From positions 1 through 51,114 of the forward strand of contig CAYNSB010000028.1 in the NCBI GenBank assembly GCA_964399625.1: a stretch of DNA of 51,114 bases, given 5' to 3'. Numbering within the stretch: position 1 is the first letter of the stretch; every line of letters starts with the position of its first letter. Below, piece after piece: positions 1 through 51,114 of the stretch. The translations under genes and the position numbers were made by a program. The notes under the pieces are model-generated. The model had not been told where the DNA came from. It made no database searches and saw only the letters and a list, made by a program, of their open reading frames with translations. The DNA comes from an uncultured Phycisphaeraceae bacterium (GTDB lineage: Bacteria > Planctomycetota > Phycisphaerae > Phycisphaerales > UBA1924).

Positions 1-1
1 C

Positions 2-370
2 ACGGGCGGCGTCGTGGTGGCGCTGGGCTCGACGTTCGCGGGCCTCTTCTGCGAGGATGACGCCCTGCGGGCTCGCGTCGAGAAGGCCTCCGCCGCCAGC
101 GGCGAGCGCGTGTGGCGCCTGCCCATGCACCAGGAGTACCGCGACATGATGAAGTCCCCCGTCGCGGACATCCTCAACAGCAACCCCAATCGCAAGGCGC
201 ACCCGATCCAGGGCGCGGCGTTCCTGTCTTACTTCGTCAAGGAGGGCGTGCCGTTCGCGCACATCGATATCGCGGGCGTCCACGCCAGCGAGAGCGACAG
301 CGGCCCGTTCGTCAAGGGCCCGACGGGCTGGGGCGCGCGCCTGCTGGCGAACCTTGTCGAGCAGGGGTGA
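2..370 (+). CDS. pepA: Leucyl aminopeptidase (M17 family), C-terminal fragment; the 5' end lies upstream of the window
   Basis: ORF 14..370 is open back to the window edge. The translation ...NPNRKAHPIQGAAFLSYFV...HIDIAGV... matches the conserved C-terminal catalytic region of PepA/cytosol aminopeptidase. Confidence 0.75.
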   Translation, partial: TGGVVVALGSTFAGLFCEDDALRARVEKASAASGERVWRLPMHQEYRDMMKSPVADILNSNPNRKAHPIQGAAFLSYFVKEGVPFAHIDIAGVHASESDSGPFVKGPTGWGARLLANLVEQG

Positions 371-377
371 GGCTCGC

Positions 378-1994
378 TCACTCCGGGCGCATCATCGGGA
401 ACAGCACCACGTCGCGGATCGTCCGCTGGTTGGTGAGGATCATCGTCAGGCGGTCGATGCCCAGGCCCAGCCCGCCCGCGGGGGGCATGCCCACGCGCAG
501 CGCGCGGATGAAGTCCTCATCGAAGGTGCGGAACGTCTGCTCCTCGTCGTCGATGCCCGCGAGCTGCTCGCGGAACTTCGCCTCCTGCACGTCGGGGTCG
601 TTCAGCTCCGTGTAGTGCGGGGCGATCTCCATGCCCGCGATGAACAGGTCCGCGCGCTCCGCGACCTGGGGCGAGCCGGGCTTGGGGCGGGTGAGCGGCG
701 ACAGGGCCGCGGGATACTCCGTGATGAACGTGGGGCGCGCGGGGTCGAGCGAGTGCTCGGCGAACTCCTCGAAGAGCGTGTTGACGAGCAGGATGGGGTC
801 CAGGCGCGACAGCACCTTGCCCTCGTCCTCGCCTGCGGCAATCCTCGCTCCCTTGATCTTGCGCGCCATATGGCGAGCGCTGATCTCCGCGCGCACGCGA
901 TCGACGCTCGACATCGGGAACCCCAGCGCCCGCTCGAAGAGCTCGGCGTAGGCGATCCGATCGAACGGACGCGCGAAGTCGATCGACAGGTCGTTGAACG
1001 GGAGCGTGAGCCCGCCCATGCCGCCCGCCGCCCCTGTCGCGCCGTTCTGCTCCGCGATGACCTGGGCGCAGGAGCGGACCAGGTCCTCGGTGAGGGCCAT
1101 GACGCTGCCGCAATCGCCGAACGCCTCGTACGCCTCGAGCATGGTGAACTCGGGGTTGTGCTGCTTGTCGAGGCCCTCGTTGCGGAAGTTGCGGTTGACC
1201 TCGTAGACGCGGGGCATGCCGCCCACGAGCAGGCGCTTGAGGTAGAGCTCGGGCGCGATGCGCAAGAAGAGCTCGATGTCCAGCGCGTTCATGTGCGTGC
1301 GGAAGGGCCTGGCCGCGGCGCCGCCCGCGAGCGTCTGGAGCATCGGCGTCTCGACCTCCTGGAACCCGCGTGAGTCGAGCACGCGCCGGATGTTGGCGAC
1401 GATCGCGGCGCGCTGCTGGAAGACGCGCATCGTCTCGGGGTTGGCCCACAGGTCCATGTACCGCTGGCGGTAGCGCAGCTCGACGTCGGCGAGCCCCGCG
1501 TGCTTCTCGGGCGGGGGCACGAGGCACTTGGCCCCGGGCGACAGGCTCGTGGCCCACACCGTCACCTCGCCCGACTTGGTCTTGACGAGCGGGCCCGTCG
1601 CGACGAGCACATCGCCCAGGTCCGTGAGCTTGGCGAGCTCGAAGCCCTGCGCGGCACACTCGCGCTGGCTCACCGCGATCTGCAGGTCGCCGCTCGCGTC
1701 GCGCAGGTTCATCCACACCAGCTTGCCGTTATCGCGCACGAGCATCGCGCGCCCCGCGACGCTCACGACGGGGCGACGATCGACAAAGCCCGCCTCCTTG
1801 GCGCGGGCCTTGTGCTCGCTGTCGGCGGGCTCGTCGTAGCGCGACTGGGCCTGGGCGAGGGTGATCAGCCCGCGCGTGCCCTGCCCGTACGGCGAGAGCC
1901 CGAGCTTGGCGATCGCCTCGCGGTTGGCGCGGCGCTGGGCCTCGAGGCGGTGGGTGTCGGCGTGGGTCGCGGTCGGTTCGGGAGGGGTGCTCAT
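378..1994 (-). CDS. lysS: Lysine--tRNA ligase, class II
   Basis: 538-aa ORF carrying the class II aaRS motifs (FRNEGLDKQHNPEFTMLEAYEAF, GGLGLGIDRL). Full length; ATG (reverse complement CAT) at 1992-1994. Confidence 0.9.
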   Translation of the reverse strand: MSTPPEPTATHADTHRLEAQRRANREAIAKLGLSPYGQGTRGLITLAQAQSRYDEPADSEHKARAKEAGFVDRRPVVSVAGRAMLVRDNGKLVWMNLRDASGDLQIAVSQRECAAQGFELAKLTDLGDVLVATGPLVKTKSGEVTVWATSLSPGAKCLVPPPEKHAGLADVELRYRQRYMDLWANPETMRVFQQRAAIVANIRRVLDSRGFQEVETPMLQTLAGGAAARPFRTHMNALDIELFLRIAPELYLKRLLVGGMPRVYEVNRNFRNEGLDKQHNPEFTMLEAYEAFGDCGSVMALTEDLVRSCAQVIAEQNGATGAAGGMGGLTLPFNDLSIDFARPFDRIAYAELFERALGFPMSSVDRVRAEISARHMARKIKGARIAAGEDEGKVLSRLDPILLVNTLFEEFAEHSLDPARPTFITEYPAALSPLTRPKPGSPQVAERADLFIAGMEIAPHYTELNDPDVQEAKFREQLAGIDDEEQTFRTFDEDFIRALRVGMPPAGGLGLGIDRLTMILTNQRTIRDVVLFPMMRPE

Positions 1995-2066
1995 GTGGGC
2001 TCGGATGGCGTGGATGGAGCGCGGGGAACGATCGTATGACCGCCCGCCACGGGGCCTGCCCCGGGC

Positions 2067-2083
2067 GATGCGTGCAACGCATC
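2067..2083 (-). terminator. Hairpin GATGCGT-gca-ACGCATC, 17 nt downstream of the Rrf2 stop; candidate terminator stem (no U-run)
   Basis: Perfect 7-bp inverted repeat read directly in the sequence. It sits between the Rrf2 stop (2104) and the lysS start (1994) on the minus strand. Confidence 0.25.
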
Positions 2084-2103
2084 AGGATCGAGGGGTGCGT
2101 GGG

Positions 2104-2586
2104 CTAGCGCCCGTTCTGCCCGGGTTTGTGCGCGGGCGCGGAGATGGTCAGCGTCGCGGCGGCCTGCGGATCGCACAGCGGCTTGTTGGGATTGGGGTCG
2201 TCCAGCAGGTCCTGCAGCGAGACGCCCGAGTAGACCTTGATGACGGCCGCGGCGGCCTCGTCCTGGCGCCGGTGGAGCGGGCAGAGGTTGGGCCCGTGGT
2301 TGGGCAGCCCCAGCGGGCACGAGGTGATGCGCTTGAGGGAGGTGACCGCGTTGATCACCTCGAGCAGGTTGATCTGCGCCGCGGGTCGCGCGAGCTTGTA
2401 CCCGCCGCCCACGCCACGACGACCCACGATCAGGTCCGCCCCGGCGAGCTGCTGGAGCACCTTCGCGAGGTAGTTCGCGGGAACCTGCGTCTGCTTGGCG
2501 AGCTCGGGCGTGGCCACGAGCGAATCGGGCTTGAGGGCCAGGCTCGCCATCGCACGCATCGCGTATTCGGTCGTCTGTGAGAACAT
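2104..2586 (-). CDS. Rrf2-family transcriptional regulator, probably Fe-S cluster-binding (IscR/NsrR-like)
   Basis: N-terminal MFSQTTEYAMRAMASLA... wHTH typical of Rrf2. Three spaced Cys (SCPLG..NLCPLH..KPLCDP) at the position of the IscR/NsrR cluster ligands. Start taken at the internal ATG (MFSQTTEY). Confidence 0.8.
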   Translation of the reverse strand: MFSQTTEYAMRAMASLALKPDSLVATPELAKQTQVPANYLAKVLQQLAGADLIVGRRGVGGGYKLARPAAQINLLEVINAVTSLKRITSCPLGLPNHGPNLCPLHRRQDEAAAAVIKVYSGVSLQDLLDDPNPNKPLCDPQAAATLTISAPAHKPGQNGR

Positions 2587-2662
2587 CTCGGCCTCTCCAT
2601 ACTGGACGCGTCGGGGCGTCACGCTGGTTTCGGATGGTATGGAGAAGCGGATGCGTGGGGCA

Positions 2663-2673
2663 GGATTAAATCC
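2663..2673. promoter_or_regulatory. AT-rich 5-1-5 palindrome GGATT-A-AATCC in the ATPase-to-Rrf2 intergenic region, with an adjacent 9-bp inverted repeat TCTCCATAC/GTATGGAGA (2594-2602 / 2637-2645); candidate operator and promoter region for the Rrf2 gene
   Basis: Seen directly. This is the only AT-rich stretch (GGATTAAATCCAAACCTTCAAACAAAATACGAACAATTC) in a roughly 70 % GC background. It lies 10-120 nt upstream of the Rrf2 start on the minus strand. Confidence 0.35.
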
Positions 2674-2709
2674 AAACCTTCAAACAAAATACGAACAATT
2701 CTGCCTGGA

Positions 2710-4818
2710 TTATGCCTCTACCGTCGCGGGCACCAGCGCCGGGGATTCGTCCGCGTGAACCTCCACGACCTTTCCGTCCGGGCGCCGCGCCAGGAGCAAG
2801 CGCAGGGAGTTCATGACAACCAGGAGCGTGCCGCCCTCGTGCGCGAGCACGGCCAGGGCGAGCGGGATCCGCCATCCGGTCCGCGAGCCGATGAGCGTCG
2901 CCGCGCCCATGCACGCGATGATCGAGAGGGCGAAGACGATGTTGAACTTGACGATGGCGCGGGTTCGCCGGGCCAGGCGCACGCCCCAGGGGATGACGCG
3001 CAGGTCGTCGTTGAGCAGCACGATGTCGGCCGATTCGAGGGCGGCATCGGACCCGATAGAGCCGATGGCGATGGAGACGTCCGCGGCGGCGAGGGCCGGG
3101 GCGTCGTTGACGCCATCGCCGATGACGCCCACGCCGCGCGCGACGCGCGAGTCGCCCGCCCGGCGCGATTCTTCCTTGGCCTCCTGGAGCAGGCGGACCT
3201 TGTCCTGGGGCAGGAGCGCGGCGTCGTAGCGGTCGATGCCCAGGCGTGAGGCGACGTGGGCGGCGGTCACGGCGTGATCGCCCGTGAGCATGCGCACGGG
3301 GCGGACGCCCAACTCGTGCAACCGATCGACCATCTCGCGGGCGCCGGGGCGGATCGCGTCGGAGAGGATCATGACCGCGGCCTGCCCGGTCTCGCCCGGG
3401 AGCGCGCCCTGGTCGGTGGGCGCGGGGCCCGCGTCGGCGATCGCGATGACGACGCCGATCTGCCCGCGGGCGCGGATCTTCTCGAGCACCTCGCGGGCGC
3501 GGGCCCGCAGGCACACGGGGATGAACTCCTCGCAGTGCTCCATCGTGCCCAGGCGGGCGCTCACGGCGCGTCCGCGGAGGGTGAGGGTTCCGGCGAGCCC
3601 CTTGCCCGGGAGGTCCTGTATATCCAGCGCCTCGCCGGGCGCAACGCCGCGCGCCCGCGCCGCTTCGACGACGGCGACGGCGATGGGGTGCGTCGAGCCG
3701 GCCTCGAGCGCCGCCGCCGCGGAGAGCAGGAGCCCGCCATCGGACCATCCGATGGCGTGGACCTGCTGCAATCTGGGCTTGCCCAGGGTGAGCGTGCCGG
3801 TCTTGTCCAGGCAGACCGAGCCGAGATTGGCCAGTCGCTCGATGGACTGCCCGCCCTTGAAGAGGAGCCCGGCGCGGGCGCCGCGCGAGATTCCCGCGAG
3901 CGTGGCGGTGGGCGTGGCGATGACGAGCGCACAGGGCGAGGCGACGATGAGCAGGGCGATCGCGGTGTACGCCGCGTCGTCGCTCGGCGCGCCCAGCAGG
4001 AACTTCCAGATGGCGAAGACCGCCAGGCTCGTGAGCATGACGCCCACGGCGTAGGGCTCGGAGAAGCGGTCGATGACGCGCTGCAGGGGCTCGCGCTGCT
4101 GCTGGGCGCTCATCACCAGGTCGAGCACCTTCTGCAGGCTCGACTCCCGGGCGGGCTTGGTGATGACCGCCTCGATCGGGTGCCCCACGTTGAGCGTGCC
4201 CGCGTAGAGCTCGTCGCCCTCGGCGACGGTGCGCGGCAGGCTCTCGCCCGTGAGCGTCGCCTGGTCCATGCTGGTGCGGCCCTTGTCCAGGCGCGCGTCG
4301 GCGGGGACCAGCTCTCCGGCGCGGATGAGCACGCGATCGCCCGCGGACAGCGCCGCCGGCTCGGTCTCGGCCCAGGCGCCATCGCGCCAGACCATCGCCC
4401 GCGTGGGCATGAGCTTGTGCAACGCCTCGACGGCGCGCATCGTGCGGCGCATGGCGCGGTCCTCGAGCGCGCCCGAGAGGACGAAGAGGAACAGCAGCAG
4501 CGCGCCGTCCTCCGGGTGCCCGATGCACGCCGCGAGCACCGCCCCCACCACCATCAGCACGTCGATGTCGACCTTGCGCTCGCGGAGCGCCTCGAGCGCG
4601 GCGACCCCGCCGTAGACCAGCCCGACGCCCAGCGCGCCCCACGCGGCGATCGTTGCCGGAAGGGTGATGGGCAGGAGCTTGAGCGCGAACGAGAGCGCGA
4701 GCAGGACGCCGCAGGCGATGGCGCCGGCCATCTCAGAGGGGAGCAGGCTCCGCGTCGCGCCGGGCTGGGCACCGGATGAGTCGGCGAGCGGGGCGGGGTT
4801 GCCGGCGACGGAGGACAT
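2710..4818 (-). CDS. P1B-4-type heavy-metal translocating P-type ATPase (Co2+/Fe2+/Ni2+ exporter class; no N-terminal metal-binding domain)
   Basis: DKTGTLT phosphorylation motif, GDGVNDAPAL hinge, TM SPC motif (LIVASPCALVIATP) and HEGGT motif (LAHEGGTLLVV). This combination defines P1B-4 ATPases (CoaT/CtpD/PfeT class). No HMA/CxxC N-terminus. Confidence 0.85.
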   Translation of the reverse strand: MSSVAGNPAPLADSSGAQPGATRSLLPSEMAGAIACGVLLALSFALKLLPITLPATIAAWGALGVGLVYGGVAALEALRERKVDIDVLMVVGAVLAACIGHPEDGALLLFLFVLSGALEDRAMRRTMRAVEALHKLMPTRAMVWRDGAWAETEPAALSAGDRVLIRAGELVPADARLDKGRTSMDQATLTGESLPRTVAEGDELYAGTLNVGHPIEAVITKPARESSLQKVLDLVMSAQQQREPLQRVIDRFSEPYAVGVMLTSLAVFAIWKFLLGAPSDDAAYTAIALLIVASPCALVIATPTATLAGISRGARAGLLFKGGQSIERLANLGSVCLDKTGTLTLGKPRLQQVHAIGWSDGGLLLSAAAALEAGSTHPIAVAVVEAARARGVAPGEALDIQDLPGKGLAGTLTLRGRAVSARLGTMEHCEEFIPVCLRARAREVLEKIRARGQIGVVIAIADAGPAPTDQGALPGETGQAAVMILSDAIRPGAREMVDRLHELGVRPVRMLTGDHAVTAAHVASRLGIDRYDAALLPQDKVRLLQEAKEESRRAGDSRVARGVGVIGDGVNDAPALAAADVSIAIGSIGSDAALESADIVLLNDDLRVIPWGVRLARRTRAIVKFNIVFALSIIACMGAATLIGSRTGWRIPLALAVLAHEGGTLLVVMNSLRLLLARRPDGKVVEVHADESPALVPATVEA

Positions 4819-4938
4819 TGCATGAGCCTAGAAGCGTGGCGCGCCGGCATCGAATGAGAGGCGATCTCATCTGCGGCGCACGCCACCTATGCTGGCCCAC
4901 GAGGGCGCGATCGGGGTCGATCGCGAGGAGGTGCTCCG

Positions 4939-5628
4939 TTGAGGCACGCGCACGATGAATCCCCGCCCGAGCCGTCCCGCGACGCATCGGAGGACGCGCC
5001 CCGGAGCGCACGCGAAGCCTCCACGCGCGACGGGCCCGAGAGCGCGTTCTGGCGCGAGGCGCTGCTGTCGGACCCGGAGCAGGGATTCTGCGTGCTGGAC
5101 GGGGAGGGGCGGGTCGTGCTCGCCAGCGCCGTCGCGTCGGAGATCGTGCTGGGCACGCCGCCGGCGACGATGGTGGGCCTGACGCTCGATGAGCTCTTCG
5201 ACGAGGCGATCGCTCAGGAGCGCCTCGAGTTCGTCGATCGGGTCGCGACGCAGGGACGGGCGCTGATCGTGGGCGAGGTGTGGCGGGGCGTGCGCTGCCG
5301 ATCCGTGTGGCGGGCGATGCCGGCGATCGGCGGACGCCCGGAGGTGCTCTGGACGGTCCGGCGCGCGCCGGCGATCGACGGCGAGCCGGCGCGGGGCATT
5401 GACGCGGTGGAGGCACGCCACGTGGACTGGGGCCCGCTGGCGGACCTCTCGCCCTCGCAGCGGCGCGTGCTGGGGCTCGTCGGTGCCGGGCTGGGCCTCG
5501 ACCAGATCGCCGGCGCGCTGGGCGTGGGGACCGAGGAGGCGCGGACGCTGCTCCTGGGCATCGAGCGCGCGCTGGGCACGAGCAACCCCGCGCTGCTGGC
5601 GCGGCGGGCGTTCCTGGCTGGATTGTGA
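4939..5628 (+). CDS. PAS-domain / LuxR-family HTH transcriptional regulator
   Basis: C-terminal LSPSQRRVLGLVGAGLGLDQIAGALGV... is a LuxR/GerE-type HTH. The N-terminal roughly 120 aa is PAS-like. TTG start with AGGAGG 8 nt upstream. Confidence 0.6.
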   Translation: MRHAHDESPPEPSRDASEDAPRSAREASTRDGPESAFWREALLSDPEQGFCVLDGEGRVVLASAVASEIVLGTPPATMVGLTLDELFDEAIAQERLEFVDRVATQGRALIVGEVWRGVRCRSVWRAMPAIGGRPEVLWTVRRAPAIDGEPARGIDAVEARHVDWGPLADLSPSQRRVLGLVGAGLGLDQIAGALGVGTEEARTLLLGIERALGTSNPALLARRAFLAGL

Positions 5629-5633
5629 GACGC

Positions 5634-6614
5634 TCACACCACCGTGGCGCGCACGACCACCAGCGCCGCGACGCTGATCGCGACCCACATCACGACGCCC
5701 TGCACGAGCGCCCGCCACCCCACCTCGCGCAGCGCCTTGCGTGAGAGCCCCGCGCCGATCAGGAAGAGGGCCAGCGTCATTCCGCTCTTGGCGATGCTGA
5801 GAAGCGCCGGCGAGGCGTCGCCCAGCGGGCCCGGGAAGAGCGTTCGCGCGCCCGCCGCGAGCACGAAGAGCCCGATGAACCACGGCACGGGCAGGGGCTT
5901 CCTTTGGCTCGATGCGCCCCCGGCGCGCGATCGCACCCATGCCGCCGCGACGAGGCAGATCGGGATGATCCACAGCACGCGCGAGAGCTTCACCACGGTC
6001 GCGGTGTCCACCGCCGCGCTCGCATCGACGCCCGCCGCACGCGCCTGATCCGCGAACGACTGCGCCGCGCCCACGACGCTCGAGACGTCGTGGATCGCGA
6101 CCCCGGCCCACGTGCCGAACTGCGTGGGGCTCAGCCCCATCGCGCGCCCCAACTCAGGGAACACGAACAGCGCCACGCCGTTGAGAATGAACACCGTGCC
6201 CGTCGCAACGCTGATCGCCGTGCTGCTGGCGCCGATGACGGAGGACACGGCGGCGATCGCCGAGCCGCCGCAGATCGCCGTGCCGCTCGAGAGCAGCGTG
6301 GACACCTTCCCCTCCACCTTGAGCACGCGCCCCAGGGCCCAGCCCAGCGCGAAGGTGCCGGCGATCGTCCCGATCGCGAAGAGCACGCCGCTCGTGCCCG
6401 CCCGCGCGACCTCGTGCAGGTTCATGCGCAGCCCTAGCAGCACCACGCACGCCTGGATCGCGTATCGCGAAACCTTCTTCTCGATGGCGCCCGGCTGCAC
6501 CAGACCCGCCAGCGCCAACACCACCCCCGCGAGCAGCCCCGCCTCGACCTGGAACCGTGCCGCCCGGGGCGCGATCTCGCTCCACGGCACCACGCACAGC
6601 ATCGCCCCGCCCAT
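5634..6614 (-). CDS. YeiH/UPF0324-family inner-membrane protein (putative sulfate exporter family)
   Basis: Polytopic membrane protein with the conserved ...SSGTAICGGSAIAA..., ...GVAIHDVSSVVGAA... pattern of the YeiH family. Start placed at the internal Met (MGGAMLCV). Confidence 0.65.
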   Translation of the reverse strand: MGGAMLCVVPWSEIAPRAARFQVEAGLLAGVVLALAGLVQPGAIEKKVSRYAIQACVVLLGLRMNLHEVARAGTSGVLFAIGTIAGTFALGWALGRVLKVEGKVSTLLSSGTAICGGSAIAAVSSVIGASSTAISVATGTVFILNGVALFVFPELGRAMGLSPTQFGTWAGVAIHDVSSVVGAAQSFADQARAAGVDASAAVDTATVVKLSRVLWIIPICLVAAAWVRSRAGGASSQRKPLPVPWFIGLFVLAAGARTLFPGPLGDASPALLSIAKSGMTLALFLIGAGLSRKALREVGWRALVQGVVMWVAISVAALVVVRATVV

Positions 6615-6703
6615 GAGAATGAGGCGAGAGCGGGTGAGCAGAGGATTGGTCTGGTCGGTCTTCACACGGAACGGAAACGGCGGATCGATCGCTACTCTAC
6701 CGC

Positions 6704-7963
6704 ATGACCCCGCCGCGCGCACGACCCGCTCCCTCCGAGTTCTTCGGCCGATTCCTGCTCGATCCTGAGGTGGTGTTCCTGAACCACGGCTCGTTCGGGG
6801 CCCTGCCGCGCGAGGTGCACGCGGCGCGGATCGCGCTCACGGAGCGCATGGAACGCGAGCCGGTGCGATTCATCGTGCGCGACCTGGATCCGCTGTACGA
6901 CGCGACGCGCGCGGCGCTGGCGCCGTTCCTCCGCTGCCGCCCGGAGGACCTCGTGTTCGTCCCGAACGTCACCAACGCGATGGCGATCGTCCTCGCGAAC
7001 TTGGAGGCGTCGCTGGGCGCGGGCGATGAGCTGCTCGCGACGGGGCACGAGTACCCGGCGTGCCTGAACAACCTGCAACGCACCGCGTCGCGCACCGGCG
7101 CGCGCGTCGTGCTGCGGGCGCTGCCGTTCCCCGTGCGCTCGCCCGACGAGATTGTCGAGGCCGTCATGGCCGCCGTCACCCCCCGCACCCGCTTCCTTCT
7201 TCTAAGCCACGTGACGAGCCCGACGGGCCTCGTGCTGCCCGTGGAGCGGATCGTGCCCGAGCTCGAGCATCGCGGCGTCGCGTGCTTCGTGGACGGCGCG
7301 CACGCCCCGGGCATGGTCGAATCGCTGGACCTGAGCGCGCTCAACGCGAGCTACTACAGCGCCAACTGCCACAAGTGGATCTGTTCGCCCAAGGGCTCGG
7401 CCTTCCTGCACATCCGCGCCGATCGACAGAAGGGCTTCCGCCCGCTCGTGCTCTCCAACAACGCGGAGAAGCCCAAGCGCGGGCGCATCCACCTGCACAC
7501 GGAGTTCGATTACATCGGCACGCAGGACTACACCGCGAACCTGTGCATCCCCGATGCGCTGCGCGTGATGGGCGCGATGCTCCCCGGCGGATGGGCGGAG
7601 GTCATGCGCCGCAATCGCGACCTGTGCCTGCGGGCCCGCGCGCACCTGTGCACATCATTGGGCGTGGAGCCCCCCGCGCCCGAGAGCATGATCGGGAGCA
7701 TCGCGACGATGATGCTGCCCGTCGAGCCCGACGCCGGCGGGCGCGGCGCGCGATTGGCCGCCCGCCCGAGCATCTACCACGACGCGCTGCAGGATGCGCT
7801 CATCGAGCGCCACGCGATCCAGGTGCCGGTGTGGTCCATCCCCACGGAGACCCCGCCGCGGCGTCTGTTCCGCATCTCGGCCCAGATCTACAACTCGCTG
7901 GCGCAGTACGAGTATCTCGCCCAGGCGCTGCGCGAGGAACTCCATCGCGAACGTGATTGCTAA
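6704..7963 (+). CDS. Class V aminotransferase (isopenicillin-N-epimerase/cysteine-desulfurase-like PLP enzyme)
   Basis: VVFLNHGSFGALPREV... N-terminus, ...SANCHKWICSPKGSAFL... PLP-lysine region. 419 aa. Confidence 0.7.
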   Translation: MTPPRARPAPSEFFGRFLLDPEVVFLNHGSFGALPREVHAARIALTERMEREPVRFIVRDLDPLYDATRAALAPFLRCRPEDLVFVPNVTNAMAIVLANLEASLGAGDELLATGHEYPACLNNLQRTASRTGARVVLRALPFPVRSPDEIVEAVMAAVTPRTRFLLLSHVTSPTGLVLPVERIVPELEHRGVACFVDGAHAPGMVESLDLSALNASYYSANCHKWICSPKGSAFLHIRADRQKGFRPLVLSNNAEKPKRGRIHLHTEFDYIGTQDYTANLCIPDALRVMGAMLPGGWAEVMRRNRDLCLRARAHLCTSLGVEPPAPESMIGSIATMMLPVEPDAGGRGARLAARPSIYHDALQDALIERHAIQVPVWSIPTETPPRRLFRISAQIYNSLAQYEYLAQALREELHRERDC

Positions 7964-8039
7964 TCCACTCACCAAGGCCTCGCCAACACGCGCGCCCAAG
8001 TGACGACGCCCGTCCACCCGACGCTGAACCGCCACCCGA

Positions 8040-8148
8040 CGCCGAGCCTGAGAAGGCTTTGCGACGAAGGCTCGGGTTGCTCCTTCTCTGCACGCGCAGT
8101 CGCTCGATCAACCCGAGCCTTCGCTCGCGGGCTCGCTCAGACTCGGCG
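8040..8148. repeat. Structured repeat element, copy 1 (roughly 110 nt; nested inverted repeats)
   Basis: Outer arms CGCCGAGCCTGAG (8040-8052) / CTCAGACTCGGCG (8136-8148); inner perfect 15-bp arms CGAAGGCTCGGGTTG (8065-8079) / CAACCCGAGCCTTCG (8109-8123). Also GAGAAGG/CCTTCTC. About 85 % identical to copy 2 at 10325-10432. Confidence 0.7.
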
Positions 8149-8186
8149 TTCGGTCCCGCCCGCGCCATCCGCATTACGATTGTCTC

Positions 8187-8942
8187 GTGAAACCCCGCTG
8201 GCGCAAGCCCCTGATCTGCGGCGCGATCGTGGGGGTCGTGTCGTCGGTGGCGGTGCCGGTCACGATCTCGATCGCGACCAATGCCAACAGATTTCCGTTT
8301 GTTTTCCTCAACAAGAACAAGTTGTGGCACGCGCGCGAGTCTTTGTTTTGTGACGAACGCACGCACGAGTTTGGCTACACGGTAAGCGCTGAATGGGTTG
8401 CAACTCACTACTTCATCCGGACGAGCATGCCCGATCCGAGAGTTTCAAGTCAATACCCTGCAGGAGTCGTGCCCGCGTGGCTGCCCCGGCCATACTCGCG
8501 CCACTGGACCCATGCGGCTGCCGTGGGATTTCCAATGCGCTCATTGTTCGGCTGGTCGTCGAAGGAAGAGAGCAAGATTGTTTCAGGGGGCCTTCGCACC
8601 GGTGACCCCGGGGTCTTTGACCACGGCTGGATTCAACTCGCACGCCTTCAACTCCCCGCGCGCGACTTGTACATCGAGTTCCCCTACCTCCCCATCTGGT
8701 CCGGCCTCATCGTCAACGCCCTCACCCACGCCGCGGCCTGGTCCGCGCTCTTCCTTGGACTCGCCCAGCTCCTCCCCTCCGCCCGTCGCGCACGCCGCAC
8801 CCGTCGCGGCCTCTGCCCCGCCTGCGCCTACGACCTCCGCCACGAACTCGCCTCAGGCTGCTCGGAGTGCGGGTGGAGGCGGGGCGGTCCGGCCCCGATG
8901 GGCGCACCCAGTTCTGAGAATCGGGCTACCTACTTTCAGTGA
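8187..8942 (+). CDS. Paralog 1 of a tandem three-gene family: two-TM membrane protein with a C-terminal Arg-rich segment and a CPxC...C(S/P)EC zinc-ribbon-like motif
   Basis: N-terminal TM (PLICGAIVGVVSSVAVPV), conserved GFPMRSLFGW and GWIQLA motifs, second TM (IWSGLIVNALTHAAAWSALFLGLAQLL), then RRARRTRRGLCPACAYDLRHELASGCSECGW. Local GC about 52 % in the 5' half. Confidence 0.6.
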   Translation: MKPRWRKPLICGAIVGVVSSVAVPVTISIATNANRFPFVFLNKNKLWHARESLFCDERTHEFGYTVSAEWVATHYFIRTSMPDPRVSSQYPAGVVPAWLPRPYSRHWTHAAAVGFPMRSLFGWSSKEESKIVSGGLRTGDPGVFDHGWIQLARLQLPARDLYIEFPYLPIWSGLIVNALTHAAAWSALFLGLAQLLPSARRARRTRRGLCPACAYDLRHELASGCSECGWRRGGPAPMGAPSSENRATYFQ

Positions 8943-8957
8943 AGTACGATTGGTGCG

Positions 8958-9683
8958 ATGCACAGGCGCTGGCGCCAGCCCCTGATCTGCGGCGCGATCG
9001 TGGGGATCGTGTCGTCGGTGATGGTGCCGGTTGCGATCTCGATCCTCAGCACGGCAAACGACCTGCCGACATATGTGCTGATCACGCGCGGCACGCAGCA
9101 CAAAGTCTGGCTGTACGACGATTCGGCCAAGATCACGCACCACAGAGCGGATTTCCATTGGGCCACCAGCCATTACAGCGCTTCCAGCGGCCCACCGAAT
9201 TTCGCGACCCCGCACACGCCTGGAACCGTGCCCGCGTGGATGCCTCGCCCAGACCAAGACAACGACATCCACGCATGCGCCGTTGGATTTCCTATGCGCT
9301 CGTTGTATGGGTGGACGCTCGTTCCGCGCTCGATGGTGCTCGGGTGCCGCACCGGGCTTCCTGATCGACGTCCGCCGCTCTTTGCCAGCGGCTGGATTCA
9401 ACTTGCGAGTTTCGAGAACCAGATTCGCCCGATCAGTGTCGAATTCCCGTATCTCCCCATCTGGTCCGGCCTCATCATCAACGCCCTGACCCATGCCGCG
9501 GCCTGGTCCGCGCTCTTCCTTGGACTCGCCCAGCTCTTCCCCTCCGCGCGTCGCGCCCGGCGCACCCGCCGCGGCCTCTGCCCCGCCTGCGCCTACGACC
9601 TCCGCCGCGAACTTGCCGCCGGCTGCCCCGAGTGCGGGTGGAAAAGATCGCTTTCGCGCGAACCCGAGCCCGCCCAACGCTGA
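8958..9683 (+). CDS. Paralog 2 of the tandem family (same architecture; 3' end about 95 % identical to paralog 1 at the DNA level)
   Basis: MHRRWRQPLICGAIVGIVSSV... N-terminus; shared GFPMRSLYGW, GWIQLA, EFPYLPIWSGLIINALTHAAAWSALFLGLAQLF, RRARRTRRGLCPACAYDLRRELAAGCPECGW. Confidence 0.6.
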   Translation: MHRRWRQPLICGAIVGIVSSVMVPVAISILSTANDLPTYVLITRGTQHKVWLYDDSAKITHHRADFHWATSHYSASSGPPNFATPHTPGTVPAWMPRPDQDNDIHACAVGFPMRSLYGWTLVPRSMVLGCRTGLPDRRPPLFASGWIQLASFENQIRPISVEFPYLPIWSGLIINALTHAAAWSALFLGLAQLFPSARRARRTRRGLCPACAYDLRRELAAGCPECGWKRSLSREPEPAQR

Positions 9684-9688
9684 AGTAG

Positions 9689-10336
9689 GTGCGGATGCCA
9701 AGGCTCCTCCGATGGGTGCTCGCGTCGATCCTGCTCGGAGCGATCACATCATTTGGATTGATGGTCCTTGGCGGCGCCGCAATGAGCCGCGGGCACCTTG
9801 GCTCATTCCGCGTGTTGGCCATCCGCGAGCCAGATGGGCGAGTGGTGATCTGGAGCGGAAATGTTTCGCTCCTCGGCGAAGACCTGCATCGATTCACGCA
9901 GTTCGATCCCAACGACTTCGGCGAGCCAGCACGCTCGCCCTGGTGGGTCTCCCAGATGGAGGGGCTCTCGATGGCTTCCGCGAGGACCTCCACGCGCGTG
10001 CTGATCTCGGGCTGGCCGATGCGTTCCATGATGGAGTACTCTCACGTGGAAATGTGCTCGATCGGAGCTGATACCGAGCACTTTGTTCGATGGTCCAAGG
10101 TGGTCGCCAACCTGGTGATTCACAGCCTCGCATGGAGTTTGCTCCTTCCGGTGCTCTCGGCCATCCACGCCAGATACCACTCGCGCCCCACTCTCCGCAC
10201 CCGCCGCGGCCTCTGCCCCGCCTGCGCCTACGACCTCCGCCACGAACTTGCCGCCGGCTGCCCCGAGTGCGGGTGGGGGCGGGGCGAGAGCACCGGATCG
10301 CCGCTGATGGGGCGCTCGCCCCGACGCCGAGCCTGA
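9689..10336 (+). CDS. Paralog 3 of the tandem family (more divergent N-terminal and central region; same C-terminal TM and zinc-ribbon-like tail)
   Basis: GWPMRSMMEY motif, TM HSLAWSLLLPVLSAI, then RTRRGLCPACAYDLRHELAAGCPECGW. Its stop codon lies inside repeat copy 2. Confidence 0.55.
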   Translation: MRMPRLLRWVLASILLGAITSFGLMVLGGAAMSRGHLGSFRVLAIREPDGRVVIWSGNVSLLGEDLHRFTQFDPNDFGEPARSPWWVSQMEGLSMASARTSTRVLISGWPMRSMMEYSHVEMCSIGADTEHFVRWSKVVANLVIHSLAWSLLLPVLSAIHARYHSRPTLRTRRGLCPACAYDLRHELAAGCPECGWGRGESTGSPLMGRSPRRRA

Positions 10337-10432
10337 GGAGGCTTTGCGCCGAAGGCTCGGGTTGCTCCTTCTTTGCGCGCCACAACGCACCAAAGCCCGA
10401 GCCTTCGCTCGCGGACTCGCTCAGACTCGGCG
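10325..10432. repeat. Structured repeat element, copy 2 (overlaps the stop of paralog 3)
   Basis: CGCCGAGCCTGAG (10325-10337) ... CGAAGGCTCGGGTTG (10350-10364) ... CAAAGCCCGAGCCTTCG (10391-10407) ... CTCAGACTCGGCG (10420-10432). Same nested-IR layout as copy 1. Confidence 0.7.
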
Positions 10433-10501
10433 TCCAGCAACCACCACGCGCCCGCTCGCCCATCACACGCTCGCTCCTCCCGCCCCCGGTACGATCCTGC
10501 G

Positions 10502-11575
10502 ATGTCCGACACGAGCCATGGTGGGCCGGAGGGGATCGCGGAAGGAGCCGTCGGGGCGGATGCTCGCCCCCACGCCCCCGAGGCCGAGGCTTCTCTTTAC
10601 CTGCACCCGCAGACGCTCGCGCGTCTGGGCTCCTTCGAGCTGCGGGCCAAGATGATCGTCGAGGGCGTGATGAGCGGGCAGCACCGCTCGCCGTACCACG
10701 GCTTCTCCGTCGAGTTCGCCCAGCACCGCCCCTACGTCGCGGGCGATGACCTTCGCCGCCTGGACTGGAAGGTCTACGGGCGCTCCGACAAGCTCCACCT
10801 GAAGCAGTACCAGCAGGAGACCTCGCTCGACCTGGTCGTGCTCGTCGATGCGTCGGGGTCGATGCGCTATGGCTCGCGCACGTTCGAGGACGCGTCGGGC
10901 GCGGGGCACACGCTCAGCCCGGACGGTCGCTCCAACTGGTCCAAGTTCGACCACGCGACGGCCGTCGCCGCGGCGCTGGCGTACATCACGCTGCACCAGG
11001 GCGATCGGGCGGGGCTGGTGATCTTCGCCGACGACGTGCGCGGGATGGTCCGCCGGTCGAGCTCGCAGGGCACCTGGCGGCAGATCGTCGGGGCGCTGGC
11101 GGCGCACTACGTGCCCGATCGGCGTCCGGGCGTGCAGGAGATCGGTCGCGCGACGGACTTCGGGCGCGTCATCGATCAGTCCCTCGCCAAGCTCACCAAC
11201 CGCTGCCTGCTCGTGCTCATCTCCGATTTCTTCGGCGACCCCGAGGAGCTTCGCGCGGCGCTGGCGCGCGTGCGCCATCGCGGGCACGACCTGATCGCGT
11301 TCCAGGTGCTCGATCGCGAGGAGCTGGAGTTCGACTTCAAGGACGCCGCGCCCTTCGAGGGCCTCGAGGGCGAGGAGCGTCTGCGCGTCGATCCGCGGGC
11401 GCTTCGCGCGGGCTACCTCGCGGCGATCCGTCGGCACCTGGACAAGGTCGAGCGCGTGTGCCGGGCGTTCAACTTCGATCACCACGTGATCAACACGCAC
11501 GACTGGCTGGGCCCGCCGTTGGCGGCGTTCGTGGCGCGGCGGAACGCGCAGATCAAGCGGAGCAAGCAGGCGTGA
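10502..11575 (+). CDS. DUF58-domain protein (vWA-like, Bat/MoxR-associated)
   Basis: ...SPYHGFSVEFAQHRPYVAGDDLRRLDWKVYGRSDKLHLKQYQQETSLDLVVLVDASGSM... is the DUF58 signature. Start placed at MSDTSHGG (10502). Confidence 0.8.
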   Translation: MSDTSHGGPEGIAEGAVGADARPHAPEAEASLYLHPQTLARLGSFELRAKMIVEGVMSGQHRSPYHGFSVEFAQHRPYVAGDDLRRLDWKVYGRSDKLHLKQYQQETSLDLVVLVDASGSMRYGSRTFEDASGAGHTLSPDGRSNWSKFDHATAVAAALAYITLHQGDRAGLVIFADDVRGMVRRSSSQGTWRQIVGALAAHYVPDRRPGVQEIGRATDFGRVIDQSLAKLTNRCLLVLISDFFGDPEELRAALARVRHRGHDLIAFQVLDREELEFDFKDAAPFEGLEGEERLRVDPRALRAGYLAAIRRHLDKVERVCRAFNFDHHVINTHDWLGPPLAAFVARRNAQIKRSKQA

Positions 11576-11582
11576 GGAGCGC

Positions 11583-13913
11583 ATGACCTTCCTCAACCCC
11601 TTCCTTGCCTTCGCGGGGCTCGCGTGCGTCGGGATTCCGATCCTGATCCACATCCTGATGCGCCGTCGGCGTCGCCCGATCCAGTGGGCCGCGATGCGCT
11701 TCCTGCTCGAGGCGTACCAGCAGCAGCGCAAGCGTCTGCGGTTCGAGCAGTGGCTGCTGCTCGCGTCGCGCTGCCTGCTCGTGGCGCTGATCGCGATCGC
11801 CATCGGGCGCCCCGTGCTGGGCGGGGCGCTGGGGGGCGCGCCCGGCGGGCCGACGACGCTGTACCTGGTGATCGATCATGGTCTTGCGAGCGGGGCGCAG
11901 GATGTGCCGGGCGCACCGAGCGCACTCGCCCGCTCGCGCGAGCGGGCGCTGAAGCTGCTGGCGCAGCTGGACGCGAACGCGGGGGACCGGGTCGCGCTCA
12001 TCTCCGGCGCCGCGCCCGCGCGGGCGCTGGTGCTGCCCGCGACGTCGGACCTCTCGGGCGTGCGCGAGCTGATCGAATCGCTCCGCACCACCGACGGGGC
12101 GAGCGATCTGTCGGGCGCGATCGCGCTGGCCCGCGCCGACGCCGCGAGCGAGGCGAGCGCACCCTCGCAGCGGGCGCTGGCGGTGCTGAGCGACTTCCGC
12201 GTGGGCTCGATCGATCTGGCGGTGGACGCCGGCACGCCCGCGGCCGGGGCGTCCGAGAGCGGCGCGTTCACGCTCCTGGCGGACCCTCCGGGCGAGGCGG
12301 CGATGACGAACGTGTCGATCGCGGGCGTGGAGCCGCTGCGTCCGCTGATCGTGTCGCCGCGCCGGGGCGAGGCGTCCACGCTGGCGCAGACGCCCGTGCG
12401 CGTGGCGCTGCGGCGCTCGGGAGACCTCTCCCAGGCGCAGACGACGATGGTGCGACTCTCGATCTCGCCGCCGGCGGGCGGGGCGGCGGTGCCCGTCGGG
12501 CAGGCGTCGTTCCGCTGGGCGCCCGGGCAGTCGCAGGGCCTGGCGGCGGGGGCGATCGACCTCTCCCGGGGCGGCACGCCCTGGGGCTCGGCGGTGCTCG
12601 CGGCGCAGATCGACGCCGACGCGATCGCGGGCGACAACACCTTCCGGCACACGATCGAGCTGCGCCAGGCGCTGCGCGTGGGGATCATCGCCCCGCGGGG
12701 CACGCCCCGCGCGGGGCTCGACCAGCTCGACGCTGGGGACTGGTTCCGCCTCGCGTTGCAGACCGCCGACGCGGAGATCGAGATCACGGACATCGAGCCC
12801 GCGGCGGTGGACGCCGCACGCCTCTCGCCCCTGGACGCGGTGATCCTCCCGCGCCCGGAGGCTCTCTCGGATGATGCGTGGCGGCGCGTGCGGGCCCTGG
12901 CCGAGGCGGGCGGGCTTGTGCTCGTGTGCCCGCCGGCGGGCGTCACGGTGCACGCCTGGGGCGATGCGATGGCCCGCGCGCTGGGCACGGGGTGGAGCGT
13001 GCCGCGCGAGGTCCGCACGGGCAGCGCGACGATCGCGAGCGCTCGCCAGGTCGATTCGTCGTCGGACCTCTTGGCGCTGCTCGACGCGGAATTGCCCGAC
13101 CTGGCGCGCCCCGTGCGCGTGTCGCGCTCGCTCCCGCCCGAGGGCGTCGCGCCGGCCCAGACGCTGCTGTCGCTCTCGGATGGCGCGGCGCTGATCGCGA
13201 TGGCCCGCCCGGGTCAGAGCGAGACGAGCGCGCCCAAGGAGGGCGGCGCGGCGAAGGAACTCTCGGCGCCCGCCGCGGGGCTGATCGTGTACCTGGGCGT
13301 GGCGCCGTCGTTCGAGTGGACGGACCTGCAGGCGCGCCCGCTGATGGTGCCGCTCGTGCACGAGCTGGTGCGCCAGGGCGTGGGTCGGGCGAGCGGGCGC
13401 TGGGCGGAGATCGCCGGTCGCGTGCCCCGCGTGCCCGCGCGCACCTCGGTGCTGCGCCCGACGGAGGAGGACCAGGGCGTGATCCGCGTGGACGCGAACG
13501 GCACGAGCGAGGCGATCGCGCGGGCGGGCGCGTACCGCGCGCTGGACGATCGCGGGCTGCTGCGGGGCGTGGTGACCATCAACGCCGACGCCGGCGCAGG
13601 ACGCGTGGACGCGCAGCCCCGCGCGGCGGTGGAGCGCTGGCTCGCCTCTCGCGCGGGTTCGGGCGGCGCGGTGTCGTGGCTCGGGCCCGGGGGCGCGCTC
13701 GCGCGACCGACGCCCTCGGCGGACCTGCGCGCGACGCTCGGGCGCGGGCAGGACAACGCGCGGCTCATCCTGATCGCGCTCGTGGGGGCGCTGGCGCTGG
13801 GCGTCGTTGAGCTCGCGATGGCGCGCTGGTTCAGCCACGCGAGCGTGCACACGACCCGGAGCGGGGCGTCGTCCGTTGCCGGCCCATCGCCACGATCGGG
13901 GAGCGGCGCGTGA
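11583..13913 (+). CDS. BatA-like protein with the N-terminal double-transmembrane 'aerotolerance regulator' domain
   Basis: MTFLNPFLAFAGLACVGIPILIHILMRRRRRPIQWAAMRFLLEAYQQQRKRLRFEQWLLLASRCLLVALIAIAIG matches the two-anchor BatA N-terminal domain. 776 aa. Confidence 0.7.
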   Translation: MTFLNPFLAFAGLACVGIPILIHILMRRRRRPIQWAAMRFLLEAYQQQRKRLRFEQWLLLASRCLLVALIAIAIGRPVLGGALGGAPGGPTTLYLVIDHGLASGAQDVPGAPSALARSRERALKLLAQLDANAGDRVALISGAAPARALVLPATSDLSGVRELIESLRTTDGASDLSGAIALARADAASEASAPSQRALAVLSDFRVGSIDLAVDAGTPAAGASESGAFTLLADPPGEAAMTNVSIAGVEPLRPLIVSPRRGEASTLAQTPVRVALRRSGDLSQAQTTMVRLSISPPAGGAAVPVGQASFRWAPGQSQGLAAGAIDLSRGGTPWGSAVLAAQIDADAIAGDNTFRHTIELRQALRVGIIAPRGTPRAGLDQLDAGDWFRLALQTADAEIEITDIEPAAVDAARLSPLDAVILPRPEALSDDAWRRVRALAEAGGLVLVCPPAGVTVHAWGDAMARALGTGWSVPREVRTGSATIASARQVDSSSDLLALLDAELPDLARPVRVSRSLPPEGVAPAQTLLSLSDGAALIAMARPGQSETSAPKEGGAAKELSAPAAGLIVYLGVAPSFEWTDLQARPLMVPLVHELVRQGVGRASGRWAEIAGRVPRVPARTSVLRPTEEDQGVIRVDANGTSEAIARAGAYRALDDRGLLRGVVTINADAGAGRVDAQPRAAVERWLASRAGSGGAVSWLGPGGALARPTPSADLRATLGRGQDNARLILIALVGALALGVVELAMARWFSHASVHTTRSGASSVAGPSPRSGSGA

Positions 13914-16336
13914 ACACCCTGCTCAACAGGCTGCTCGGGCTGTCGGGGATGGGCTTCGGGGATCCGGGCGTCGAGTTCTCGTTCGCGCGACCGATCCCGG
14001 CGTGGGGGTGGCTTGCCGCCCTGGTGCTCGCGGGCGTGCTCGCGGGGTACGGGTACTGGCGTCAGGACGGCCCGCGGGCGGCGCGGCGCGGGCTGGCGCT
14101 CTTGCGGGCCCTGGCGCTGCTGGCGATCCTGCTGCTGATCTCCGGGCCGCAGCTCATCCGCCCCAACGAGCGGATCGAGAAGGACTGGGTCGTGTTCCTC
14201 GTGGATCGGTCCGCGTCGATGACGATCCCCGATGCCCCGAGCGCCACGGGCGCGCGGGTGACGCGGGAGAGCCAGTTGCAGGAGGCGCTGCTGCGGGCCA
14301 GGCCCGAGCTGGCCAAGCTCGCCGCGGAGCGCAACGTGCTCTGGCTCGGGTTCGACGCGGGCGCGTTCGATCTGCACGCGGGCGAGCAGGGCGTGGACCT
14401 GGGCTCCCCGGGCGGTCGGCGCACGAGCCTGGGCGCCGCGCTCGATCAGGCGCTCTCGCGTGTCTCGGCTCGCCCCGTGGCGGGCGTGGTGATCCTGTCG
14501 GACGGGCGCTCGAGCGACGAGGCGAGCAAGCCCGCGCTCAAGCGCCTGCAGAGCGAGCAGATCCCCGTGCTCGCGCTGCCGCTGGGAAGCCCCGAGCCCG
14601 TGGTGGACCTCGCGGTCGCCTCGGCCGAGGCGCCCTCGCTCGCGTTCATCAACGACACGATCCCGGTGCAGGTGAAGATCGATCGCCTGGGCGGCGGGGC
14701 GGAGGCGCCGATCCCCCGCGGGCGCGTGCAACTGGTGGACACCGCGACGGGGCTCGTGCTCGACGATCGCGCCCTGCCCGTGGACGCCGGCGCCTGGAGC
14801 GAGGGGCGCGCCCGCCTGACGCTGACGACCAAGCCCCAGCCGGTGTCGCCCGATCGCCCCGCGCGGGCCGCGGCGCGGACGTGGCAGGTACGCCTGGTCC
14901 CCGAGCAGCCCGACCTGATCCCCGAGAACAACACCGCCTCGCTGACGATCGAGCTGGTGGACCGCCAATTGCGCGTCGCGTTCTTCGACGGGTACCCGCG
15001 CTGGGAGTTCCGGTACGTCAAGAACCTGCTGCTGCGCGAGCGCTCGATCCGCTCGTCGAACCTGCTGCTGGCCGCGAACCGCCAGTACCTGCAGGAGGGC
15101 GACGTGCTGCTGGACACGCTCCCGCGTTCGCCCGAGGACTGGGCGAAGTTCGACGTGGTGATCATGGGCGATCTGCCCGCGTCGCTGTTCGCGCGGGAGC
15201 AGCTCGAGCAATTGCGCGAGCACGTGGCGATCCGCGGCGCGGGGCTCCTGTGGATCGCCGGGCCCAGCGCCACGCCCGGCGCCTGGCGCGACACGCCCCT
15301 GGCGGACCTCATCCCCTTCGCGCTGGGCGCCGGCGATGCGCTCAACCAGGGCGCGGGCGTGAACGTCTGGAACGAGCCCGTGCTGCTCCGACCGACGCCC
15401 GCGGCGCAGCGCCTGAACCTTTTCCAGCTCGCCGACCCGGACCAGCCCTGCGTCCCGGGCGTCGAGGGCTGGCCCGCGGTGCTGGGCGATCCCGGCGTGC
15501 CGTGGGCGCGCCTGCAGTTCGCGCAGCGGATCGATCCCGCGGCGCTCAAGCCCGCGGCGGAGGTCCTCGCCACGCTCGCGCCGGGCGAGGCGACGGGCGA
15601 CGCGACGCCGGGCGTGATCACGATGCGCTACGGCGCGGGGCGCGTCATGTACGTCGCGAGCGACGAGATCTGGCGCTGGCGCTACGCGCGGGGCGAGACG
15701 CTGCCCGAGCGGTTCTGGCTCCCGCTCATCCGCCTGCAGGGGCGCGAGAGCCTGGCCCGCGCGGCGCGCCCCGCGGCGCTGGAGGTCTCCCCCAAGCGTC
15801 CCCAGATCGATCAGCCCGTCTCCATCGCCGTGCGCCTGCAGGACCAGTCGCTCGTCGATGCCGCGCCGGCGCGGCTCTCGGCGCGCGTCCGCCCGCTCGA
15901 CGACACGCGCGGACGCTCGAGCGTGGACCTCACGCTGGCGCCCGAGAGCGCCGCCGGCGCCCGCCCGCTGACGCGCTCGTTCCTCGCGACGTGGACCCCG
16001 TCCGAGCCCGGTCGGTACCGCATAGAGGTCCAGGACCCGTTCCTCGCCCAGTCCTCGCTCGCGGAGGATGTGGAGGTCACGGTTCCCGACGATGAGCTCC
16101 GCCACCCCGAGACGGACCATCCGCTACTCACACGCCTGGTGGCCCAGGGCGGCACGGGGAGCACCACGCTCGCGGGCGACCAGCTCGCGCGGGTCGAGAA
16201 GCTTCCACGGCGGGATGTGCACGTCGCGGGCACGCCCGACACCAAGCCCCTGTGGGACCGCCCCATCGTGCTGGCGCTGCTGCTGGGGCTGCTGACGCTC
16301 GAGTGGGCCGGACGACGCCTGATCAAGCTCTCGTGA
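13910..16336 (+). CDS. vWA-domain membrane protein (BatB-like) with a C-terminal GATase1-like domain
   Basis: N-terminal TMs, VVFLVDRSASM vWA metal-ion-binding start, later DVVIMGDLP block. Start overlaps the upstream stop by 4 nt (13910/13913). Confidence 0.6.
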   Translation: MNTLLNRLLGLSGMGFGDPGVEFSFARPIPAWGWLAALVLAGVLAGYGYWRQDGPRAARRGLALLRALALLAILLLISGPQLIRPNERIEKDWVVFLVDRSASMTIPDAPSATGARVTRESQLQEALLRARPELAKLAAERNVLWLGFDAGAFDLHAGEQGVDLGSPGGRRTSLGAALDQALSRVSARPVAGVVILSDGRSSDEASKPALKRLQSEQIPVLALPLGSPEPVVDLAVASAEAPSLAFINDTIPVQVKIDRLGGGAEAPIPRGRVQLVDTATGLVLDDRALPVDAGAWSEGRARLTLTTKPQPVSPDRPARAAARTWQVRLVPEQPDLIPENNTASLTIELVDRQLRVAFFDGYPRWEFRYVKNLLLRERSIRSSNLLLAANRQYLQEGDVLLDTLPRSPEDWAKFDVVIMGDLPASLFAREQLEQLREHVAIRGAGLLWIAGPSATPGAWRDTPLADLIPFALGAGDALNQGAGVNVWNEPVLLRPTPAAQRLNLFQLADPDQPCVPGVEGWPAVLGDPGVPWARLQFAQRIDPAALKPAAEVLATLAPGEATGDATPGVITMRYGAGRVMYVASDEIWRWRYARGETLPERFWLPLIRLQGRESLARAARPAALEVSPKRPQIDQPVSIAVRLQDQSLVDAAPARLSARVRPLDDTRGRSSVDLTLAPESAAGARPLTRSFLATWTPSEPGRYRIEVQDPFLAQSSLAEDVEVTVPDDELRHPETDHPLLTRLVAQGGTGSTTLAGDQLARVEKLPRRDVHVAGTPDTKPLWDRPIVLALLLGLLTLEWAGRRLIKLS

Positions 16337-16472
16337 TTCGAGTGGGTTTGGGTGCCTTTTGGTGGTTGCGACGACGAACGATCGATTGACACGACGGTTA
16401 CTCTCCTGACCGACCCGACGGGCCCGCGCATCCGTACAGAAGACATCCGAACGAGGAGAAATCCGCCGATAC

Positions 16473-19400
16473 TTGCTCGGCTCTTCGCCCATGCACGACT
16501 CGCCCGACAGCACCCCGTCCCTCGGCTCGCGCGTGTCGGGCATCGAGTCGCGCCTGCGGACGGTGCGCGCCCGGGCCCGCACGCTGCTTATCGCCTCGGG
16601 CCTGGCGAGCGTCGCGACGATCGTGATCGGGTCGCTGGTGCTCGCGGCGTTCCTTGATTACCTCGTGCGCTCGCCCGATTGGCTTCGCCTCGCGCTGTGG
16701 ATCGCCGGGGCGCTGGGGCTCGTGTGGCTCGTGCGCCGGCACGTGCGCCCGGCGTGGGGCTTCCGCCCCGATCTCTCGCAGGTCGCGCTGCGCCTGGAGC
16801 GCTCCGACGCCGGGCGTGCCGCGGGGCTGGAGGGCCTGCTCACCTCCGGGCTCGAGCTGGCAAAGGAACTCGACGCCGCGCCGGGCCCGGCGACGACGCG
16901 GGCGCTGGGGACTTCGGTCGTCGCCCGGGCGGTGGACTCGTTCGCCGGCGTGCGGGCGGGCGCGCTGCTCGATCTGCGCGGGGCGCGCCGGCACGTGCTG
17001 GCGATGCTCGCGTGCGTCGCGGGCGCCGTGGGCATCATCGCGGCGGTGGGCCCCACGCCCACGCGCACCGCGCTGACGCGCCTGCTGGCCCCCTGGGCCG
17101 GGGCGCAGTGGCCCAAGCGCACCGAGATCGTCGATGCGACCCGCCTGACGGTGCACCCGCTGGGCGCGGCGATCCCCCTGCGCGCGGCGCTCACGCACTC
17201 GGACCGCCCCGAGGGGCAGGCCCGCATCACCGCCAGCTATCGCGTCGTCACCGACGGCACGCCCGGGCCCACGCGCCAGGTCCTGCTCACGGGGCAGCGC
17301 CGCACGATCTCTCTGCCCGACGAGGGGCGGGCGCCCATCTCGGGCGAGCTGTACGAGCGCCTGATCGACGCGGAGGTCGCCGTCGCGCCCGGCGTGCATT
17401 CGCTGGAGTACTGGCTCACCTCCGACGATGACGCGACCCCGCGGACGCGGGTGCTGCTGGTCGAGCCGCCGGCCGTCGTCGCCGCCAGCGCGACCATCAC
17501 GCCCCCCGAGTACGCCCGCCCGCTGCTGTCGAGCGAGGGGGCGCGGTTCGCCTCGGGGCAGCGCGAGCTGGGCACGGGCACGGACCAGCGGGCCGTGGTG
17601 GGCCCGATCCTTGCCGGCTCGTCCGTCGAGCTCACGATCGCGTTCAACAAGCCCGTCCGTTCGCCCGGCGAGGTGGACCGCGAGGCGCTGGCCCGGTTCC
17701 TCAACCAGGTGTTCCGCGGGGCGGACCTGGGCACGATCGAGCGCGCCTCGTTCACGCCCGCCGCGTGGACGATCGTCTTCTCGCCGCGGGCGAGCCTGCG
17801 CCTCCCCGTGTACGCCAGCGACGAGCACGGGCTGGCGACCCGCGAGGAGGGCGCGTTCTCCTTCGACCTCGCGGAGGACAAGCCGCCCAGCGTGTCGGTG
17901 ATGGAGCCGCGCGAGGACGAGTCGGTGCTCCCCGGCGCGAGCATCGGGGTAACGGGCGAGGCGCGGGACGATGTGGGCATCGGCTCGCTCGTGCTCACGC
18001 GCCAGAGGGCCACCCCGCCCGCGGGCACCACCAGCAAGGTGCCCGAGCTCACGGGCGATCCCGAGACGTTCGCCTCGCTGCCCGAGGGCGCGCCCCAGCC
18101 CGGGGCCCGCAGCGTCCACGCGACGCTCGAATTGGCGGGGCTGGACCTGAAGCCGGGCGATGAGGTCTGGCTCCACGCGATCGCGCAGGACACCTACGCC
18201 GCGCGCACCGACTCGGGCGAGGCCCGCCACGATCCGGTGCGCTCCAGCCCGCGCAAGCTCCGCATCATCCGCGAGGAGGAGCTGGTCGCGCAGATCCGCC
18301 AGGAGCTCTCGGGCGTGCGCAAGGCCGCGCTCCGCCTGGACGCCGAGCAGGGCGACCTGCGCAAGAGCGTGGACCAGGGCGCGGTGACGAGCGAGGAGCG
18401 TCGCCGCCAGGCCGGGCTGACACAACGCCTGTCGCAGCAGCGTGAGGTGGTGGACCGTCTGTCGCAGCGGACCGAGCGCAACCGCCTGAGCGACCAGACG
18501 CTCAAGGACCTTCTGGGCGAGTTGTCGTCGTCGTTCGACGCCGCCGCGAGCCCCTCGGAGCGTGCCGCGGGACAGATGGACCAGCAGGCCCGTGCCCAGG
18601 CGCCCGCGGGGCAGCCCGAGGCCGAGCGCGCCGAACTGCCCGAGCGCGAGCGGGCGTCGATCGCCAAGGACCAGGACGCGGTGCGCGAGCAGCTCGCGCG
18701 CGTCGCCGAGCTGCTCGACAAGGGCGAGGACTCCTGGCTCGTCGGGCGCACGCTCCAGAAACTCCTCGACCAGCAGCGCTCGTTGCAGTCGCAGACCCGG
18801 CGCGCCGCCGAGCGCTCCCAGGGCAAGCGTCCCGCGGACCTCACGCCCCAGGAGCGCGGGCTGCTCGAGCAGCTCGCGGACCAGCAGCGTCGTCTCGCCG
18901 AGCAGGCGCGCTCCGCCCTGGACCAGCTCTCGCAGCGCTCCAAGCAGATGCAGTCCGTGGACACCGCGCAGTCCCAGGCGATGAAGCAGGCCGAGCAGCG
19001 CGGGCGTCAGCAGCAGCTCGAGCAGAAGATGTCCGAGGCCGCGCGCAACGTCGAGAAGAACCAGACGAGCTCGGCCGACGCCCAGCAGCAGGAGGCGACG
19101 AACGCCCTCGAGCAGATGCTCCAGGATCTGAACAACGCGCAGAAGAACCGCGACGCCGCCCTGCGTCGCATCCTCGCCTCGCTCATCGAGTCTCTGCAGC
19201 GGCTCGTGGCGGACCAGGAGTCGCAGCTTGCGGCGCTGGACAAGGGCATCGAGGGCGGCGCGCTCGACGGGCTCGCGCCCCCGCTCATCGCGCTCAATCG
19301 CGCGACGCTGGGAGCCGCGGAGCAGGCCCGGGGCGACAAGGCCTTCGCCGCGCTCGCCAAGATCATCGAGCTCGCCGCCGACGCCCAGGGCAAGGGCGTC

Positions 19401-20180
19401 TCGGCCCTCCGCGCCGCGCCCGTCGATGCCAAGCTCGCGCAGGAGCAGGAGCGCGAGAGCCTCCGCCAGCTCCGCCTGGCGCTCGAGCAGGCGCAGCGCC
19501 TGCAGCAGAAGCAGCAGCAGAACGAGCAGGACCAGAAGCGCCAGCAGCTCCGCGCGATCTACCGCGAGCTGCTCGAGACGCAAGTCGCCCTCAAGGGCGA
19601 GGTCGATCCATTCACCGGAAAGCCCCTGGAGCGCCGCGATCGCATCGCCCTGCGCGCCCTGGGCGAACGCCAGGAGCAGATCCAGAAGAAGCTCGCCGAG
19701 ACCCGCGCGATGAGCCAGGACATGCAGGACGCCGGCGTCATCCAGCTCGCGCACGACCGCCTCGACGCCGCGACGGGCGTCGCCGCCAAGAAGCTCAAGA
19801 ACGGGTCCGCCGACGCGTCGGTCGCCCGCAACCAGGACTCGGCGATCCGCGTGCTCAAGGCGCTCGTGGAGGCCCTGGACGATCGCGCCAAGGACAACGA
19901 CGAGTTCCAGGACGAGTCGCAGGGCGGCGGCGGGGGACAGAACGGACAGGGACAGAAGCCCCCGCTGGTGCCCCCGCTCGCGGAACTTCGCCTGCTCCGC
20001 TCCATGCAGCAGGAGATCGGCGAACGCACCCGCGCGACCGACGAATCACCCGATGCCGACGAGCTGCGCCGCCTGGGCGACGACCAGCAGAAGCTCTTCG
20101 ATCGGGGCAACGAGCTGATCGAGAAGCTCAAGAAGCAGCAGGGCGGGCCCGAAACGCCCAAGGAACCCAAGGGAGACTGA
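16473..20180 (+). CDS. Large (1235 aa) membrane-anchored protein with a roughly 500-aa Gln/Glu/Arg/Ala-rich coiled coil; DUF4175-like
   Basis: Two N-terminal TMs, a beta-rich middle, then a long coiled coil (…QQQQNEQDQKRQQLRAIYRELLETQ…) and a Gly/Gln-rich tail. The architecture matches the DUF4175 proteins found beside BatA genes. Confidence 0.5.
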   Translation: MLGSSPMHDSPDSTPSLGSRVSGIESRLRTVRARARTLLIASGLASVATIVIGSLVLAAFLDYLVRSPDWLRLALWIAGALGLVWLVRRHVRPAWGFRPDLSQVALRLERSDAGRAAGLEGLLTSGLELAKELDAAPGPATTRALGTSVVARAVDSFAGVRAGALLDLRGARRHVLAMLACVAGAVGIIAAVGPTPTRTALTRLLAPWAGAQWPKRTEIVDATRLTVHPLGAAIPLRAALTHSDRPEGQARITASYRVVTDGTPGPTRQVLLTGQRRTISLPDEGRAPISGELYERLIDAEVAVAPGVHSLEYWLTSDDDATPRTRVLLVEPPAVVAASATITPPEYARPLLSSEGARFASGQRELGTGTDQRAVVGPILAGSSVELTIAFNKPVRSPGEVDREALARFLNQVFRGADLGTIERASFTPAAWTIVFSPRASLRLPVYASDEHGLATREEGAFSFDLAEDKPPSVSVMEPREDESVLPGASIGVTGEARDDVGIGSLVLTRQRATPPAGTTSKVPELTGDPETFASLPEGAPQPGARSVHATLELAGLDLKPGDEVWLHAIAQDTYAARTDSGEARHDPVRSSPRKLRIIREEELVAQIRQELSGVRKAALRLDAEQGDLRKSVDQGAVTSEERRRQAGLTQRLSQQREVVDRLSQRTERNRLSDQTLKDLLGELSSSFDAAASPSERAAGQMDQQARAQAPAGQPEAERAELPERERASIAKDQDAVREQLARVAELLDKGEDSWLVGRTLQKLLDQQRSLQSQTRRAAERSQGKRPADLTPQERGLLEQLADQQRRLAEQARSALDQLSQRSKQMQSVDTAQSQAMKQAEQRGRQQQLEQKMSEAARNVEKNQTSSADAQQQEATNALEQMLQDLNNAQKNRDAALRRILASLIESLQRLVADQESQLAALDKGIEGGALDGLAPPLIALNRATLGAAEQARGDKAFAALAKIIELAADAQGKGVSALRAAPVDAKLAQEQERESLRQLRLALEQAQRLQQKQQQNEQDQKRQQLRAIYRELLETQVALKGEVDPFTGKPLERRDRIALRALGERQEQIQKKLAETRAMSQDMQDAGVIQLAHDRLDAATGVAAKKLKNGSADASVARNQDSAIRVLKALVEALDDRAKDNDEFQDESQGGGGGQNGQGQKPPLVPPLAELRLLRSMQQEIGERTRATDESPDADELRRLGDDQQKLFDRGNELIEKLKKQQGGPETPKEPKGD

Positions 20181-20184
20181 TCCC

Positions 20185-20970
20185 GTGAGCCGCGCGCCGC
20201 AGAACGCCCGTGCCCTCGACGCCCGCACACAGCCGCGGCTGGCGTGCGCCCGCGTCGCGCTGCTGGCTCTGCTCTGCGCGGGCGCGGCGCACACGGGCTT
20301 CGCCCAGCCCGCGCCCCCCGCCGCTCCCGCCCCGGCCAAGGCCCCCGATCCCACGCTCGATGAGCTGCTGGGCATCGCGCCCAAGAAGCCCGACGCCAAA
20401 CCCACCGACGCCAAGCCCGAGGCCAAGCCCGAGGCCAAGCCCGATACGAAGCCGGCGCTCCCCGACGCCACGGCCCTGGACCTTCAGCGCAAGCTGTCGC
20501 CCGAGGAATCCAAGGAGAAGTTCGAGGAAGCGATCGCGCTCATGGGCGACACCGCCCAGCGCCTGCAGAAGGGCAAGGACACCTCCCTCGCGACCCAGCG
20601 CATCCAGGAGGACATCGTCCGTCGGCTCGACATGGTCATCCGCCAGGCCGAGCAGAACAAGAAGCAGAGCAAGAGCCAGTCCAAGTCCTCCCGCTCGCAG
20701 CAGCAGGACCCCTCGTCGCAGCAGCAGCAGGGGCAGCAGCGTCGCCAGGACGATCGGCACAACTCCGACTCGCGCGACAACCTGGACCCGCCCGCGGCCC
20801 GCCCCGCCGAGCTTAATCCCGAGCTGACCGCCCGCGGGCAGGCGTGGGGCGCGCTCCCGCAGCGCGTGCGCGACGCGCTCCTGCAGGGCACGAGCGACAA
20901 GTACAGCACGCTCTACCAGCGCTGGACCGAGCAGTACTACCGCAAGCTCGCCGAGGAAGGAAAGAAGTAG
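20185..20970 (+). CDS. Secreted low-complexity protein (signal peptide, KP/AKPE repeats, Gln/Ser-rich region)
   Basis: LALLCAGAAHTGFAQ signal; PKKPDAKPTDAKPEAKPEAKPDTKP repeats; SRSQQQDPSSQQQQGQQRRQ. 5-nt gap after the upstream gene. Confidence 0.5.
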   Translation: MSRAPQNARALDARTQPRLACARVALLALLCAGAAHTGFAQPAPPAAPAPAKAPDPTLDELLGIAPKKPDAKPTDAKPEAKPEAKPDTKPALPDATALDLQRKLSPEESKEKFEEAIALMGDTAQRLQKGKDTSLATQRIQEDIVRRLDMVIRQAEQNKKQSKSQSKSSRSQQQDPSSQQQQGQQRRQDDRHNSDSRDNLDPPAARPAELNPELTARGQAWGALPQRVRDALLQGTSDKYSTLYQRWTEQYYRKLAEEGKK

Positions 20971-21042
20971 CGATCGATCGAGCCATCATCGCAGATCACC
21001 GCAGAGATCGCAGAGAAAACGCAGAACCCAGCCACTCCAACG

Positions 21043-22209
21043 ATGCGCCCCCTCAACACAACTGCTTTGCGTCTTCTCTGCGCCCTGTGCGTCTCTGCGG
21101 CGAGCCTCGCCCAGCCCGAGGCGCCCCCGCCCGCCGAAGGCAAACCCGCCGAGAGCAAGCCGGCGGAGCCCAAGCCCGAGCCGTCCAAGGACAACCCCAT
21201 CAAGGCCGAGCCCGAGCGCGCCCACGGCGCCAGCGCCCAGAACGCGGCCCTGGCCAACGAGATCACCCCGGAGTTGACCGCCGCGGTCACCAAGGGCGTG
21301 GAGTATCTCGTCAAGCAGCAGGGCCCCGACGGCGCGTTCGGCGATGGTCGGTTCGGGCGCAACGTCGCCGTCACCTCGCTCGCCTCCATCGCCGTGATGG
21401 CCGATGGAAACCTCCCCGGGCGCGGGCCGCACGGCGACGCGATCTCCCGCGCCGTGGACTACGTCCTGCAGAACGCCACCGAGTCCGGGCTCATCGCGTC
21501 GGACTCGTCCTCCGGGCCGATGTACGGGCACGGGTTCGCGACGCTCTTCCTGGGCGAGGTCTATGGCATGACCGCCGGCGGGGGCGACAACGCCCAGTCC
21601 CACAAGCTCCACGAGGCGCTCGTCAAGGCGGTGCACCTCATCGAGCAGACCCAGAACGAGCAGGGCGGATGGCGGTACAACCCCGTGCCCTACGACGCGG
21701 ACGTCTCCGTCACGATCTGCCAGATCATGGCCCTGCGCTCGGCCCGCAACGCCGGCATCGAGGTCGCCAAGGACACCGTCGATCGCGCCGTGGACTACGT
21801 CCGCCGATGCCAGAACGCCGACGGCGGATTCCGCTACCAGCTCGACCTGGGCCCCTCGGCCTGGCCGCGATCGGCCGCCGGCGTCGCCACCTTCTTCTAC
21901 GCGGGAATCTACGAGGACAAGGCGATCGATTCGGGGCTCGAGTACATCGCGCGCGAGGCGACGCCCGGCGTGACCAACCCCGGGCGCGCCCACTACTGGT
22001 ACGGGCACTACTACTCCGTGCAGGCGATGTACCTCGCGGGCGGGCCCGCCTGGGCCCGATGGTGGCCCGCGGTCCGCGATGAGCTCCTCCGCGCCCAGCA
22101 GGACGACGGACACTGGGAGGACCGTGCCGTGGGCGACGTCTATGGCACCTCCATGGCGCTGATCGTCCTGCAAATGCCCAAGCGCTATCTGCCGATCTTC
22201 CAGAAATGA
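21043..22209 (+). CDS. Secreted prenyltransferase/squalene-oxidase-repeat protein (terpene-cyclase alpha-alpha toroid fold)
   Basis: Signal peptide, then repeated QxxDGGW/QNADGGF-type motifs (VKQQGPDGAFGD, QNEQGGWRYNP, CQNADGGFRYQ, AQQDDGHWED). Confidence 0.65.
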   Translation: MRPLNTTALRLLCALCVSAASLAQPEAPPPAEGKPAESKPAEPKPEPSKDNPIKAEPERAHGASAQNAALANEITPELTAAVTKGVEYLVKQQGPDGAFGDGRFGRNVAVTSLASIAVMADGNLPGRGPHGDAISRAVDYVLQNATESGLIASDSSSGPMYGHGFATLFLGEVYGMTAGGGDNAQSHKLHEALVKAVHLIEQTQNEQGGWRYNPVPYDADVSVTICQIMALRSARNAGIEVAKDTVDRAVDYVRRCQNADGGFRYQLDLGPSAWPRSAAGVATFFYAGIYEDKAIDSGLEYIAREATPGVTNPGRAHYWYGHYYSVQAMYLAGGPAWARWWPAVRDELLRAQQDDGHWEDRAVGDVYGTSMALIVLQMPKRYLPIFQK

Positions 22210-23450
22210 GACGCCCCACCCGCAACCTTCTGATCATGCTGGCGCTCGCCGGAGGCGCGCACGCCGAGCCCGCCGGCGTGCCGCGCCTGCTGCTCGACGC
22301 GCAGCTCCGCACCACGCGCGTCACCCTGCGCGCGATCGATGCACGCACCATCACCTACGCCGATGAGCGCGGGCTCGTGCGCACCGAGCCCTTCGCGGAC
22401 TACCTGGCGATCCTGGACCCCGCGCCCGCCGCGTCCCGCACCGCCCCGGCCCCCAAGCCCCCGCCGCCCGAGCCCGCGGGCGATGACGCGGAGGGGACCC
22501 CGCCCGCGGCCCCCGCGCCGGCCGAGCCTGCCGCCCACGCCAGCGTCGAGATCGAGCTCGTCGATCGCCAGCGCCTGGTCGGGGTGCTGCGCCCCAGCGT
22601 GGGCGAGACGATCACGCTGCGTCACCCGCAGCTGGGCGATCTCACCATGCCGCTCGATCGCGCGCGGGTCGTCCGCGTGAACCCCGACGCGTCCGTCGAT
22701 GATCCGCCGGGCGATCCCGCGGGCGATGCGGTGCTGCTGGGCAACGGCGATCGTCTCACGGGCGTGGTCGAGAGCATCGCCCAGACGCTGCGCCTGGAGA
22801 CCGCCGGATCGACGCGCGAGATCCCGCTCGAGCGCGTCTCCCGCGTCGTGCTGGCGAGCACGCCCACGCAGCGCCAGGGGCTGCTCGTGTGGCTCGCCGA
22901 TGGGTCCGTGGTCGCGTGCGAGGAGGTGCGCACGACGCGCCTGGGCGAGGTGGAGCTGCGCCCGACGCTCGCGCCCGCGGGCACCGCCCCCGAGCCGATT
23001 CGATTGGAAGATGTGACCGCGGTGGCGTTCCGGGCCGAGTCGCTCTGGGCGCTAGCGCAGAGCCCGCCCGTGGCGGTGCGTCCGGCGGAGGGGCGGCGCT
23101 GGGCCCCACCGCCGCGCGTGGGCGGGCGCGCACCGCTGGATGTCGCGGACGTCGAGCTGGCGGGCCCGGGCACGTTCGAGTGGGACGTGCCCGAGGGAGC
23201 GACGCGGTTCGCCACGTCGCTGGAGCTGCCGCGCGGGGCCCGCACGTGGGGGCAGGCGCGGGTGCGAGTGCTTGGCGATGGCAAGGAACTCGCCTCGTGC
23301 GCGCTCACGGGCGATCGCCCCCAGGCGAGCGTGGGCGTGGCCTTGGCGCACGTGTCGCGTCTGTCGATCGTGGTCGAGTCCGGCGAGCTTGGCCCAGTGC
23401 AGAACCGCGCGACGCTGCGCGGGGCGATGTTCCTCGTGGAACACCAGTGA
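22206..23450 (+). CDS. Secreted hypothetical protein with a possible C-terminal NPCBM-like beta-sandwich domain
   Basis: Signal peptide (LLIMLALAGGAHA). The C-terminal roughly 130 aa (…ELAGPGTFEWDVPEGATRFATSLELP…VRVLGDGKEL…) is NPCBM/NEW2-like. Start overlaps the upstream stop by 4 nt. Confidence 0.35.
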   Translation: MRRPTRNLLIMLALAGGAHAEPAGVPRLLLDAQLRTTRVTLRAIDARTITYADERGLVRTEPFADYLAILDPAPAASRTAPAPKPPPPEPAGDDAEGTPPAAPAPAEPAAHASVEIELVDRQRLVGVLRPSVGETITLRHPQLGDLTMPLDRARVVRVNPDASVDDPPGDPAGDAVLLGNGDRLTGVVESIAQTLRLETAGSTREIPLERVSRVVLASTPTQRQGLLVWLADGSVVACEEVRTTRLGEVELRPTLAPAGTAPEPIRLEDVTAVAFRAESLWALAQSPPVAVRPAEGRRWAPPPRVGGRAPLDVADVELAGPGTFEWDVPEGATRFATSLELPRGARTWGQARVRVLGDGKELASCALTGDRPQASVGVALAHVSRLSIVVESGELGPVQNRATLRGAMFLVEHQ

Positions 23451-23474
23451 CGTTGCTCGTGCGCAGGCCGGGCG

Positions 23475-24473
23475 TCAGTGGGCGATCTTCATCGCTTTGG
23501 CCATGGCCTTGCCCATGTCGGCGGGGCTGAGGGCGACCTCCACGCCCGCGCTCTGCAGGGCCTTGATCTTGGCGTCGGCGGTGTCGTCGGCCCCGCCGAT
23601 GATCGCGCCGGCGTGGCCCATCCGCCGGCCCGGCGGCGCTGTGCGACCCGCGATGAACGCCGCGACGGGCTTCTTGATGTTCGCCTTGATGTAGTTCGCG
23701 GCGTCGATCTCGTCGGTCCCGCCGATCTCGCCGATCATCAGGATCGCGTGCGTGTCGGGGTCCGCGTTCATGAGCGCGAGCGTGTCCACGTGCGAGAGCC
23801 CGCGGACCGGGTCGCCCCCGATGCCCACGCACGTGCTCTGCGCGAGCCCGAGGGCGGAGGTCTGCCACACGGCCTCGTAGGTGAGCGTGCCCGATCGGCT
23901 CACGATGCCCACGCTCTTGCCCAGCTTCGCCTGCGAGATGTGGGTGTGGATGTACCCGGGCATGATGCCGATCTTGCAGCCCGCGTTGGTGTACGGGTCC
24001 TTGGCGCTGGTGCCTGAGCCGGTCTTGGGCCCGGGCGTGATGACGCCGGGACAGTTGGGCCCGACGAGCGTGAGCGGCTGCTCCTTGCGCGCGGCGCGCT
24101 CGAGGTTGATGCGATCGATCTCGGCCCGGACCTTGATCATGTCCTGGACCGGCACGCCCTCGGTGATGGCGCAGATGACGGGTATGCCCGCGGCCGCAGC
24201 CTCAAGGATCGCGTCGGCGCAGAGCCCGGGCGGAACAAAGATCATCGTGGCGTCGGCGCCCGTGGCCTTCACGGCTCGCTCGACGGTGTCATAGATGGGC
24301 ACGCCCCCGCCCGCGGCGCCCTCGACGGGGAAGGTCTGCCCGCCCTTGCCGGGCGTGACCCCGGCGACCATGCGTGTGCCGTAGAGGGCGCAGCCGGTGG
24401 TGTGCTGGGCGCCGAAGGCGCCGGTGATGCCCTGGCAGAGGACGCGGGTTTGAGCGTGGACGAGGATGGCCAT
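23475..24473 (-). CDS. sucD: Succinate--CoA ligase [ADP-forming] alpha subunit
   Basis: [21 protein letters not shown]... CoA-binding N-terminus and the ...GHAGAIIGG... phosphohistidine loop. The ORF track extends this frame 289 codons upstream into an Arg/Pro-rich non-protein-like read-through. The real start is taken at the MAILVH Met; the exact start coordinate is ±1-2 nt uncertain. Confidence 0.85.
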
Positions 24474-24484
24474 AAGGGTCCATC

Positions 24485-25462
24485 CTAGAGCGAGAGGGTC
24501 GATGCGGGCGCGCACTGGGCCAGCTCGCGTGCGATCGTCTCCCGGAGCCTGTCCTGGAACTCGGGGGTGAGGCGCTCCAGCGGGCGGGCGGCATCCCACC
24601 CGGGCTTGGTGAGCTGCGCCAGGCGCGCCAGCCCCAGGCGGTAGGACCAGGTCTGCCGGCGGCGGGTCCAGGTGCCGGCGCTGGCGCGCTCGCTGCGCGA
24701 CTCGGGCAGGGCCCCGCCGGGCTCGAGGGTGCGCAGGCGCGGCTGGTCGTCGGGCCAGATCCAGTAGGTCCAGTCGCGCTCCCAGTGCTCGCCGACGCGC
24801 CAGGCGTCGCGGACCTCCCCCACCATCGCGCGACGGACGGCGCAGCGGACGCGGACCTGCGCGACGTCGCGGCATCGGTAGTGGCGGACGGGGATGCGCT
24901 CGTAGGCCATGAGCCCCGGGTGCCACGGGGACATGCGCGTGATGGGCCAGCGCATGCCGCGCCGGTAACGGAACAGGCGGACCTCCGGGTACGGGTCGAG
25001 GTAGTAGCGGAGGCGGCGCTCGTGGATGGGGCGGGCGCGATCGGCGATGGACTCGCGCCCGGACTCCCACGCGGCGACGTCGGCGCGGGTCAGCACGAAC
25101 TCGTGCATGAGAACGCGGACCTGCGTCTCGCCCCACTCGAGGCGCTCGCGCACGAAGCGGGGCGGGGCGATCTCGAAGAACTCGTCGGCGTCGGGGCGGG
25201 CGATCCAGTCGCCGTCGCGGAAATGGGCGCGGGCGCGATCGAAGAGGTACGCGAGCAGCCCGTCGGAGTAGCGGAGGGGCTCGTACGCGATGGGACGGAC
25301 GCGCGGGTCCTCGCGGGCGATGGACTGCACGATGTCCCACGTGTCGTCGAGCGAGCCCATGTCCAGGACGTGGACGGCGTCGGCCCAGGCGAGGTGGTGG
25401 CGGAGGTTCTGGGCGATGATGTCGCCCTCGTCGCGGACGCGCATGATCGCGTGGAAGCGCAC
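24485..25462 (-). CDS. GT2-like glycosyltransferase, tandem paralog A
   Basis: [45 protein letters not shown] (DxGSxDxT nucleotide-sugar motif) and RPDADEFF (DxD). Lies in the 3' 325 codons of ORF 24485..26260; GTG start at 25462. Confidence 0.55.
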
Positions 25463-25493
25463 GGGCGGATGGTATGGGAGGCGGCGCGAACGC

Positions 25494-26507
25494 TCAGGGG
25501 CGCTGGGCCAGGGGCTCGCGGGCGGGCGGGACGACCACGCTCGCGATGGCCGGGGCGTGGGCGCGCTCGATGTCGCGGTACGCCCGGCGGAGGGACCTCT
25601 GCAGATCGTCGGGGACGGCCTCGGGGCGCAGCGGGCGGGCCCCCAGGGCGAGGATGGGGTCCAGCACGCGGACAAGGCCCGCGCGGTACAGCGCGCTCTG
25701 CAGGAGCTTGGCGCGCGGACGGGGCAGGTGGCACAAGTCGTCCTCGGGCATCCACAGCGGCGTGCCGGGGCGCCAGCGATGGCACACGCTCGTGCGCTCG
25801 TCGACGGCCCACTCGCGCCAGTCCTCCAGCGACCAGTGGGACTCGGGCTCGCGGCGGGCCAGGCGGTGCATGGCGCGGCGCAGGAGGCACCGCTGGGCGG
25901 CCTGGACGGGATCGCGCCAGCGGTAGTGGCGGACGATCGGACGCTCGCGCACGACCTGCCCGGCCATGCGCGGGAGCCAGCGCTCCCCGCCCCAGCACAT
26001 GGAGCGCCGGTAGCGGAAGAACCGCGCCTCGGGGAGCGGCTGGACGATGTACGTTCGTCGGCGGTCCTCGATGGGACGGGCGCGATCGACGAGCGACTCG
26101 CGCCCGGCCTCCCAAGCGTCGATGTCGTCGGTCGAGAGCATGAAGTCCGCGTGGCGGATGAAGATCCGCCCGTCGCGGCGCGAGACGCCGTCGCGCAGGA
26201 GCGGGCGAGGGTTCTCGTGGAAGAACTCGTCGGCGTCGGCGCGGAGGACCCAGTCGCCATCGTCGAACGTGTCGCGCGCGCGATCGAACAGCAGCCCGCG
26301 CACGCCCTGGCGGAAGACCATGGGCTCGCGCCAGTGGGGCACGACGCGGGCGTCGAGGCGGGCGATCTCGTTGACGATGTCCCAGGTGTTGTCGAGCGAG
26401 CCGGTGTCCAGCACGTGCACGGCGTCGGCCCACGACAGGAGGTGGGCGATATTCTGGGCGACGATGTCGCCCTCGTCGCGGAGGACCAGGATCGCGTGGA
26501 CCCTCAT
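25494..26507 (-). CDS. GT2-like glycosyltransferase, tandem paralog B
   Basis: [45 protein letters not shown]..., RADADEFF. Roughly 50 % identical to paralog A across the full length. Confidence 0.55.
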   Translation of the reverse strand: MRVHAILVLRDEGDIVAQNIAHLLSWADAVHVLDTGSLDNTWDIVNEIARLDARVVPHWREPMVFRQGVRGLLFDRARDTFDDGDWVLRADADEFFHENPRPLLRDGVSRRDGRIFIRHADFMLSTDDIDAWEAGRESLVDRARPIEDRRRTYIVQPLPEARFFRYRRSMCWGGERWLPRMAGQVVRERPIVRHYRWRDPVQAAQRCLLRRAMHRLARREPESHWSLEDWREWAVDERTSVCHRWRPGTPLWMPEDDLCHLPRPRAKLLQSALYRAGLVRVLDPILALGARPLRPEAVPDDLQRSLRRAYRDIERAHAPAIASVVVPPAREPLAQRP

Positions 26508-26629
26508 GCAACCACCATGCGAGCGGACCGCGGAACGACGCCACGACGGGGTGGCAATCCACTCAGCCTAACGCCGATGGAGGCGCGGGATTGCCGCGCG
26601 TGTCTGTTCGCGACGCGTTCGTGGGCCGC

Positions 26630-27685
26630 TTACTTCGGCGAACGCCGCAGGAGCGTGTATCGCGTGAAGATCTCTTCCTTCACCTTCTCCGGCGACTGGG
26701 CGAGCCCCAGATCGACCCACAGCGCGTGCATCGCGGGGTCATCAGAAATATCGAACGCGACGACCTCGAACCCGGCCTTCTCGAGCTGCTCGCGCGGGAA
26801 GGGGCAGCGCGGGTCGGCGTGCGGGAGGTAGGGCTTGTCCTCGGGGTTCTGCGGCGGGCTGATGTTGTAGATCAGCGCCAGGCCCGAGGGCTTGAGCAGA
26901 TCGTGCAGGGCGCGGAGGAACGTGTCGTCGTCCACGCCGAGCTTGACGAGGAACCTCTCATCGACGGGGCGCTCGGGGTGGATGTACCCGCGCTTGAGGA
27001 CGTTCTTGGAGATGACCAGGTCGTACCCGCCGCCGATCGCCTTGACGACCTCGGGCTCGGCCGGCCAGCGCCCGTGATGGAGCGTGAGCGTGCCGGGCTT
27101 GCCACCGGCGAGGCCCGCGATCGTGCCGGTGTCCATGGGCGAGCTGTAGAGGGCGGGAAGAGCGTCCCAGACATCGACGCCGTGGACGTCGTTGCCCATG
27201 GAGGCGAGCATCCGGAGTTGCCCGATCATGCCGTAGCCGAAGTCCAGGATGCGCTGCCCGCGGAGCGGGGCCTTGGAAGCGTTGGCGATGATCTCGAGCG
27301 GCCTGGCGTAGATGAGGGGCGTCCCGAAGCCCGTGCAGTAGTAGAAGGTGGCGTCGCGGTCCGTCTTGGTGAGACCCGCGCGGGCGGACTCGTCCAGCGC
27401 GTCGTACTGCGCCTGCGAGTAGACGGCGCGCGGCTCCTTGCGTGACCAGATCGCGCGCGTGCCGGGGTCGGGAAGCCTCGAGGCGGCGTCGAGGAACGCG
27501 AGCACGTCCACGCTCGAGAATCGCGGGCGGATGTCCTTGGCCTGCTGGGCCATCTGATCGAGTATGGGCGGGCGCGGCGCCGCCTGTGTTGGCGACGCGG
27601 GCTGCGTTGGCGGCGCGGGCTGGGCCCATGCAGGGACGATGGGTGCGCTCAGCGCGAGCGTTGCGGCGAGGACGAGATGGCGCAT
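26630..27685 (-). CDS. Secreted class I SAM-dependent methyltransferase
   Basis: Signal peptide MRHLVLAATLALSAPIVPAWAQ. ILDFGYGMIGQ (motif I, GxGxG-like), DLVISKNVL, LKPSGLALIYN. Confidence 0.6.
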   Translation of the reverse strand: MRHLVLAATLALSAPIVPAWAQPAPPTQPASPTQAAPRPPILDQMAQQAKDIRPRFSSVDVLAFLDAASRLPDPGTRAIWSRKEPRAVYSQAQYDALDESARAGLTKTDRDATFYYCTGFGTPLIYARPLEIIANASKAPLRGQRILDFGYGMIGQLRMLASMGNDVHGVDVWDALPALYSSPMDTGTIAGLAGGKPGTLTLHHGRWPAEPEVVKAIGGGYDLVISKNVLKRGYIHPERPVDERFLVKLGVDDDTFLRALHDLLKPSGLALIYNISPPQNPEDKPYLPHADPRCPFPREQLEKAGFEVVAFDISDDPAMHALWVDLGLAQSPEKVKEEIFTRYTLLRRSPK

Positions 27686-27919
27686 GGTGAAACTCCAACG
27701 TCCCGCCGACGTGCATGGTTGGGATGCGCGGGGTGTGGACCTCCGTCAGCATAACCGTCGCGGGGAATCCCATAACGGGGCGATCGCACCGCCGAGAACC
27801 GGGCTCGCGCAGGTCCATTCGTGGTTTCGTGTGGCGTCGGGGGCGAATGGTGGTGGAAGCGGAGCTCGGCGTTCGTACATTGCGTCGAGGCCGGTCGTAC
27901 GAGAGAGAGGGAGTGGGAC

Positions 27920-28603
27920 ATGCGTGCGCTTGTGTTGTGCGTGTGCGCGGGCGGGCTGTCGGCGTCGGCGCTGGGCGATGGGGTGTACTCGAACGATTTC
28001 TCGAGCCAGAGCGTCGGCTCCGAGTGGCAGTTCGCCAACGCCATCGACGCGACGAGCGTGACGCCCGGGGGCGCGATTCCCAGCACGGCGTTTCTGGGCG
28101 AGTTCTCGGGGCAGGCGGGCGTCACGCTGAACCTGGGCACGCAGGCGGCCGGCACGTACCGCGCGTCGTTCGATCTGTATCTCATTCGCTCCTGGGATGG
28201 GAACGGCGAGCTGGGCGCCGGGCCGGACTCGATGCACGCCGGGTACAACGGCTCGGGGAACAACCTGCTCGACGCGACGTTCGCCAACTGGCCCGGGCAG
28301 ACGCAGTCGTTCCCGAAGCCCGTCGGCGGCGGAACGTTCGCGGCGGGGACGGGCGCCGCGGCGGTGAACGCGCTGGGGTACACGATCTTCGGCAACCCTC
28401 TCGACAGCGTGTACCACATGGAGTTCACGTTCGCGCACGCGGGCGGGGCCCTGTCGCTCAACTGGTCGAGCACGCTCAACCAGTTCGCCGACGACGAGAG
28501 CTGGGGCCTGGACAACATCGTCGTGCAGAGCGTCCCGGCCCCGGGCACGCTCGCGGGGCTGGCGGGCGCGATGCTGCTCACAGGCCGGCGTCGGAGGAAG
28601 TAG
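27920..28603 (+). CDS. PEP-CTERM sorting-domain protein (putative exosortase substrate)
   Basis: Signal peptide MRALVLCVCAGGLSASALG. The C-terminus VPAPGTLAGLAGAMLLTGRRRRK is a PEP-like motif followed by a TM helix and an Arg cluster. Confidence 0.6.
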   Translation: MRALVLCVCAGGLSASALGDGVYSNDFSSQSVGSEWQFANAIDATSVTPGGAIPSTAFLGEFSGQAGVTLNLGTQAAGTYRASFDLYLIRSWDGNGELGAGPDSMHAGYNGSGNNLLDATFANWPGQTQSFPKPVGGGTFAAGTGAAAVNALGYTIFGNPLDSVYHMEFTFAHAGGALSLNWSSTLNQFADDESWGLDNIVVQSVPAPGTLAGLAGAMLLTGRRRRK

Positions 28604-28606
28604 CTC

Positions 28607-29317
28607 TCAGCGGGATTGCTCGGCGTGCAGCACGCACGCGCACGCGACGACCGCCGCGGTCTCGATGCGCATCGTGTGCGGGGCGAAGCGGGCGATGAGG
28701 GCGCCGGCGCGGCGCGCGGCGGCGATCTCCTGGGCGGTCCATCCGCCCTCGGGCCCGATGAGCAGGCGGACCTCGCCGGCACCCGCGGGCGCGTAGGGGG
28801 CGCCCTGGGCGTCGGCCAGAACGATGCCCACGCCCGGGGACGGCTCGAGGGCGCGCTCGAGCGTAGATTCAGAGTCCAGGCCCAGGGCCCAGGCGCGTCC
28901 GCACTGCTTGCTCGCTTCCATCGCGGCGCGTTCGAGCCGCTCCGGGCGGGCGCCGTGGTGCACACCTCGGGAGGTGTGCAGCGGTCCCCAGCTCGCGGCG
29001 CCGACCTGGGCGAGACCGTCGATGAGGTCCGCGACGCGCGGGCCCTTGGGCACCGCCGATCGCACGTGCACGCGCGGCGCGACGGGGTCCGTGCGCGCGA
29101 TGTCGATGATCTCCGCGCGCAGAACCCACTGCGAGCGCTCCTTGGCGGAAGCGGCGACCCGGGCCCGCGCGACCACGCCCGCGCCGTTGAGCACCTCGAA
29201 CGAGTCGTTGACCTCCAGACGCTTGACGCGCACGGCGTGCTGGGCCTCGTCGCCGGTGACCTCGAGGGGGCCGGGCGCGAGGGGTGCGAGCGGGAGGTAG
29301 ACGCGATGGAGGCCCAT
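28607..29317 (-). CDS. rsmE: 16S rRNA (uracil1498-N3)-methyltransferase
   Basis: MGLHRVYLPL...GDEAQHAVRVKRL...LLIGPEGGWTAQE... is the RsmE signature. 236 aa; lies in the 3' part of ORF 28607..30382. Confidence 0.8.
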   Translation of the reverse strand: MGLHRVYLPLAPLAPGPLEVTGDEAQHAVRVKRLEVNDSFEVLNGAGVVARARVAASAKERSQWVLRAEIIDIARTDPVAPRVHVRSAVPKGPRVADLIDGLAQVGAASWGPLHTSRGVHHGARPERLERAAMEASKQCGRAWALGLDSESTLERALEPSPGVGIVLADAQGAPYAPAGAGEVRLLIGPEGGWTAQEIAAARRAGALIARFAPHTMRIETAAVVACACVLHAEQSR

Positions 29318-29441
29318 GCGCGCAGGGTACGGGCGATTCTCGGACGGGCCCAGGGTGCGCCCGCGCCGGAGATCGCGGCTGCGCGGCGCGGGGTGGCGGG
29401 TCGCCGGGGTGGGGTTATTCAGTCCTTGGGAGTTGTGGTCG

Positions 29442-30725
29442 ATGGGGATGGCGAGCGCGCCACGTCGCGCGCGGTGGAGGCTCATGGGCGAATCGGCGAC
29501 ACAACCTCGCGAGGATCTGGAGTCGCGCGTCACCAATCTGGTGGGACGGATGGACGCGGCGGTGGCGCAGGTCAGCCGTCGTGTGGCCGAGACCGTGCCC
29601 GAGACCGCTTCCATCGCCGAGGCGCTGGGGGCATCGAGCGGCGCGAGCACGGACGATCCCGCGAGCGTGTCCATGGACGATGTCGCGTCCGCGCTCGACG
29701 GAACCGTGGATCTGCCCGCGGCCCCCGAATCCTCCGCACCTGAGTCCACGGCTCCCGCGAGCGCGCCGCAGAGCGCGAGCGAATCGCCCGCGGCACCGGT
29801 CGCGCCCGCAGCGCCCGTGGAGCCGGCTACAAGCGCGGTTGCCGTAGCGGACGCGCCCGTCGAAGCGAGCCCCGAGGGCGTCGCGCCGAGCGCGCCGGCG
29901 AACGTTGATCCTGCGCCCGCGGCGCCGCTCGCGGGCGGGACCGAGGTCGCAAAGCCCGAGGACGTCGCGCCCACGAACGACGGTGTCGCGGCCGCGAGCG
30001 AGCCGGACCTTGCGCAGGCGGTCGAAGAGTTGATGAACGCTCCGGCGGCGGGCGCGAGCGCGCCGGCGGCGGCTCCGGAGCACATCGAATCGCTGGACCA
30101 GCAGCTGGCGGGGTTGGGCGACTCGATCATCGCGGGCGATTTCGTGGGCGAGGAGGAAGAGCCCGCGCCCGCGGCGCCCGAGGTGAGTCCCGCGCCGGAG
30201 GCGAGCGCGCCCGCCAAACCAGCCGAGCCCGTCGCGGAAGCACCGAGCCCCGCGCTGCAGGCGCCGCTCCCGCCCAAGTCCGAGGCGAAGCCCGCCAAGG
30301 AACCCGCCCGCGAGCCCGAGAAGAAGAAGCCCGCGCCCGAGCCGGCGAAGGAGCGCGTGGCGCGCGCACGCCGGGCGCTCATGCCCAGGCTCGTCGCGGC
30401 GCTCTCGGCGCTGGGGGGCCCGCTGGAGGGTCGCTCGCCGATTGTCCGTCAGTGCGTGGCGGCGCTGGCGATCATGAACGCCTTCATGGCGGTGTACGTG
30501 TGGGCGTACGTCGGGTTCATCCGCTCCGACGAGCCGCCGCCACCCCCGCCGCTGGTGACCACCGCCGAGGCGCAGGAGGCCGCGGCCGGCGAGAAGAAGG
30601 GCGATGAGGGTCACGGCGCGAAGAAGGACGCGCACGGCGCGAAGAAGGATTCGAAGAAGGACACGAAGAAGAAAGAGCCCAAGAAGGACGCCAAGAAGAA
30701 GGACGCGGGCGGGGCGCACCACTAG
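29442..30725 (+). CDS. Pro/Ala-rich low-complexity protein with one TM helix and a Lys-rich C-terminal tail
   Basis: Long PAxA/APxS low-complexity region, TM IVRQCVAALAIMNAFMAVYVWAYVGFI, PPPPPP, then KKDAHGAKKDSKKDTKKKEPKKDAKKKD. The start is uncertain (the first ATGs overlap rsmE). Confidence 0.4.
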   Translation: MGMASAPRRARWRLMGESATQPREDLESRVTNLVGRMDAAVAQVSRRVAETVPETASIAEALGASSGASTDDPASVSMDDVASALDGTVDLPAAPESSAPESTAPASAPQSASESPAAPVAPAAPVEPATSAVAVADAPVEASPEGVAPSAPANVDPAPAAPLAGGTEVAKPEDVAPTNDGVAAASEPDLAQAVEELMNAPAAGASAPAAAPEHIESLDQQLAGLGDSIIAGDFVGEEEEPAPAAPEVSPAPEASAPAKPAEPVAEAPSPALQAPLPPKSEAKPAKEPAREPEKKKPAPEPAKERVARARRALMPRLVAALSALGGPLEGRSPIVRQCVAALAIMNAFMAVYVWAYVGFIRSDEPPPPPPLVTTAEAQEAAAGEKKGDEGHGAKKDAHGAKKDSKKDTKKKEPKKDAKKKDAGGAHH

Positions 30726-31271
30726 CGGCGTGCGGAGCCCGATCAGGCGACCACATCGATGAGGCGGCCCGGGCGCGCGGGCGGGCGCGGCTGGCTCCGG
30801 GCGTCGCGGTACGCGGCGTTCTCGCTCGCCAGCGAGAGATCAAAGGCGGGCACGCCCGAGGGCGGAGGGTACGCACGGGAGGCGTTGCTCGCCGCAAGAT
30901 GCTCGTGGAACGACTGCCCGTGGGCGCACGAACGCGGGACGACCCGGATCTGTGCGCAGAGGGGGACCCCTCGGGGCGGGCACGCCGCCGGGGCCGATCC
31001 GATCTGCACGTGCGCGAGCATGCCCGGAGAGGTTCAACGGGCGTGCCGATTGAGCGCCCGAGAACGTTGGCGGGCGTGCCGCGGCGCGCGAGGGCGATAA
31101 GAATGCGGTGGATCGCTCGGCGCGGGTCGGTCGGACCGGTGCGTCGGCGGGGTGCTCCTGCGCGAGGGTGTTGGCGCGACGCGGGCCCGCGCCGGGACGG
31201 ATTCCGATTGTGCCACGTGTGGCGTGCCGGCAACGGGCGCGGATGCGTCGTGGCGACGGATCGGAGTGGCG

Positions 31272-32447
31272 ATGGGCGGAGCGAACCCCCTGCGTCTGCG
31301 GACGGCGGCCCTGGAGTACGACCTGCCGGGCGATCGCGTGGCGACGCACCCCGTCGAGCCGCGCGACAGCGCGCGCCTGCTGGTGGTGGATCGGCGGGAC
31401 CCCACGCGTCGCGCGCACCGTCGGGTGCGCGATCTGCCGGAGCTGCTCGAAGCGGGCGACCTGGTGGTGTTCAACTCCACGCGTGTGCTGCCGGCGCGGT
31501 TCCGTGGCGTGCGTGTCGGCACGTCGGGACGCATCGAGGGGCTGTACCTGCACGATGACCCTTCGCGGGGGGAGGGGCTGCGGTGGGTGTGCCTGATCAA
31601 GGGGCGGCACACGCGCGCGGGGGCGGAGCTGGAACTGCACGATGCGCGGGGACACCCCGGGGGCGTGCGCCTGGTCGTGGTCGATCGCGCGGACGATGAG
31701 CCCGGGGCGTGGGTGGTGCGGGTGGAGGGCGCACCGACGACGGCGGAGGTTCTGGAGCGCCTGGGCGCGACGCCGCTGCCGCCGTACATCCGCAAGGCCC
31801 GCAAGGAGCTGGGCGAGGACCCGGACGCGGGCGATGAGCTGGATCGCCGGGCGTACCAGACGGTGTACGCGCGCGACGCGAGCCCCGTGGGCGCGCACGG
31901 CGAGCGTGGGTCCGTCGCCGCGCCGACCGCGGGGCTGCACTTCACGCGCGAGCTGCTCGATCGCCTGGCGGCGCGCGGCGTTCGCACCGCGGAGGTCACG
32001 CTCCACGTGGGGGCGGGCACTTTCAAGCCCGTGGAGACGGAGTACCTGCAGGACCATCCGATGCACGCGGAGTGGTGCGCGATGGACGCCGGGGCGATCG
32101 ACGCGGTGCGCCGGGCCCGGGCGGAGGGCCGGAGGGTGGTGGCGATCGGCACGACGTCGGTGCGGACGCTGGAGACCTATGCGCCCCGGGTGGAGGGTGG
32201 AGGCGGGGCTCCCGGGGCGATCGAGACTCGCCTGCTGATCGCGCCGGGGTTCGCGTGGGGCTGGACGGACGCGCTGATGACGAACTTTCACCTGCCGCGA
32301 TCGACGCTCTTGGCGCTGGTGGCGGCGATGCTCCCGCCGGCGGACGACCCGGAGCGCGCCGTGGCGGCGCTCAAGGAGGTGTACACGGAGGCGATCGGGC
32401 TTGGGTACCGGTTCTACTCGTTCGGCGACGCGATGCTCGTGGTGTGA
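31272..32447 (+). CDS. queA: S-adenosylmethionine:tRNA ribosyltransferase-isomerase
   Basis: LEYDLPGDRVATHPVEPRDSARLLVV..., VVFNSTRVLPARF..., GTTSVRTLE..., FYSFGDAMLV are the conserved QueA blocks. Confidence 0.85.
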   Translation: MGGANPLRLRTAALEYDLPGDRVATHPVEPRDSARLLVVDRRDPTRRAHRRVRDLPELLEAGDLVVFNSTRVLPARFRGVRVGTSGRIEGLYLHDDPSRGEGLRWVCLIKGRHTRAGAELELHDARGHPGGVRLVVVDRADDEPGAWVVRVEGAPTTAEVLERLGATPLPPYIRKARKELGEDPDAGDELDRRAYQTVYARDASPVGAHGERGSVAAPTAGLHFTRELLDRLAARGVRTAEVTLHVGAGTFKPVETEYLQDHPMHAEWCAMDAGAIDAVRRARAEGRRVVAIGTTSVRTLETYAPRVEGGGGAPGAIETRLLIAPGFAWGWTDALMTNFHLPRSTLLALVAAMLPPADDPERAVAALKEVYTEAIGLGYRFYSFGDAMLVV

Positions 32448-32579
32448 GGGCGCGGTAGGATGGGGCGTCGCGGATGATGCCGCGGAGAACCCCGCGATTT
32501 CTGGGCTGATCGCGTGGTTTTGGTCGATGGAGCACGGACGGCGCGGAGGCGCCGAGCAAGCCCAGGGAGCGGGCCACGG

Positions 32580-34190
32580 ATGACCCTTGCCGAACTGTTG
32601 TCGGGCGCTGTGCAGGGTGCCGCCCCGGACGCTGCGCGCGTGCGCGTGGAGGGCGCGGGGGACCCGGGCGCGGTGCGGATCTGCGATCTGACGGACGACT
32701 CGCGGACGGTGCTGCCGGGCTCGATGTTCATCGCGCGGGCGGGGACCAAGACGGACGGGCGAGCGTTCATCCGCGACGCGCTGCGCGCCGGGGCGTCGGC
32801 GATCCTGACCGACGACACGGGCACGCCCGTGGACCTGCCGGGCGAGCACCGCGTGCCGGTGGTGTACGCGGGGAGCGCGGCGCTGGCGTCGGCGTTCTTT
32901 GCCGAGCGGTTCTACGGGGCGCCCAGCTCGAGCCTGGACCTGATCGGGATCACGGGGACCAACGGCAAGACGACCACCGCGCACCTGGTGCACCAGCTGC
33001 TCAATGAGTCGGGCGTGCGGTGCGGGCTGATCGGGACGGTGCAGATCGATGACGGGCGGGAGGTGGCGGCGGCCACGCTCACGACGCCCCCCGCGACGGA
33101 GCTCTCGCGGACGCTGGCGACGATGGTGGAGTCCGGGTGCCGGGCGGCGGTGATGGAGGTCTCGAGCCACGCGCTGGACCAGGGTCGTGTGGCGGCGCTG
33201 CGGTACGACGTGGCGGTGTTCACGAACCTGACGGGTGACCACCTCGACTATCACGGGACGATGGAGGCGTACGCGTCGGCCAAGGCGCGTCTGTTCGCGA
33301 TGCTCCCGCCCCAGGGCTGGGCGATCGTGAACGAGGAGGACCCGTGGTGCGGTCGGATGTTGCGGGACTGCCGGGCGCGGGTGATCCGCTGCCGCATCGC
33401 CGACGAGGGCGCCCCGCCGGCCGAGCGCGCACCGATGAACGGCGCGGGTGGCGAGGCGGTGGCGGCGATCCGCTCCGCGACGCTCTCGGGGACGGTCGTT
33501 GAGCTGTGCGGCCCGTGGGGGCGGTGCGAGGTCGTGCTGCCGCTGGTGGGACGGCACAACGTGATGAACGCGTTGCAGGCGGTGTGCGCGGCGTGGTGCG
33601 TGGGCGTGGCGCCGCGGACGCTCATCGAGCGGATCGGGCGTGCGGGGGCGCCGCCGGGAAGGCTCGAGCCCGTGACCACGCCGGGCGATCCCTTCGCGGT
33701 GCTCGTGGACTACGCGCACACGGACGATGCGCTGGAGAAGGTGCTCACGACGCTGCGGCGCGTGCTGGGCGGGAGCGGTCGGCTGCTGGTGGTCTTCGGG
33801 TGCGGCGGGGACCGGGACCGGAGCAAGCGCCCGCGGATGGGGTCGGTGGGCTCGCGACTGGCGGACCGGGTGCTCGTGACATCGGACAATCCGCGCACGG
33901 AGCAGCCCGGGGCGATCATCGACGAGATCCTCGCGGGCGTGCCGGCGGAGCGGCGCGATCGCGTGAGCGTGGACGTGGACCGCGCGCGTGCGATCGCGCG
34001 GGCGATTGGCGAGGCCCGTGCGGGCGATGTGGTGCTCATCGCGGGCAAGGGGCACGAGACGTACCAGATCCTGCCCGACGGGCGGGGCGGGACCGTCACG
34101 CGGCACTTTGACGATCGCGACGAGGCCCGATCGGCCCTGGGATCGACGCGGGGCGAGGGCGACGGGCGCAGATCGGGCGCTCGCGCATGA
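32580..34190 (+). CDS. murE: UDP-N-acetylmuramoyl-L-alanyl-D-glutamate--2,6-diaminopimelate ligase
   Basis: GITGTNGKTTTAHLV, DYAHTDDALEKVL, and a DNPRTE motif. 537 aa. Confidence 0.9.
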   Translation: MTLAELLSGAVQGAAPDAARVRVEGAGDPGAVRICDLTDDSRTVLPGSMFIARAGTKTDGRAFIRDALRAGASAILTDDTGTPVDLPGEHRVPVVYAGSAALASAFFAERFYGAPSSSLDLIGITGTNGKTTTAHLVHQLLNESGVRCGLIGTVQIDDGREVAAATLTTPPATELSRTLATMVESGCRAAVMEVSSHALDQGRVAALRYDVAVFTNLTGDHLDYHGTMEAYASAKARLFAMLPPQGWAIVNEEDPWCGRMLRDCRARVIRCRIADEGAPPAERAPMNGAGGEAVAAIRSATLSGTVVELCGPWGRCEVVLPLVGRHNVMNALQAVCAAWCVGVAPRTLIERIGRAGAPPGRLEPVTTPGDPFAVLVDYAHTDDALEKVLTTLRRVLGGSGRLLVVFGCGGDRDRSKRPRMGSVGSRLADRVLVTSDNPRTEQPGAIIDEILAGVPAERRDRVSVDVDRARAIARAIGEARAGDVVLIAGKGHETYQILPDGRGGTVTRHFDDRDEARSALGSTRGEGDGRRSGARA

Positions 34191-35659
34191 GCTTCTGGGA
34201 TTTCGAGAATCTCCGCGGGATCGTGGGCGGGAGCTGGGTCGCGCGCCCCGCGGCGGACACGTCGGGCTGCGGGCTCTCGACGGACACGCGGTCGCTGTCG
34301 CGCGGGCAGGTGTTCCTCGCCATCAAGGGTGAGCGGTTCGACGGGCACGCGATGCTGGGGCGGGCGCAGGAGGCGGGGGCGAGCCTGGCGATCATCGATG
34401 ATCTTGCGGCGTGCGGGGGAGGGGGGGCGCTGCCACCGGGGCTGGGCGTCGTGCGCGTGCCCGAGACGGGGCGGGCGCTTCTGGCGCTGGCGGCGGCGTA
34501 TCGGGCCACGCTCTCGCGAACGAGCGTGATCGCGGTGTGCGGGTCCAACGGAAAGACCACGACGGTGCGCCTGATCGACGCCGCGCTCTCGTCGTCGCTG
34601 TCGGGCACCTGCTCGCCCAAGTCGTTCAACAACCACATCGGCGTGCCGCTGACGATCCTGTCGGCCAGGGCGAGCGACGCGTATCTGATCTGCGAGGTGG
34701 GGACGAACGCCAAGGGGGAGATCGCGCAGTTGGCGAAGGTGGTTCGCCCCGACATCGCGGTGATCACGTCCATCGGGCGCGAGCACCTGGAGAAGCTCGG
34801 GAGCGTGCGGGAGGTGGCGCGGGAAGAGGCGAGCGTGCTCGAGTTCGTGCGGTCGTCGGGCGAGTCGCGGGCGCCGGGGGGCGGGGCGGGGATCGTGAAC
34901 GCCGACGCGCCGCACCTGCTCGAGACGATCGCCCGCCTGGAGCGCGCGCCGGGCGTGATGATCCGCTTCGGGTGGGGCGAGGGGGCGGACGTGCGGGTCG
35001 TCGGGACGGCGGCGGCGACGATCGGCGGCGGGCAGGCGGGCGGGGCGATGCGGATCACGCTCAACGACCGATCGGGGTTCGTCGTTCCGCTCGTGGGCGA
35101 GCACAACGCGAGCAACGCGGCGGCGGCGATCGCGGTGGCGCGGCGCCTGGGGCTGCGGGACGACCAGATCGCGGCGGGCCTTCTGCGGGCCAAGGGGCCG
35201 GAGATGCGCCTGGAGGTCTCGGAGGTGCGCGGGGTGAGGGTCGTGAACGACGCGTACAACGCGAACCCGGACAGCGTGCGCGCGGCGCTGGCGGCGTTCC
35301 CGGCGCTGGCGCGGGGCGCGTCGCGGCGCGTGCTGGTGCTGGGCGACATGCTCGAGCTGGGCTCGCACAGCGAGGCCGAGCACCGGGCGCTGGGCGAGGA
35401 GTTGGCGCGGATGCCGGATCTTGGTGCGGTGGTGCTCGTGGGTGCGGCGATGGGTCGGGCGGGCGAGGCGATGCGTTCGGGCGGGAGCGGCGCGGAGGTT
35501 CGGACGCTCGGATCGCTCGATGGGTCCGGGGCGATGGAGGTGGCGTCGATGCTGCGGGCGGGAGATGCGGTGCTGCTCAAGGGTTCGCGGGGGATGCGTC
35601 TGGAGCGGGTGGTGTCCGCCCTTTCGGGCGGGGCGTCCACGTCGGGCGCGGTCCATTGA
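34187..35659 (+). CDS. murF: UDP-N-acetylmuramoyl-tripeptide--D-alanyl-D-alanine ligase
   Basis: GSNGKTTTVRLI and DAYNANPDSVRAAL motifs. Overlaps the murE stop by 4 nt. Confidence 0.85.
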   Translation: MSFWDFENLRGIVGGSWVARPAADTSGCGLSTDTRSLSRGQVFLAIKGERFDGHAMLGRAQEAGASLAIIDDLAACGGGGALPPGLGVVRVPETGRALLALAAAYRATLSRTSVIAVCGSNGKTTTVRLIDAALSSSLSGTCSPKSFNNHIGVPLTILSARASDAYLICEVGTNAKGEIAQLAKVVRPDIAVITSIGREHLEKLGSVREVAREEASVLEFVRSSGESRAPGGGAGIVNADAPHLLETIARLERAPGVMIRFGWGEGADVRVVGTAAATIGGGQAGGAMRITLNDRSGFVVPLVGEHNASNAAAAIAVARRLGLRDDQIAAGLLRAKGPEMRLEVSEVRGVRVVNDAYNANPDSVRAALAAFPALARGASRRVLVLGDMLELGSHSEAEHRALGEELARMPDLGAVVLVGAAMGRAGEAMRSGGSGAEVRTLGSLDGSGAMEVASMLRAGDAVLLKGSRGMRLERVVSALSGGASTSGAVH

Positions 35660-35666
35660 TCTTCTG

Positions 35667-36839
35667 ATGTTGTACTGGCTCGTCCAACGCCTGTCCCCTT
35701 GGCTCGTCGAGCACAAGCTCGACTGGGCGTTCAACGTGCTCTACCAGGTGCAGTTCCGGGCGCTGGCGGCGGCGGGGCTGGCGTTCCTGATCGTGATCGT
35801 GTTCATGAAGCGCGTGATCGTGATGCTCCGTCGGCTCAAGGTCGGCGACACGGGGCAGACGGACGCGGACCTGCTGCGCGAGGTGTTCGCGAGCAAGTCC
35901 AACGTGCCCACGATGGGCGGGCTGCTGATCGTCGGGGCGATCGGGGTCGCGACGCTGCTGCTGGCGGACGTGCGCCAGTTCTACGTGCAGGTGGGGCTGA
36001 TCGTGCTGCTGTGGCTGGCGGCGCTGGGGGGCGTGGACGACTGGCTCAAGCTGACGGCGTCGCGGCGCGGGGCCCGCTCGCGCCAGGGGCTGTACTCGTG
36101 GGAGAAGCTCGTCTTCCAGATCGGGCTGGGGCTGCTCGTCGGGCTATTCGTGTACGCGCACGGAGCGACGGCGGCCTCGCACGATCTGGCGCACGTGCTG
36201 AATCTGCCCGGGCAGAAGACGTACATCGACGGGGGGACGAACTTCAACCCGCACCTGATGTACCTGGGCAAGCCGGTGTTCATCGTGCTCAGCGTGCTGA
36301 TGGTCGCGGGGCTGTCCAACGCGGTGAACATCACCGACGGGATGGACGGGCTGGCGGGGGGCATCTCGGTGGCGGTGGCGCTGGGGCTGACGGTGCTGGC
36401 GCTGATCGCGGGCTCGCTCAAGGCGGCGCAGTACCTGCTCGTGCCGCACGTGCCGTTCTCGGATGAGCTGGCGGTGATGTCGGGGGCGATGGCCGGGGCG
36501 TGCCTTGGCTTCCTGTGGTTCAACTGCTCGCCGGCGCAGGTGTTCATGGGGGATTGCGGTGCGCTGGCGCTGGGGGGGCTGATCGGGTACGTGGCGCTGG
36601 TGACGCGCCAGGAGTTCGTGGTGCTGGTGATGTGCGGGTTCTTCCTGTGGGAGATCGCGAGCGTGGTGCTGCAGGTGGGGTGCTTCAAGCTGACGGGCGG
36701 CAAGCGGATCTTCCGGGTGGCGCCGTTCCACCACCACCTGCACCTGGGCGGGTGGAGCGAGCAGCAGGTGGTGGCGCGGGCGTGGATCGTGTCGATCCTG
36801 TGCGTGGTGATCGCGCTGGCGACGATCAAGCTGCGGTGA
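35667..36839 (+). CDS. mraY: Phospho-N-acetylmuramoyl-pentapeptide transferase
   Basis: NAVNITDGMDGLAGG and PAQVFMGDCGALALGG motifs; 10 TMs. Start at MLYWLVQRL. Confidence 0.9.
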   Translation: MLYWLVQRLSPWLVEHKLDWAFNVLYQVQFRALAAAGLAFLIVIVFMKRVIVMLRRLKVGDTGQTDADLLREVFASKSNVPTMGGLLIVGAIGVATLLLADVRQFYVQVGLIVLLWLAALGGVDDWLKLTASRRGARSRQGLYSWEKLVFQIGLGLLVGLFVYAHGATAASHDLAHVLNLPGQKTYIDGGTNFNPHLMYLGKPVFIVLSVLMVAGLSNAVNITDGMDGLAGGISVAVALGLTVLALIAGSLKAAQYLLVPHVPFSDELAVMSGAMAGACLGFLWFNCSPAQVFMGDCGALALGGLIGYVALVTRQEFVVLVMCGFFLWEIASVVLQVGCFKLTGGKRIFRVAPFHHHLHLGGWSEQQVVARAWIVSILCVVIALATIKLR

Positions 36840-36870
36840 GTTGGGCCCGCGTCGATCCCTACAGTCGGGC

Positions 36871-37185
36871 ATGTCGCAGGAACGAGCGCTCACGCAGGAT
36901 GAGGTCCGCAGGGTCGCGGCGCTGGCGCGCCTGTCGCTGAGCGACGCGCAGATCGAGCAGTACCGCGGGCAGATTTCGGCGATTCTCGGGTACGTGCATC
37001 GCCTGGCGGAGCTCGACCTGAGGGGCGTGGAGCCGCTGACGCACGCGGCCGACGCGGTGAACCGGCTCGATCGCGATGAGCCCGGGCCCACGCTGTCCAA
37101 CGCGGCGCTGATGGCGATGGCCCCCGAGGCGATGCCGCCGTTCGTCAAGGTGCCCAAGGTGATCGATGGGGGGGATGGGGCCTAG
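36871..37185 (+). CDS. gatC: Asp-tRNA(Asn)/Glu-tRNA(Gln) amidotransferase subunit C
   Basis: MSQERALTQDEVRRVAALARLSLSDAQIEQYRGQISAILGYVHRLAELDLRGVEPLTH... is typical GatC. 104 aa. Confidence 0.8.
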   Translation: MSQERALTQDEVRRVAALARLSLSDAQIEQYRGQISAILGYVHRLAELDLRGVEPLTHAADAVNRLDRDEPGPTLSNAALMAMAPEAMPPFVKVPKVIDGGDGA

Positions 37186-37246
37186 GGCGATCGCGAGTTC
37201 GTTTCTTCGCGACGCCCATGAAACGGGCCTCTGACGCTTCCGAAGA

Positions 37247-37252
37247 TATAAT
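37247..37252 (+). promoter_or_regulatory. Consensus -10 hexamer TATAAT in an AT-rich stretch between gatC and the downstream membrane-protein gene
   Basis: GAAGATATAATCGGACAAACATGGTTGTTTAATACG is an AT-rich patch in an otherwise GC-rich intergenic region, about 140 nt upstream of the ATG at 37392. No clear -35. Confidence 0.25.
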
Positions 37253-37391
37253 CGGACAAACATGGTTGTTTAATACGCCGTGGTCCGTCCTGGTGTCTTG
37301 CGGACGCTGGGCCCTTCGGCGTCCCTTGGGGATCGCAGCCCGGGGACGTGTCGAACCGCGCTCCTCGCCCGCGTGAGAAGGAGGTCGCGCC

Positions 37392-37913
37392 ATGCTATCT
37401 GATCTGATTCGTTCGCTGTCGGATGCGCCCACGCGTCACGCCATCCTGGTGCATGTCCCGATTGCGCTTGGAGCGCTGGGCGTGCTGCCGCTGCTGGCGT
37501 GCGCGATCGGGCGATTCCGCTCGCGCGTGCTGGCGATGGTGTGCGTCGGGGTGTTCGTGCTTGCGTCCGGCGGGGCGGCGCTCGCCGAGGGCGCGGGGGA
37601 GGACGCGGCGGAGCACGCCGGGCCGCTGGGAGCGCCCGCGAAGCAGGCCCTTGAGCGTCACGAGGATCTCGGCGAGGGTGGTTGGGTGTGGCCGCTGATC
37701 CCCGCGTCGCTGAGCGCGCTGACCCTGGTGCGACGGCGCTCGATCGCGGTGCCCGCGGGTGCCGTTGCGCTCGTGGCGGCGGTGGGCGTCGGGGCGTGGG
37801 TCTCGCTCGCGGGGCACACGGGCGGGGTGCTCGTCTACACGCACGGGATCAACGCGGGTCCAAGGTCGACACCCGTGGCGGTGCCGGGGCACGCCGCGAA
37901 CGGCGACGATTGA
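37392..37913 (+). CDS. Hypothetical four-TM membrane protein (DUF2231-like)
   Basis: Four predicted TM helices and a conserved HEDLGEGGW pattern. No catalytic motif. Confidence 0.45.
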   Translation: MLSDLIRSLSDAPTRHAILVHVPIALGALGVLPLLACAIGRFRSRVLAMVCVGVFVLASGGAALAEGAGEDAAEHAGPLGAPAKQALERHEDLGEGGWVWPLIPASLSALTLVRRRSIAVPAGAVALVAAVGVGAWVSLAGHTGGVLVYTHGINAGPRSTPVAVPGHAANGDD

Positions 37914-37937
37914 GCGCGGAGCCCTACCCTCTCGCGC

Positions 37938-39476
37938 GTGAGCCAATCGCTGACACAGATCGCCGGAGCGATTCGCGCGGGATCGCAGAGCGCGGAGGAA
38001 ACGACGCGGACGGCGCTCTCGCGCCTGGACGCGCTGAACCCGCGCCTGAACGCGTTCCTGGACACGTTCCACGCGCGGGCGATCCTCGCGGCTCGGCGGA
38101 TCGATGAGCGCGTGAAGAGAGGCGAGCCCGTGGGCCCGCTGGCGGGCGTGCCCGTGGCGCTCAAGGACAACATCTGCACGGGGCCGGATCTCTTTGCCGG
38201 CGACGCGGACGGCGCGCGCGAGACCGCGGGCGGGCGGACGACGTGCGGATCGCGATTCCTCGAGGCGTACCACTCGCCCTACAGCGCGACGGCGGCGCGG
38301 CGCCTTGCGGACGCGGGGGCCATCGTGATCGGCAAGACGAATCTCGATGAGTTCGCGATGGGCTCCTCGGGTGAGAACTCGGCGTTCGGCGCGACGCGGA
38401 ACCCGTGGGACCTGACGCGCGTGCCGGGCGGAAGCTCGTCGGGGTCCGCGGCGGCGGTGGCGGCCGGGGTGGTGCCCGCGGCGCTGGGGTCGGACACGGG
38501 CGGGTCGATCCGCCAGCCGGCGAGCCTGTGCGGGATCGTGGGGCTGAAGCCGACGTACGGGCGGGTATCGCGGTACGGGCTCGTGGCGTTCGCGTCGAGC
38601 CTCGATCAGATCGGGCCGTTGACGAGGAGCGTGGGCGATGCCGCGGCGGTGCTGACGGCGCTGGCGGGTCGCGACGCGCACGACTCGACGAGCGCGGACC
38701 TGGCGCACGAGGATTTCGGGAGGGACCTCGAGAGGCCGATCGAGGGGCTCGTGCTGGGCGTGCCCAGGCAGGCGCGATCGTCGGCGAACCACCCGTCGGT
38801 GGCGTCGGCGCTGGAGAACGCGGTGCGTGTGTACGAGTCGCTGGGCGCGCGCACGATCGAGGTCGATCTGGCGCACACGGACTACGGGATCGCGGCGTAC
38901 TACATCGTGGCGACGGCTGAGGCGTCCTCGAACCTGGCGCGGTTCGACGGCGTGCGGTACGGGCGGCGGGCGAAGCTTGGCCCGGACGAGGGGCTGATGG
39001 AGTTGTACTGCCGCTCGCGGGCCGAGGGGTTCGGGGCGGAGGTGCAGCGCCGGATCGTGCTGGGGACGTACGTGCTGAGCGCGGGGTACTACGACGCATA
39101 CTACGCGACGGCGCTCAAGGCCCGTCGCAAGATCAAGCAGGACTACGACGCGGCGTTCGCGGGCGATGGCGCGGGCGGAACCCGCTGCGATGCGCTGCTG
39201 CTGCCCACCGCGCCCACGCCGGCCTTTGCGCTGGGGAGCAAGACGAGCGACCCGCTGCAGATGTACCTGGAGGACGTGTACACGGTGGGCGTGAACCTGG
39301 CGGGGCTGCCGGCGATCAGCATCCCCGCGGGGTTTGCGAGCGTGGGCGGGAGCGACCTGCCCGTGGGCGTTCAGCTGATCGGGCCGGCGTGGCAGGAATC
39401 ACGCCTGCTGCGGATCGCCCGGATGTTCGAGCGGGCGACGGATTTTTCCTCTCGCCGCCCTCCCACTACTGTTTGA
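37938..39476 (+). CDS. gatA: Glu-tRNA(Gln)/Asp-tRNA(Asn) amidotransferase subunit A
   Basis: Amidase signature GGSSSGSAAAVAAG; KDNICT; full-length 512 aa. GTG start. Confidence 0.9.
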   Translation: MSQSLTQIAGAIRAGSQSAEETTRTALSRLDALNPRLNAFLDTFHARAILAARRIDERVKRGEPVGPLAGVPVALKDNICTGPDLFAGDADGARETAGGRTTCGSRFLEAYHSPYSATAARRLADAGAIVIGKTNLDEFAMGSSGENSAFGATRNPWDLTRVPGGSSSGSAAAVAAGVVPAALGSDTGGSIRQPASLCGIVGLKPTYGRVSRYGLVAFASSLDQIGPLTRSVGDAAAVLTALAGRDAHDSTSADLAHEDFGRDLERPIEGLVLGVPRQARSSANHPSVASALENAVRVYESLGARTIEVDLAHTDYGIAAYYIVATAEASSNLARFDGVRYGRRAKLGPDEGLMELYCRSRAEGFGAEVQRRIVLGTYVLSAGYYDAYYATALKARRKIKQDYDAAFAGDGAGGTRCDALLLPTAPTPAFALGSKTSDPLQMYLEDVYTVGVNLAGLPAISIPAGFASVGGSDLPVGVQLIGPAWQESRLLRIARMFERATDFSSRRPPTTV

Positions 39477-39524
39477 GTGTGGCGCGGGCGGGCCTGCGAT
39501 CAAGCGCGCAACGAGGAGGCGATC

Positions 39525-41060
39525 ATGCGTCGAGCGTGGATCGGATCGATCGGGGTTGCTGTGGGTCTGTGCGCCGGGGCGTGGGCCCAGATCGCGCCCG
39601 GACGGGCGCCCGAGGCGACGAGTGCGCCGGGCGAGCCGCTGGCGAGCGTGAACGAGCGCCTCGACGCGATCGCGACCAAGGCGATCGCCTGGCTGCGGGC
39701 GCAGCAGGACGCGTCGGGCGGGTGGAGTGTCAACAAGGACGGGCCCAACTACCCGGCGATCTCGGCGCTGGTGCTCAACGGGATGCTCATGCAGCCGGGC
39801 CTCGACGAGAAGGACGAGAGCATCGCCAAGGGCGTGTCGTGGGTGCTTGGGTTCGTGCAGCCCGACGGGGGCATCTACGACAAGGTGCTGCCGAGCTACA
39901 ACACGTCGATCTGCGTGTCGATGCTGTCGCGGGTGACGAGCCCCGAGGCGAAGAAGGCGGTGGCGGGCGCGGTGCCGTTCCTCAAGGGGCTGCAGTTCGG
40001 GGACGGGGCGATCGTGGACGGGCCGTTCGCCAAGGAGACGGGGCGGGTGGACAAGTCCAGCCCGTTCTACGGGGGCGTGGGGTACGGGCGATCGGGGCGG
40101 CCCGATCTGTCGAACCTGGCGTTCTTCGTGCAGGCGATGCACGACGCGAAGGTGCCCGCGGACGATCCGGCGTTCCAGCGGGCGCTGGTGTTCCTGCAGC
40201 GGACGCAGATGCAGAGCGGGGTGAACGATCAGACGTACGCGAAGGACTCTTCGCAGGGCGGGTTCATCTACAGCACGAGCCTCAAGAGCGAACTGCCCGG
40301 GTCGGGGCAGAGCTTCGCGGGCGAGATCGAGGAGAGCCTTGATGGCGAGCCGGGGTGCGTGCTGACGATCTCGCTGGCGCCGGGGCCGGATGGGCGGGCG
40401 CGGAATCTGCCCAAGGCGCTGGTGATGGATCGGGTGAGGTCGGCGATCGCGGGCTCGACGCTCGCGGAGATCGCGCGGGTGAAGGAGTTCCGCGTGCTGA
40501 GCGGGCCCACGCCCGACGGGTTCAACTCGAACCGCTTCGAGGTGCGCGCGCCCATCACGGAGCGTGCGGAGGACTTCCGCCAGCAGGTGGAGTCGGCGTT
40601 CGCGGACATGGGCCCGGGGATCGTGAGGGTGGGCGTGGCGCCCGCGAAGTCGTGGAAGGGGATCAACCGGTTGCGCGCGTACGGATCGATGACCTACGCG
40701 GGGTTCAAGAGTTACCTGTACGCGAAGCTGGACAAGGACGACGAGCGTGTGAAGGCCGCGCTGTCGTGGATCCAGCGGAACTACGGGCTCGATCAGAACC
40801 CGGGGCTGGGCAAGGACGGGATGTACTACTACTTCCTGACGTTTGCGCGGGCGCTCAACGCTTGGGGTGAGAAGACGATCGACGTGAAGGAGGAGACGGG
40901 CACGCGGGCCCGGAACTGGCGCGCCGACCTGGTCGATCGGCTGGCGGCGCTGCAGAAGCCCGACGGCTCGTTCGCGAGCATGGACGAGCGTTGGATGGAG
41001 GGCAACCCCGTGCTGATCACGGCGTACGCGCTGCTGGCGCTGGAGCACGCGCGGGAGTAA
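39525..41060 (+). CDS. Secreted prenyltransferase/squalene-oxidase-repeat protein (second paralog)
   Basis: Signal peptide MRRAWIGSIGVAVGLCAGAWAQ; repeats WLRAQQDASGGWSV, VQPDGGIY, LQKPDGSF. SD AGGAGG 7 nt upstream. Confidence 0.6.
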   Translation: MRRAWIGSIGVAVGLCAGAWAQIAPGRAPEATSAPGEPLASVNERLDAIATKAIAWLRAQQDASGGWSVNKDGPNYPAISALVLNGMLMQPGLDEKDESIAKGVSWVLGFVQPDGGIYDKVLPSYNTSICVSMLSRVTSPEAKKAVAGAVPFLKGLQFGDGAIVDGPFAKETGRVDKSSPFYGGVGYGRSGRPDLSNLAFFVQAMHDAKVPADDPAFQRALVFLQRTQMQSGVNDQTYAKDSSQGGFIYSTSLKSELPGSGQSFAGEIEESLDGEPGCVLTISLAPGPDGRARNLPKALVMDRVRSAIAGSTLAEIARVKEFRVLSGPTPDGFNSNRFEVRAPITERAEDFRQQVESAFADMGPGIVRVGVAPAKSWKGINRLRAYGSMTYAGFKSYLYAKLDKDDERVKAALSWIQRNYGLDQNPGLGKDGMYYYFLTFARALNAWGEKTIDVKEETGTRARNWRADLVDRLAALQKPDGSFASMDERWMEGNPVLITAYALLALEHARE

Positions 41061-41220
41061 GGCCCCGCGGGGGGTGTCCACGCCCGGAAATCGGGGTCTT
41101 CCGCGTCGGCGGGACGAATCGGGGCGAGATTCGGGTTTCGCGGCCGGGATGGGGCTGTATGCTTACGGAGTTCGGGGTGGGGATTGGGATCATGGACGCC
41201 GGTGAACGTGTGATGCGCGC

Positions 41221-41526
41221 ATGAAGGACGACTCGTTTGTCAAGATCGCCAAGGCCCTGGCGGACCCAACCCGCCGGAGGATGCTCGCCGAGCTGCGCGG
41301 CGCGGGCGGTGGCGGGCTGACGTGCTCGTGCATGTGCGCGCGGTTCCCGCTGAGCCAGCCGACGATCAGCCACCACATCCGCACGCTCGAGGAGGCGGGG
41401 CTGATCGACGTTGAGAAGTCCGGGCAGTTCCACGTGCTGAGCGTGAACGAGCGGGTGCTGCGCTCGTTCGCGGGCGAGCTGACGGGCGGGGCAACCAAGC
41501 GCAAGCGGGCGGCGGCGCGGGCGTGA
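41221..41526 (+). CDS. ArsR/SmtB-family metalloregulator-type transcriptional repressor
   Basis: LADPTRRRMLAELR...CSCMCARFPLSQPTISHHIRTLEEAGLI is the ArsR HTH, with Cys residues near alpha3. Confidence 0.8.
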   Translation: MKDDSFVKIAKALADPTRRRMLAELRGAGGGGLTCSCMCARFPLSQPTISHHIRTLEEAGLIDVEKSGQFHVLSVNERVLRSFAGELTGGATKRKRAAARA

Positions 41527-41651
41527 TCGGGGCCGATCGGCGTGGAGAATGAGCGCCGGTGCGTGCGGCGGTGACGGGCGGGTGCGAGCGCCCACCGAAC
41601 GCCGATCCGAACACACGCCAGAATCTTTGTCAAGATTGCCTGGGGACTTGT

Positions 41652-41695
41652 ATCGACGCATGTCGATGTGAATCATATCGACACTCATCGATATG
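41652..41695. promoter_or_regulatory. Two adjacent inverted repeats (ATCGAC-gcat-GTCGAT and CATATCGA-cactca-TCGATATG) in the ArsR-to-SDR intergenic region; candidate ArsR operator
   Basis: Seen directly. AT-rich (TGTGAATCATATCGACACTCATCGATATG) in a GC-rich background. 8-bp perfect arms. Located 20-60 nt upstream of the SDR start. Confidence 0.4.
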
Positions 41696-41713
41696 TCCCG
41701 ATCGCCCGGGCGG

Positions 41714-42544
41714 ATGTTTCCGCCCGGGGCGCGCGGGGCGGACAAGGAGCGCATCGTGGCGACGACGAATCCGTACCGGCTGGACGGCAGGGTGGCGATG
41801 GTGACGGGCGGGACGAGCGGGATCGGTCGGGCGGCGGCGCTCGAGCTCGCGCGGGCCGGCGCCAGGGTCGCGCTCACGGGGCGGCGCGAGAGCGAGGGGC
41901 AGGAGACGGTGTCGCTCGTGAAGAAGGCGGGGGGCGAGGCGATCTTCCTGCGGGGGGACGTGACCAAGGAGGCGGACATCAAGGCGGCGGTGGACGCGAC
42001 GGTGCGCACGTTCGGGCGCCTGGACATCGCGTTCAACAACGCGGGCGTGGAGCTGATGGGCGTGTCGATCGTGGAGACGACGCCCGAGCAGTACCGGCAG
42101 GTGTTCGACATCAACGTGCTGGGCGTGCTGCTCTCGATGAAGCACCAGATCCCCGCGATGCTCAGGAGCGGGGCGAGCGCGGAGCGCCCGGCGTCGATCG
42201 TGAACAACGCGTCGATCGCGGGGCGGATCGGCATGGCGGGCGCGGGCGTGTACATCGCGAGCAAGCACGCGGTGCTCGGGTTCACCAAGTCGGCGGCGAT
42301 GGAGCTGGCCAAGAGCGGCGTGCGCGTGAACGCGGTGTCGCCCGGGGGGATCGAGACGCCGATGTTCGATCGCTTCACGGGCGGAAGCCAGGAGACGTCG
42401 AGCTACTTCGCGAGCCTGCACCCGATCGGCCGCGTGGGTCGTCCGGAGGAGATCGCGCGGGCGGTGCTCTTCCTGAGCTCCGACGCGGCGAGCTTCATCA
42501 CCGGGCACGATCTGCTGGTGGACGGCGGGTTCACCGTGCCGTGA
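41714..42544 (+). CDS. Short-chain dehydrogenase/reductase (SDR) family oxidoreductase
   Basis: VTGGTSGIGRA (TGxxxGIG) and catalytic YIASKHAV (YxxxK). The start is uncertain (41714 ATG or a downstream GTG). Confidence 0.75.
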   Translation: MFPPGARGADKERIVATTNPYRLDGRVAMVTGGTSGIGRAAALELARAGARVALTGRRESEGQETVSLVKKAGGEAIFLRGDVTKEADIKAAVDATVRTFGRLDIAFNNAGVELMGVSIVETTPEQYRQVFDINVLGVLLSMKHQIPAMLRSGASAERPASIVNNASIAGRIGMAGAGVYIASKHAVLGFTKSAAMELAKSGVRVNAVSPGGIETPMFDRFTGGSQETSSYFASLHPIGRVGRPEEIARAVLFLSSDAASFITGHDLLVDGGFTVP

Positions 42545-42629
42545 GCGCTGGGCGGGGCGCGAGAGCGGGGTTGTTCGTGGCAAGCGAGCGTCGAACGAGG
42601 ATCGGGGCTGTTCACGCGGGAGACCGAAC

Positions 42630-43361
42630 ATGAGCGAGAAGAAGATCGCGTTGATCACGGGCGGGAACAAGGGCATCGGGTTCGAGACGGGGCGACAGCT
42701 GGGGCGCAAGGGCATCACGGTGCTGCTGGGTGCCCGGGATCGTGCCAAGGGCAAGGGCGCCGCGGACGTGTTGCGGGGCGAGGGGATCGACGCGCGCGCG
42801 ATCGCGCTGGACGTGACGTCCGGCGAGTCCATCCGCGCGGCCGCGGCGCAGATCGAGCGCGACTTTGGGCGTCTGGACATCCTCGTGAACAACGCGGGCG
42901 TGCTGAAGTACCAGGGCGAGCGCACGCCCAGCACCGTGGACGCGCAGGCGCTCCGCGAGACGTTCGAGACCAACTTCTTCGGGCTCGTCGCGGTCACGCA
43001 GGCGTTGCTCCCGCTGATCCGCAAGAGCGCGGCGGGCAGGATCGTGAACCTGACGAGCATCCTGGGGTCGATCGCCGAGCACGCGGACCCGAACAGCACG
43101 ATCTTCAACGCGAAGTTCACGGCGTACGACACGTCCAAGGCGGCGGTGAACATGTTCACGAACCACCTGGCCCACGAGCTGCGGGGCACGACGATCAAGG
43201 TGAACGCCGCGCACCCGGGATGGGTGAAGACGGACATGGGCGGGGCCGACGCCACGCTGGAGCTCGCCGACGGCGCGCGCACGAGCGTGGAGCTGGCGAC
43301 GCTGCCCGACAACGGGCCCAGCGGCGGGTACTACCGCATGGGCGTGCACATGCGCTGGTGA
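42630..43361 (+). CDS. Short-chain dehydrogenase/reductase (SDR) family oxidoreductase
   Basis: ITGGNKGIGFE, NNAGV, and YDTSKAAV (YxxxK). Confidence 0.75.
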   Translation: MSEKKIALITGGNKGIGFETGRQLGRKGITVLLGARDRAKGKGAADVLRGEGIDARAIALDVTSGESIRAAAAQIERDFGRLDILVNNAGVLKYQGERTPSTVDAQALRETFETNFFGLVAVTQALLPLIRKSAAGRIVNLTSILGSIAEHADPNSTIFNAKFTAYDTSKAAVNMFTNHLAHELRGTTIKVNAAHPGWVKTDMGGADATLELADGARTSVELATLPDNGPSGGYYRMGVHMRW

Positions 43362-43435
43362 GGCCTCCGAGGGACTATGCACGCGGCCCGTCCGTCTACC
43401 ATGGCGGACGGGCTGTCTTTCACAAGGAGAAGGGC

Positions 43436-43864
43436 ATGAAGCGCATCGCGTCGGCGGTCTGGAACGGCGGGCTCAAGGACGGCAAGGGCTCGATCACGAG
43501 CGGGAGCAAGACGCTCAACGCGACGCCGTACTCGTTTGTGTCGCGCTTCGAGAGTGGCGCGGGAACGAACCCGGAGGAGCTGCTCGCGGGGGCGCACGCG
43601 GGGTGCTTCTCGATGGCCTTCGCCTTCGCGCTGGAGCAGGCGGGGCTGAAGGCGGCGAGCATCTCGACACAGGCGACGGTGACGCTGGACCAGGTGGCGG
43701 GCGGGTTCGCGATCACCGCCATCCAGCTCACGACGACGGCGAAGGTGCCCGGCGCGGACGCGGGCAAGGTCCGCGAGATCGGGCAGGGGGCGAAGGCGGG
43801 GTGCCCGGTGAGCAAGGCGCTGTCGGCGGTGCCGATCGCGCTGGACCTGACGGTCGAGGTGTGA
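43436..43864 (+). CDS. OsmC/Ohr-family peroxiredoxin
   Basis: ...NPEELLAGAHAGCFSMAF... and ...GCPVSKAL... carry the two catalytic Cys of OsmC. SD AAGGAGA upstream of the ATG. Confidence 0.75.
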   Translation: MKRIASAVWNGGLKDGKGSITSGSKTLNATPYSFVSRFESGAGTNPEELLAGAHAGCFSMAFAFALEQAGLKAASISTQATVTLDQVAGGFAITAIQLTTTAKVPGADAGKVREIGQGAKAGCPVSKALSAVPIALDLTVEV

Positions 43865-43885
43865 TCCGCGGTACGATCGCCCGCG

Positions 43886-45286
43886 ATGGACGACTTTCGA
43901 TATGGGGTCGATGGTGCGCACGCCGAGCTGCGCTGCGAGGGCGTTGCGCTGCGCGAGGTCGCGGAGCGGTTCGGCACGCCGACGTACGTGTACTCGCGGG
44001 CGACGCTGGAGGGGCACTTCGATCGCCTGCGTGAGGCGTTCGCCGAGCTGCGCCCGCTGATCTGCTTCTCGCTCAAGAGCTGCGGGAACATCGGCGTGGC
44101 GCGCGTGCTCGTGGAGCGCGGGGCGGGGCTGGACGTGGTGTCGGGCGGCGAGCTGGAGCGGGCGCACCTGGCGGGGTGCCCGATGGAGCGCGTCGTGTAC
44201 GCGGGCGTGGGAAAGACGGACGCGGAGATCCGCGCGGCGCTGAGCGGGGCGCACGCGCTGATGCCCCGTTCGGGCGGCGCCCGCGATCGCGGGCCCATCG
44301 GGTGGTTCAACGTCGAGAGCGAGCAGGAGTTTGAGGCGATCGCCACGATCGCGCGCGAGGTGGGCGTGCGGGCGCGGTGCGCCCTGCGCGTGAACCCGGA
44401 CATCGATCCGAGGGCGAGCGGCGGGGGCACGCACGCGTACACGACGACGGGGACGAAGGAGACGAAGTTCGGCGTGGACATCGCGCGGGCGGTGCGTTTC
44501 TTCGAGCGGTACGGGCGGGATGCGCACGCGCGGCTCGATGGTGTCCACCTCCACCTGGGCTCGCCGATCTACGCCGTGGAGCCATACGTCGAGGGTGTGC
44601 GGAAGGCGCTGGCGCTGATCGACGAGCTCGCGGGCAAGGGGTTCGGCGTGGCGACGCTGAACCTCGGCGGCGGGTTCGGGGCGAACTACGAGAGCGACCG
44701 CTCGCCGCCCGCGAGCGAGTACGCGCGGGCGATCGTGCCGATGCTGCGGGAGCGGGTCCGCAAGGGGCTGTCGATCATCCTCGAGCCGGGGCGGACGATC
44801 GTGGCGAACGCGGGCGTGCTGCTGACGCGCGTGACGTACGTGAAGGAGGGGGCGCGCGAGGCGGGGTCGTCAACCGGTGCGCCCGCCAAGCGGTTCGTGA
44901 TCTGCGACGCGGGCATGAACGCGTTGATCCGTCCATCGCTGTACGGCGCGTTCCACTTCATCTGGCCCGCGCGCGTGTCGAAGGAGCAGGCGCCGCCGAG
45001 GCGTGCCGAGGATGTGGACGTGCCGGGGCTGGTGGTGAGCGACGTGGTGGGCCCGATCTGTGAGACGGGCGACTTTCTGGCGCGGGGGCGGCGGCTGCCA
45101 CCCGTGGAGCGCGGGGACCTGATCGCGGTGTTCACGGCCGGGGCGTACGGCATGACGATGGCAAGCAACTACAACGCCCAGCCGCTGCCGGCGGAGGTGC
45201 TGGTGTCGGGCGATGGGGCGGCGCTGGTGCGGAGGCGCCAGAGCGTGGCGGACGTGCTCGCGCAGGAAGTGCCGGAGAATCGCTAG
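43886..45286 (+). CDS. lysA: Diaminopimelate decarboxylase
   Basis: PLP fold-III decarboxylase (FSLKSCGN PLP-Lys, EPGRTIVANAG, CETGD). Confidence 0.8.
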   Translation: MDDFRYGVDGAHAELRCEGVALREVAERFGTPTYVYSRATLEGHFDRLREAFAELRPLICFSLKSCGNIGVARVLVERGAGLDVVSGGELERAHLAGCPMERVVYAGVGKTDAEIRAALSGAHALMPRSGGARDRGPIGWFNVESEQEFEAIATIAREVGVRARCALRVNPDIDPRASGGGTHAYTTTGTKETKFGVDIARAVRFFERYGRDAHARLDGVHLHLGSPIYAVEPYVEGVRKALALIDELAGKGFGVATLNLGGGFGANYESDRSPPASEYARAIVPMLRERVRKGLSIILEPGRTIVANAGVLLTRVTYVKEGAREAGSSTGAPAKRFVICDAGMNALIRPSLYGAFHFIWPARVSKEQAPPRRAEDVDVPGLVVSDVVGPICETGDFLARGRRLPPVERGDLIAVFTAGAYGMTMASNYNAQPLPAEVLVSGDGAALVRRRQSVADVLAQEVPENR

Positions 45287-45427
45287 CGCCGGGCCAACTT
45301 TGTGCCCACAAACCACAAGGCGTGGTGGTGCCGGGCGCGACGCGGCGAATCGAAAGCACGCGCGCGGTTACCCTAAGAACGTGTTGAGCGGATCGGTGCA
45401 CGCACCTGTTTCTCGTGGAGGTGGGCT

Positions 45428-47119
45428 GTGGCTGTGGCGATCTTCCTGCTGGGCGCGGCGTTGGCGGTGACGGTGGCGGTCGGGGCGACGAAGCTGCCCG
45501 GATCGGCGATCAAGGGCGCCGCGGCGCTCGTGTCCATCGCGATCCTGATCGGATCGGCGCTGCTCGCCTCGGTGCGGCACGTCGCGTCCGACGAGGTTGG
45601 CATCATCATCAAGAACGTGGGGACCAAGAGCCTTAAGGGCACGGCGTACATCGCGGTCAACGGCGAGCAGGGCGTGCAGGCGGACGTGCTGCCGCCGGGC
45701 TGGCACTTCGGGTACTGGCCGTTCGTGTACGACGTGAAGATGGTCCCGCTGACGGAGGTGCCCTCGGGCAAGGTGGGGATCATCGAGGCGCGGGACGGGC
45801 AGCCGCTGCCGCCGGGGCAGGTGATCGCGCCCGAGATCCCGCAGGAGTCGCTGGCGTCGATGCTCGAGGCGCGGTACTTCCTCACGACGGGCAAGGGGCA
45901 GCGCGGGACGCAGGCGACGGTGCTCAACCCCGGCAAGTACCGGCTGAACACGGAGCTGTTCAAGGTCAAGATCGTGGACGTGACGGAGGTTCGCCAGGGC
46001 GAGGTGGCGGTGCTCAAGGCGAACTTCGGCACGCCGCCCACGCTGGCGGTGCCGGGCATCGCGGGGCTGATCGAGGCGGGCGAGGGCAAGCAGTCCGAGG
46101 ATCGGCTGATGCTCGCGCGGGGCGGGGAGATGGGGATCCGCGCCGAGCCGCTGCCGCCGGGCAAGTACCCGATCAACACCGACGCGTACACCGTGATCGA
46201 GCTGTGGACGACGCAGATGATCGCGCAGTTCACGGCGGCGCACTCGGGGATCGCGACGGCGTCGCAGGTGGGCGCTGCGAACCTCTCGGCGGCGTCCGCG
46301 CAGCAATCGACGAAGCTGGGGCACGAGCCGACGCTGGAGGAGCGGGCGATCACGGTGCGCACCAGCGACGGGTTCTCGTTCCCGGTGGACGTGCGCGTGG
46401 AGTACATCATCGAGGCGCGGAACGCGCCGATCGTGGTGGCGAAGCTGGGCGACGACGAGGGGGAGCGCTTCCGCAACGCGATGAACTCGGCGGTGCGGGC
46501 GATCTTCCGCAACAGCGCCGAGAGCGTCAAGGCGCTCGACTACGTGCAGCAGCGCTCGCACCAGGAGCAGCAGTCGCTGACGCTGCTGGCCCCGCAGATG
46601 GCGCGGTTCGGGGTGACGGTGACGGCGGTGCGCATCGGCGACGTGGGCGATGAGAAGACGCTGGGCTCGCTGCTCAAGACGCAGATGGACCGCGAGATCG
46701 CCAAGCAGGAGCTGACAACGACGATCGAGCAGCAGAAGGCCGCGGAGCAGAAGAAGGCGCTCTCCAAGACGACGCAGGAGGCGGAGGAGGAGAAGAAGCT
46801 GGCGACGGCGGCGTACAGCGCGAAGATCGCGGAGGAGTCCAAGAAGCAGACGATCACGCAGGCGAACGCCGAGGCCGAGGCGACCACGATCCGCGCCAAG
46901 GCGCAGGCCGACGCGTACCGATTGATCGCCGAGCAGATCGGCAAGAGCAACGCGGCGCTCGTGGAGATCCTCAAGATCGTGGGCGAGCGCCAGATCCAGA
47001 TCGCCCCGCGCGTGATGGTGACGGGGGGGCGGGACGGGTCGGGCGGCGGGACGGCGCTGATCGGGACGATGCTCGACAGCATGATCGACAAGGGCGACGC
47101 CCCCAAGAGCGAGCGGTAG
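45428..47119 (+). CDS. Flotillin-like SPFH/band-7 domain protein
   Basis: N-terminal TM, SPFH core, then the EA-repeat coiled coil (EQQKAAEQKKALSKTTQEAEEEKKLATAAY...AEAEATTIRAKAQADAYRLIAEQ) characteristic of flotillins (YqiK/FloT type). Confidence 0.7.
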   Translation: MAVAIFLLGAALAVTVAVGATKLPGSAIKGAAALVSIAILIGSALLASVRHVASDEVGIIIKNVGTKSLKGTAYIAVNGEQGVQADVLPPGWHFGYWPFVYDVKMVPLTEVPSGKVGIIEARDGQPLPPGQVIAPEIPQESLASMLEARYFLTTGKGQRGTQATVLNPGKYRLNTELFKVKIVDVTEVRQGEVAVLKANFGTPPTLAVPGIAGLIEAGEGKQSEDRLMLARGGEMGIRAEPLPPGKYPINTDAYTVIELWTTQMIAQFTAAHSGIATASQVGAANLSAASAQQSTKLGHEPTLEERAITVRTSDGFSFPVDVRVEYIIEARNAPIVVAKLGDDEGERFRNAMNSAVRAIFRNSAESVKALDYVQQRSHQEQQSLTLLAPQMARFGVTVTAVRIGDVGDEKTLGSLLKTQMDREIAKQELTTTIEQQKAAEQKKALSKTTQEAEEEKKLATAAYSAKIAEESKKQTITQANAEAEATTIRAKAQADAYRLIAEQIGKSNAALVEILKIVGERQIQIAPRVMVTGGRDGSGGGTALIGTMLDSMIDKGDAPKSER

Positions 47120-47151
47120 GCCCGCGCGGGTGCGGACATAGAGTCCTCGCG

Positions 47152-48492
47152 ATGAGCGAGCCCGCCATCCATGACACCCGCCCGCACGTGGTGGTCATCG
47201 GCGGTGGCTTCGGCGGGCTGGGCGCGGCCAAGGGGCTGGCGCGCTCGCCCGTGCGTGTCACGCTGATCGACCGGCGGAACCACCACGTGTTCCAGCCTTT
47301 GCTGTACCAGGTGGCGTGCGCGGCGCTGTCGCCGGCGAACATCGCGGTGCCGATCCGGCGGGTGCTGTCGCGCCAGAAGAACACAACGGTGCTGCTGGCG
47401 GAGGTGAAGGGGATCGACGCGTCGCGCCGGGTCGTGCGCCTGAGCGACGAGGAGATCGCGTACGACTACCTCGTCGTCGCGGCGGGGGCGACGCACTCGT
47501 ACTTCGGGCACGCGGAGTGGGAGCGGGCGGCGCCGGGCCTCAAGACGATCGAGGATGCGCTGGAGATTCGCAAGCGGTTCCTCATCGCCTTCGAGCGGGG
47601 CGAGCGGGCGCGCGACGAGGACGAGCGCCGGCGCGAGCTGACGTTCGTCGTCGTGGGCGGCGGGCCGACGGGCGTGGAGATGGCCGGCTCGATGATCGAG
47701 ATCGCGCGGCACGCGATCCCGCGCGACTTCCGCAGGATCAACACCGCGACGGCGCGGGTCATCCTGCTGGAGGCGGGCGAGCGTCTGCTCGCGGCGTACC
47801 CGCCCGAGCTCTCGGCGCGGGCCAAGCGTGACCTTGAGGACCTGGGCGTGGAGGTGCGCCTGGACGCGCGGGTGACGGCGATCGATGGGCGGGGCGTGAA
47901 CATCGGTTCCGAACGCATCGACGCGGCGAGCGTGGTGTGGGCGGCGGGCGTGCTCGCCTCGCCGCTGGGGGCGAGCCTGCGGGACACGGGCGGGGCGACG
48001 CTCGATCGCGCGGGGCGTGTGATCGTCGGGGCGGACCTTTCGGTGCCGGGGCATCCCGAGGTGTTCGTGATCGGCGATCAGGCGGCGGCGGCGCTGCATC
48101 CGGAGAACCCGGCCGAGGCGAGCGACCCGCATCGCGCGCTGGTGCCGGGCGTGGCGCAGGGGGCGATGCAGGGCGGGCGGTTCGTGGCGCGGGTGATCGA
48201 TCGGCGCGTGCGGGGCGCGCTTTCGGTGGAGGATCGCCCCGTGTTCCGCTATCGCGACAAGGGGCTGATCGCGACGATCGGGCGGAGCAAGGCGGTGGCG
48301 ATCGTGTTCGGGCGGAGGTTCGCGGGGCTGCCAGCGTGGTTGTTGTGGGCGGGGTTGCACGTCGTGTACCTGATCGATTTCCGCAGCCGCCTGATCGTGA
48401 TGCTCGAGTGGGCGTGGCTGTACTTCGCGTTCGATCGGGGGGCCCGACTGATCACGGGCGAGCGGGGCGAGGAGCGCACGCCGGGGCGGTAG
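47152..48492 (+). CDS. ndh: Type II NADH:quinone oxidoreductase (NDH-2)
   Basis: VVVIGGGFGGL and VVVGGGPTGVEMAG (two dinucleotide-binding GxGxxG motifs), plus the C-terminal membrane-anchor helix. Confidence 0.8.
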   Translation: MSEPAIHDTRPHVVVIGGGFGGLGAAKGLARSPVRVTLIDRRNHHVFQPLLYQVACAALSPANIAVPIRRVLSRQKNTTVLLAEVKGIDASRRVVRLSDEEIAYDYLVVAAGATHSYFGHAEWERAAPGLKTIEDALEIRKRFLIAFERGERARDEDERRRELTFVVVGGGPTGVEMAGSMIEIARHAIPRDFRRINTATARVILLEAGERLLAAYPPELSARAKRDLEDLGVEVRLDARVTAIDGRGVNIGSERIDAASVVWAAGVLASPLGASLRDTGGATLDRAGRVIVGADLSVPGHPEVFVIGDQAAAALHPENPAEASDPHRALVPGVAQGAMQGGRFVARVIDRRVRGALSVEDRPVFRYRDKGLIATIGRSKAVAIVFGRRFAGLPAWLLWAGLHVVYLIDFRSRLIVMLEWAWLYFAFDRGARLITGERGEERTPGR

Positions 48493-48573
48493 GGGTTCGT
48501 CACGCATCTCTACACTTGCGTCCCTCGCGCGGCCGGCGCTCCGGACCACTCCCGCGCGAGCGAAGGAGCGTTC

Positions 48574-49818
48574 ATGCCCCCGACCATCTTCGACGCACGG
48601 ACCGACACGCTCTTCTCGCAGTTGCGACGCGACGGGCTCTGGAAGGAGCTCAAGACGATCGAGGGACCGATGGACGCCGTGGTGAGGATCCGCGGCGAGG
48701 ACGGCAAGTACCGCGAGAAGCTGTGCTTCTGCTCCAACAACTACCTGGGGCTGGCGAACCATCCGGAGGTGATCGAGGCCGGGCTCAAGGGCCTGCGCGA
48801 GTATGGCGCGGGCACGGCGAGCGTGCGCTTCATCTGCGGGACGTTCGCCCCGCATGAGGAGCTCGAGCGCCAGATCGGCGGGCTGATGGGCACCGAGTCG
48901 AGCTACACGTTTGTCTCCGCGTGGACGGCGAACGAGGCGGTCTTCCCCACGCTGTGCGAGCCCGGCGACATCATCATCTCCGACGAGCTGAACCACGCGT
49001 GCATCATCGATTCGATCCGGCTCGCGACCGTGATCAAGAAGGGCCTGCACAAGGCGGTGTACCGCAACAACGTGCTCACGCGCGCCCAGGGCGAGAAGTC
49101 GCTCGAGGAGGCGCTGCACGCGGCCCGCGCGAACAAGGACGTGACGGGGCAGATCTGGGTCGTGACCGACGGCGTGTTCAGCATGGAGGGCTCCATCGCG
49201 GACCTGCCGACGATGCGCCGCCTGTGCGATCAGTTCAACGCCATCCTCGTCGTGGACGATTCGCACGGGCACGGCGTCATGGGAAAGTTCGGGCGCGGCA
49301 CGCACGAGCACTGGGGCATGGCGGACGGCGGCACAAGCCCGGGGCGCGTGGACATCTTCACCGGCACGCTGGGCAAGGCGCTAGGTGGCGGCGCGGGCGG
49401 GTTCGTGGCCGCGAGCAAGCGCGTGACGGACCTGCTCATCCAGCGCGGGCGTCCGACGCTCTTCTCCAACGCGCTGCCCGTCACCGTCGCGTGCAGCGCG
49501 AACAAGGCGATCGAGATCCTGCGGCGTGAGCCCCAGCGCGTGCAGCGCCTGCGCGACAACGTGGCGTACGCGCGCCAGAAGATCAAGCAGGCCGGCTTCA
49601 ACGTGCTCGAGTCCCCCACCGCCATCTGCCCGATCATCGTGCACGACACGGCCAAGGCGATCGCGATGAGCAAGCGCCTGCTGGAGCTGGGCGTGTTCGT
49701 GATCGGGTTCGGGTACCCCGTGGTGCCCGAGGGGCACGCGCGCCTGCGCTGCCAGATCTCGGCCGCGCACACGCGCGAGCACATCGATGCGCTGGTGGAG
49801 GGATTGAGGAAGCTGTAG
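48574..49818 (+). CDS. kbl: Glycine C-acetyltransferase (2-amino-3-ketobutyrate CoA ligase) / AONS-family PLP enzyme
   Basis: High block-wise similarity to Kbl (NNYLGLANHPEVI, ASVRFICGT, ISDELNHACIIDS, TDGVFSMEGSIADL, VDDSHGHG, FTGTLGKALGG, FSNALP, GYPVVP). Confidence 0.75.
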   Translation: MPPTIFDARTDTLFSQLRRDGLWKELKTIEGPMDAVVRIRGEDGKYREKLCFCSNNYLGLANHPEVIEAGLKGLREYGAGTASVRFICGTFAPHEELERQIGGLMGTESSYTFVSAWTANEAVFPTLCEPGDIIISDELNHACIIDSIRLATVIKKGLHKAVYRNNVLTRAQGEKSLEEALHAARANKDVTGQIWVVTDGVFSMEGSIADLPTMRRLCDQFNAILVVDDSHGHGVMGKFGRGTHEHWGMADGGTSPGRVDIFTGTLGKALGGGAGGFVAASKRVTDLLIQRGRPTLFSNALPVTVACSANKAIEILRREPQRVQRLRDNVAYARQKIKQAGFNVLESPTAICPIIVHDTAKAIAMSKRLLELGVFVIGFGYPVVPEGHARLRCQISAAHTREHIDALVEGLRKL

Positions 49819-49854
49819 CCACGCCGACGCGGGTTGAGACGCCTGGGAGCTCTT

Positions 49855-50544
49855 ATGTTCGATCGCATCCGAAAGGCATTGGGCGGTGGGGCGGACGCGC
49901 GGGGGGGCGGGGCTTCGCCGGCCCAGGCCTCGCCGATCTCCGAGCTCCTCTTTGCGAACTGGACGCCCGGCTCGCCCGTGCCGGTCCCCGACCTTGAGGC
50001 GCTGCGGGCCCGCCTCGACACGCCCGAGCGCGACGCGGCGATCGGCGCGCTCCGCCAATGGGCGAGCGGCGGCGCTTCCAACTCGCGGGGCGCGGCGTGG
50101 GCGTCGCGCGTGCTGGCGCACGCCGGAGAGCGCGTGGAGCCCGGGCCCGCGCTGGGCGCGGTCGTCGAGGCGCGCGTGAACGACGGCATCGACTATGTCG
50201 CGGCGTACGCGGATGGCACCGCGCGGTACATCAACTTCAGCGGGGCGACGATCGTGTGGGAGGCGCCCGCCGATCCGGAGGTGGCGCCGGCGGTGGCGGC
50301 GTGCGTGGCGATCGCGACGGGCGTGGCGCCGTTCGCCATCGTGCGGGCGCGGACGCCCTTCGCGTCGGAGTTCCGCGCGTCGATCCTGCTCCCGCAGGGC
50401 AACGCGGAGCTGACGCACGAGGACGCGCGGGGGAACGCGCAGGCGACGGCCGCCCTCAACACGCTGCTCAACGCGGCGCAACGCCTGATGATGGCGCTGA
50501 TCGATCGCTCCGCGGCGGCGCGGCGGAAGGATGGCGCGTCGTGA
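49855..50544 (+). CDS. Hypothetical protein
   Basis: Well-behaved composition with no recognisable motif. SD-like GGGAG upstream. Confidence 0.35.
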
Positions 50545-50930
50545 CAGACCGCCGGCTCATCTCGTCCGGCTCGCCGTGGGAACCGATCGTGGGCTATTCG
50601 CGTGCGGTGCGGGTGGGGAACATCGTGCACGTCGCGGGCACGACGAGCACCGGGCCGGACGGCGCGGTGCTGCACGCGGGCGATCCCGGGGCTCAGACGC
50701 GATTGATCCTGCGGAAGATCGGCGATGCGCTGGCGCAGGCCGGGGCGAGCCTGTCGCACGTCGTGCGCACGCGGATCTACGTGACGGTCATCGCACGCTG
50801 GGAGGAGGTCGGGCGCGTGCACGGCGAGGTGTTCAAGGACATCCGACCGGCGAGCACGATGGTCGAGGTGTCGCGCCTGATCGACTCGGCGATGATGGTG
50901 GAGATCGAGGCCGAGGCGATCATCGGATGA
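50541..50930 (+). CDS. RidA/YjgF/L-PSP family reactive-intermediate deaminase
   Basis: …[25 protein letters not shown]…RTRIYV…[23 protein letters not shown] start overlaps the upstream stop by 4 nt. Confidence 0.65.
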
Positions 50931-51114
50931 TCGGAGCGTGCGTATCGATGTGACCGCACTGCGGACAGCCCGAGGCGGCGTCGCCCTCGCTCTTCGCAAG
51001 GATCACACGTCGTGCGTGAGGCCCTTCACTCTTACGGGCAGCCCGCGCGGAACTTGGTCAGGAAGCACGTGAAGTCGGCCGCGGAGAGCAGCGGCGCCGT
51101 CGTGTTCCCGTCGC

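What the first reader, a model, noticed from the sequence alone, without database searches (positions are those of the whole stretch)
8040..10432. Two copies of a roughly 110-nt nested-inverted-repeat element bracket the paralog cassette
An element is present in two copies at 8040-8148 and 10325-10432. Its layout is CGCCGAGCCTGAG…CGAAGGCTCGGGTTG…(29-nt loop)…CAACCCGAGCCTTCG…CTCAGACTCGGCG.

The copies are about 85 % identical. Each can fold as a long imperfect outer stem enclosing a perfect 15-bp inner stem, with an extra GAGAAGG/CCTTCTC pairing. Copy 2 provides the stop codon of paralog 3. Copy 1 lies downstream of the aminotransferase and shares 17 nt (CCCGACGCCGAGCCTGA) with the end of paralog 3, as if it were the relic 3' end of a fourth paralog.

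The elements could mark the boundaries of a duplication or insertion unit. They could be MITE/REP-like palindromic units, or a structured sRNA or terminator that travels with each gene copy. The ORF-track ORFs 8000..8353 and 10344..10655 are translations of this repeat and are not real genes.
Basis: seen in the sequence. Interest (0 to 1): 0.7.

Follow-up and report, generated by a model that had tools for sequence, protein, structure and literature searches.

The report
Hairpin repeat pair flanking gene cassette
Two copies of a roughly 115-base hairpin-forming repeat, built like the small mobile palindromic repeats known from other bacteria, sit on either side of three accessory membrane-protein genes that the closest related genome lacks; this is a real but fairly ordinary kind of feature.

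Summary
Two direct copies lie at 8035-8150 and 10320-10434. They are 87% identical, and similarity starts and stops at the hairpin base. There is no third copy in the window.

Each copy is an inverted doublet. A 38-nt unit (GACG tag, 8-bp stem CCGAGCCT/AGGCTCGG, 18-nt loop) is followed by a 37-nt spacer and then the inverted unit. Units are 95% identical between copies and the spacer 72%. This is REPIN / head-to-head REP-dimer architecture.

It is not simply the paralogs' 3' UTR:
- Paralogs 1 and 2 lack it, as do homologues on three other contigs.
- A diverged copy sits at another intergenic site, in opposite orientation, in the closest relative (a Phycisphaerales genome). That genome has neither cassette nor element between the aminotransferase and DUF58 genes.
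- A near-perfect 85-nt version occurs on an unrelated metagenome contig.

There is no Rfam match and no covariation for an RNA. No target-site duplication, U-tract, transposase or integrase was found in the window.

Best reading: a low-copy REPIN/MITE-like palindromic repeat that acts passively as a transcript-end hairpin and recombination substrate. Genome-wide copy number and the mobilising enzyme remain untested. It is a new member of a known kind, of modest interest.

The parts
8035..8150 (+). Element copy 1 (E1), about 115 nt. It lies 72 nt after the aminotransferase stop and 36 nt before the paralog 1 start.
   Evidence: 126 bits with model R1; long hairpin z -7.6 as RNA and -6.6 as ssDNA
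8038..8075 (+). E1 left unit: tag GACG, stem CCGAGCCT, 18-nt loop, stem AGGCTCGG
   Evidence: read from the sequence; 36/38 identical to the E2 left unit; stem pairs counted
8076..8112 (+). E1 spacer (37 nt) with complementary ends GTTG/CAAC. It is the most variable part of the element.
   Evidence: 72% identity to the E2 spacer, against 95% for the units
8113..8150 (+). E1 right unit, inverted: stem CCGAGCCT, 18-nt loop, stem AGACTCGG, tag CGTT
10320..10434 (+). Element copy 2 (E2): left unit 10323-10360, spacer 10361-10396, right unit 10397-10434. It contains the stop codon of paralog 3 (10334-10336) and ends 67 nt before the DUF58 start.
   Evidence: 128 bits; identical in four Logan assemblies
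8015..8050 (+). 18-nt imperfect tandem duplication CCACCCGACGCTGAACCG / CCACCCGACGCCGAGCCT (15/18). It duplicates the 5' end of E1 plus 3 flanking bases, and the first copy carries a TGA.
   Evidence: read from the sequence; origin unexplained
8187..8942 (+). Paralog 1 (251 aa): N-terminal transmembrane helix, beta-rich domain, C-terminal transmembrane helix, then a CxxC...CxxC zinc ribbon
   Evidence: GC3 0.76
8958..9683 (+). Paralog 2 (241 aa), with no element after its stop
   Evidence: GC3 0.79
9689..10336 (+). Paralog 3 (215 aa). Its last 5 codons and stop come from E2.
   Evidence: GC3 0.79
6704..7963 (+). Class-V aminotransferase gene, the left neighbour. It is directly adjacent to DUF58 in the closest relative.
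10502..11575 (+). DUF58 gene, the right neighbour. Homology with the relative's intergenic region resumes at 10478-10496 (CCCGCCCCCGGTACGATCC).

Best explanation
E1 and E2 are two members of a small family of hairpin-forming palindromic repeats of the REPIN / REP-dimer / MITE kind.

Anatomy (shown). Each copy is an inverted doublet of a 38-nt unit. The unit has an outer tetranucleotide tag (GACG...CGTY), an 8-bp stem (CCGAGCCT/AGGCTCGG) and a 12-18-nt loop. [quoted passage not shown]

Origin (inferred). Such elements spread as non-autonomous DNA, most plausibly through a single-stranded hairpin intermediate handled by a trans-acting HUH/tyrosine (RAYT- or IS200-like) transposase encoded elsewhere. 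A copy landed in or at the 3' end of a gene of a rare, compositionally atypical membrane-protein family. The two copies here are each other's closest relatives. They probably arose by local duplication or recombination during the expansion or relocation of the three-gene cassette.

Current role (inferred). In place they are mostly passive:
- On the co-directional transcript (aminotransferase, paralogs, DUF58) they would form very stable 3' hairpins. E1 sits where the relative has an ordinary terminator hairpin. These hairpins could stop or stabilise transcripts.
- As 115-nt direct repeats they are substrates for homologous recombination that can delete or move the cassette.
For: Repeat unit and anatomy:
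- Similarity is confined to the hairpin: units 95%, spacer 72%, flanks at background.
- Each arm carries its own 8-bp inverted repeat, giving the A-A'-spacer-A-A' layout of REP head-to-head dimers/REPINs. The literature definitions are in PMC3337134 and PMC3733652.

Independence from the paralog genes:
- Paralogs 1 and 2 and homologues on L037, L047 and L048 have no copy.
- With E2 removed, the junction CTCGCCCCGACGC|CCAGCAACC matches the uninterrupted paralog end CTCGCCCGACGCAGCAACC in L037 (8/500 shuffles). E2 therefore looks like an insertion.

Other family members:
- L032-L036 come from the closest relative, whose DUF58 is 90% identical in protein sequence. They carry a 74%-identical copy, with the 5' 43 nt 93% identical. 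It is in the opposite orientation, 12 nt after an NTP-transferase gene.
- L022 is an unrelated 59%-GC contig. It carries an 85-nt near-perfect hairpin with the same outer and inner stems but a different middle and spacer, 65 nt after an HNH endonuclease gene (72 bits, E 7e-15).

Empty site:
- The relative has aminotransferase, a 178-nt unrelated intergenic region with its own terminator-like hairpin, then DUF58.

Decay pattern typical of dead copies:
- The relative's copy folds poorly (z -3.2/-1.8 as RNA, -1.2 as ssDNA).
- In its right unit, both strands of the local stem changed together: CCGAGGAT/ATCCTCGG.

All four loci lie just downstream of a gene, between co-directional genes. This is the usual habitat of REPs (PMC3733652 abstract).
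Against: Copy number is not shown:
- There are only 2 copies in 51 kb, 1 in 21 kb of the relative and 1 elsewhere.
- Exact-pattern scans of 596 Gb of genomes and of JGI metagenomes found only L022 beyond chance hairpins.
- A six-frame peptide search found nothing.
- Logan contigs run straight through E2, so there are no near-identical copies sharing 31-mers in that sample.

No mobilising machinery or insertion signature:
- No RAYT, transposase or integrase is encoded in the window.
- No target-site duplication is visible at any of the four loci.

Weak points in the unit model:
- The 38-nt units fold only weakly on their own (z -1.7 and +0.3). The 'two REPs' reading therefore rests on sequence symmetry and on one compensatory event.
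- The units do not match the four published CGTC-REP families, which have 8-9-bp stems and 4-5-nt loops.

All three Phycisphaerales copies lie at or near present or probable former paralog loci. Independence from the cassette within this lineage therefore rests mainly on L022.
Confidence: 0.5

Rival explanations
1. The element is the native 3' end (a U-less terminator or 3'-UTR stabiliser) of the paralog gene unit. It was duplicated with the genes. E1 is what remains of a lost fourth paralog upstream of paralog 1.
For: - E2 overlaps the stop codon of paralog 3.
- E1 is preceded by CCACCCGACGC. This resembles the ends of element-free paralogs in L037 (TCGCCCGACGC...) and of paralog 2 (CCCAACGCTGA).
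- E1 and E2 are each other's closest relatives.
- The relative's copy sits about 30 nt from a stretch that is colinear with the L037 paralog-B end plus downstream spacer. The 26-nt block is matched by 0/500 shuffles, and the upstream part by 35/1000.
Against: - Similarity between E1 and E2 stops at the hairpin base. Left-of-E1 and right-of-E1 against paralog ends or intergenic regions is not above shuffles (165/500, 128/500, 221/500).
- Five other family genes lack it: paralogs 1 and 2, two in L037, and those in L047 and L048.
- L022 carries the element with no paralog on the contig.
- The E2-deleted junction matches an uninterrupted paralog end.
- There is no U-tract.
Confidence: 0.2
2. E1, the cassette and E2 form one mobile unit: a passenger segment bounded by two direct copies of a palindromic element, like MITE-flanked composite units. 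It is moved or excised as a block by a trans-acting enzyme or by recombination between the copies.
For: - The cassette and both elements are absent from the same site in the closest relative.
- The cassette family sits at a different locus in L037, upstream of a 107-aa gene. At that locus the relative has a solo element plus a probable paralog relic.
- The paralog genes have lower GC3 than their neighbours in every genome examined.
- The family is very rare: 19 clusters among 5.8 billion.
Against: - No target-site duplication flanks the whole unit.
- The copies differ by 13%, so the arrangement is not recent.
- There is no recombinase in the window.
- The unique spacers outside the elements (7964-8034 and 10435-10477) also differ from the relative, so the indel is larger than the unit.
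- All four Logan assemblies of the source carry the cassette side of E2 and show no cassette-less junction.
Confidence: 0.12
3. The element encodes a structured small RNA or cis-regulatory RNA under selection for its fold.
For: - The hairpins are very stable.
- The 5' 43 nt are 93% conserved between E2 and the relative's copy.
- Several G-U-compatible positions lie on the + strand.
Against: - No Rfam family matches, even at E<=1.
- The RNAalifold covariation term is unfavourable (+1.87), and stem pairs are broken in the relative.
- For the long-hairpin model, 111/500 shuffles do as well.
- The relative's copy is inverted with respect to local transcription and has lost the fold.
- There is no consistent strand preference in folding energy.
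Confidence: 0.05

Closest known systems
REPINs (REP doublets forming hairpins; Bertels & Rainey 2011, PMC3116915, PMC3337134)
   Same: - Two short imperfect palindromes lie in inverted orientation around a less conserved spacer.
- The whole element, about 90-130 nt, folds as one hairpin.
- The units are more conserved than the spacer (95% against 72% here).
- The location is extragenic and downstream of genes.
- Older copies decay.
   Different: - REPINs occur in tens to hundreds of copies per genome, with a cognate single-copy RAYT gene. Here only 2 copies are seen in 51 kb and no RAYT is visible.
- The units here have long (12-18 nt) loops and fold weakly on their own.
- The host is a Phycisphaerales planctomycete rather than a proteobacterium.
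CGTC-tagged REP head-to-head dimers (Di Nocera et al. 2013, PMC3733652), which include some Rickettsia palindromic elements
   Same: - Tetranucleotide tags lie at the outer ends (GACG...CGTC/CGTT).
- The stems are 8 bp.
- The dimers carry tags outside and a 20-100-bp spacer.
- The two partners have different loops ('heterodimer').
- No dedicated transposase is known.
- Occasional copies reach into coding sequence, as E2 does into paralog 3.
   Different: - Published CGTC families have 4-5-nt loops, A/T pairs at the first stem positions and a CCA tail.
- They were not reported from Planctomycetes, where only GTAG types were reported.
- Tag conservation here rests on four copies.
Long palindromic MITEs such as Correia (Neisseria) and ERIC/IRU (enterobacteria), named from my own knowledge
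   Same: - They are 100-150-nt imperfect palindromes in intergenic regions of co-directional genes.
- They are co-transcribed and form RNA hairpins that affect termination, processing or mRNA stability.
- Pairs can bracket and mobilise or delete intervening DNA.
   Different: - Correia elements make a TA target duplication and carry promoter and IHF sites, and these families are high copy.
- Here there is no target duplication and no sequence similarity to them, and high copy number is not shown.
Integron attC sites
   Same: - Both are imperfect palindromes of 57-141 nt at the 3' end of a gene cassette.
- Both act as folded single strands.
   Different: - There are no RYYYAAC/GTTRRRY core sites.
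- Only one of the three genes has the element at its 3' end.
- There is no integrase or attI in the window.

Membership tests
REPIN / REP dimer | Two copies of a short imperfect palindrome in inverted orientation, separated by a less conserved spacer, with the whole element able to fold as one hairpin | tested here: met
   - The layout is 38-nt units, a 37-nt spacer, then the inverted 38-nt unit.
- Units are 95% identical between copies and the spacer 72%.
- The long hairpin has z -6.6/-5.7 as ssDNA.
REPIN / REP dimer | Conserved terminal tetranucleotide tag (GTAG or CGTC type) at the end of each unit | tested here: inconclusive
   The outer ends read GACG...CGTT (E1), GACG...CGTC (E2), GATG...CGTC (relative) and AACG...CGTT (L022). 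This is only four copies, and the stem and loop dimensions differ from the published CGTC families.
REPIN / REP dimer | Tens to hundreds of dispersed extragenic copies within one genome | tested here: inconclusive
   - There are 2 copies in 51 kb and 1 in 21 kb of the relative.
- There are none in the other 260 kb of loci.
- The rest of the source genome is not available; it is absent from the genome and metagenome collections scanned.
REPIN / REP dimer | Cognate RAYT (Y1 HUH transposase) gene flanked by the repeats | not testable with these tools
   None of about 40 window ORFs has a transposase domain. The rest of the genome is unseen.
MITE | Terminal inverted repeats | tested here: met
   The termini (CCG)ACGCCGAGCCTGAG / CTCAGACTCGGCGT(YCGG) are conserved in E1, E2 and L022.
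MITE | Target-site duplication flanking each copy | tested here: not met
   The flanks of E1, E2, the relative's copy and L022 were inspected. There is no direct repeat abutting both ends.
MITE | Parent insertion sequence with the same termini | not testable with these tools
   There is none in the window or in the fetched loci. The genome-wide search could not be done.
Integron attC | R''/R' core sites (RYYYAAC ... GTTRRRY) at the ends, one site per cassette, and an IntI integrase nearby | tested here: not met
   - The ends are CCGACGCC...GGCGTYCGG.
- Paralogs 1 and 2 have no site.
- There is no integrase in the window.
Canonical intrinsic terminator | GC-rich hairpin immediately followed by a U-tract | tested here: not met
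   The tails are TTCGGTCC (E1) and CCAGCAAC (E2). Neither is reported by the terminator scan. A hairpin-only role is not excluded.
Any curated structured RNA (Rfam 15) | Match to a covariance model, with base pairs supported by covariation | tested here: not met
   - There is no hit at gathering threshold or at E<=1.
- The covariation term is +1.87, and pairs are broken in the relative.

The most novel reading that the evidence does not exclude
The two hairpin elements are the functional ends of a previously undescribed cassette-mobilisation unit. A pair of REPIN-like doublets in direct orientation would let a trans-acting single-strand (HUH-type) enzyme, or recombination between them, cut out and re-insert a block of accessory membrane-protein genes. 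This would explain three observations. The cassette sits between the aminotransferase and DUF58 genes here. It sits upstream of a 107-aa gene in another relative. In the closest relative only a solo element and a gene relic remain.
Probability: 0.1. Interest if true: 0.65.

Novelty: new member of a known kind. Interest (0 to 1): 0.3.

Why it matters
If the reading is right, REPIN/REP-dimer-type palindromic repeats reach into Phycisphaerales, a poorly studied planctomycete lineage. These repeats are best known from proteobacteria, and the published CGTC-tagged survey did not list Planctomycetes (PMC3733652).

It also gives a concrete, checkable case of such repeats bracketing an accessory gene cassette that is present, absent or relocated among close relatives. 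That bears on how small palindromic repeats shape gene gain and loss.

There is a practical point too. The repeat creates spurious ORFs, supplies the stop codon of a real gene, and together with the paralog repeats breaks short-read assemblies. Annotators of these MAGs should mask it.

Tried and rejected
Scans for more copies:
- An exact-pattern scan of the inner stem over GTDB representative genomes gave 18 loci and over JGI metagenomes gave 13 loci. All but L022 share only the searched 11-mers and are unrelated terminator-like hairpins. Neither collection contains the source genome.
- IMG/VR scans with two patterns gave 0 hits.
- blastn in 'distant' mode against plasmids and phages gave no match.
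- A search with a concatenated six-frame translation of the element, looking for spuriously called ORFs over other copies, found nothing at E<=1.
- A literature string search for the stem sequences returned only primer coincidences.

Look-ups that failed:
- Exact-protein look-ups of the paralogs and the aminotransferase are not on record.

Hypotheses tested and dropped:
- Relic of a fourth paralog next to E1: local alignments are not above shuffles.
- Homology between the source and relative intergenic regions: there is none except the last 19 nt before DUF58.
- tRNA-linked integration: there is no tRNA in the window.
- Recent horizontal transfer inferred from the low GC3 of the cassette: rejected as a specific argument, because the family has low GC3 in every genome examined.

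Paralog function:
- There is no Pfam, NCBIfam or PADLOC family; the only hit is a sub-threshold zinc-ribbon match.
- The AF2 model has pLDDT 72 and no PDB fold match. The afdb50 library was unavailable.

One further locus:
- L016 has a nested hairpin with a CGCCGAGGCTCA motif, but it is not significant (E 0.14; 23 bits).
Full report
**The observation**

The region was read directly and repeats were computed. Two direct copies of a roughly 115-nt sequence lie at 8035-8150 (E1) and 10320-10434 (E2). blastn gives 87% identity over 115 nt (E 4e-35).

The similarity is confined to the element. Split into segments, the left 38 nt are 36/38 identical, the central spacer 28/39 and the right 38 nt 36/38. 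The 40 nt on either side align at 57-59%, which is background for this 70%-GC DNA.

Copy 1 has the perfect 15-bp inner stem and 29-nt loop that were reported. Copy 2 keeps 12 perfect pairs. Both copies keep the outer stem GACGCCGAGCCTGAG/CTCAGACTCGGCGT.

Predicted folds are far more stable than shuffles:
- RNA: z -7.6 and -5.3 on the + strand, -6.7 and -6.0 on the - strand.
- ssDNA: z -6.6 and -5.7.

No third copy exists in the 51-kb window by blastn, nhmmer or a covariance model. E2 is identical in four independent Logan assemblies of other runs from the same study, so it is not an assembly artefact.

E2 supplies the last five codons and the TGA stop of paralog 3.

**Gene context**

The window is ordinary chromosome from a high-GC Phycisphaerales (Planctomycetota) MAG. 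It carries lysyl-tRNA synthetase, Mur ligases, MraY, GatC/GatA, QueA and similar genes. It has no transposase, integrase or tRNA gene.

The local order is:
1. Cons_hypoth698 (-)
2. class-V aminotransferase (+)
3. E1
4. three tandem paralogs (+)
5. E2
6. DUF58 (+)
7. BatA-type gene (+)

The paralogs have no Pfam, NCBIfam or PADLOC family. They belong to a very rare family, with 19 clusters among 5.8 billion. The proteins have an N-terminal transmembrane helix, a beta-rich domain, a second helix and a C-terminal CxxC...CxxC ribbon. There is no structural relative in the PDB. Their GC3 is lower than that of their neighbours here and in every other genome where the family was seen.

**Anatomy of the element**

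Each arm of the long hairpin is itself a small imperfect palindrome. In E1:
- 8038-8075 reads GACG | CCGAGCCT | 18-nt loop | AGGCTCGG.
- 8076-8112 is a 37-nt spacer with complementary ends.
- 8113-8150 reads CCGAGCCT | 18-nt loop | AGACTCGG | CGTT.

The element is therefore two 38-nt units in inverted orientation with their tetranucleotide tags on the outside. The two units have the same stems but different loops (8/18 matches).

This is the layout of the head-to-head REP dimers of Di Nocera et al. (PMC3733652). [quoted passage not shown]

Counting pairs on the five-sequence alignment gives:
- local two-hairpin model: 92.5% paired, 3/500 shuffles as good
- single long hairpin: 88.5% paired, 111/500 shuffles as good

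On their own the 38-nt units fold weakly (z -1.7 and +0.3), and the long hairpin dominates thermodynamically. The doublet reading therefore rests on sequence symmetry more than on energy.

**Relatives of the element**

Exact-pattern scans of GTDB genomes and JGI metagenomes for the inner stem returned 31 loci. Thirty of them share only the searched 11-mers and are unrelated hairpins.

One, L022:299-385, is a true relative. It lies on a 2.6-kb contig of 59% GC. It is an 85-nt near-perfect hairpin (ssDNA z -14.3) with three features:
- the same outer stem (ACGCCGAAGTCTGAG/CTCAGACTCGGCGTT)
- the same inner stem
- a different, mutually complementary middle (GTACTC/GAGTAC) and a short spacer

It scores nhmmer E 4e-4 when it is not in the profile and 72 bits with the covariance model. 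It lies 65 nt downstream of an HNH homing-endonuclease gene, and there is no paralog on the contig.

A further copy came from comparative work. The closest relative of the source has a DUF58 protein 90% identical, and is represented by loci L032-L036. It carries a 123-nt homologue at L033:6687-6809. This copy is 74% identical to E1, with the first 43 nt 93% identical to E2. It is on the opposite strand, 12 nt after an NTP-transferase gene.

That copy has largely lost the long hairpin (RNA z -3.2/-1.8, ssDNA z -1.2). In its right unit both strands of the local stem changed together, to CCGAGGAT/ATCCTCGG.

**The empty site and the cassette**

In the same relative the aminotransferase gene is followed directly by DUF58. 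The 178-nt spacer between them is unrelated to the window's sequence and contains its own terminator-like hairpin. Homology resumes only 24 nt before the DUF58 start (window 10478-10496; 0/500 shuffles). The cassette and both elements are therefore absent there.

A third organism (L037, which has a paralog 40% identical in protein sequence) has at least two paralogs upstream of a conserved 107-aa gene. Neither paralog has an element after it. Their ends read TCGCCCGACGCAGCAACCTGA.

With E2 removed, the window reads CTCGCCCCGACGC|CCAGCAACC, which matches that uninterrupted end (8/500 shuffles). E2 therefore looks like an insertion into the 3' end of paralog 3 that replaced the original stop.

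In the closest relative, the element sits just upstream of the same 107-aa gene. It is about 30 nt from a stretch colinear with the L037 paralog end and downstream spacer. The 26-nt block is matched by 0/500 shuffles and the upstream part by 35/1000. This suggests that a paralog array was lost there, leaving one element.

That idea is not supported above chance. There is, however, a real 18-nt tandem duplication of the 5' end of E1 at 8015-8050.

**What it is not**

- No Rfam family matches, even at E<=1.
- RNAalifold gives an unfavourable covariation term, and pairs are broken in the relative.
- There is no U-tract after either copy, and the terminator scan ignores both.
- The ends are not attC core sites, and two of the three genes lack the element.
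- No target-site duplication is visible at any of the four loci.
- No match was found in plasmids, phages or IMG/VR, in translated form among 5.8 billion protein clusters, or in the literature.

**Interpretation**

The best-supported reading (about 0.5) is a low-copy member of a REPIN / REP-dimer / MITE-like family of palindromic repeats.

Shown:
- the doublet anatomy
- conservation of units over spacer
- occurrence at four loci in three organisms, in both orientations and downstream of unrelated genes
- absence from most paralog genes
- the empty site in the closest relative
- the decayed state of one copy

Inferred:
- spread through a single-stranded hairpin intermediate handled by a trans-acting HUH/tyrosine transposase
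- local duplication producing the E1/E2 pair
- a passive present role as a very stable transcript-end hairpin (E1 replaces the relative's terminator)
- a role as a direct-repeat substrate for deletion or relocation of the cassette

The weak points are as follows:
- Copy number in the source genome is unknown.
- Logan contigs run uninterrupted through E2, which argues against many near-identical copies.
- No transposase has been found.
- All three Phycisphaerales copies lie at present or probable former paralog loci.

This leaves room for the rival that the hairpin is a gene-linked 3' structure (about 0.2). It also leaves room for the more interesting idea that the element pair plus cassette is itself a mobile unit (about 0.1).

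**Verdict**

The feature is real and the description was accurate. It is a new member of a known kind, in a lineage where such repeats are little documented. Interest is modest (0.3). It would rise if read-level data showed the bracketed cassette excising or moving.

Noticed in passing
window 8015-8050: There is an 18-nt imperfect tandem duplication (CCACCCGACGCTGAACCG / CCACCCGACGCCGAGCCT, 15/18) immediately at the 5' edge of E1. The first copy ends in ...ACGCTGA, like the stop region of paralog 2 (CCCAACGCTGA). It could be slippage, or a footprint of the event that placed E1.
   Followed up: partly
window 8187-10336; L037, L047, L048: The paralogs belong to a very rare family, mostly from Phycisphaerae-like contigs, with 19 clusters in 5.8 billion proteins. 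Its invariant C-terminal motif is RRGLCPACAYDL...CPECG, placed after a transmembrane helix, and there is a conserved GWP.R motif. GC3 is lower than in neighbouring genes in every genome examined. There is no Pfam, NCBIfam or PADLOC family and no PDB fold match.
   Followed up: partly
window 10184-10286 (also 8784-8886 and 9549-9651): The 103-nt conserved 3' coding repeat shared by the three paralogs is where all four Logan assemblies of the source organism break (contig ends at 10219 or 10247). Short-read assemblies of this locus are therefore fragile.
   Followed up: yes
L033:7031-7354 and L037:1322-1618: A conserved 107-aa gene of unknown function (no Pfam or NCBIfam hit) lies downstream of the paralogs in L037 and downstream of the solo element in the relative. 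It is absent from the window. The 106-aa ORF called at L033:6707-7027 starts inside the element, has GC3 of 0.69, and is probably spurious.
   Followed up: partly
L033:9840-9900: The relative's aminotransferase-DUF58 spacer carries an ordinary terminator-like hairpin (GCACCGCTCTccagAGCGGTGC followed by TTCCTTG). It sits at the position where the source genome has E1.
   Followed up: no
L016:2984-3049 (Solirubrobacterales MAG): This is a nested hairpin. The searched stem GAAGGCTCGGG encloses a second palindrome, TGAGCCTCGGCGGAGC...GCTCCGCCGAGGCTCA. Its motif CGCCGAGGCTCA resembles the outer stem of the element in swapped order. It is not significant (nhmmer E 0.14; 23 bits with R1) and may be chance.
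   Followed up: partly
window 18000-21000: There is a strong A-over-T skew (AT skew 0.23-0.38) across the 3' part of a 1235-aa ORF (16473-20180) and the next ORF, neither of which has a Pfam domain. Another intergenic inverted repeat lies at 21000-21091.
   Followed up: no
window 6704-6722: The divergent Cons_hypoth698 (5634-6722, -) and aminotransferase (6704-7963, +) ORFs overlap by 19 nt at their 5' ends as listed. At least one start codon is probably further in. The exact 419-aa aminotransferase product is not on record in the gene collection.
   Followed up: no

Follow-up and report, generated by a model that had tools for sequence, protein, structure and literature searches.

Three tandem genes of a very large, unnamed family of two-helix membrane proteins with a four-cysteine tail in a Phycisphaeraceae contig

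The three consecutive open reading frames at positions 8187 to 10336 of the window (the whole stretch of DNA analysed here, 51,114 nt long) are genuine genes, arranged locally in tandem, and belong to a protein family that is very large, has no name and occurs mainly in Phycisphaerales and other Planctomycetota. These genes are real, uncharacterised and not foreign to the genome that carries them. The best explanation overall, which we hold tentatively, is that they form a native tandem array, the products of which combine a constant membrane chassis and a docking zinc ribbon with a diversifying ectodomain. The genes and the features associated with them are as follows.

8187-8942, plus strand: paralogue 1, 251 aa, with the first transmembrane segment (TM1), a variable centre, the second transmembrane segment (TM2), an Arg-rich linker and a predicted C4 zinc-ribbon tail (Cys at residues 210, 213, 225 and 228; nt 8814-8873)
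8958-9683, plus strand: paralogue 2, 241 aa, with the architecture of paralogue 1 (Cys at residues 208, 211, 223 and 226; nt 9579-9638)
9689-10336, plus strand: paralogue 3, 215 aa from GTG at 9689 or 213 aa from ATG at 9695, divergent and having a shorter centre (Cys at residues 176, 179, 191 and 194; nt 10214-10273)
8175-8182, plus strand: putative 8-nt leader TACGATTG, read from the sequence, 4 nt 5' of the gene 1 start
8945-8952: second copy of the octamer TACGATTG, read in the same way, 5 nt 5' of the gene 2 start

The frames are co-oriented, separated by gaps of 15 nt (genes 1 and 2) and 5 nt (genes 2 and 3), and encode mutually similar proteins, as expected from the three-gene paralogue cassette proposed in the first-pass annotation; upstream of them lies an aminotransferase gene and downstream a DUF58 gene. 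In the hmmsearch analysis, paralogue 1, which is identical to the database protein P0002, matched the family HMM with E = 1e-60 (HMM positions 3-223), paralogue 2 with E = 9e-60 and paralogue 3 with E = 1e-41 (both at HMM positions of about 1-223). The start of gene 3 according to the database gene call is ATG 9695, giving a protein of 213 aa (P0004). Protein identity amounts to 59 % between genes 1 and 2 and to 34 % between genes 3 and 1. As to the motifs thought to be shared, G(F/W)PMRS is indeed common to all three genes, as is RTRRGLCPACAYDLR..EL..GC.ECGW, but GWIQLA and the IWSGLI.NALTHAAAW form of TM2 belong to genes 1 and 2 only. The latter two genes keep all the family signature positions; in gene 3, the four Cys, the Arg cluster, G-W-P, W and N are retained, the two Pro and the LPxxP stretch at the entry of TM2 are missing, and the G171 position is occupied by K.

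Each of the three proteins contains two hydrophobic segments according to the Kyte-Doolittle analysis, and the net charge of +2 to +3 before TM1 and +5 to +6 after TM2 obeys the positive-inside rule. The predicted N-in/C-in topology with two transmembrane segments was confirmed in this analysis, as was the suggested two-TM architecture with a cytoplasmic tail. From the N- to the C-terminus, a unit is built of a cytoplasmic basic N-terminus, TM1, a periplasmic beta-rich region, TM2 with the entry motif LPxxPIWxGxxxN, an Arg-rich helix and a C4 mini-domain of about 25 aa, in which two CPxCG knuckles are arranged around an invariant Y-D-L-R face. The periplasmic region is very variable in sequence and length and includes a conserved G-[WF]-P loop. 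Among 111 family sequences, near-invariant columns are found at the end of TM1 (V23, A24, W25), in the loop (G110-x-P112), at the entry of TM2 (P164, P167, W169, G171, N175) and in the tail (R198, R202, R205, G206, C208, C211, Y213, D214, L215, R216, C223, P224, E225, C226, G227). The conserved residues of the periplasmic face might just as well belong to a site for a ligand or a lipid.

The AF2 model of paralogue 2 has a pLDDT of 79 and a pTM of 0.70, residues 36-100 being of moderate quality and the TM helices and the tail reaching about 90 or higher; it comprises a helix (3-32), strands (49-164), a second helix (169-204) and, in the tail, short strands at residues 207 and 214. The four-Cys tail recognised at first inspection is confirmed, with two CPxCG knuckles, the four Cys of which are invariant or nearly so in the 111 sequences. 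A cleavable signal peptide at TM1 appears unlikely, as the hydrophobic stretch is about 27 residues long and is modelled by AF2 as one long helix. The conservation of TM1 together with TM2 suggests a stable helical hairpin and not a cleaved anchor.

The profile of the family, built in this analysis, retrieved 39,529 cluster representatives with E ≤ 1e-3; their number falls to 12,663 when the threshold is set to E ≤ 1e-10 and to 1,641 when it is set to E ≤ 1e-30. Nearly all of the 78 genomic loci fetched derive from Phycisphaerales, Phycisphaeraceae or other Planctomycetota MAGs. The annotator was right in being unable to place the family: Pfam, NCBIfam, PADLOC, PHROGs, the PDB and viral folds all failed to provide a match. 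Searches of the three proteins against the first four of these collections matched no curated model and produced only sub-threshold zinc-ribbon noise, and the same noise was all that 111 relatives yielded with Pfam. Among the Pfam models DZR_2 came closest, matching genes 1 and 2 with E = 0.09, but its 13 bits fall short of the cut-off of 27; DZR or DZR_2 was matched at E ≤ 0.01 in 7 of the 111 family members. In the PDB and among viral structures no fold match to the family was found; the PDB profile matches, to NccX by its TM helix (E = 0.044) and to generic zinc knuckles, were dismissed as uninformative. The literature search on the motif or on the family in Phycisphaerae/Planctomycetes found nothing relevant, and no Rfam model attained its gathering score anywhere in the window. 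Like zinc_ribbon_2/DZR (PF13240, PF12773, PF18912), the tail is a CxxC...CxxC mini-domain of about 25 aa beside a TM helix, but it is strictly C-terminal, follows an Arg-rich helix and carries the invariant Y-D-L-R face, all of them features foreign to these Pfam models.

Arrays of one, two, three and four copies were encountered in 52, 9, 6 and 3 cases, respectively, and there are several family loci per genome. Two to four units per protein were found in 68 of the best 150 representatives; P0020, P0021 and P0022 are true in-frame fusions of units. At one syntenic site the neighbouring enzyme averages 69 % identity and the family gene 28 %, the centre of the latter being 15-19 % identical and 134-186 aa long. 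The copy number at this site is either 1 or 4, and, together with the existence of in-frame fusions, this means that the description of the module as actively rearranging holds at the level of the family. In the fetched loci, the tail of the TM + Arg + CxxC..CPECG type also ends 35 other ORFs, which range from small ones to those of 600-780 aa.

The base composition of the cassette is atypical, as had been claimed: the windowed comparisons of GC and of GC at third codon positions (GC3) both place it well off the background. GC is 0.714 in the window and 0.647 in the cassette, with a mean of 0.60-0.62 in the 5' parts of its genes, and gene 1 contains both the lowest 200-nt and the lowest 300-nt GC windows of the 51 kb (0.515 and 0.557). 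Making up 4 % of the window, the cassette nevertheless accounts for 54-64 % of the lowest-2 % GC windows of 200-300 nt. Its GC3 is 0.76-0.79 versus 0.929 (sd 0.024, minimum 0.868) in the other genes of the window. The use of C-ending codons in the conserved 3' part is real as well: C3/(C3+G3) in the segments covering TM2 and the tail is 0.80-0.82 versus 0.47 ± 0.10 in 1148 background windows of 69 codons, and the excess of C survives the control for amino-acid composition (36 C : 5 G in four- and six-fold families; background C fraction 0.43; P < 0.001).

8674-8877, plus strand: C3-rich conserved TM2+tail block of gene 1, with counterparts at 9439-9642 in gene 2 and at 10184-10286 in gene 3, the latter covering the tail alone

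An excess of A/T at third codon positions is, however, present in 56 of 61 family loci (0.29 versus 0.15 in neighbours, p = 2.5e-10). Low GC3 characterises this fast-evolving family and is not a sign of recent foreign origin; since it is family-wide, it does not demonstrate recent horizontal acquisition. For the window of the cassette, our result is mostly corrective: the composition anomaly belongs to the gene family and is not evidence of recent transfer.

The cassette is bracketed by a 115-nt direct repeat, which the first-pass annotation does not mention (8035-8149 and 10320-10433; 87 % identity overall and 93-97 % in blocks), the two copies of which correspond to the following palindromes.

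8030-8155, no strand assigned: palindrome copy 1, long, imperfect and REPIN-like, in the spacer that separates gene 1 from the aminotransferase gene
10315-10440, no strand assigned: palindrome copy 2, REPIN-like, upstream of the DUF58 gene and covering the last 17 nt of gene 3

Copy 1 folds into a single hairpin of about 115 nt (-78.6 kcal/mol, z -7.6) and has half-sites GACGCCGAGCCTGAG at 8038(+) and 8136(-); the hairpin of copy 2 has an energy of -67.2 kcal/mol (z -5.3), its half-sites are at 10323(+) and 10420(-), and the stop codon of gene 3 lies inside this copy. No RAYT homologue was found in the 51-kb window. REPINs and REP elements are mobilised by RAYT transposases (PMC3116915), and the flanking repeats are similar to REPINs in being extragenic inverted-repeat doublets with a hairpin of about 110 nt (PMC3116915); they are dissimilar in that there are just two copies in 51 kb and that copy 2 intrudes into gene 3 by 17 nt. 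We prefer to regard the flanking repeats as extragenic REPIN-like palindromes and not as attachment sites; the latter role is disfavoured, because each copy is itself a long palindrome. Locus L006 carries a putative RAYT, an HUH/Y1 transposase gene flanked by related half-sites, although its match to Pfam Y1_Tnp (18.7 bits) is below the cut-off of 23.

The claim that the module was horizontally acquired was not supported by this analysis, and its more specific form, in which the cassette would be a recently acquired mobile islet and the 115-nt direct repeats would mark its insertion, is in our opinion improbable. It could account for a GC3 about 7 sd below that of the window's genes, for the presence in the cassette of the lowest-GC windows of the entire 51 kb, for the fact that the only two window copies of the repeat bracket the cassette, and for the singleton status that all three proteins have at 90 % identity in a collection of about 15 billion sequences. 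It would also fit the synteny breakpoint downstream of the aminotransferase gene in relatives. The metagenome scan with this gene yielded no close relative with an empty site, the best match having 66 % identity, and in none of the scanned metagenome loci was the DUF58 gene situated downstream of the aminotransferase gene. However, low GC3 characterises 56 of 61 family loci, as mentioned above, the family is native to Phycisphaerae, and its other members occupy conserved positions amid housekeeping genes. No integrase or transposase was found among the seven genes scanned on either side of the cassette, no tRNA gene in the window, and no match in the phage and plasmid collections (tblastn). 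The repeats themselves are hairpin-forming extragenic palindromes of the REPIN type, and, with about 17 spacers of ≥120 nt in the window, the probability that two copies end up in neighbouring spacers is about 0.1.

As for the history of the array, the similarity of the 3' ends of genes 1 and 2, put at about 95 % initially, is high indeed, but the figure is 92 % DNA identity over 204 nt (8674-8877 versus 9439-9642). The 103-nt tail DNA is 83-88 % identical among all three genes, and the 5' ends are alike too (86 % between 8196-8288 and 8967-9059). Between genes 1 and 2, dS is 0.19 in TM1, 0.29 in TM2 and the tail and 1.4-1.8 in the centre, the low values at the gene ends being partly an artefact of extreme local codon bias. 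We rejected low dS as a proof of gene conversion, because much of it can be put down to this bias and to the near-invariant peptide. The proposal of a very recent duplication or gene conversion finds weak support in the codon identity at the gene ends, which is above the regional expectation (z about 2.5), but not in the match of gene 3: tail DNA in unrelated genomes is already 80-88 % identical to the tails of the window, so this match needs no conversion. Gene conversion at the gene ends may plausibly have occurred.

In the explanation that we favour, the constant TM hairpin with the Arg/zinc-ribbon tail would be the working chassis, and the units would associate laterally in the inner membrane into hetero-oligomers, which is suggested by the tandem genes and by natural in-frame fusions of 2-4 units. 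The zinc ribbon would dock to a shared cytoplasmic partner or to a negatively charged surface, be it that of a protein, a nucleic acid or lipid head groups, and the periplasmic part may be a fast-diversifying ectodomain serving as a binding or spacer module. The array would have originated by local duplication with divergence concentrated in the centre, its gene ends being kept alike by purifying selection on the near-invariant peptide and probably by some gene conversion.

Alternatively, the TM-Arg-zinc-ribbon tail might be a lineage-specific C-terminal sorting or docking tag recognised by one Phycisphaerae machine, the three genes being its ordinary clients; we consider this unlikely. It has been argued that lineage-specific paralogous C-terminal domains of this kind point to sorting systems not yet described (PMC3237569), and the family is similar to LPXTG/sortase, PEP-CTERM/exosortase and GlyGly-CTERM/rhombosortase in the tripartite logic of a motif, a TM and a basic cluster, in lineage restriction, in many paralogues per genome and in the partner gene being unlinked (PMC3237569). 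The tripartite layout is present at the C-terminus as LPxxPIW, then TM2, then RRxRRxRR, and family members carry the tail at their very C-terminal end, as do the 35 other ORFs of differing length mentioned above. Known sorting signals end directly after the basic cluster. Unlike LPXTG, PEP-CTERM and GlyGly-CTERM, the family continues beyond this cluster with a folded Cys4 domain and then as many as 20 residues, 35-45 further residues in all. Moreover, the LPxxPIW motif is absent from the other tail-bearing ORFs, and the N-terminal helix, in contrast to what is seen with tripartite sorting signals, looks like an uncleaved anchor co-varying with TM2, with which TM1 is conserved. No candidate processing enzyme was identified, and we know of no cognate sorting enzyme for the family tail.

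Very little likelihood is left for the anti-sigma or toxin/immunity roles that had been envisaged, as neither sigma factors nor toxins nor regulators recur next to family genes. The proteins could in principle be transmembrane sensors of the anti-sigma or one-component type, in which a signal would be sensed by the periplasmic domain and a regulator held or released by the zinc ribbon; the predicted N-in/C-in topology, which places one domain in the periplasm and a metal-binding module in the cytoplasm, as well as the many paralogues with different ectodomains, would suit this role. ZAS anti-sigma factors are likewise membrane proteins with an extracytoplasmic domain and a cytoplasmic zinc site; they carry HxxxCxxC in a helical domain at the N-terminus and are encoded next to their ECF sigma factor. 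The cassette proteins, by contrast, have neither the HxxxCxxC anti-sigma domain nor an adjoining ECF sigma factor gene: zf-HC2/ZAS or other anti-sigma models of Pfam had no match at E ≤ 1 with the three proteins, and no sigma factor was found among the scanned neighbours in the window. In addition, sigma factors, kinases and response regulators make up 0 of 100 immediate neighbours of family genes, FUR being the sole regulator family among them (3 of 100), and the ectodomains are unconserved even between positional orthologues, which fits poorly with a defined ligand. No more credit can be given to a conflict system, e.g. immunity or exclusion directed against periplasm-acting toxins or phage, with diversification driven by an arms race. 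The tandem divergent paralogues, the copy number varying at a syntenic site, the hypervariable ectodomain and the atypical codon usage are in line with such a system, but PADLOC, PHROGs and viral folds gave no match, no toxin, nuclease or mobile gene was found adjoining the family arrays in the fetched loci, and the immediate neighbours of family genes (100 analysed) are housekeeping genes.

Phycisphaerae and other Planctomycetota possess an unusual cell envelope and cell biology, and, to our knowledge, few lineage-specific proteins of Planctomycetota have been characterised. The family is a good candidate for a lineage-specific system of the envelope or of membrane organisation, because it comprises tens of thousands of clusters with several loci per genome and because its tail occurs also on other membrane proteins. 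Going further, one might speculate, although we would rather doubt it, that the element TM/Arg cluster/CPxC-x-YDLR-x(5-9)-CPECG is an undescribed Phycisphaerae-wide C-terminal docking or sorting domain in a many-to-one relation with one cytoplasmic or membrane machine, and that the conserved 5' and 3' ends of the genes in an array are recombination handles swapping and diversifying periplasmic ectodomains, i.e. a cassette-type variation system for inner-membrane proteins. In practical terms, the family profile would give a name to thousands of "hypothetical proteins", and the tail offers a handle for finding the partner machinery. When a tail-only profile was used in a word-index search, the matches listed were proteins of 36-90 aa only, and some of these small proteins carry PF13240, PF12773 or PF13248.

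The cassette consists of three consecutive co-oriented ORFs, which the ORF listing gives as follows.

8187-8942, + strand: gene 1, 251 aa, GTG start
8958-9683, + strand: gene 2, 241 aa, ATG start
9689-10336, + strand: gene 3, 215 aa, GTG start

The spacing is 15 nt between genes 1 and 2 and 5 nt between genes 2 and 3, and the listing thus bears out the arrangement described in the first-pass annotation; the public gene call for gene 3 (database protein P0004) begins six bases later, at the ATG at 9695, and yields 213 aa. In whole-length protein alignments gene 1 is 59 % identical to gene 2 and 34 % to gene 3. The motif G(F/W)PMRS and the tail RTRRGLCPACAYDLR.EL..GC.ECGW are indeed common to all three proteins, but GWIQLA and the TM2 sequence IWSGLI.NALTHAAAW, also taken to be shared, occur only in genes 1 and 2. 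Two hydrophobic segments are present in every protein; the net charge is +2 to +3 before the first and +5 to +6 after the second, a distribution that fits the N-in/C-in topology proposed earlier. The tail pattern C..C...C..CG was found three times, and nowhere else, in a six-frame motif scan of the 51 kb window. An identical octamer, TACGATTG, is located at 8175-8182 and 8945-8952, 4-5 nt 5' of the start codons of genes 1 and 2; it bears no likeness to a Shine-Dalgarno sequence and may simply be a piece of the duplicated unit.

Scans of the three proteins against Pfam and NCBIfam gave sub-threshold zinc-ribbon noise, with no curated model matching, and the same was true of a Pfam scan of 111 relatives; PADLOC gave no match, PHROGs gave noise at E ≥ 0.18, and nothing in the phage and plasmid collections matched the window proteins. 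A word-index search retrieved 19 unnamed relatives, which served as seeds of a family profile, and an exhaustive search with this profile returned 39,529 cluster representatives at E ≤ 1e-3, of which 12,663 remain at E ≤ 1e-10 and 1,641 at E ≤ 1e-30. All source names encountered for the relatives were 'hypothetical protein', each window protein is a singleton at 90 % identity, and the 78 loci of the genome scan come nearly all from Phycisphaerales, Phycisphaeraceae or other Planctomycetota MAGs. Genes 1-3 are real members of a huge lineage-specific family, which is unnamed and whose characterised relatives are undetectable by sequence or fold.

In an alignment of 111 sequences, the near-invariant residues fall into the following four groups.

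V23, A24, W25: periplasmic end of TM1
G110-x-P112: loop
P164, P167, W169, G171, N175: entry of TM2
R198, R202, R205, G206, C208, C211, Y213, D214, L215, R216, C223, P224, E225, C226, G227: tail

Throughout these sequences the interval between TM1 and TM2 is hypervariable, the G-x-P loop excepted. The constant parts of the family are the TM hairpin, the juxtamembrane loop and the Arg/Cys4 tail; variability lies in the periplasmic region. AlphaFold2, supplied with the same alignment, produced a model (pLDDT 79, pTM 0.70) with a helix at 3-32, about eight strands in residues 49-164 and a helix at 169-204; the tail was predicted with a pLDDT of about 90, and confidence was low for residues 36-100. 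The tail contains two CPxCG-type knuckles with 9-12 residues between them, a pattern compatible with a C4 zinc ribbon of the zinc_ribbon_2/DZR type, which would bind metal; it resembles these Pfam families in its paired knuckles, although its scores remain below their thresholds.

Family genes are found in tandem arrays of variable copy number and as fusions, without a linked partner gene. Scanning of the fetched loci with the family HMM for full-length copies revealed single genes in 52 cases and tandem arrays of two, three and four in 9, 6 and 3 cases, respectively, and several MAGs carry two or three separate family loci. Among the 150 best representatives of the profile search, 68 contain 2-4 units per protein. 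The metagenomic proteins P0020, P0021 and P0022 are genuine in-frame fusions, with three, two and two complete units, respectively; a short linker leads into each further unit, which has no start codon of its own, and every unit has two TM helices and a zinc-ribbon tail. Such fusion is topologically allowed, since every unit is N-in/C-in, and by Rosetta-stone logic it points to a physical association of neighbouring units. The ending made of a TM helix, an Arg cluster and CxxC-x-Y-D-L...CPECG is also found in 35 other ORFs of the fetched loci (L001, L010, L014, L043, L055, L070, L072, L078 and L080 among them), which lack the rest of the family profile and range from small to 600-780 aa.

Clustering and Pfam scanning of the 100 genes directly adjoining family genes identified PEP_mutase/ICL (12), NTP_transferase (5), citrate synthase, deoxyhypusine synthase and aromatic amino-acid hydroxylase (4 each) and FUR (3), i.e., ordinary metabolism; sigma factors, kinases, toxins, transposases and phage genes were absent from these 100. 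In ten genomes (loci L015, L016, L018, L020, L026, L027, L033, L034, L035 and L037) the same PEP-mutase/isocitrate-lyase-family gene is followed 4-144 nt downstream by a family gene, present as one copy in eight loci and as four in two; citrate-synthase-like genes are present near this site in some of them. The enzyme is on average 69 % identical among these loci (57-95 %) and the family gene 28 % (20-51 %), and their distance matrices do not correlate significantly (rho = 0.23, p = 0.14). In the family protein the centre, 134-186 aa long, is only 15-19 % identical, which, against the conservation of the enzyme, indicates that its evolution or replacement is much more rapid than that of its surroundings.

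The composition of the cassette is atypical, as the first-pass annotation had noticed. Its GC content is 0.647 vs 0.714 for the window, the lowest-GC stretches of 200 nt (0.515) and 300 nt (0.557) are both inside gene 1, and 54-64 % of the lowest 2 % of windows of 200-300 nt fall within the cassette, which spans 4 % of the sequence. GC3 of genes 1-3 is 0.76-0.79 vs 0.929 ± 0.024 (minimum 0.868) in the 30 other window genes. The preference of the conserved 3' part for C-ending codons, seen in the following stretches encoding TM2 and the tail, is also real.

8673-8879: gene 1
9438-9644: gene 2
10181-10285: gene 3

Here C3/(C3+G3) reaches 0.80-0.82, at least the maximum of 1148 background windows of 69 codons. 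When codons were resampled from the window's own usage with amino acids held fixed, 33.5 C-ending codons were expected and 51 observed, and in four- and six-fold families 36 C stood against 5 G (background C fraction 0.43, P < 0.001); hence the excess is not an artefact of amino-acid composition. The bias is strong in the window genes and in some MAGs, and family-wide it is a weak trend (0.60 vs 0.54 in neighbours, which it exceeds in 37 of 61 loci).

These anomalies had been read as the signature of horizontal acquisition. However, third-position A/T is higher in the bodies of family genes than in their neighbours in 56 of 61 loci (0.29 vs 0.15; Wilcoxon p = 2.5e-10), so the anomaly goes with the family and is not a sign of recent arrival. 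There is no tRNA in the window, and a scan of seven flanking genes revealed no mobility gene. The upstream flank includes genes for a P-type ATPase, a PAS protein, a Cons_hypoth698 protein and an aminotransferase V. The Cons_hypoth698/aminotransferase pair is kept in about 14 metagenomic loci (best 66 % identity), with DUF58 downstream in none of them and a family gene nearby, in the other orientation, in only three. The cassette is an ordinary instance of the family, its compositional 'island' signal being explained by a family trait, and we consider a recently acquired islet quite improbable. Downstream, a Bat/aerotolerance-like cluster occupies 10373-20180.

from 10373: DUF58 gene, true start probably the ATG near 10503
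11583-13913: BatA-VWA, downstream of DUF58
13910-16336 and 16473-20180: two large proteins with no Pfam match

As to function, we tentatively propose, at somewhat under an even chance for the whole, that each unit would have an N-in/C-in topology and hold a metal ion in its tail as a zinc ribbon, that units would join laterally into hetero-oligomers, that docking to a shared cytoplasmic partner or an anionic surface would take place through the invariant Y-D-L-R face together with the Arg-rich helix, and that the ectodomain would be a fast-diversifying binding or spacer module. The identity and architecture are near certain; docking and oligomerization, taken by themselves, are doubtful. By analogy with tripartite signals (PMC3237569), the tail might instead be a C-terminal sorting or docking tag of a many-to-one system, which seems unlikely. 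The earlier suggestion of a signalling, anti-sigma-like or toxin/immunity module finds no support in gene context or in the PADLOC and Pfam scans, and we regard anti-sigma-like sensors, and equally a conflict or immunity system, as very improbable. The components of the family (a TM hairpin, a beta-rich ectodomain, a short zinc ribbon) are familiar and indicate no new mechanism; the system is in itself not surprising, and its value is that of a large dark family whose shared tail is distinctive and whose phylum is poorly understood.

From the near-identity of the 3' ends, very recent duplication or gene conversion had been claimed, a reading that is plausible but not proven. The blocks of genes 1 and 2 (8674-8877 vs 9439-9642, 204 nt) are highly similar, although the measured identity is 92 % and not about 95 %; their 5' ends are 86 % identical over 93 nt. 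Between these genes dS is 0.19 in TM1, 0.29 in TM2 plus tail and 1.4-1.8 in the centre, the conserved GFPMRS block included. However, the local C3 bias raises synonymous identity; codons for the same amino acid are identical in 49 of 59 cases vs 40.4 expected from regional usage (z = 2.6), in TM1 in 20 of 22 vs 15.2 (z = 2.4) and in the middle block in 10 of 18 vs 8.3 (z = 0.8). The 103-nt tail DNA is 83-88 % identical among all three genes, and the match of gene 3 is limited to it; since tails of unrelated MAGs are already 80-88 % identical to those of the window (the mean codon identity to other genomes is 0.60, the highest 0.92), this match needs no conversion.

A 115-nt direct repeat that had escaped the first-pass annotation brackets the cassette, one copy exactly on each side and no others in the 51-kb window.

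8030-8155 (direct repeat 8035-8149): palindrome copy 1, before gene 1
10315-10440 (direct repeat 10320-10433): palindrome copy 2, after and overlapping gene 3, whose stop codon it supplies

The copies are 87 % identical overall and 93-97 % in blocks. Each is a long imperfect palindrome with mutually inverted half-sites GACGCCGAGCCTGAG, folding into a single hairpin (-78.6 kcal/mol, z -7.6 for copy 1; -67.2 kcal/mol, z -5.3 for copy 2). REPINs, inverted REP doublets that form hairpins in extragenic space and are associated with RAYT transposases (PMC3116915), have the same anatomy. In locus L006 (Phycisphaerales MAG OFTM92), related half-sites bracket an ORF (10017-10670) directly after a tandem pair of family genes; it carries HVHALL and KYIEQH motifs, matches Pfam Y1_Tnp below threshold (E = 0.0019, 18.7 bits, cut-off 23) and is a putative REP-associated tyrosine transposase. 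Since spacers of 120 nt or more number about 17 in the window, the chance of two elements falling in adjacent ones is roughly 0.1; the bracketing was treated as possibly coincidental rather than as a sign of att sites. In another Phycisphaerales MAG (L031), a two-copy array is flanked by a 113-nt inverted repeat (8696-8807 and 10511-10621, 77 % identity), the arms of which do not fold into hairpins individually.

Follow-up and report, generated by a model that had tools for sequence, protein, structure and literature searches.

A Bat-type vWA gene core and an adjoining conserved module of exported proteins in Phycisphaerales

Bat-type systems and the seven-gene block

DUF58 proteins are the usual partners of MoxR ATPases. 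MoxR/Bat vWA systems are widespread, and to our knowledge the mechanism has not been established for any of them. Bacteroides aerotolerance (Bat) operons and those of the MoxR-proper (MRP) subfamily display the gene order moxR-DUF58-batA-batB-batC-batD-batE. BB0173, a BatA-type protein, resides in the inner membrane, and its vWA domain is periplasmic (PMC5700661). The vWA proteins have been modelled as substrate-binding co-chaperones of MoxR (PMC3495828), and deletion of all bat genes in Leptospira led to no phenotype (PMC3557215).

The window analysed here (the whole stretch of 51,114 nucleotides), from a genome of the Phycisphaerales, phylum Planctomycetota, harbors seven packed + strand genes, g1 to g7, at positions 10502-23450, as an earlier note had claimed. 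GC3 frame analysis reveals exactly seven high-GC3 frames (0.85-0.94) on this strand between 10.3 and 23.45 kb and no rivals to them, their GC3 being that of the host genes, and the gene order is repeated in relatives. The junction coordinates read earlier agree with ours, and most of the family labels given then are correct according to Pfam and NCBIfam. The g1 stop (11575) is separated by 7 nt from the g2 ATG (11583), and the g2 stop (13913) overlaps the g3 GTG (13910) by 4 nt. The g3-g4 gap amounts to 136 nt if g4 starts at TTG 16473, and to 154 nt with a start at ATG 16491. The g5 GTG (20185) directly follows the g4 stop (20180), a 72-nt gap lies between the g5 stop (20970) and the g6 ATG (21043), and the g6 stop (22209) overlaps the g7 ATG (22206) by 4 nt. 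The block ends with the g7 stop at 23450, which is abutted by a convergent sucD (23475-24401). It is composed of two sub-modules: g1-g3, a Bat/MoxR-associated core of a membrane-module type already known, though poorly understood, and g4-g7, a previously undescribed four-gene module for periplasm-exported proteins. A paralog islet of lower GC3 lies next to the block.

The g1-g3 core and the location of moxR

The g1 product (10502-11575, + strand, 357 aa) is a cytoplasmic DUF58/vWA adaptor. It matches Pfam DUF58 (PF01882) with an E-value of 2.2e-39 (135 bits vs. a cut-off of 23.4), is vWA-like in fold, keeps its MIDAS motif (DASGS) intact, and has no predicted TM segment. Across 45 orthologs, the MIDAS motif is conserved and 39% of the columns are at least 90% conserved; the start at 10502 is consistent with the 355-aa ortholog in locus L001.

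Both g2 and g3 encode inner-membrane proteins in which a BatA-type TM hairpin at the N-terminus is combined with a vWA domain, the latter putative in g3. The g2 product (11583-13913, + strand, 776 aa) possesses TM segments at residues 7-25, 57-75, and 728-746, i.e., an N-terminal double-TM hairpin and a C-terminal TM, with a long periplasm-facing region between the latter and a degenerate vWA domain. Its matches to Pfam BatA (PF07584; E 2.5e-18, 66.7 bits), NCBIfam TIGR02226 (E 3.4e-22, 78.5 bits), and Pfam VWA_2 (E 1.6e-7, 32.4 bits) all exceed the cut-offs. Its MIDAS motif is not conserved, and no gene of the block is less conserved than g2. The g3 product (13910-16336, + strand, 808 aa) starts with a TM pair and ends in a hydrophobic tail; it also carries a putative vWA domain and a large, conserved region that faces the periplasm. 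Its VWA match remains below the Pfam threshold (19.7 bits vs. a cut-off of 23.8; VWA/VWA_CoxE E 1e-3), and across 45 orthologs the TM pair and a DRSAS (DxSxS MIDAS) motif are conserved; RWEFRY and RYGAGR..DE.WRWRY form further conserved blocks. The suggestion that the first three genes form a Bat/MoxR-type core is borne out.

This core resembles the described Bat operons in the succession of a DUF58 gene, a BatA_N double-TM/vWA gene, and a second membrane-protein gene of probable vWA type, in its co-directional genes with overlapping junctions (median g2/g3 gap of -4 in relatives), in the presence of moxR at the head of the array in some Phycisphaerales relatives, and in the expected placement in the inner membrane, the vWA domain being periplasmic, as in BB0173 (PMC5700661). 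It differs from them in the size of g2 and g3 (776-808 aa, against roughly 330 aa for BatA and BatB) and in the four additional genes g4-g7, absent from described Bat operons. Furthermore, BatC/BatE and BatD were not detected in the block: searches for TPR (BatC/BatE), SH3, and BatD (PF13584) domains returned no match at E <= 0.01 in any of the seven proteins.

A last difference is that moxR is missing from the window and, in most relatives, from the side of the cluster. A Walker-A scan found no MoxR (AAA_3, PF07726) throughout the 51-kb window, and tblastn of the window with four Phycisphaerales MoxR proteins yielded none (best E 0.2), so that the reported absence of moxR ahead of DUF58 is true across the window. 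MoxR orthologs, 73-90% identical, are ubiquitous in the order. Among 83 loci fetched around the giant gene g4, only four carry moxR within reach upstream of DUF58; across the order, six adjacent or nearby cases were found, moxR being directly ahead of DUF58 in L032, L062, L064, L080, and L085, and 3.5 kb upstream of it in L084. Since moxR heads the cluster in some relatives, the cluster is of the MoxR type; and since it is near DUF58 in only a few loci, an unlinked moxR is the common state in the order and not the consequence of an insertion. The idea that the islet occupies the place of moxR, having displaced it, was rejected: in the closest relative (L001/L002), an aminotransferase gene abuts DUF58, with neither islet nor moxR between them.

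The g4-g7 module

The g4 product (16491-20180, + strand) is a 1229-aa giant; its start at ATG 16491 matches that of a 1229-aa database protein (P0001, 100% identical). It is modelled as anchored by three TM helices, with four Ig-like domains next and then a rod of helical bundles some 630 residues long, and this domain order is predicted with good confidence. Residues 1-200 comprise the three TM segments and a helical cytoplasmic insert, residues 211-592 about four Ig/Fn3-like β-sandwich domains, and the C-terminal 630 residues, rich in Q, E, R, and A, are all-α and predicted to form helical bundles in series; a linker rich in Gly lies near residue 1140. The "coiled coil" first described here is an all-α, Q/E/R-rich region indeed, but is predicted as a rod of serial helical bundles instead. 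Its best fold matches are generic or designed four-helix bundles, and the likeness to talin/vinculin-type rods, also serial helical-bundle tethers, is at the fold level (8-16% identity), with no homology implied.

The kinship of the giant with DUF4175 is distant. The g4 product itself has no Pfam match, and DUF4175 does not appear at E <= 1; the earlier label of "DUF4175-like" finds no direct match and is retained through a homolog, P0093, which reaches 39.5 bits with DUF4175 (PF13779) against a gathering threshold of 27.3. Residues 327-600 of P0093, in the β-domain region, align to positions 184-420 of the 825-position profile, less than 30% of the model, and an E-value of 5e-5 is reached by only two of 16 members of the giant's family. 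Features shared with DUF4175 and TIGR02302 are N-terminal TM helices preceding a large extracytoplasmic part, and Q/G-rich helical low-complexity sequence; in contrast, neither the g4 rod nor g5 matches the model. Judged from these alignments, g4 appears to be a DUF4175 relative by remote homology only.

The g5 product (20185-20970, + strand, 261 aa) has a hydrophobic N-terminus with a signal peptide, as do those of g6 and g7, followed by a KP/Pro-rich linker and a helical Q-rich region; a Pfam search gave no match. The KP-rich stretch that had suggested a "KP-repeat protein" is visible, but it is not conserved in orthologs, in which the conserved element is a C-terminal motif, WGxLPxRxRDxLLQG...YSxLY...YYxxLAE. 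At least 11 homologs of the giant, 1404-1571 aa long, have C-termini to which g5 residues 43-261 align, and the signal peptide is missing from these g4-g5 fusions. Because these homologs carry g5 as an extension of the giant's C-terminus, g4 and g5 can be regarded as one periplasmic unit, and the fusion without signal peptide assigns the g4 rod and g5 to one exported compartment. Functionally, g5 is a detached or detachable C-terminal domain of g4.

The g6 product (21043-22209, + strand, 388 aa) is a secreted protein with a single α/α toroid and QW-like repeats. Its matches include Pfam SQHop_cyclase_C (E 6.5e-12, a partial match to no more than 72 of 319 profile positions), Prenyltrans, and SQHop_cyclase_N, and span about 70-80 repeat residues; the best PDB match is squalene-hopene cyclase (E 6.5e-4, repeats only, residues 81-211). 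These results bear out a squalene-cyclase-type fold signature, and the QW-type repeat is shared with squalene-hopene cyclase and the prenyltransferase β-subunit. However, the NCBIfam models for cyclases yield 32-41 bits, their cut-offs being 322-851 (TIGR01787, 41 vs. 322.7; TIGR01507, 34 vs. 431), the mature protein is a single domain of about 320 residues where cyclases have two domains and about 630 aa, and the DxDD acid motif (regex D.DD) was sought in g6 and is not present. The α/α toroid is also that of the α-2-macroglobulin thioester (TED) domain (E about 0.7 in the PDB search), but the CxEQ thioester motif, sought likewise, is not present in g6. In databases, g6 homologs are labelled "terpene cyclase/mutase family protein". 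Orthologs are 57-76% identical to g6, and in 39% of the columns conservation reaches 90% or more, which ties g6 with g1 as the most conserved genes of the block. Alpha/alpha toroids are common binders of glycans or isoprenoids, and we consider a binding role likelier than a catalytic one.

The g7 product (22206-23450, + strand, 414 aa) is secreted and β-rich, and its C-terminal domain is weakly NPCBM/NEW2-like. Residues 320-408 align to positions 46-135 of 137 of Pfam NPCBM (PF08305, CBM51-like), and the PDB sequence/profile search gave no match. The NPCBM-like assignment passes its threshold by a small margin (25.1 bits vs. 23.9), but it is marginal, and a match at E <= 0.1 is seen in only six of 25 orthologs.

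Gene order in relatives and readings of the block

In Phycisphaerales, g4 is followed by g5-g7 in 67 of 69 informative loci, so that the proposed co-occurrence of the giant, g5, the toroid protein, and the NPCBM-like protein holds in relatives. It is preceded by g1-g3 in 44 of 58 loci (76%), which bears out a conserved co-directional array of seven genes. Dozens of genomes share this order, with identities of 33-69% and junctions that overlap or nearly touch, and such repetition indicates that the arrangement is not due to chance. The neighbours upstream of g1 are not conserved, aminotransferase and Cons_hypoth698 genes being found in two loci only. Past g7, a convergent mraY-murF-murE(-queA) group abuts the block in 40 of 67 loci (60%), usually with 0-50 nt between gene ends. 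The window also carries mraY-murF-murE, at 31152-36839 and not adjacent to g7, moved from it by what seems to be one inversion.

An internal promoter or regulatory region may lie in the g3-g4 spacer (16337-16490). A sigma-70-like site, a terminator, and an Rfam match were looked for there and not found. In all 59 loci with both genes, this gap is roughly at least 60 nt (typically 100-250, median about 190 nt), making it the only junction of the block never closed in relatives, while those inside each module overlap. An internal promoter and a partial independence of the two halves are plausible. The view of the block as one transcription unit stands as regards the co-directional array and is weakened as regards a single unit by this spacer and by the loci in which g4-g7 occur alone.

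We lean, by a modest degree, to the reading of the block as a Phycisphaerales MoxR-associated (Bat-type) vWA system combined with a lineage-specific periplasmic module, forming an inner-membrane-anchored scaffold, with MoxR encoded elsewhere. All parts beyond the TM anchors would be periplasmic, g2, g3, and the g4/g5 unit forming the scaffold. The MIDAS-bearing vWA domain of g3 and the Ig-like domains may hold partner proteins, and the g4/g5 rod would point to the cell wall or the outer membrane. The g6 toroid and the g7 β-sandwich might conceivably bind an envelope ligand, glycan or lipid. From the cytoplasm, a MoxR AAA+ ATPase, probably encoded elsewhere in this genome as in most relatives, would power assembly or remodelling via DUF58, and a promoter within the g3-g4 spacer could allow the two halves to be expressed separately. 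The topology, with its TM anchors and signal peptides, fits the cell-envelope role initially proposed.

A less probable reading is that of two unrelated neighbours, a self-contained g1-g3 MoxR/Bat module and an independent g4-g7 group with its own promoter, kept together by genomic inertia. The 14 of 58 loci in which g4-g7 lack g1-g3 upstream (e.g., L003, on a 1-Mb contig) and the g3-g4 gap that is never closed argue for it, and together they make the physical or functional coupling of the halves tentative. The unconnected mraY group, nearly as conserved beside g7, suggests in addition that neighbourhood conservation can be neutral and is weak evidence here. Against it, g1-g3 stay co-directional before g4 in 76% of loci at 33-69% identity while the genes upstream of g1 vary, and all the proteins share a membrane-anchored or periplasmic location. 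The mraY group also underlies an improbable reading of g4-g7 as a cell-wall or division apparatus, tethering or organising the wall in connection with peptidoglycan synthesis, with g6 and g7 binding glycan strands or lipid-linked precursors. The frequent adjacency, the same genes one apparent inversion away in the window, the weak carbohydrate-binding-module signal in g7, and the ligands commonly bound by α/α toroids point in this direction, and Planctomycetes are known to divide without FtsZ by an unknown mechanism (PMC5147048). However, genes placed tail-to-tail are not co-transcribed, the adjacency is missing in 27 of 67 loci and in the window, the NPCBM signal is marginal, and Pfam and NCBIfam detected no domain for binding peptidoglycan (LysM, SPOR, OmpA-like, or PG_binding).

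Two other readings carry very little weight. It is highly unlikely that g6 is a true squalene/oxidosqualene-type cyclase or prenyltransferase acting with membrane partners in a terpenoid or hopanoid pathway: the Pfam matches and database names suggest it, but g6 was rejected as a terpene cyclase on account of the partial match, the single toroid behind a signal peptide, the missing DxDD, and scores far below cut-offs. An anti-phage defence or conflict system of the vWA-MoxR type is the most implausible. Some conflict systems do use vWA-MoxR modules (PMC7159879), and the lower-GC3 islet adjoins the block; yet PADLOC models match neither g1-g7 nor the three islet ORFs, Pfam and NCBIfam reveal no effector, NTPase, or protease domain, the GC3 is that of host genes, and the block behaves as core genome, keeping one gene order throughout a clade of order rank.

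Returning to the Bat-type system with a periplasmic module, the gene arrangement is kept throughout the order, and its function is inferred. A Bat-type system is here linked physically to a delimited group of periplasmic proteins, i.e., candidate clients or partners, and the natural g4-g5 gene fusion fixes the topology of the giant; testable hypotheses follow on what a Bat-type machine assembles. It would be quite surprising, although of real interest, if g4-g7 formed an unrecognised, Phycisphaerae-specific envelope-spanning structure acting with peptidoglycan synthesis in wall organisation or FtsZ-independent division, its assembly being controlled by MoxR/DUF58/vWA proteins; if the link to peptidoglycan genes is not functional, the module is another lineage-specific conserved hypothetical operon. 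The cluster is in any case a conserved, uncharacterised envelope feature of Phycisphaerales, in which wall biology and FtsZ-less division are poorly understood.

A block of two joined but separable halves

At ~72% G+C, the window yields raw ORF lists crowded with spurious frames. Gene calls rest on a GC3 > 0.85 filter, which retains exactly seven + strand frames within 10.3-23.45 kb. These encode a DUF58 protein (g1), a BatA-type protein (g2), a second vWA membrane protein (g3), a membrane-anchored "giant" (g4), and three secreted proteins (g5, g6, g7). The genes are separated by 7 nt (g1/g2), 4 nt (g4/g5) and 72 nt (g5/g6), or overlap by 4 nt (g2/g3 and g6/g7), and these junctions agree with those described in the earlier note. 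The g3/g4 spacer measures 136 nt with a TTG start at 16473 or 154 nt with an ATG start at 16491, the latter giving a product 100% identical to a 1229-aa database protein (P0001). An aminotransferase gene (6704-7963) lies upstream of the block, which is ended by sucD (23475-24401), convergent with g7. Upstream of g1, gene content is conserved with the closest relative only. The last ~30 nt 5' of the DUF58 start codon (cccgcccccggtac.atcc...) are kept between the window (10470-10501) and this relative (L001, 3755-3783), and may form a translation-initiation or promoter-proximal element; further upstream, the two sequences differ completely. No Rfam family occurs within 7.9-24 kb, no sigma-70-like promoter was found, and terminator-like matches stay at background level.

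Full-length homologs of the giant number more than 150, from Phycisphaerae in every case where the source names an organism. With a profile of its N-terminal half, 817 cluster representatives reach E <= 1e-30 (the best 150 of 9062 matches being listed). A scan of GTDB species genomes, using a 7-sequence alignment since a 16-sequence one held no usable conserved stretch, retrieves 80 giant loci at 33-49% identity, nearly all labelled Phycisphaerales, Phycisphaeraceae or Phycisphaerae and the rest carrying broader Planctomycetota labels. The earlier note had left to such a comparison whether the downstream genes co-occur with the giant: by tblastn with the window proteins, g5, g6 and g7 follow it in 67 of the 69 loci with enough downstream sequence. 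Likewise, g1-g3 precede it in 44 of the 58 loci that extend far enough upstream. All seven genes stand in the same order in the closest relative (69% identity), and g4-g7 alone are present in a relative of 48% identity, located on a 1-Mb contig. Within each half, genes overlap or follow one another closely (medians -4 to ~35 nt), whereas none of the 59 loci having both g3 and g4 closes the spacer between them. The block therefore consists of two sub-modules, usually joined yet separable. Of the single transcription unit proposed in the earlier note, the tight junctions within each half remain, and the continuity across g3-g4 is weakened. This boundary could hold a promoter, although no promoter, terminator or Rfam element is detectable in the spacer.

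The Bat/MoxR-type core and the upstream islet

The g1 protein gives a clear DUF58 match (2e-39), has no TM segment, and conserves a DASGS MIDAS motif. The g2 protein combines the double-TM N-terminus of BatA/TIGR02226 with a VWA_2 domain, whose MIDAS motif is degenerate, and a C-terminal TM. In g3, all vWA matches are sub-threshold; the protein displays a TM pair, its DRSAS motif is conserved, and blocks further downstream are conserved strongly. In Borrelia, a BatA-type protein has been shown by experiment to reside in the inner membrane with its vWA domain in the periplasm (PMC5700661) and, by analogy, g2 and g3 are probably exposed to the periplasm for the most part. DUF58 and BatA are shared with Bat/MoxR operons, whereas moxR, TPR and BatD components are missing from the window. 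In Bacteroides, Francisella and Riemerella, Bat systems have been tied to tolerance of stress and to virulence (PMC11834572), and deletion of the bat genes in Leptospira gave no phenotype (PMC3557215). The essential-gene literature on Planctopirus and Verrucomicrobium makes no mention of MoxR, BatA or vWA. To our knowledge, no mechanism has been established for Bat systems.

The earlier note rightly reported that moxR is absent from the 51-kb window. This gene lies immediately 5' of DUF58 in four of 83 giant loci, at ~10-45 nt in three (L062, L064, L080) and ~420 nt in the fourth (L032). Two further loci came from a MoxR search, and in both moxR adjoins dnaA and fpg. One (L085, region 8001-10454) displays a canonical DnaA-Fpg-MoxR-DUF58-BatA-vWA-giant array with a moxR-DUF58 junction of 379 nt. 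In the other (L084, region 9188-12421), 3.5 kb of unrelated genes are inserted between moxR and DUF58: two unknown ORFs, a divergent SDR gene and an HTH regulator gene. MoxR orthologs are abundant in the order, the matches listed being close Phycisphaerales relatives at 73-90% identity. Because moxR heads the array in some relatives and its orthologs are abundant, the seven-gene cluster is clearly of the MoxR type. These comparisons also indicate that the moxR-DUF58 junction is evolutionarily unstable, MoxR encoded elsewhere being the normal state.

Upstream of g1, within 8035-10433, an islet of three tandem paralogous ORFs (8187-8942, 8958-9683, and 9689-10336) shows a GC3 of ~0.77 against ~0.9 in neighbouring genes. 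Each ORF encodes an N-terminal TM and a C-terminal zinc-ribbon-like motif (RRGLCPACAYDLR..C.ECGW), with neither a Pfam nor a PADLOC match. A 115-nt direct repeat brackets the islet (8035-8149 and 10320-10433, 93-97% identity, the only two copies in the window), and the closest relative has neither islet nor repeat; the islet is therefore a genuine insertion. It had been taken to occupy the place of moxR, a view contradicted by this relative, in which DUF58 directly adjoins the aminotransferase gene, no islet and no moxR lying between them. The paralogs do not recur at the moxR-DUF58 junction, the ORFs inserted in L084 being unrelated to them. Homologous tandem pairs occur elsewhere in two loci (L003 and L064). 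The islet has the look of a paralog family that was inserted or is expanding.

The giant and the secreted proteins

The g4 protein matches no Pfam or NCBIfam family, and a PDB profile search returned nothing meaningful. Its two halves give confident AlphaFold2 models (pLDDT 84.9 and 84.4), which predict a helical region with three hydrophobic segments (residues 11-200), about four β-sandwich domains (211-592), and ~18 helices of 13-64 residues interrupted by a disordered Gly-rich linker (595-1229). On this model, the C-terminal half, termed a coiled coil in the earlier note, is indeed helical, but a rod of helical bundles in series describes it better. An hhalign comparison of five segments detected no internal repeats in the rod (probabilities <= 29%). 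Assignment to DUF4175 has a remote justification only: the Pfam threshold is exceeded by one homolog (P0093; 39.5 bits, across the β-domain region), only two of 16 family members reach E 5e-5, and the window protein itself matches nothing. Nothing informative was found in the literature on DUF4175.

The g5 protein has a hydrophobic signal sequence at its N-terminus. Its LDELLG and WGxLP...YYxxLAE motifs are conserved, and its KP-rich linker is not. A g5-like domain forms the C-terminus of at least 11 giant homologs (1404-1571 aa), which argues that g4 and g5 act together. Alignments with the fusions start at g5 residues 38-99, downstream of the signal peptide. Four fusion proteins were inspected at the junction, and all have a Pro-rich linker there, devoid of any hydrophobic segment. 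Since free g5 is exported, the g4 rod would lie outside the cytoplasmic membrane, a compartment that g6 and g7 probably share in view of their signal peptides.

The g6 protein (21043-22209) is a secreted single α/α toroid. Squalene-cyclase models match only ~75 residues of it, a QW-type repeat, with scores far under the cyclase family cut-offs. Its search listed only close Phycisphaerales relatives among the matches. Identity to orthologs is 57-76%, against 33-49% for the giant (genome loci L004-L083), and g6 and g1 tie as the most conserved genes, each with 39% of columns at least 90% conserved (orthologs from 45 loci). The C-terminus is invariant (LQMPxRYLPIFQK); with the aromatic-rich blocks (GPMYGHGFATLFL, GGWRYNP, DGGFxY), it suggests a defined binding pocket. 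A split alpha-2-macroglobulin was rejected, g6 having no thioester motif (CxEQ) and bait or receptor-binding domains being absent. A second toroid protein of 527 aa is encoded directly after gatA (39477-41060, + strand), with matches to SQHop_cyclase_C (8e-10) and, weakly, to the alpha-macroglobulin TED domain; the genome thus has several non-cyclase toroid proteins. The g7 protein is secreted and β-rich. Its NPCBM-like character is marginal, the C-terminal match being barely above threshold (25.1 vs 23.9 bits) and, at E <= 0.1, found again in no more than 6 of 25 orthologs, and PDB profile searches found nothing meaningful.

A putative envelope assembly and its alternatives

From the domain composition, membrane anchors, signal peptides, g4-g5 fusion and synteny observed, it can be proposed that these proteins form a periplasmic assembly anchored in the inner membrane. 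Partners would be held by the g3 vWA domain, with its MIDAS motif, and by the Ig-like domains of g4; the g4/g5 rod would extend towards the wall or outer membrane, and g6 and g7 would attach to an envelope ligand. In the cytoplasm, DUF58 would recruit a MoxR hexamer that drives assembly or remodelling, a step following the general view of vWA proteins as MoxR co-chaperones (PMC3495828). We hold this picture of an inner-membrane-anchored assembly with a MoxR/DUF58 drive to be, on balance, probable. Its main rival, that g1-g3 and g4-g7 are independent neighbours, agrees with their separability, yet the halves are usually joined; it is possible but rather unlikely.

A role linked to peptidoglycan or division draws on the neighbourhood of g7: of 67 loci, 40 have convergent mraY-murF-murE(-queA) abutting it, the gene ends usually lying 0-50 nt apart. 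In the window, queA-murE-murF-mraY lie on the + strand at 31152-36839, 8-13 kb from g7, with sucD, a GT2 glycosyltransferase gene and three unannotated ORFs in between, an arrangement that, compared with L001-L003 and 40 other loci, is consistent with a single inversion of ~23.5-36.8 kb with a breakpoint right after g7. The adjacency in relatives hints at a cell-wall connection, but it also shows that gene neighbours in this order can stay together with no shared transcript, so that synteny is weaker proof of function; such a role appears improbable. True terpenoid enzymology would suit the database annotation of g6 homologs ("terpene cyclase/mutase family"), the other g4-g7 members being annotated as hypothetical proteins. 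However, g6 was rejected as a terpene cyclase given its short repeat match, sub-cut-off scores and missing DxDD motif; we regard this reading as very improbable. A defence system, rejected because the PADLOC search gave no matches, is the least credible of all.

No published description of the g4-g7 module was found. As g1-g3 correspond in part to Bat operons and g4-g7 is undescribed, the block is rated as an order-wide extended Bat-type cluster supplemented by an undescribed periplasmic module. Nothing in it is mechanistically surprising yet; its architecture and the g4-g5 fusion render the system testable.
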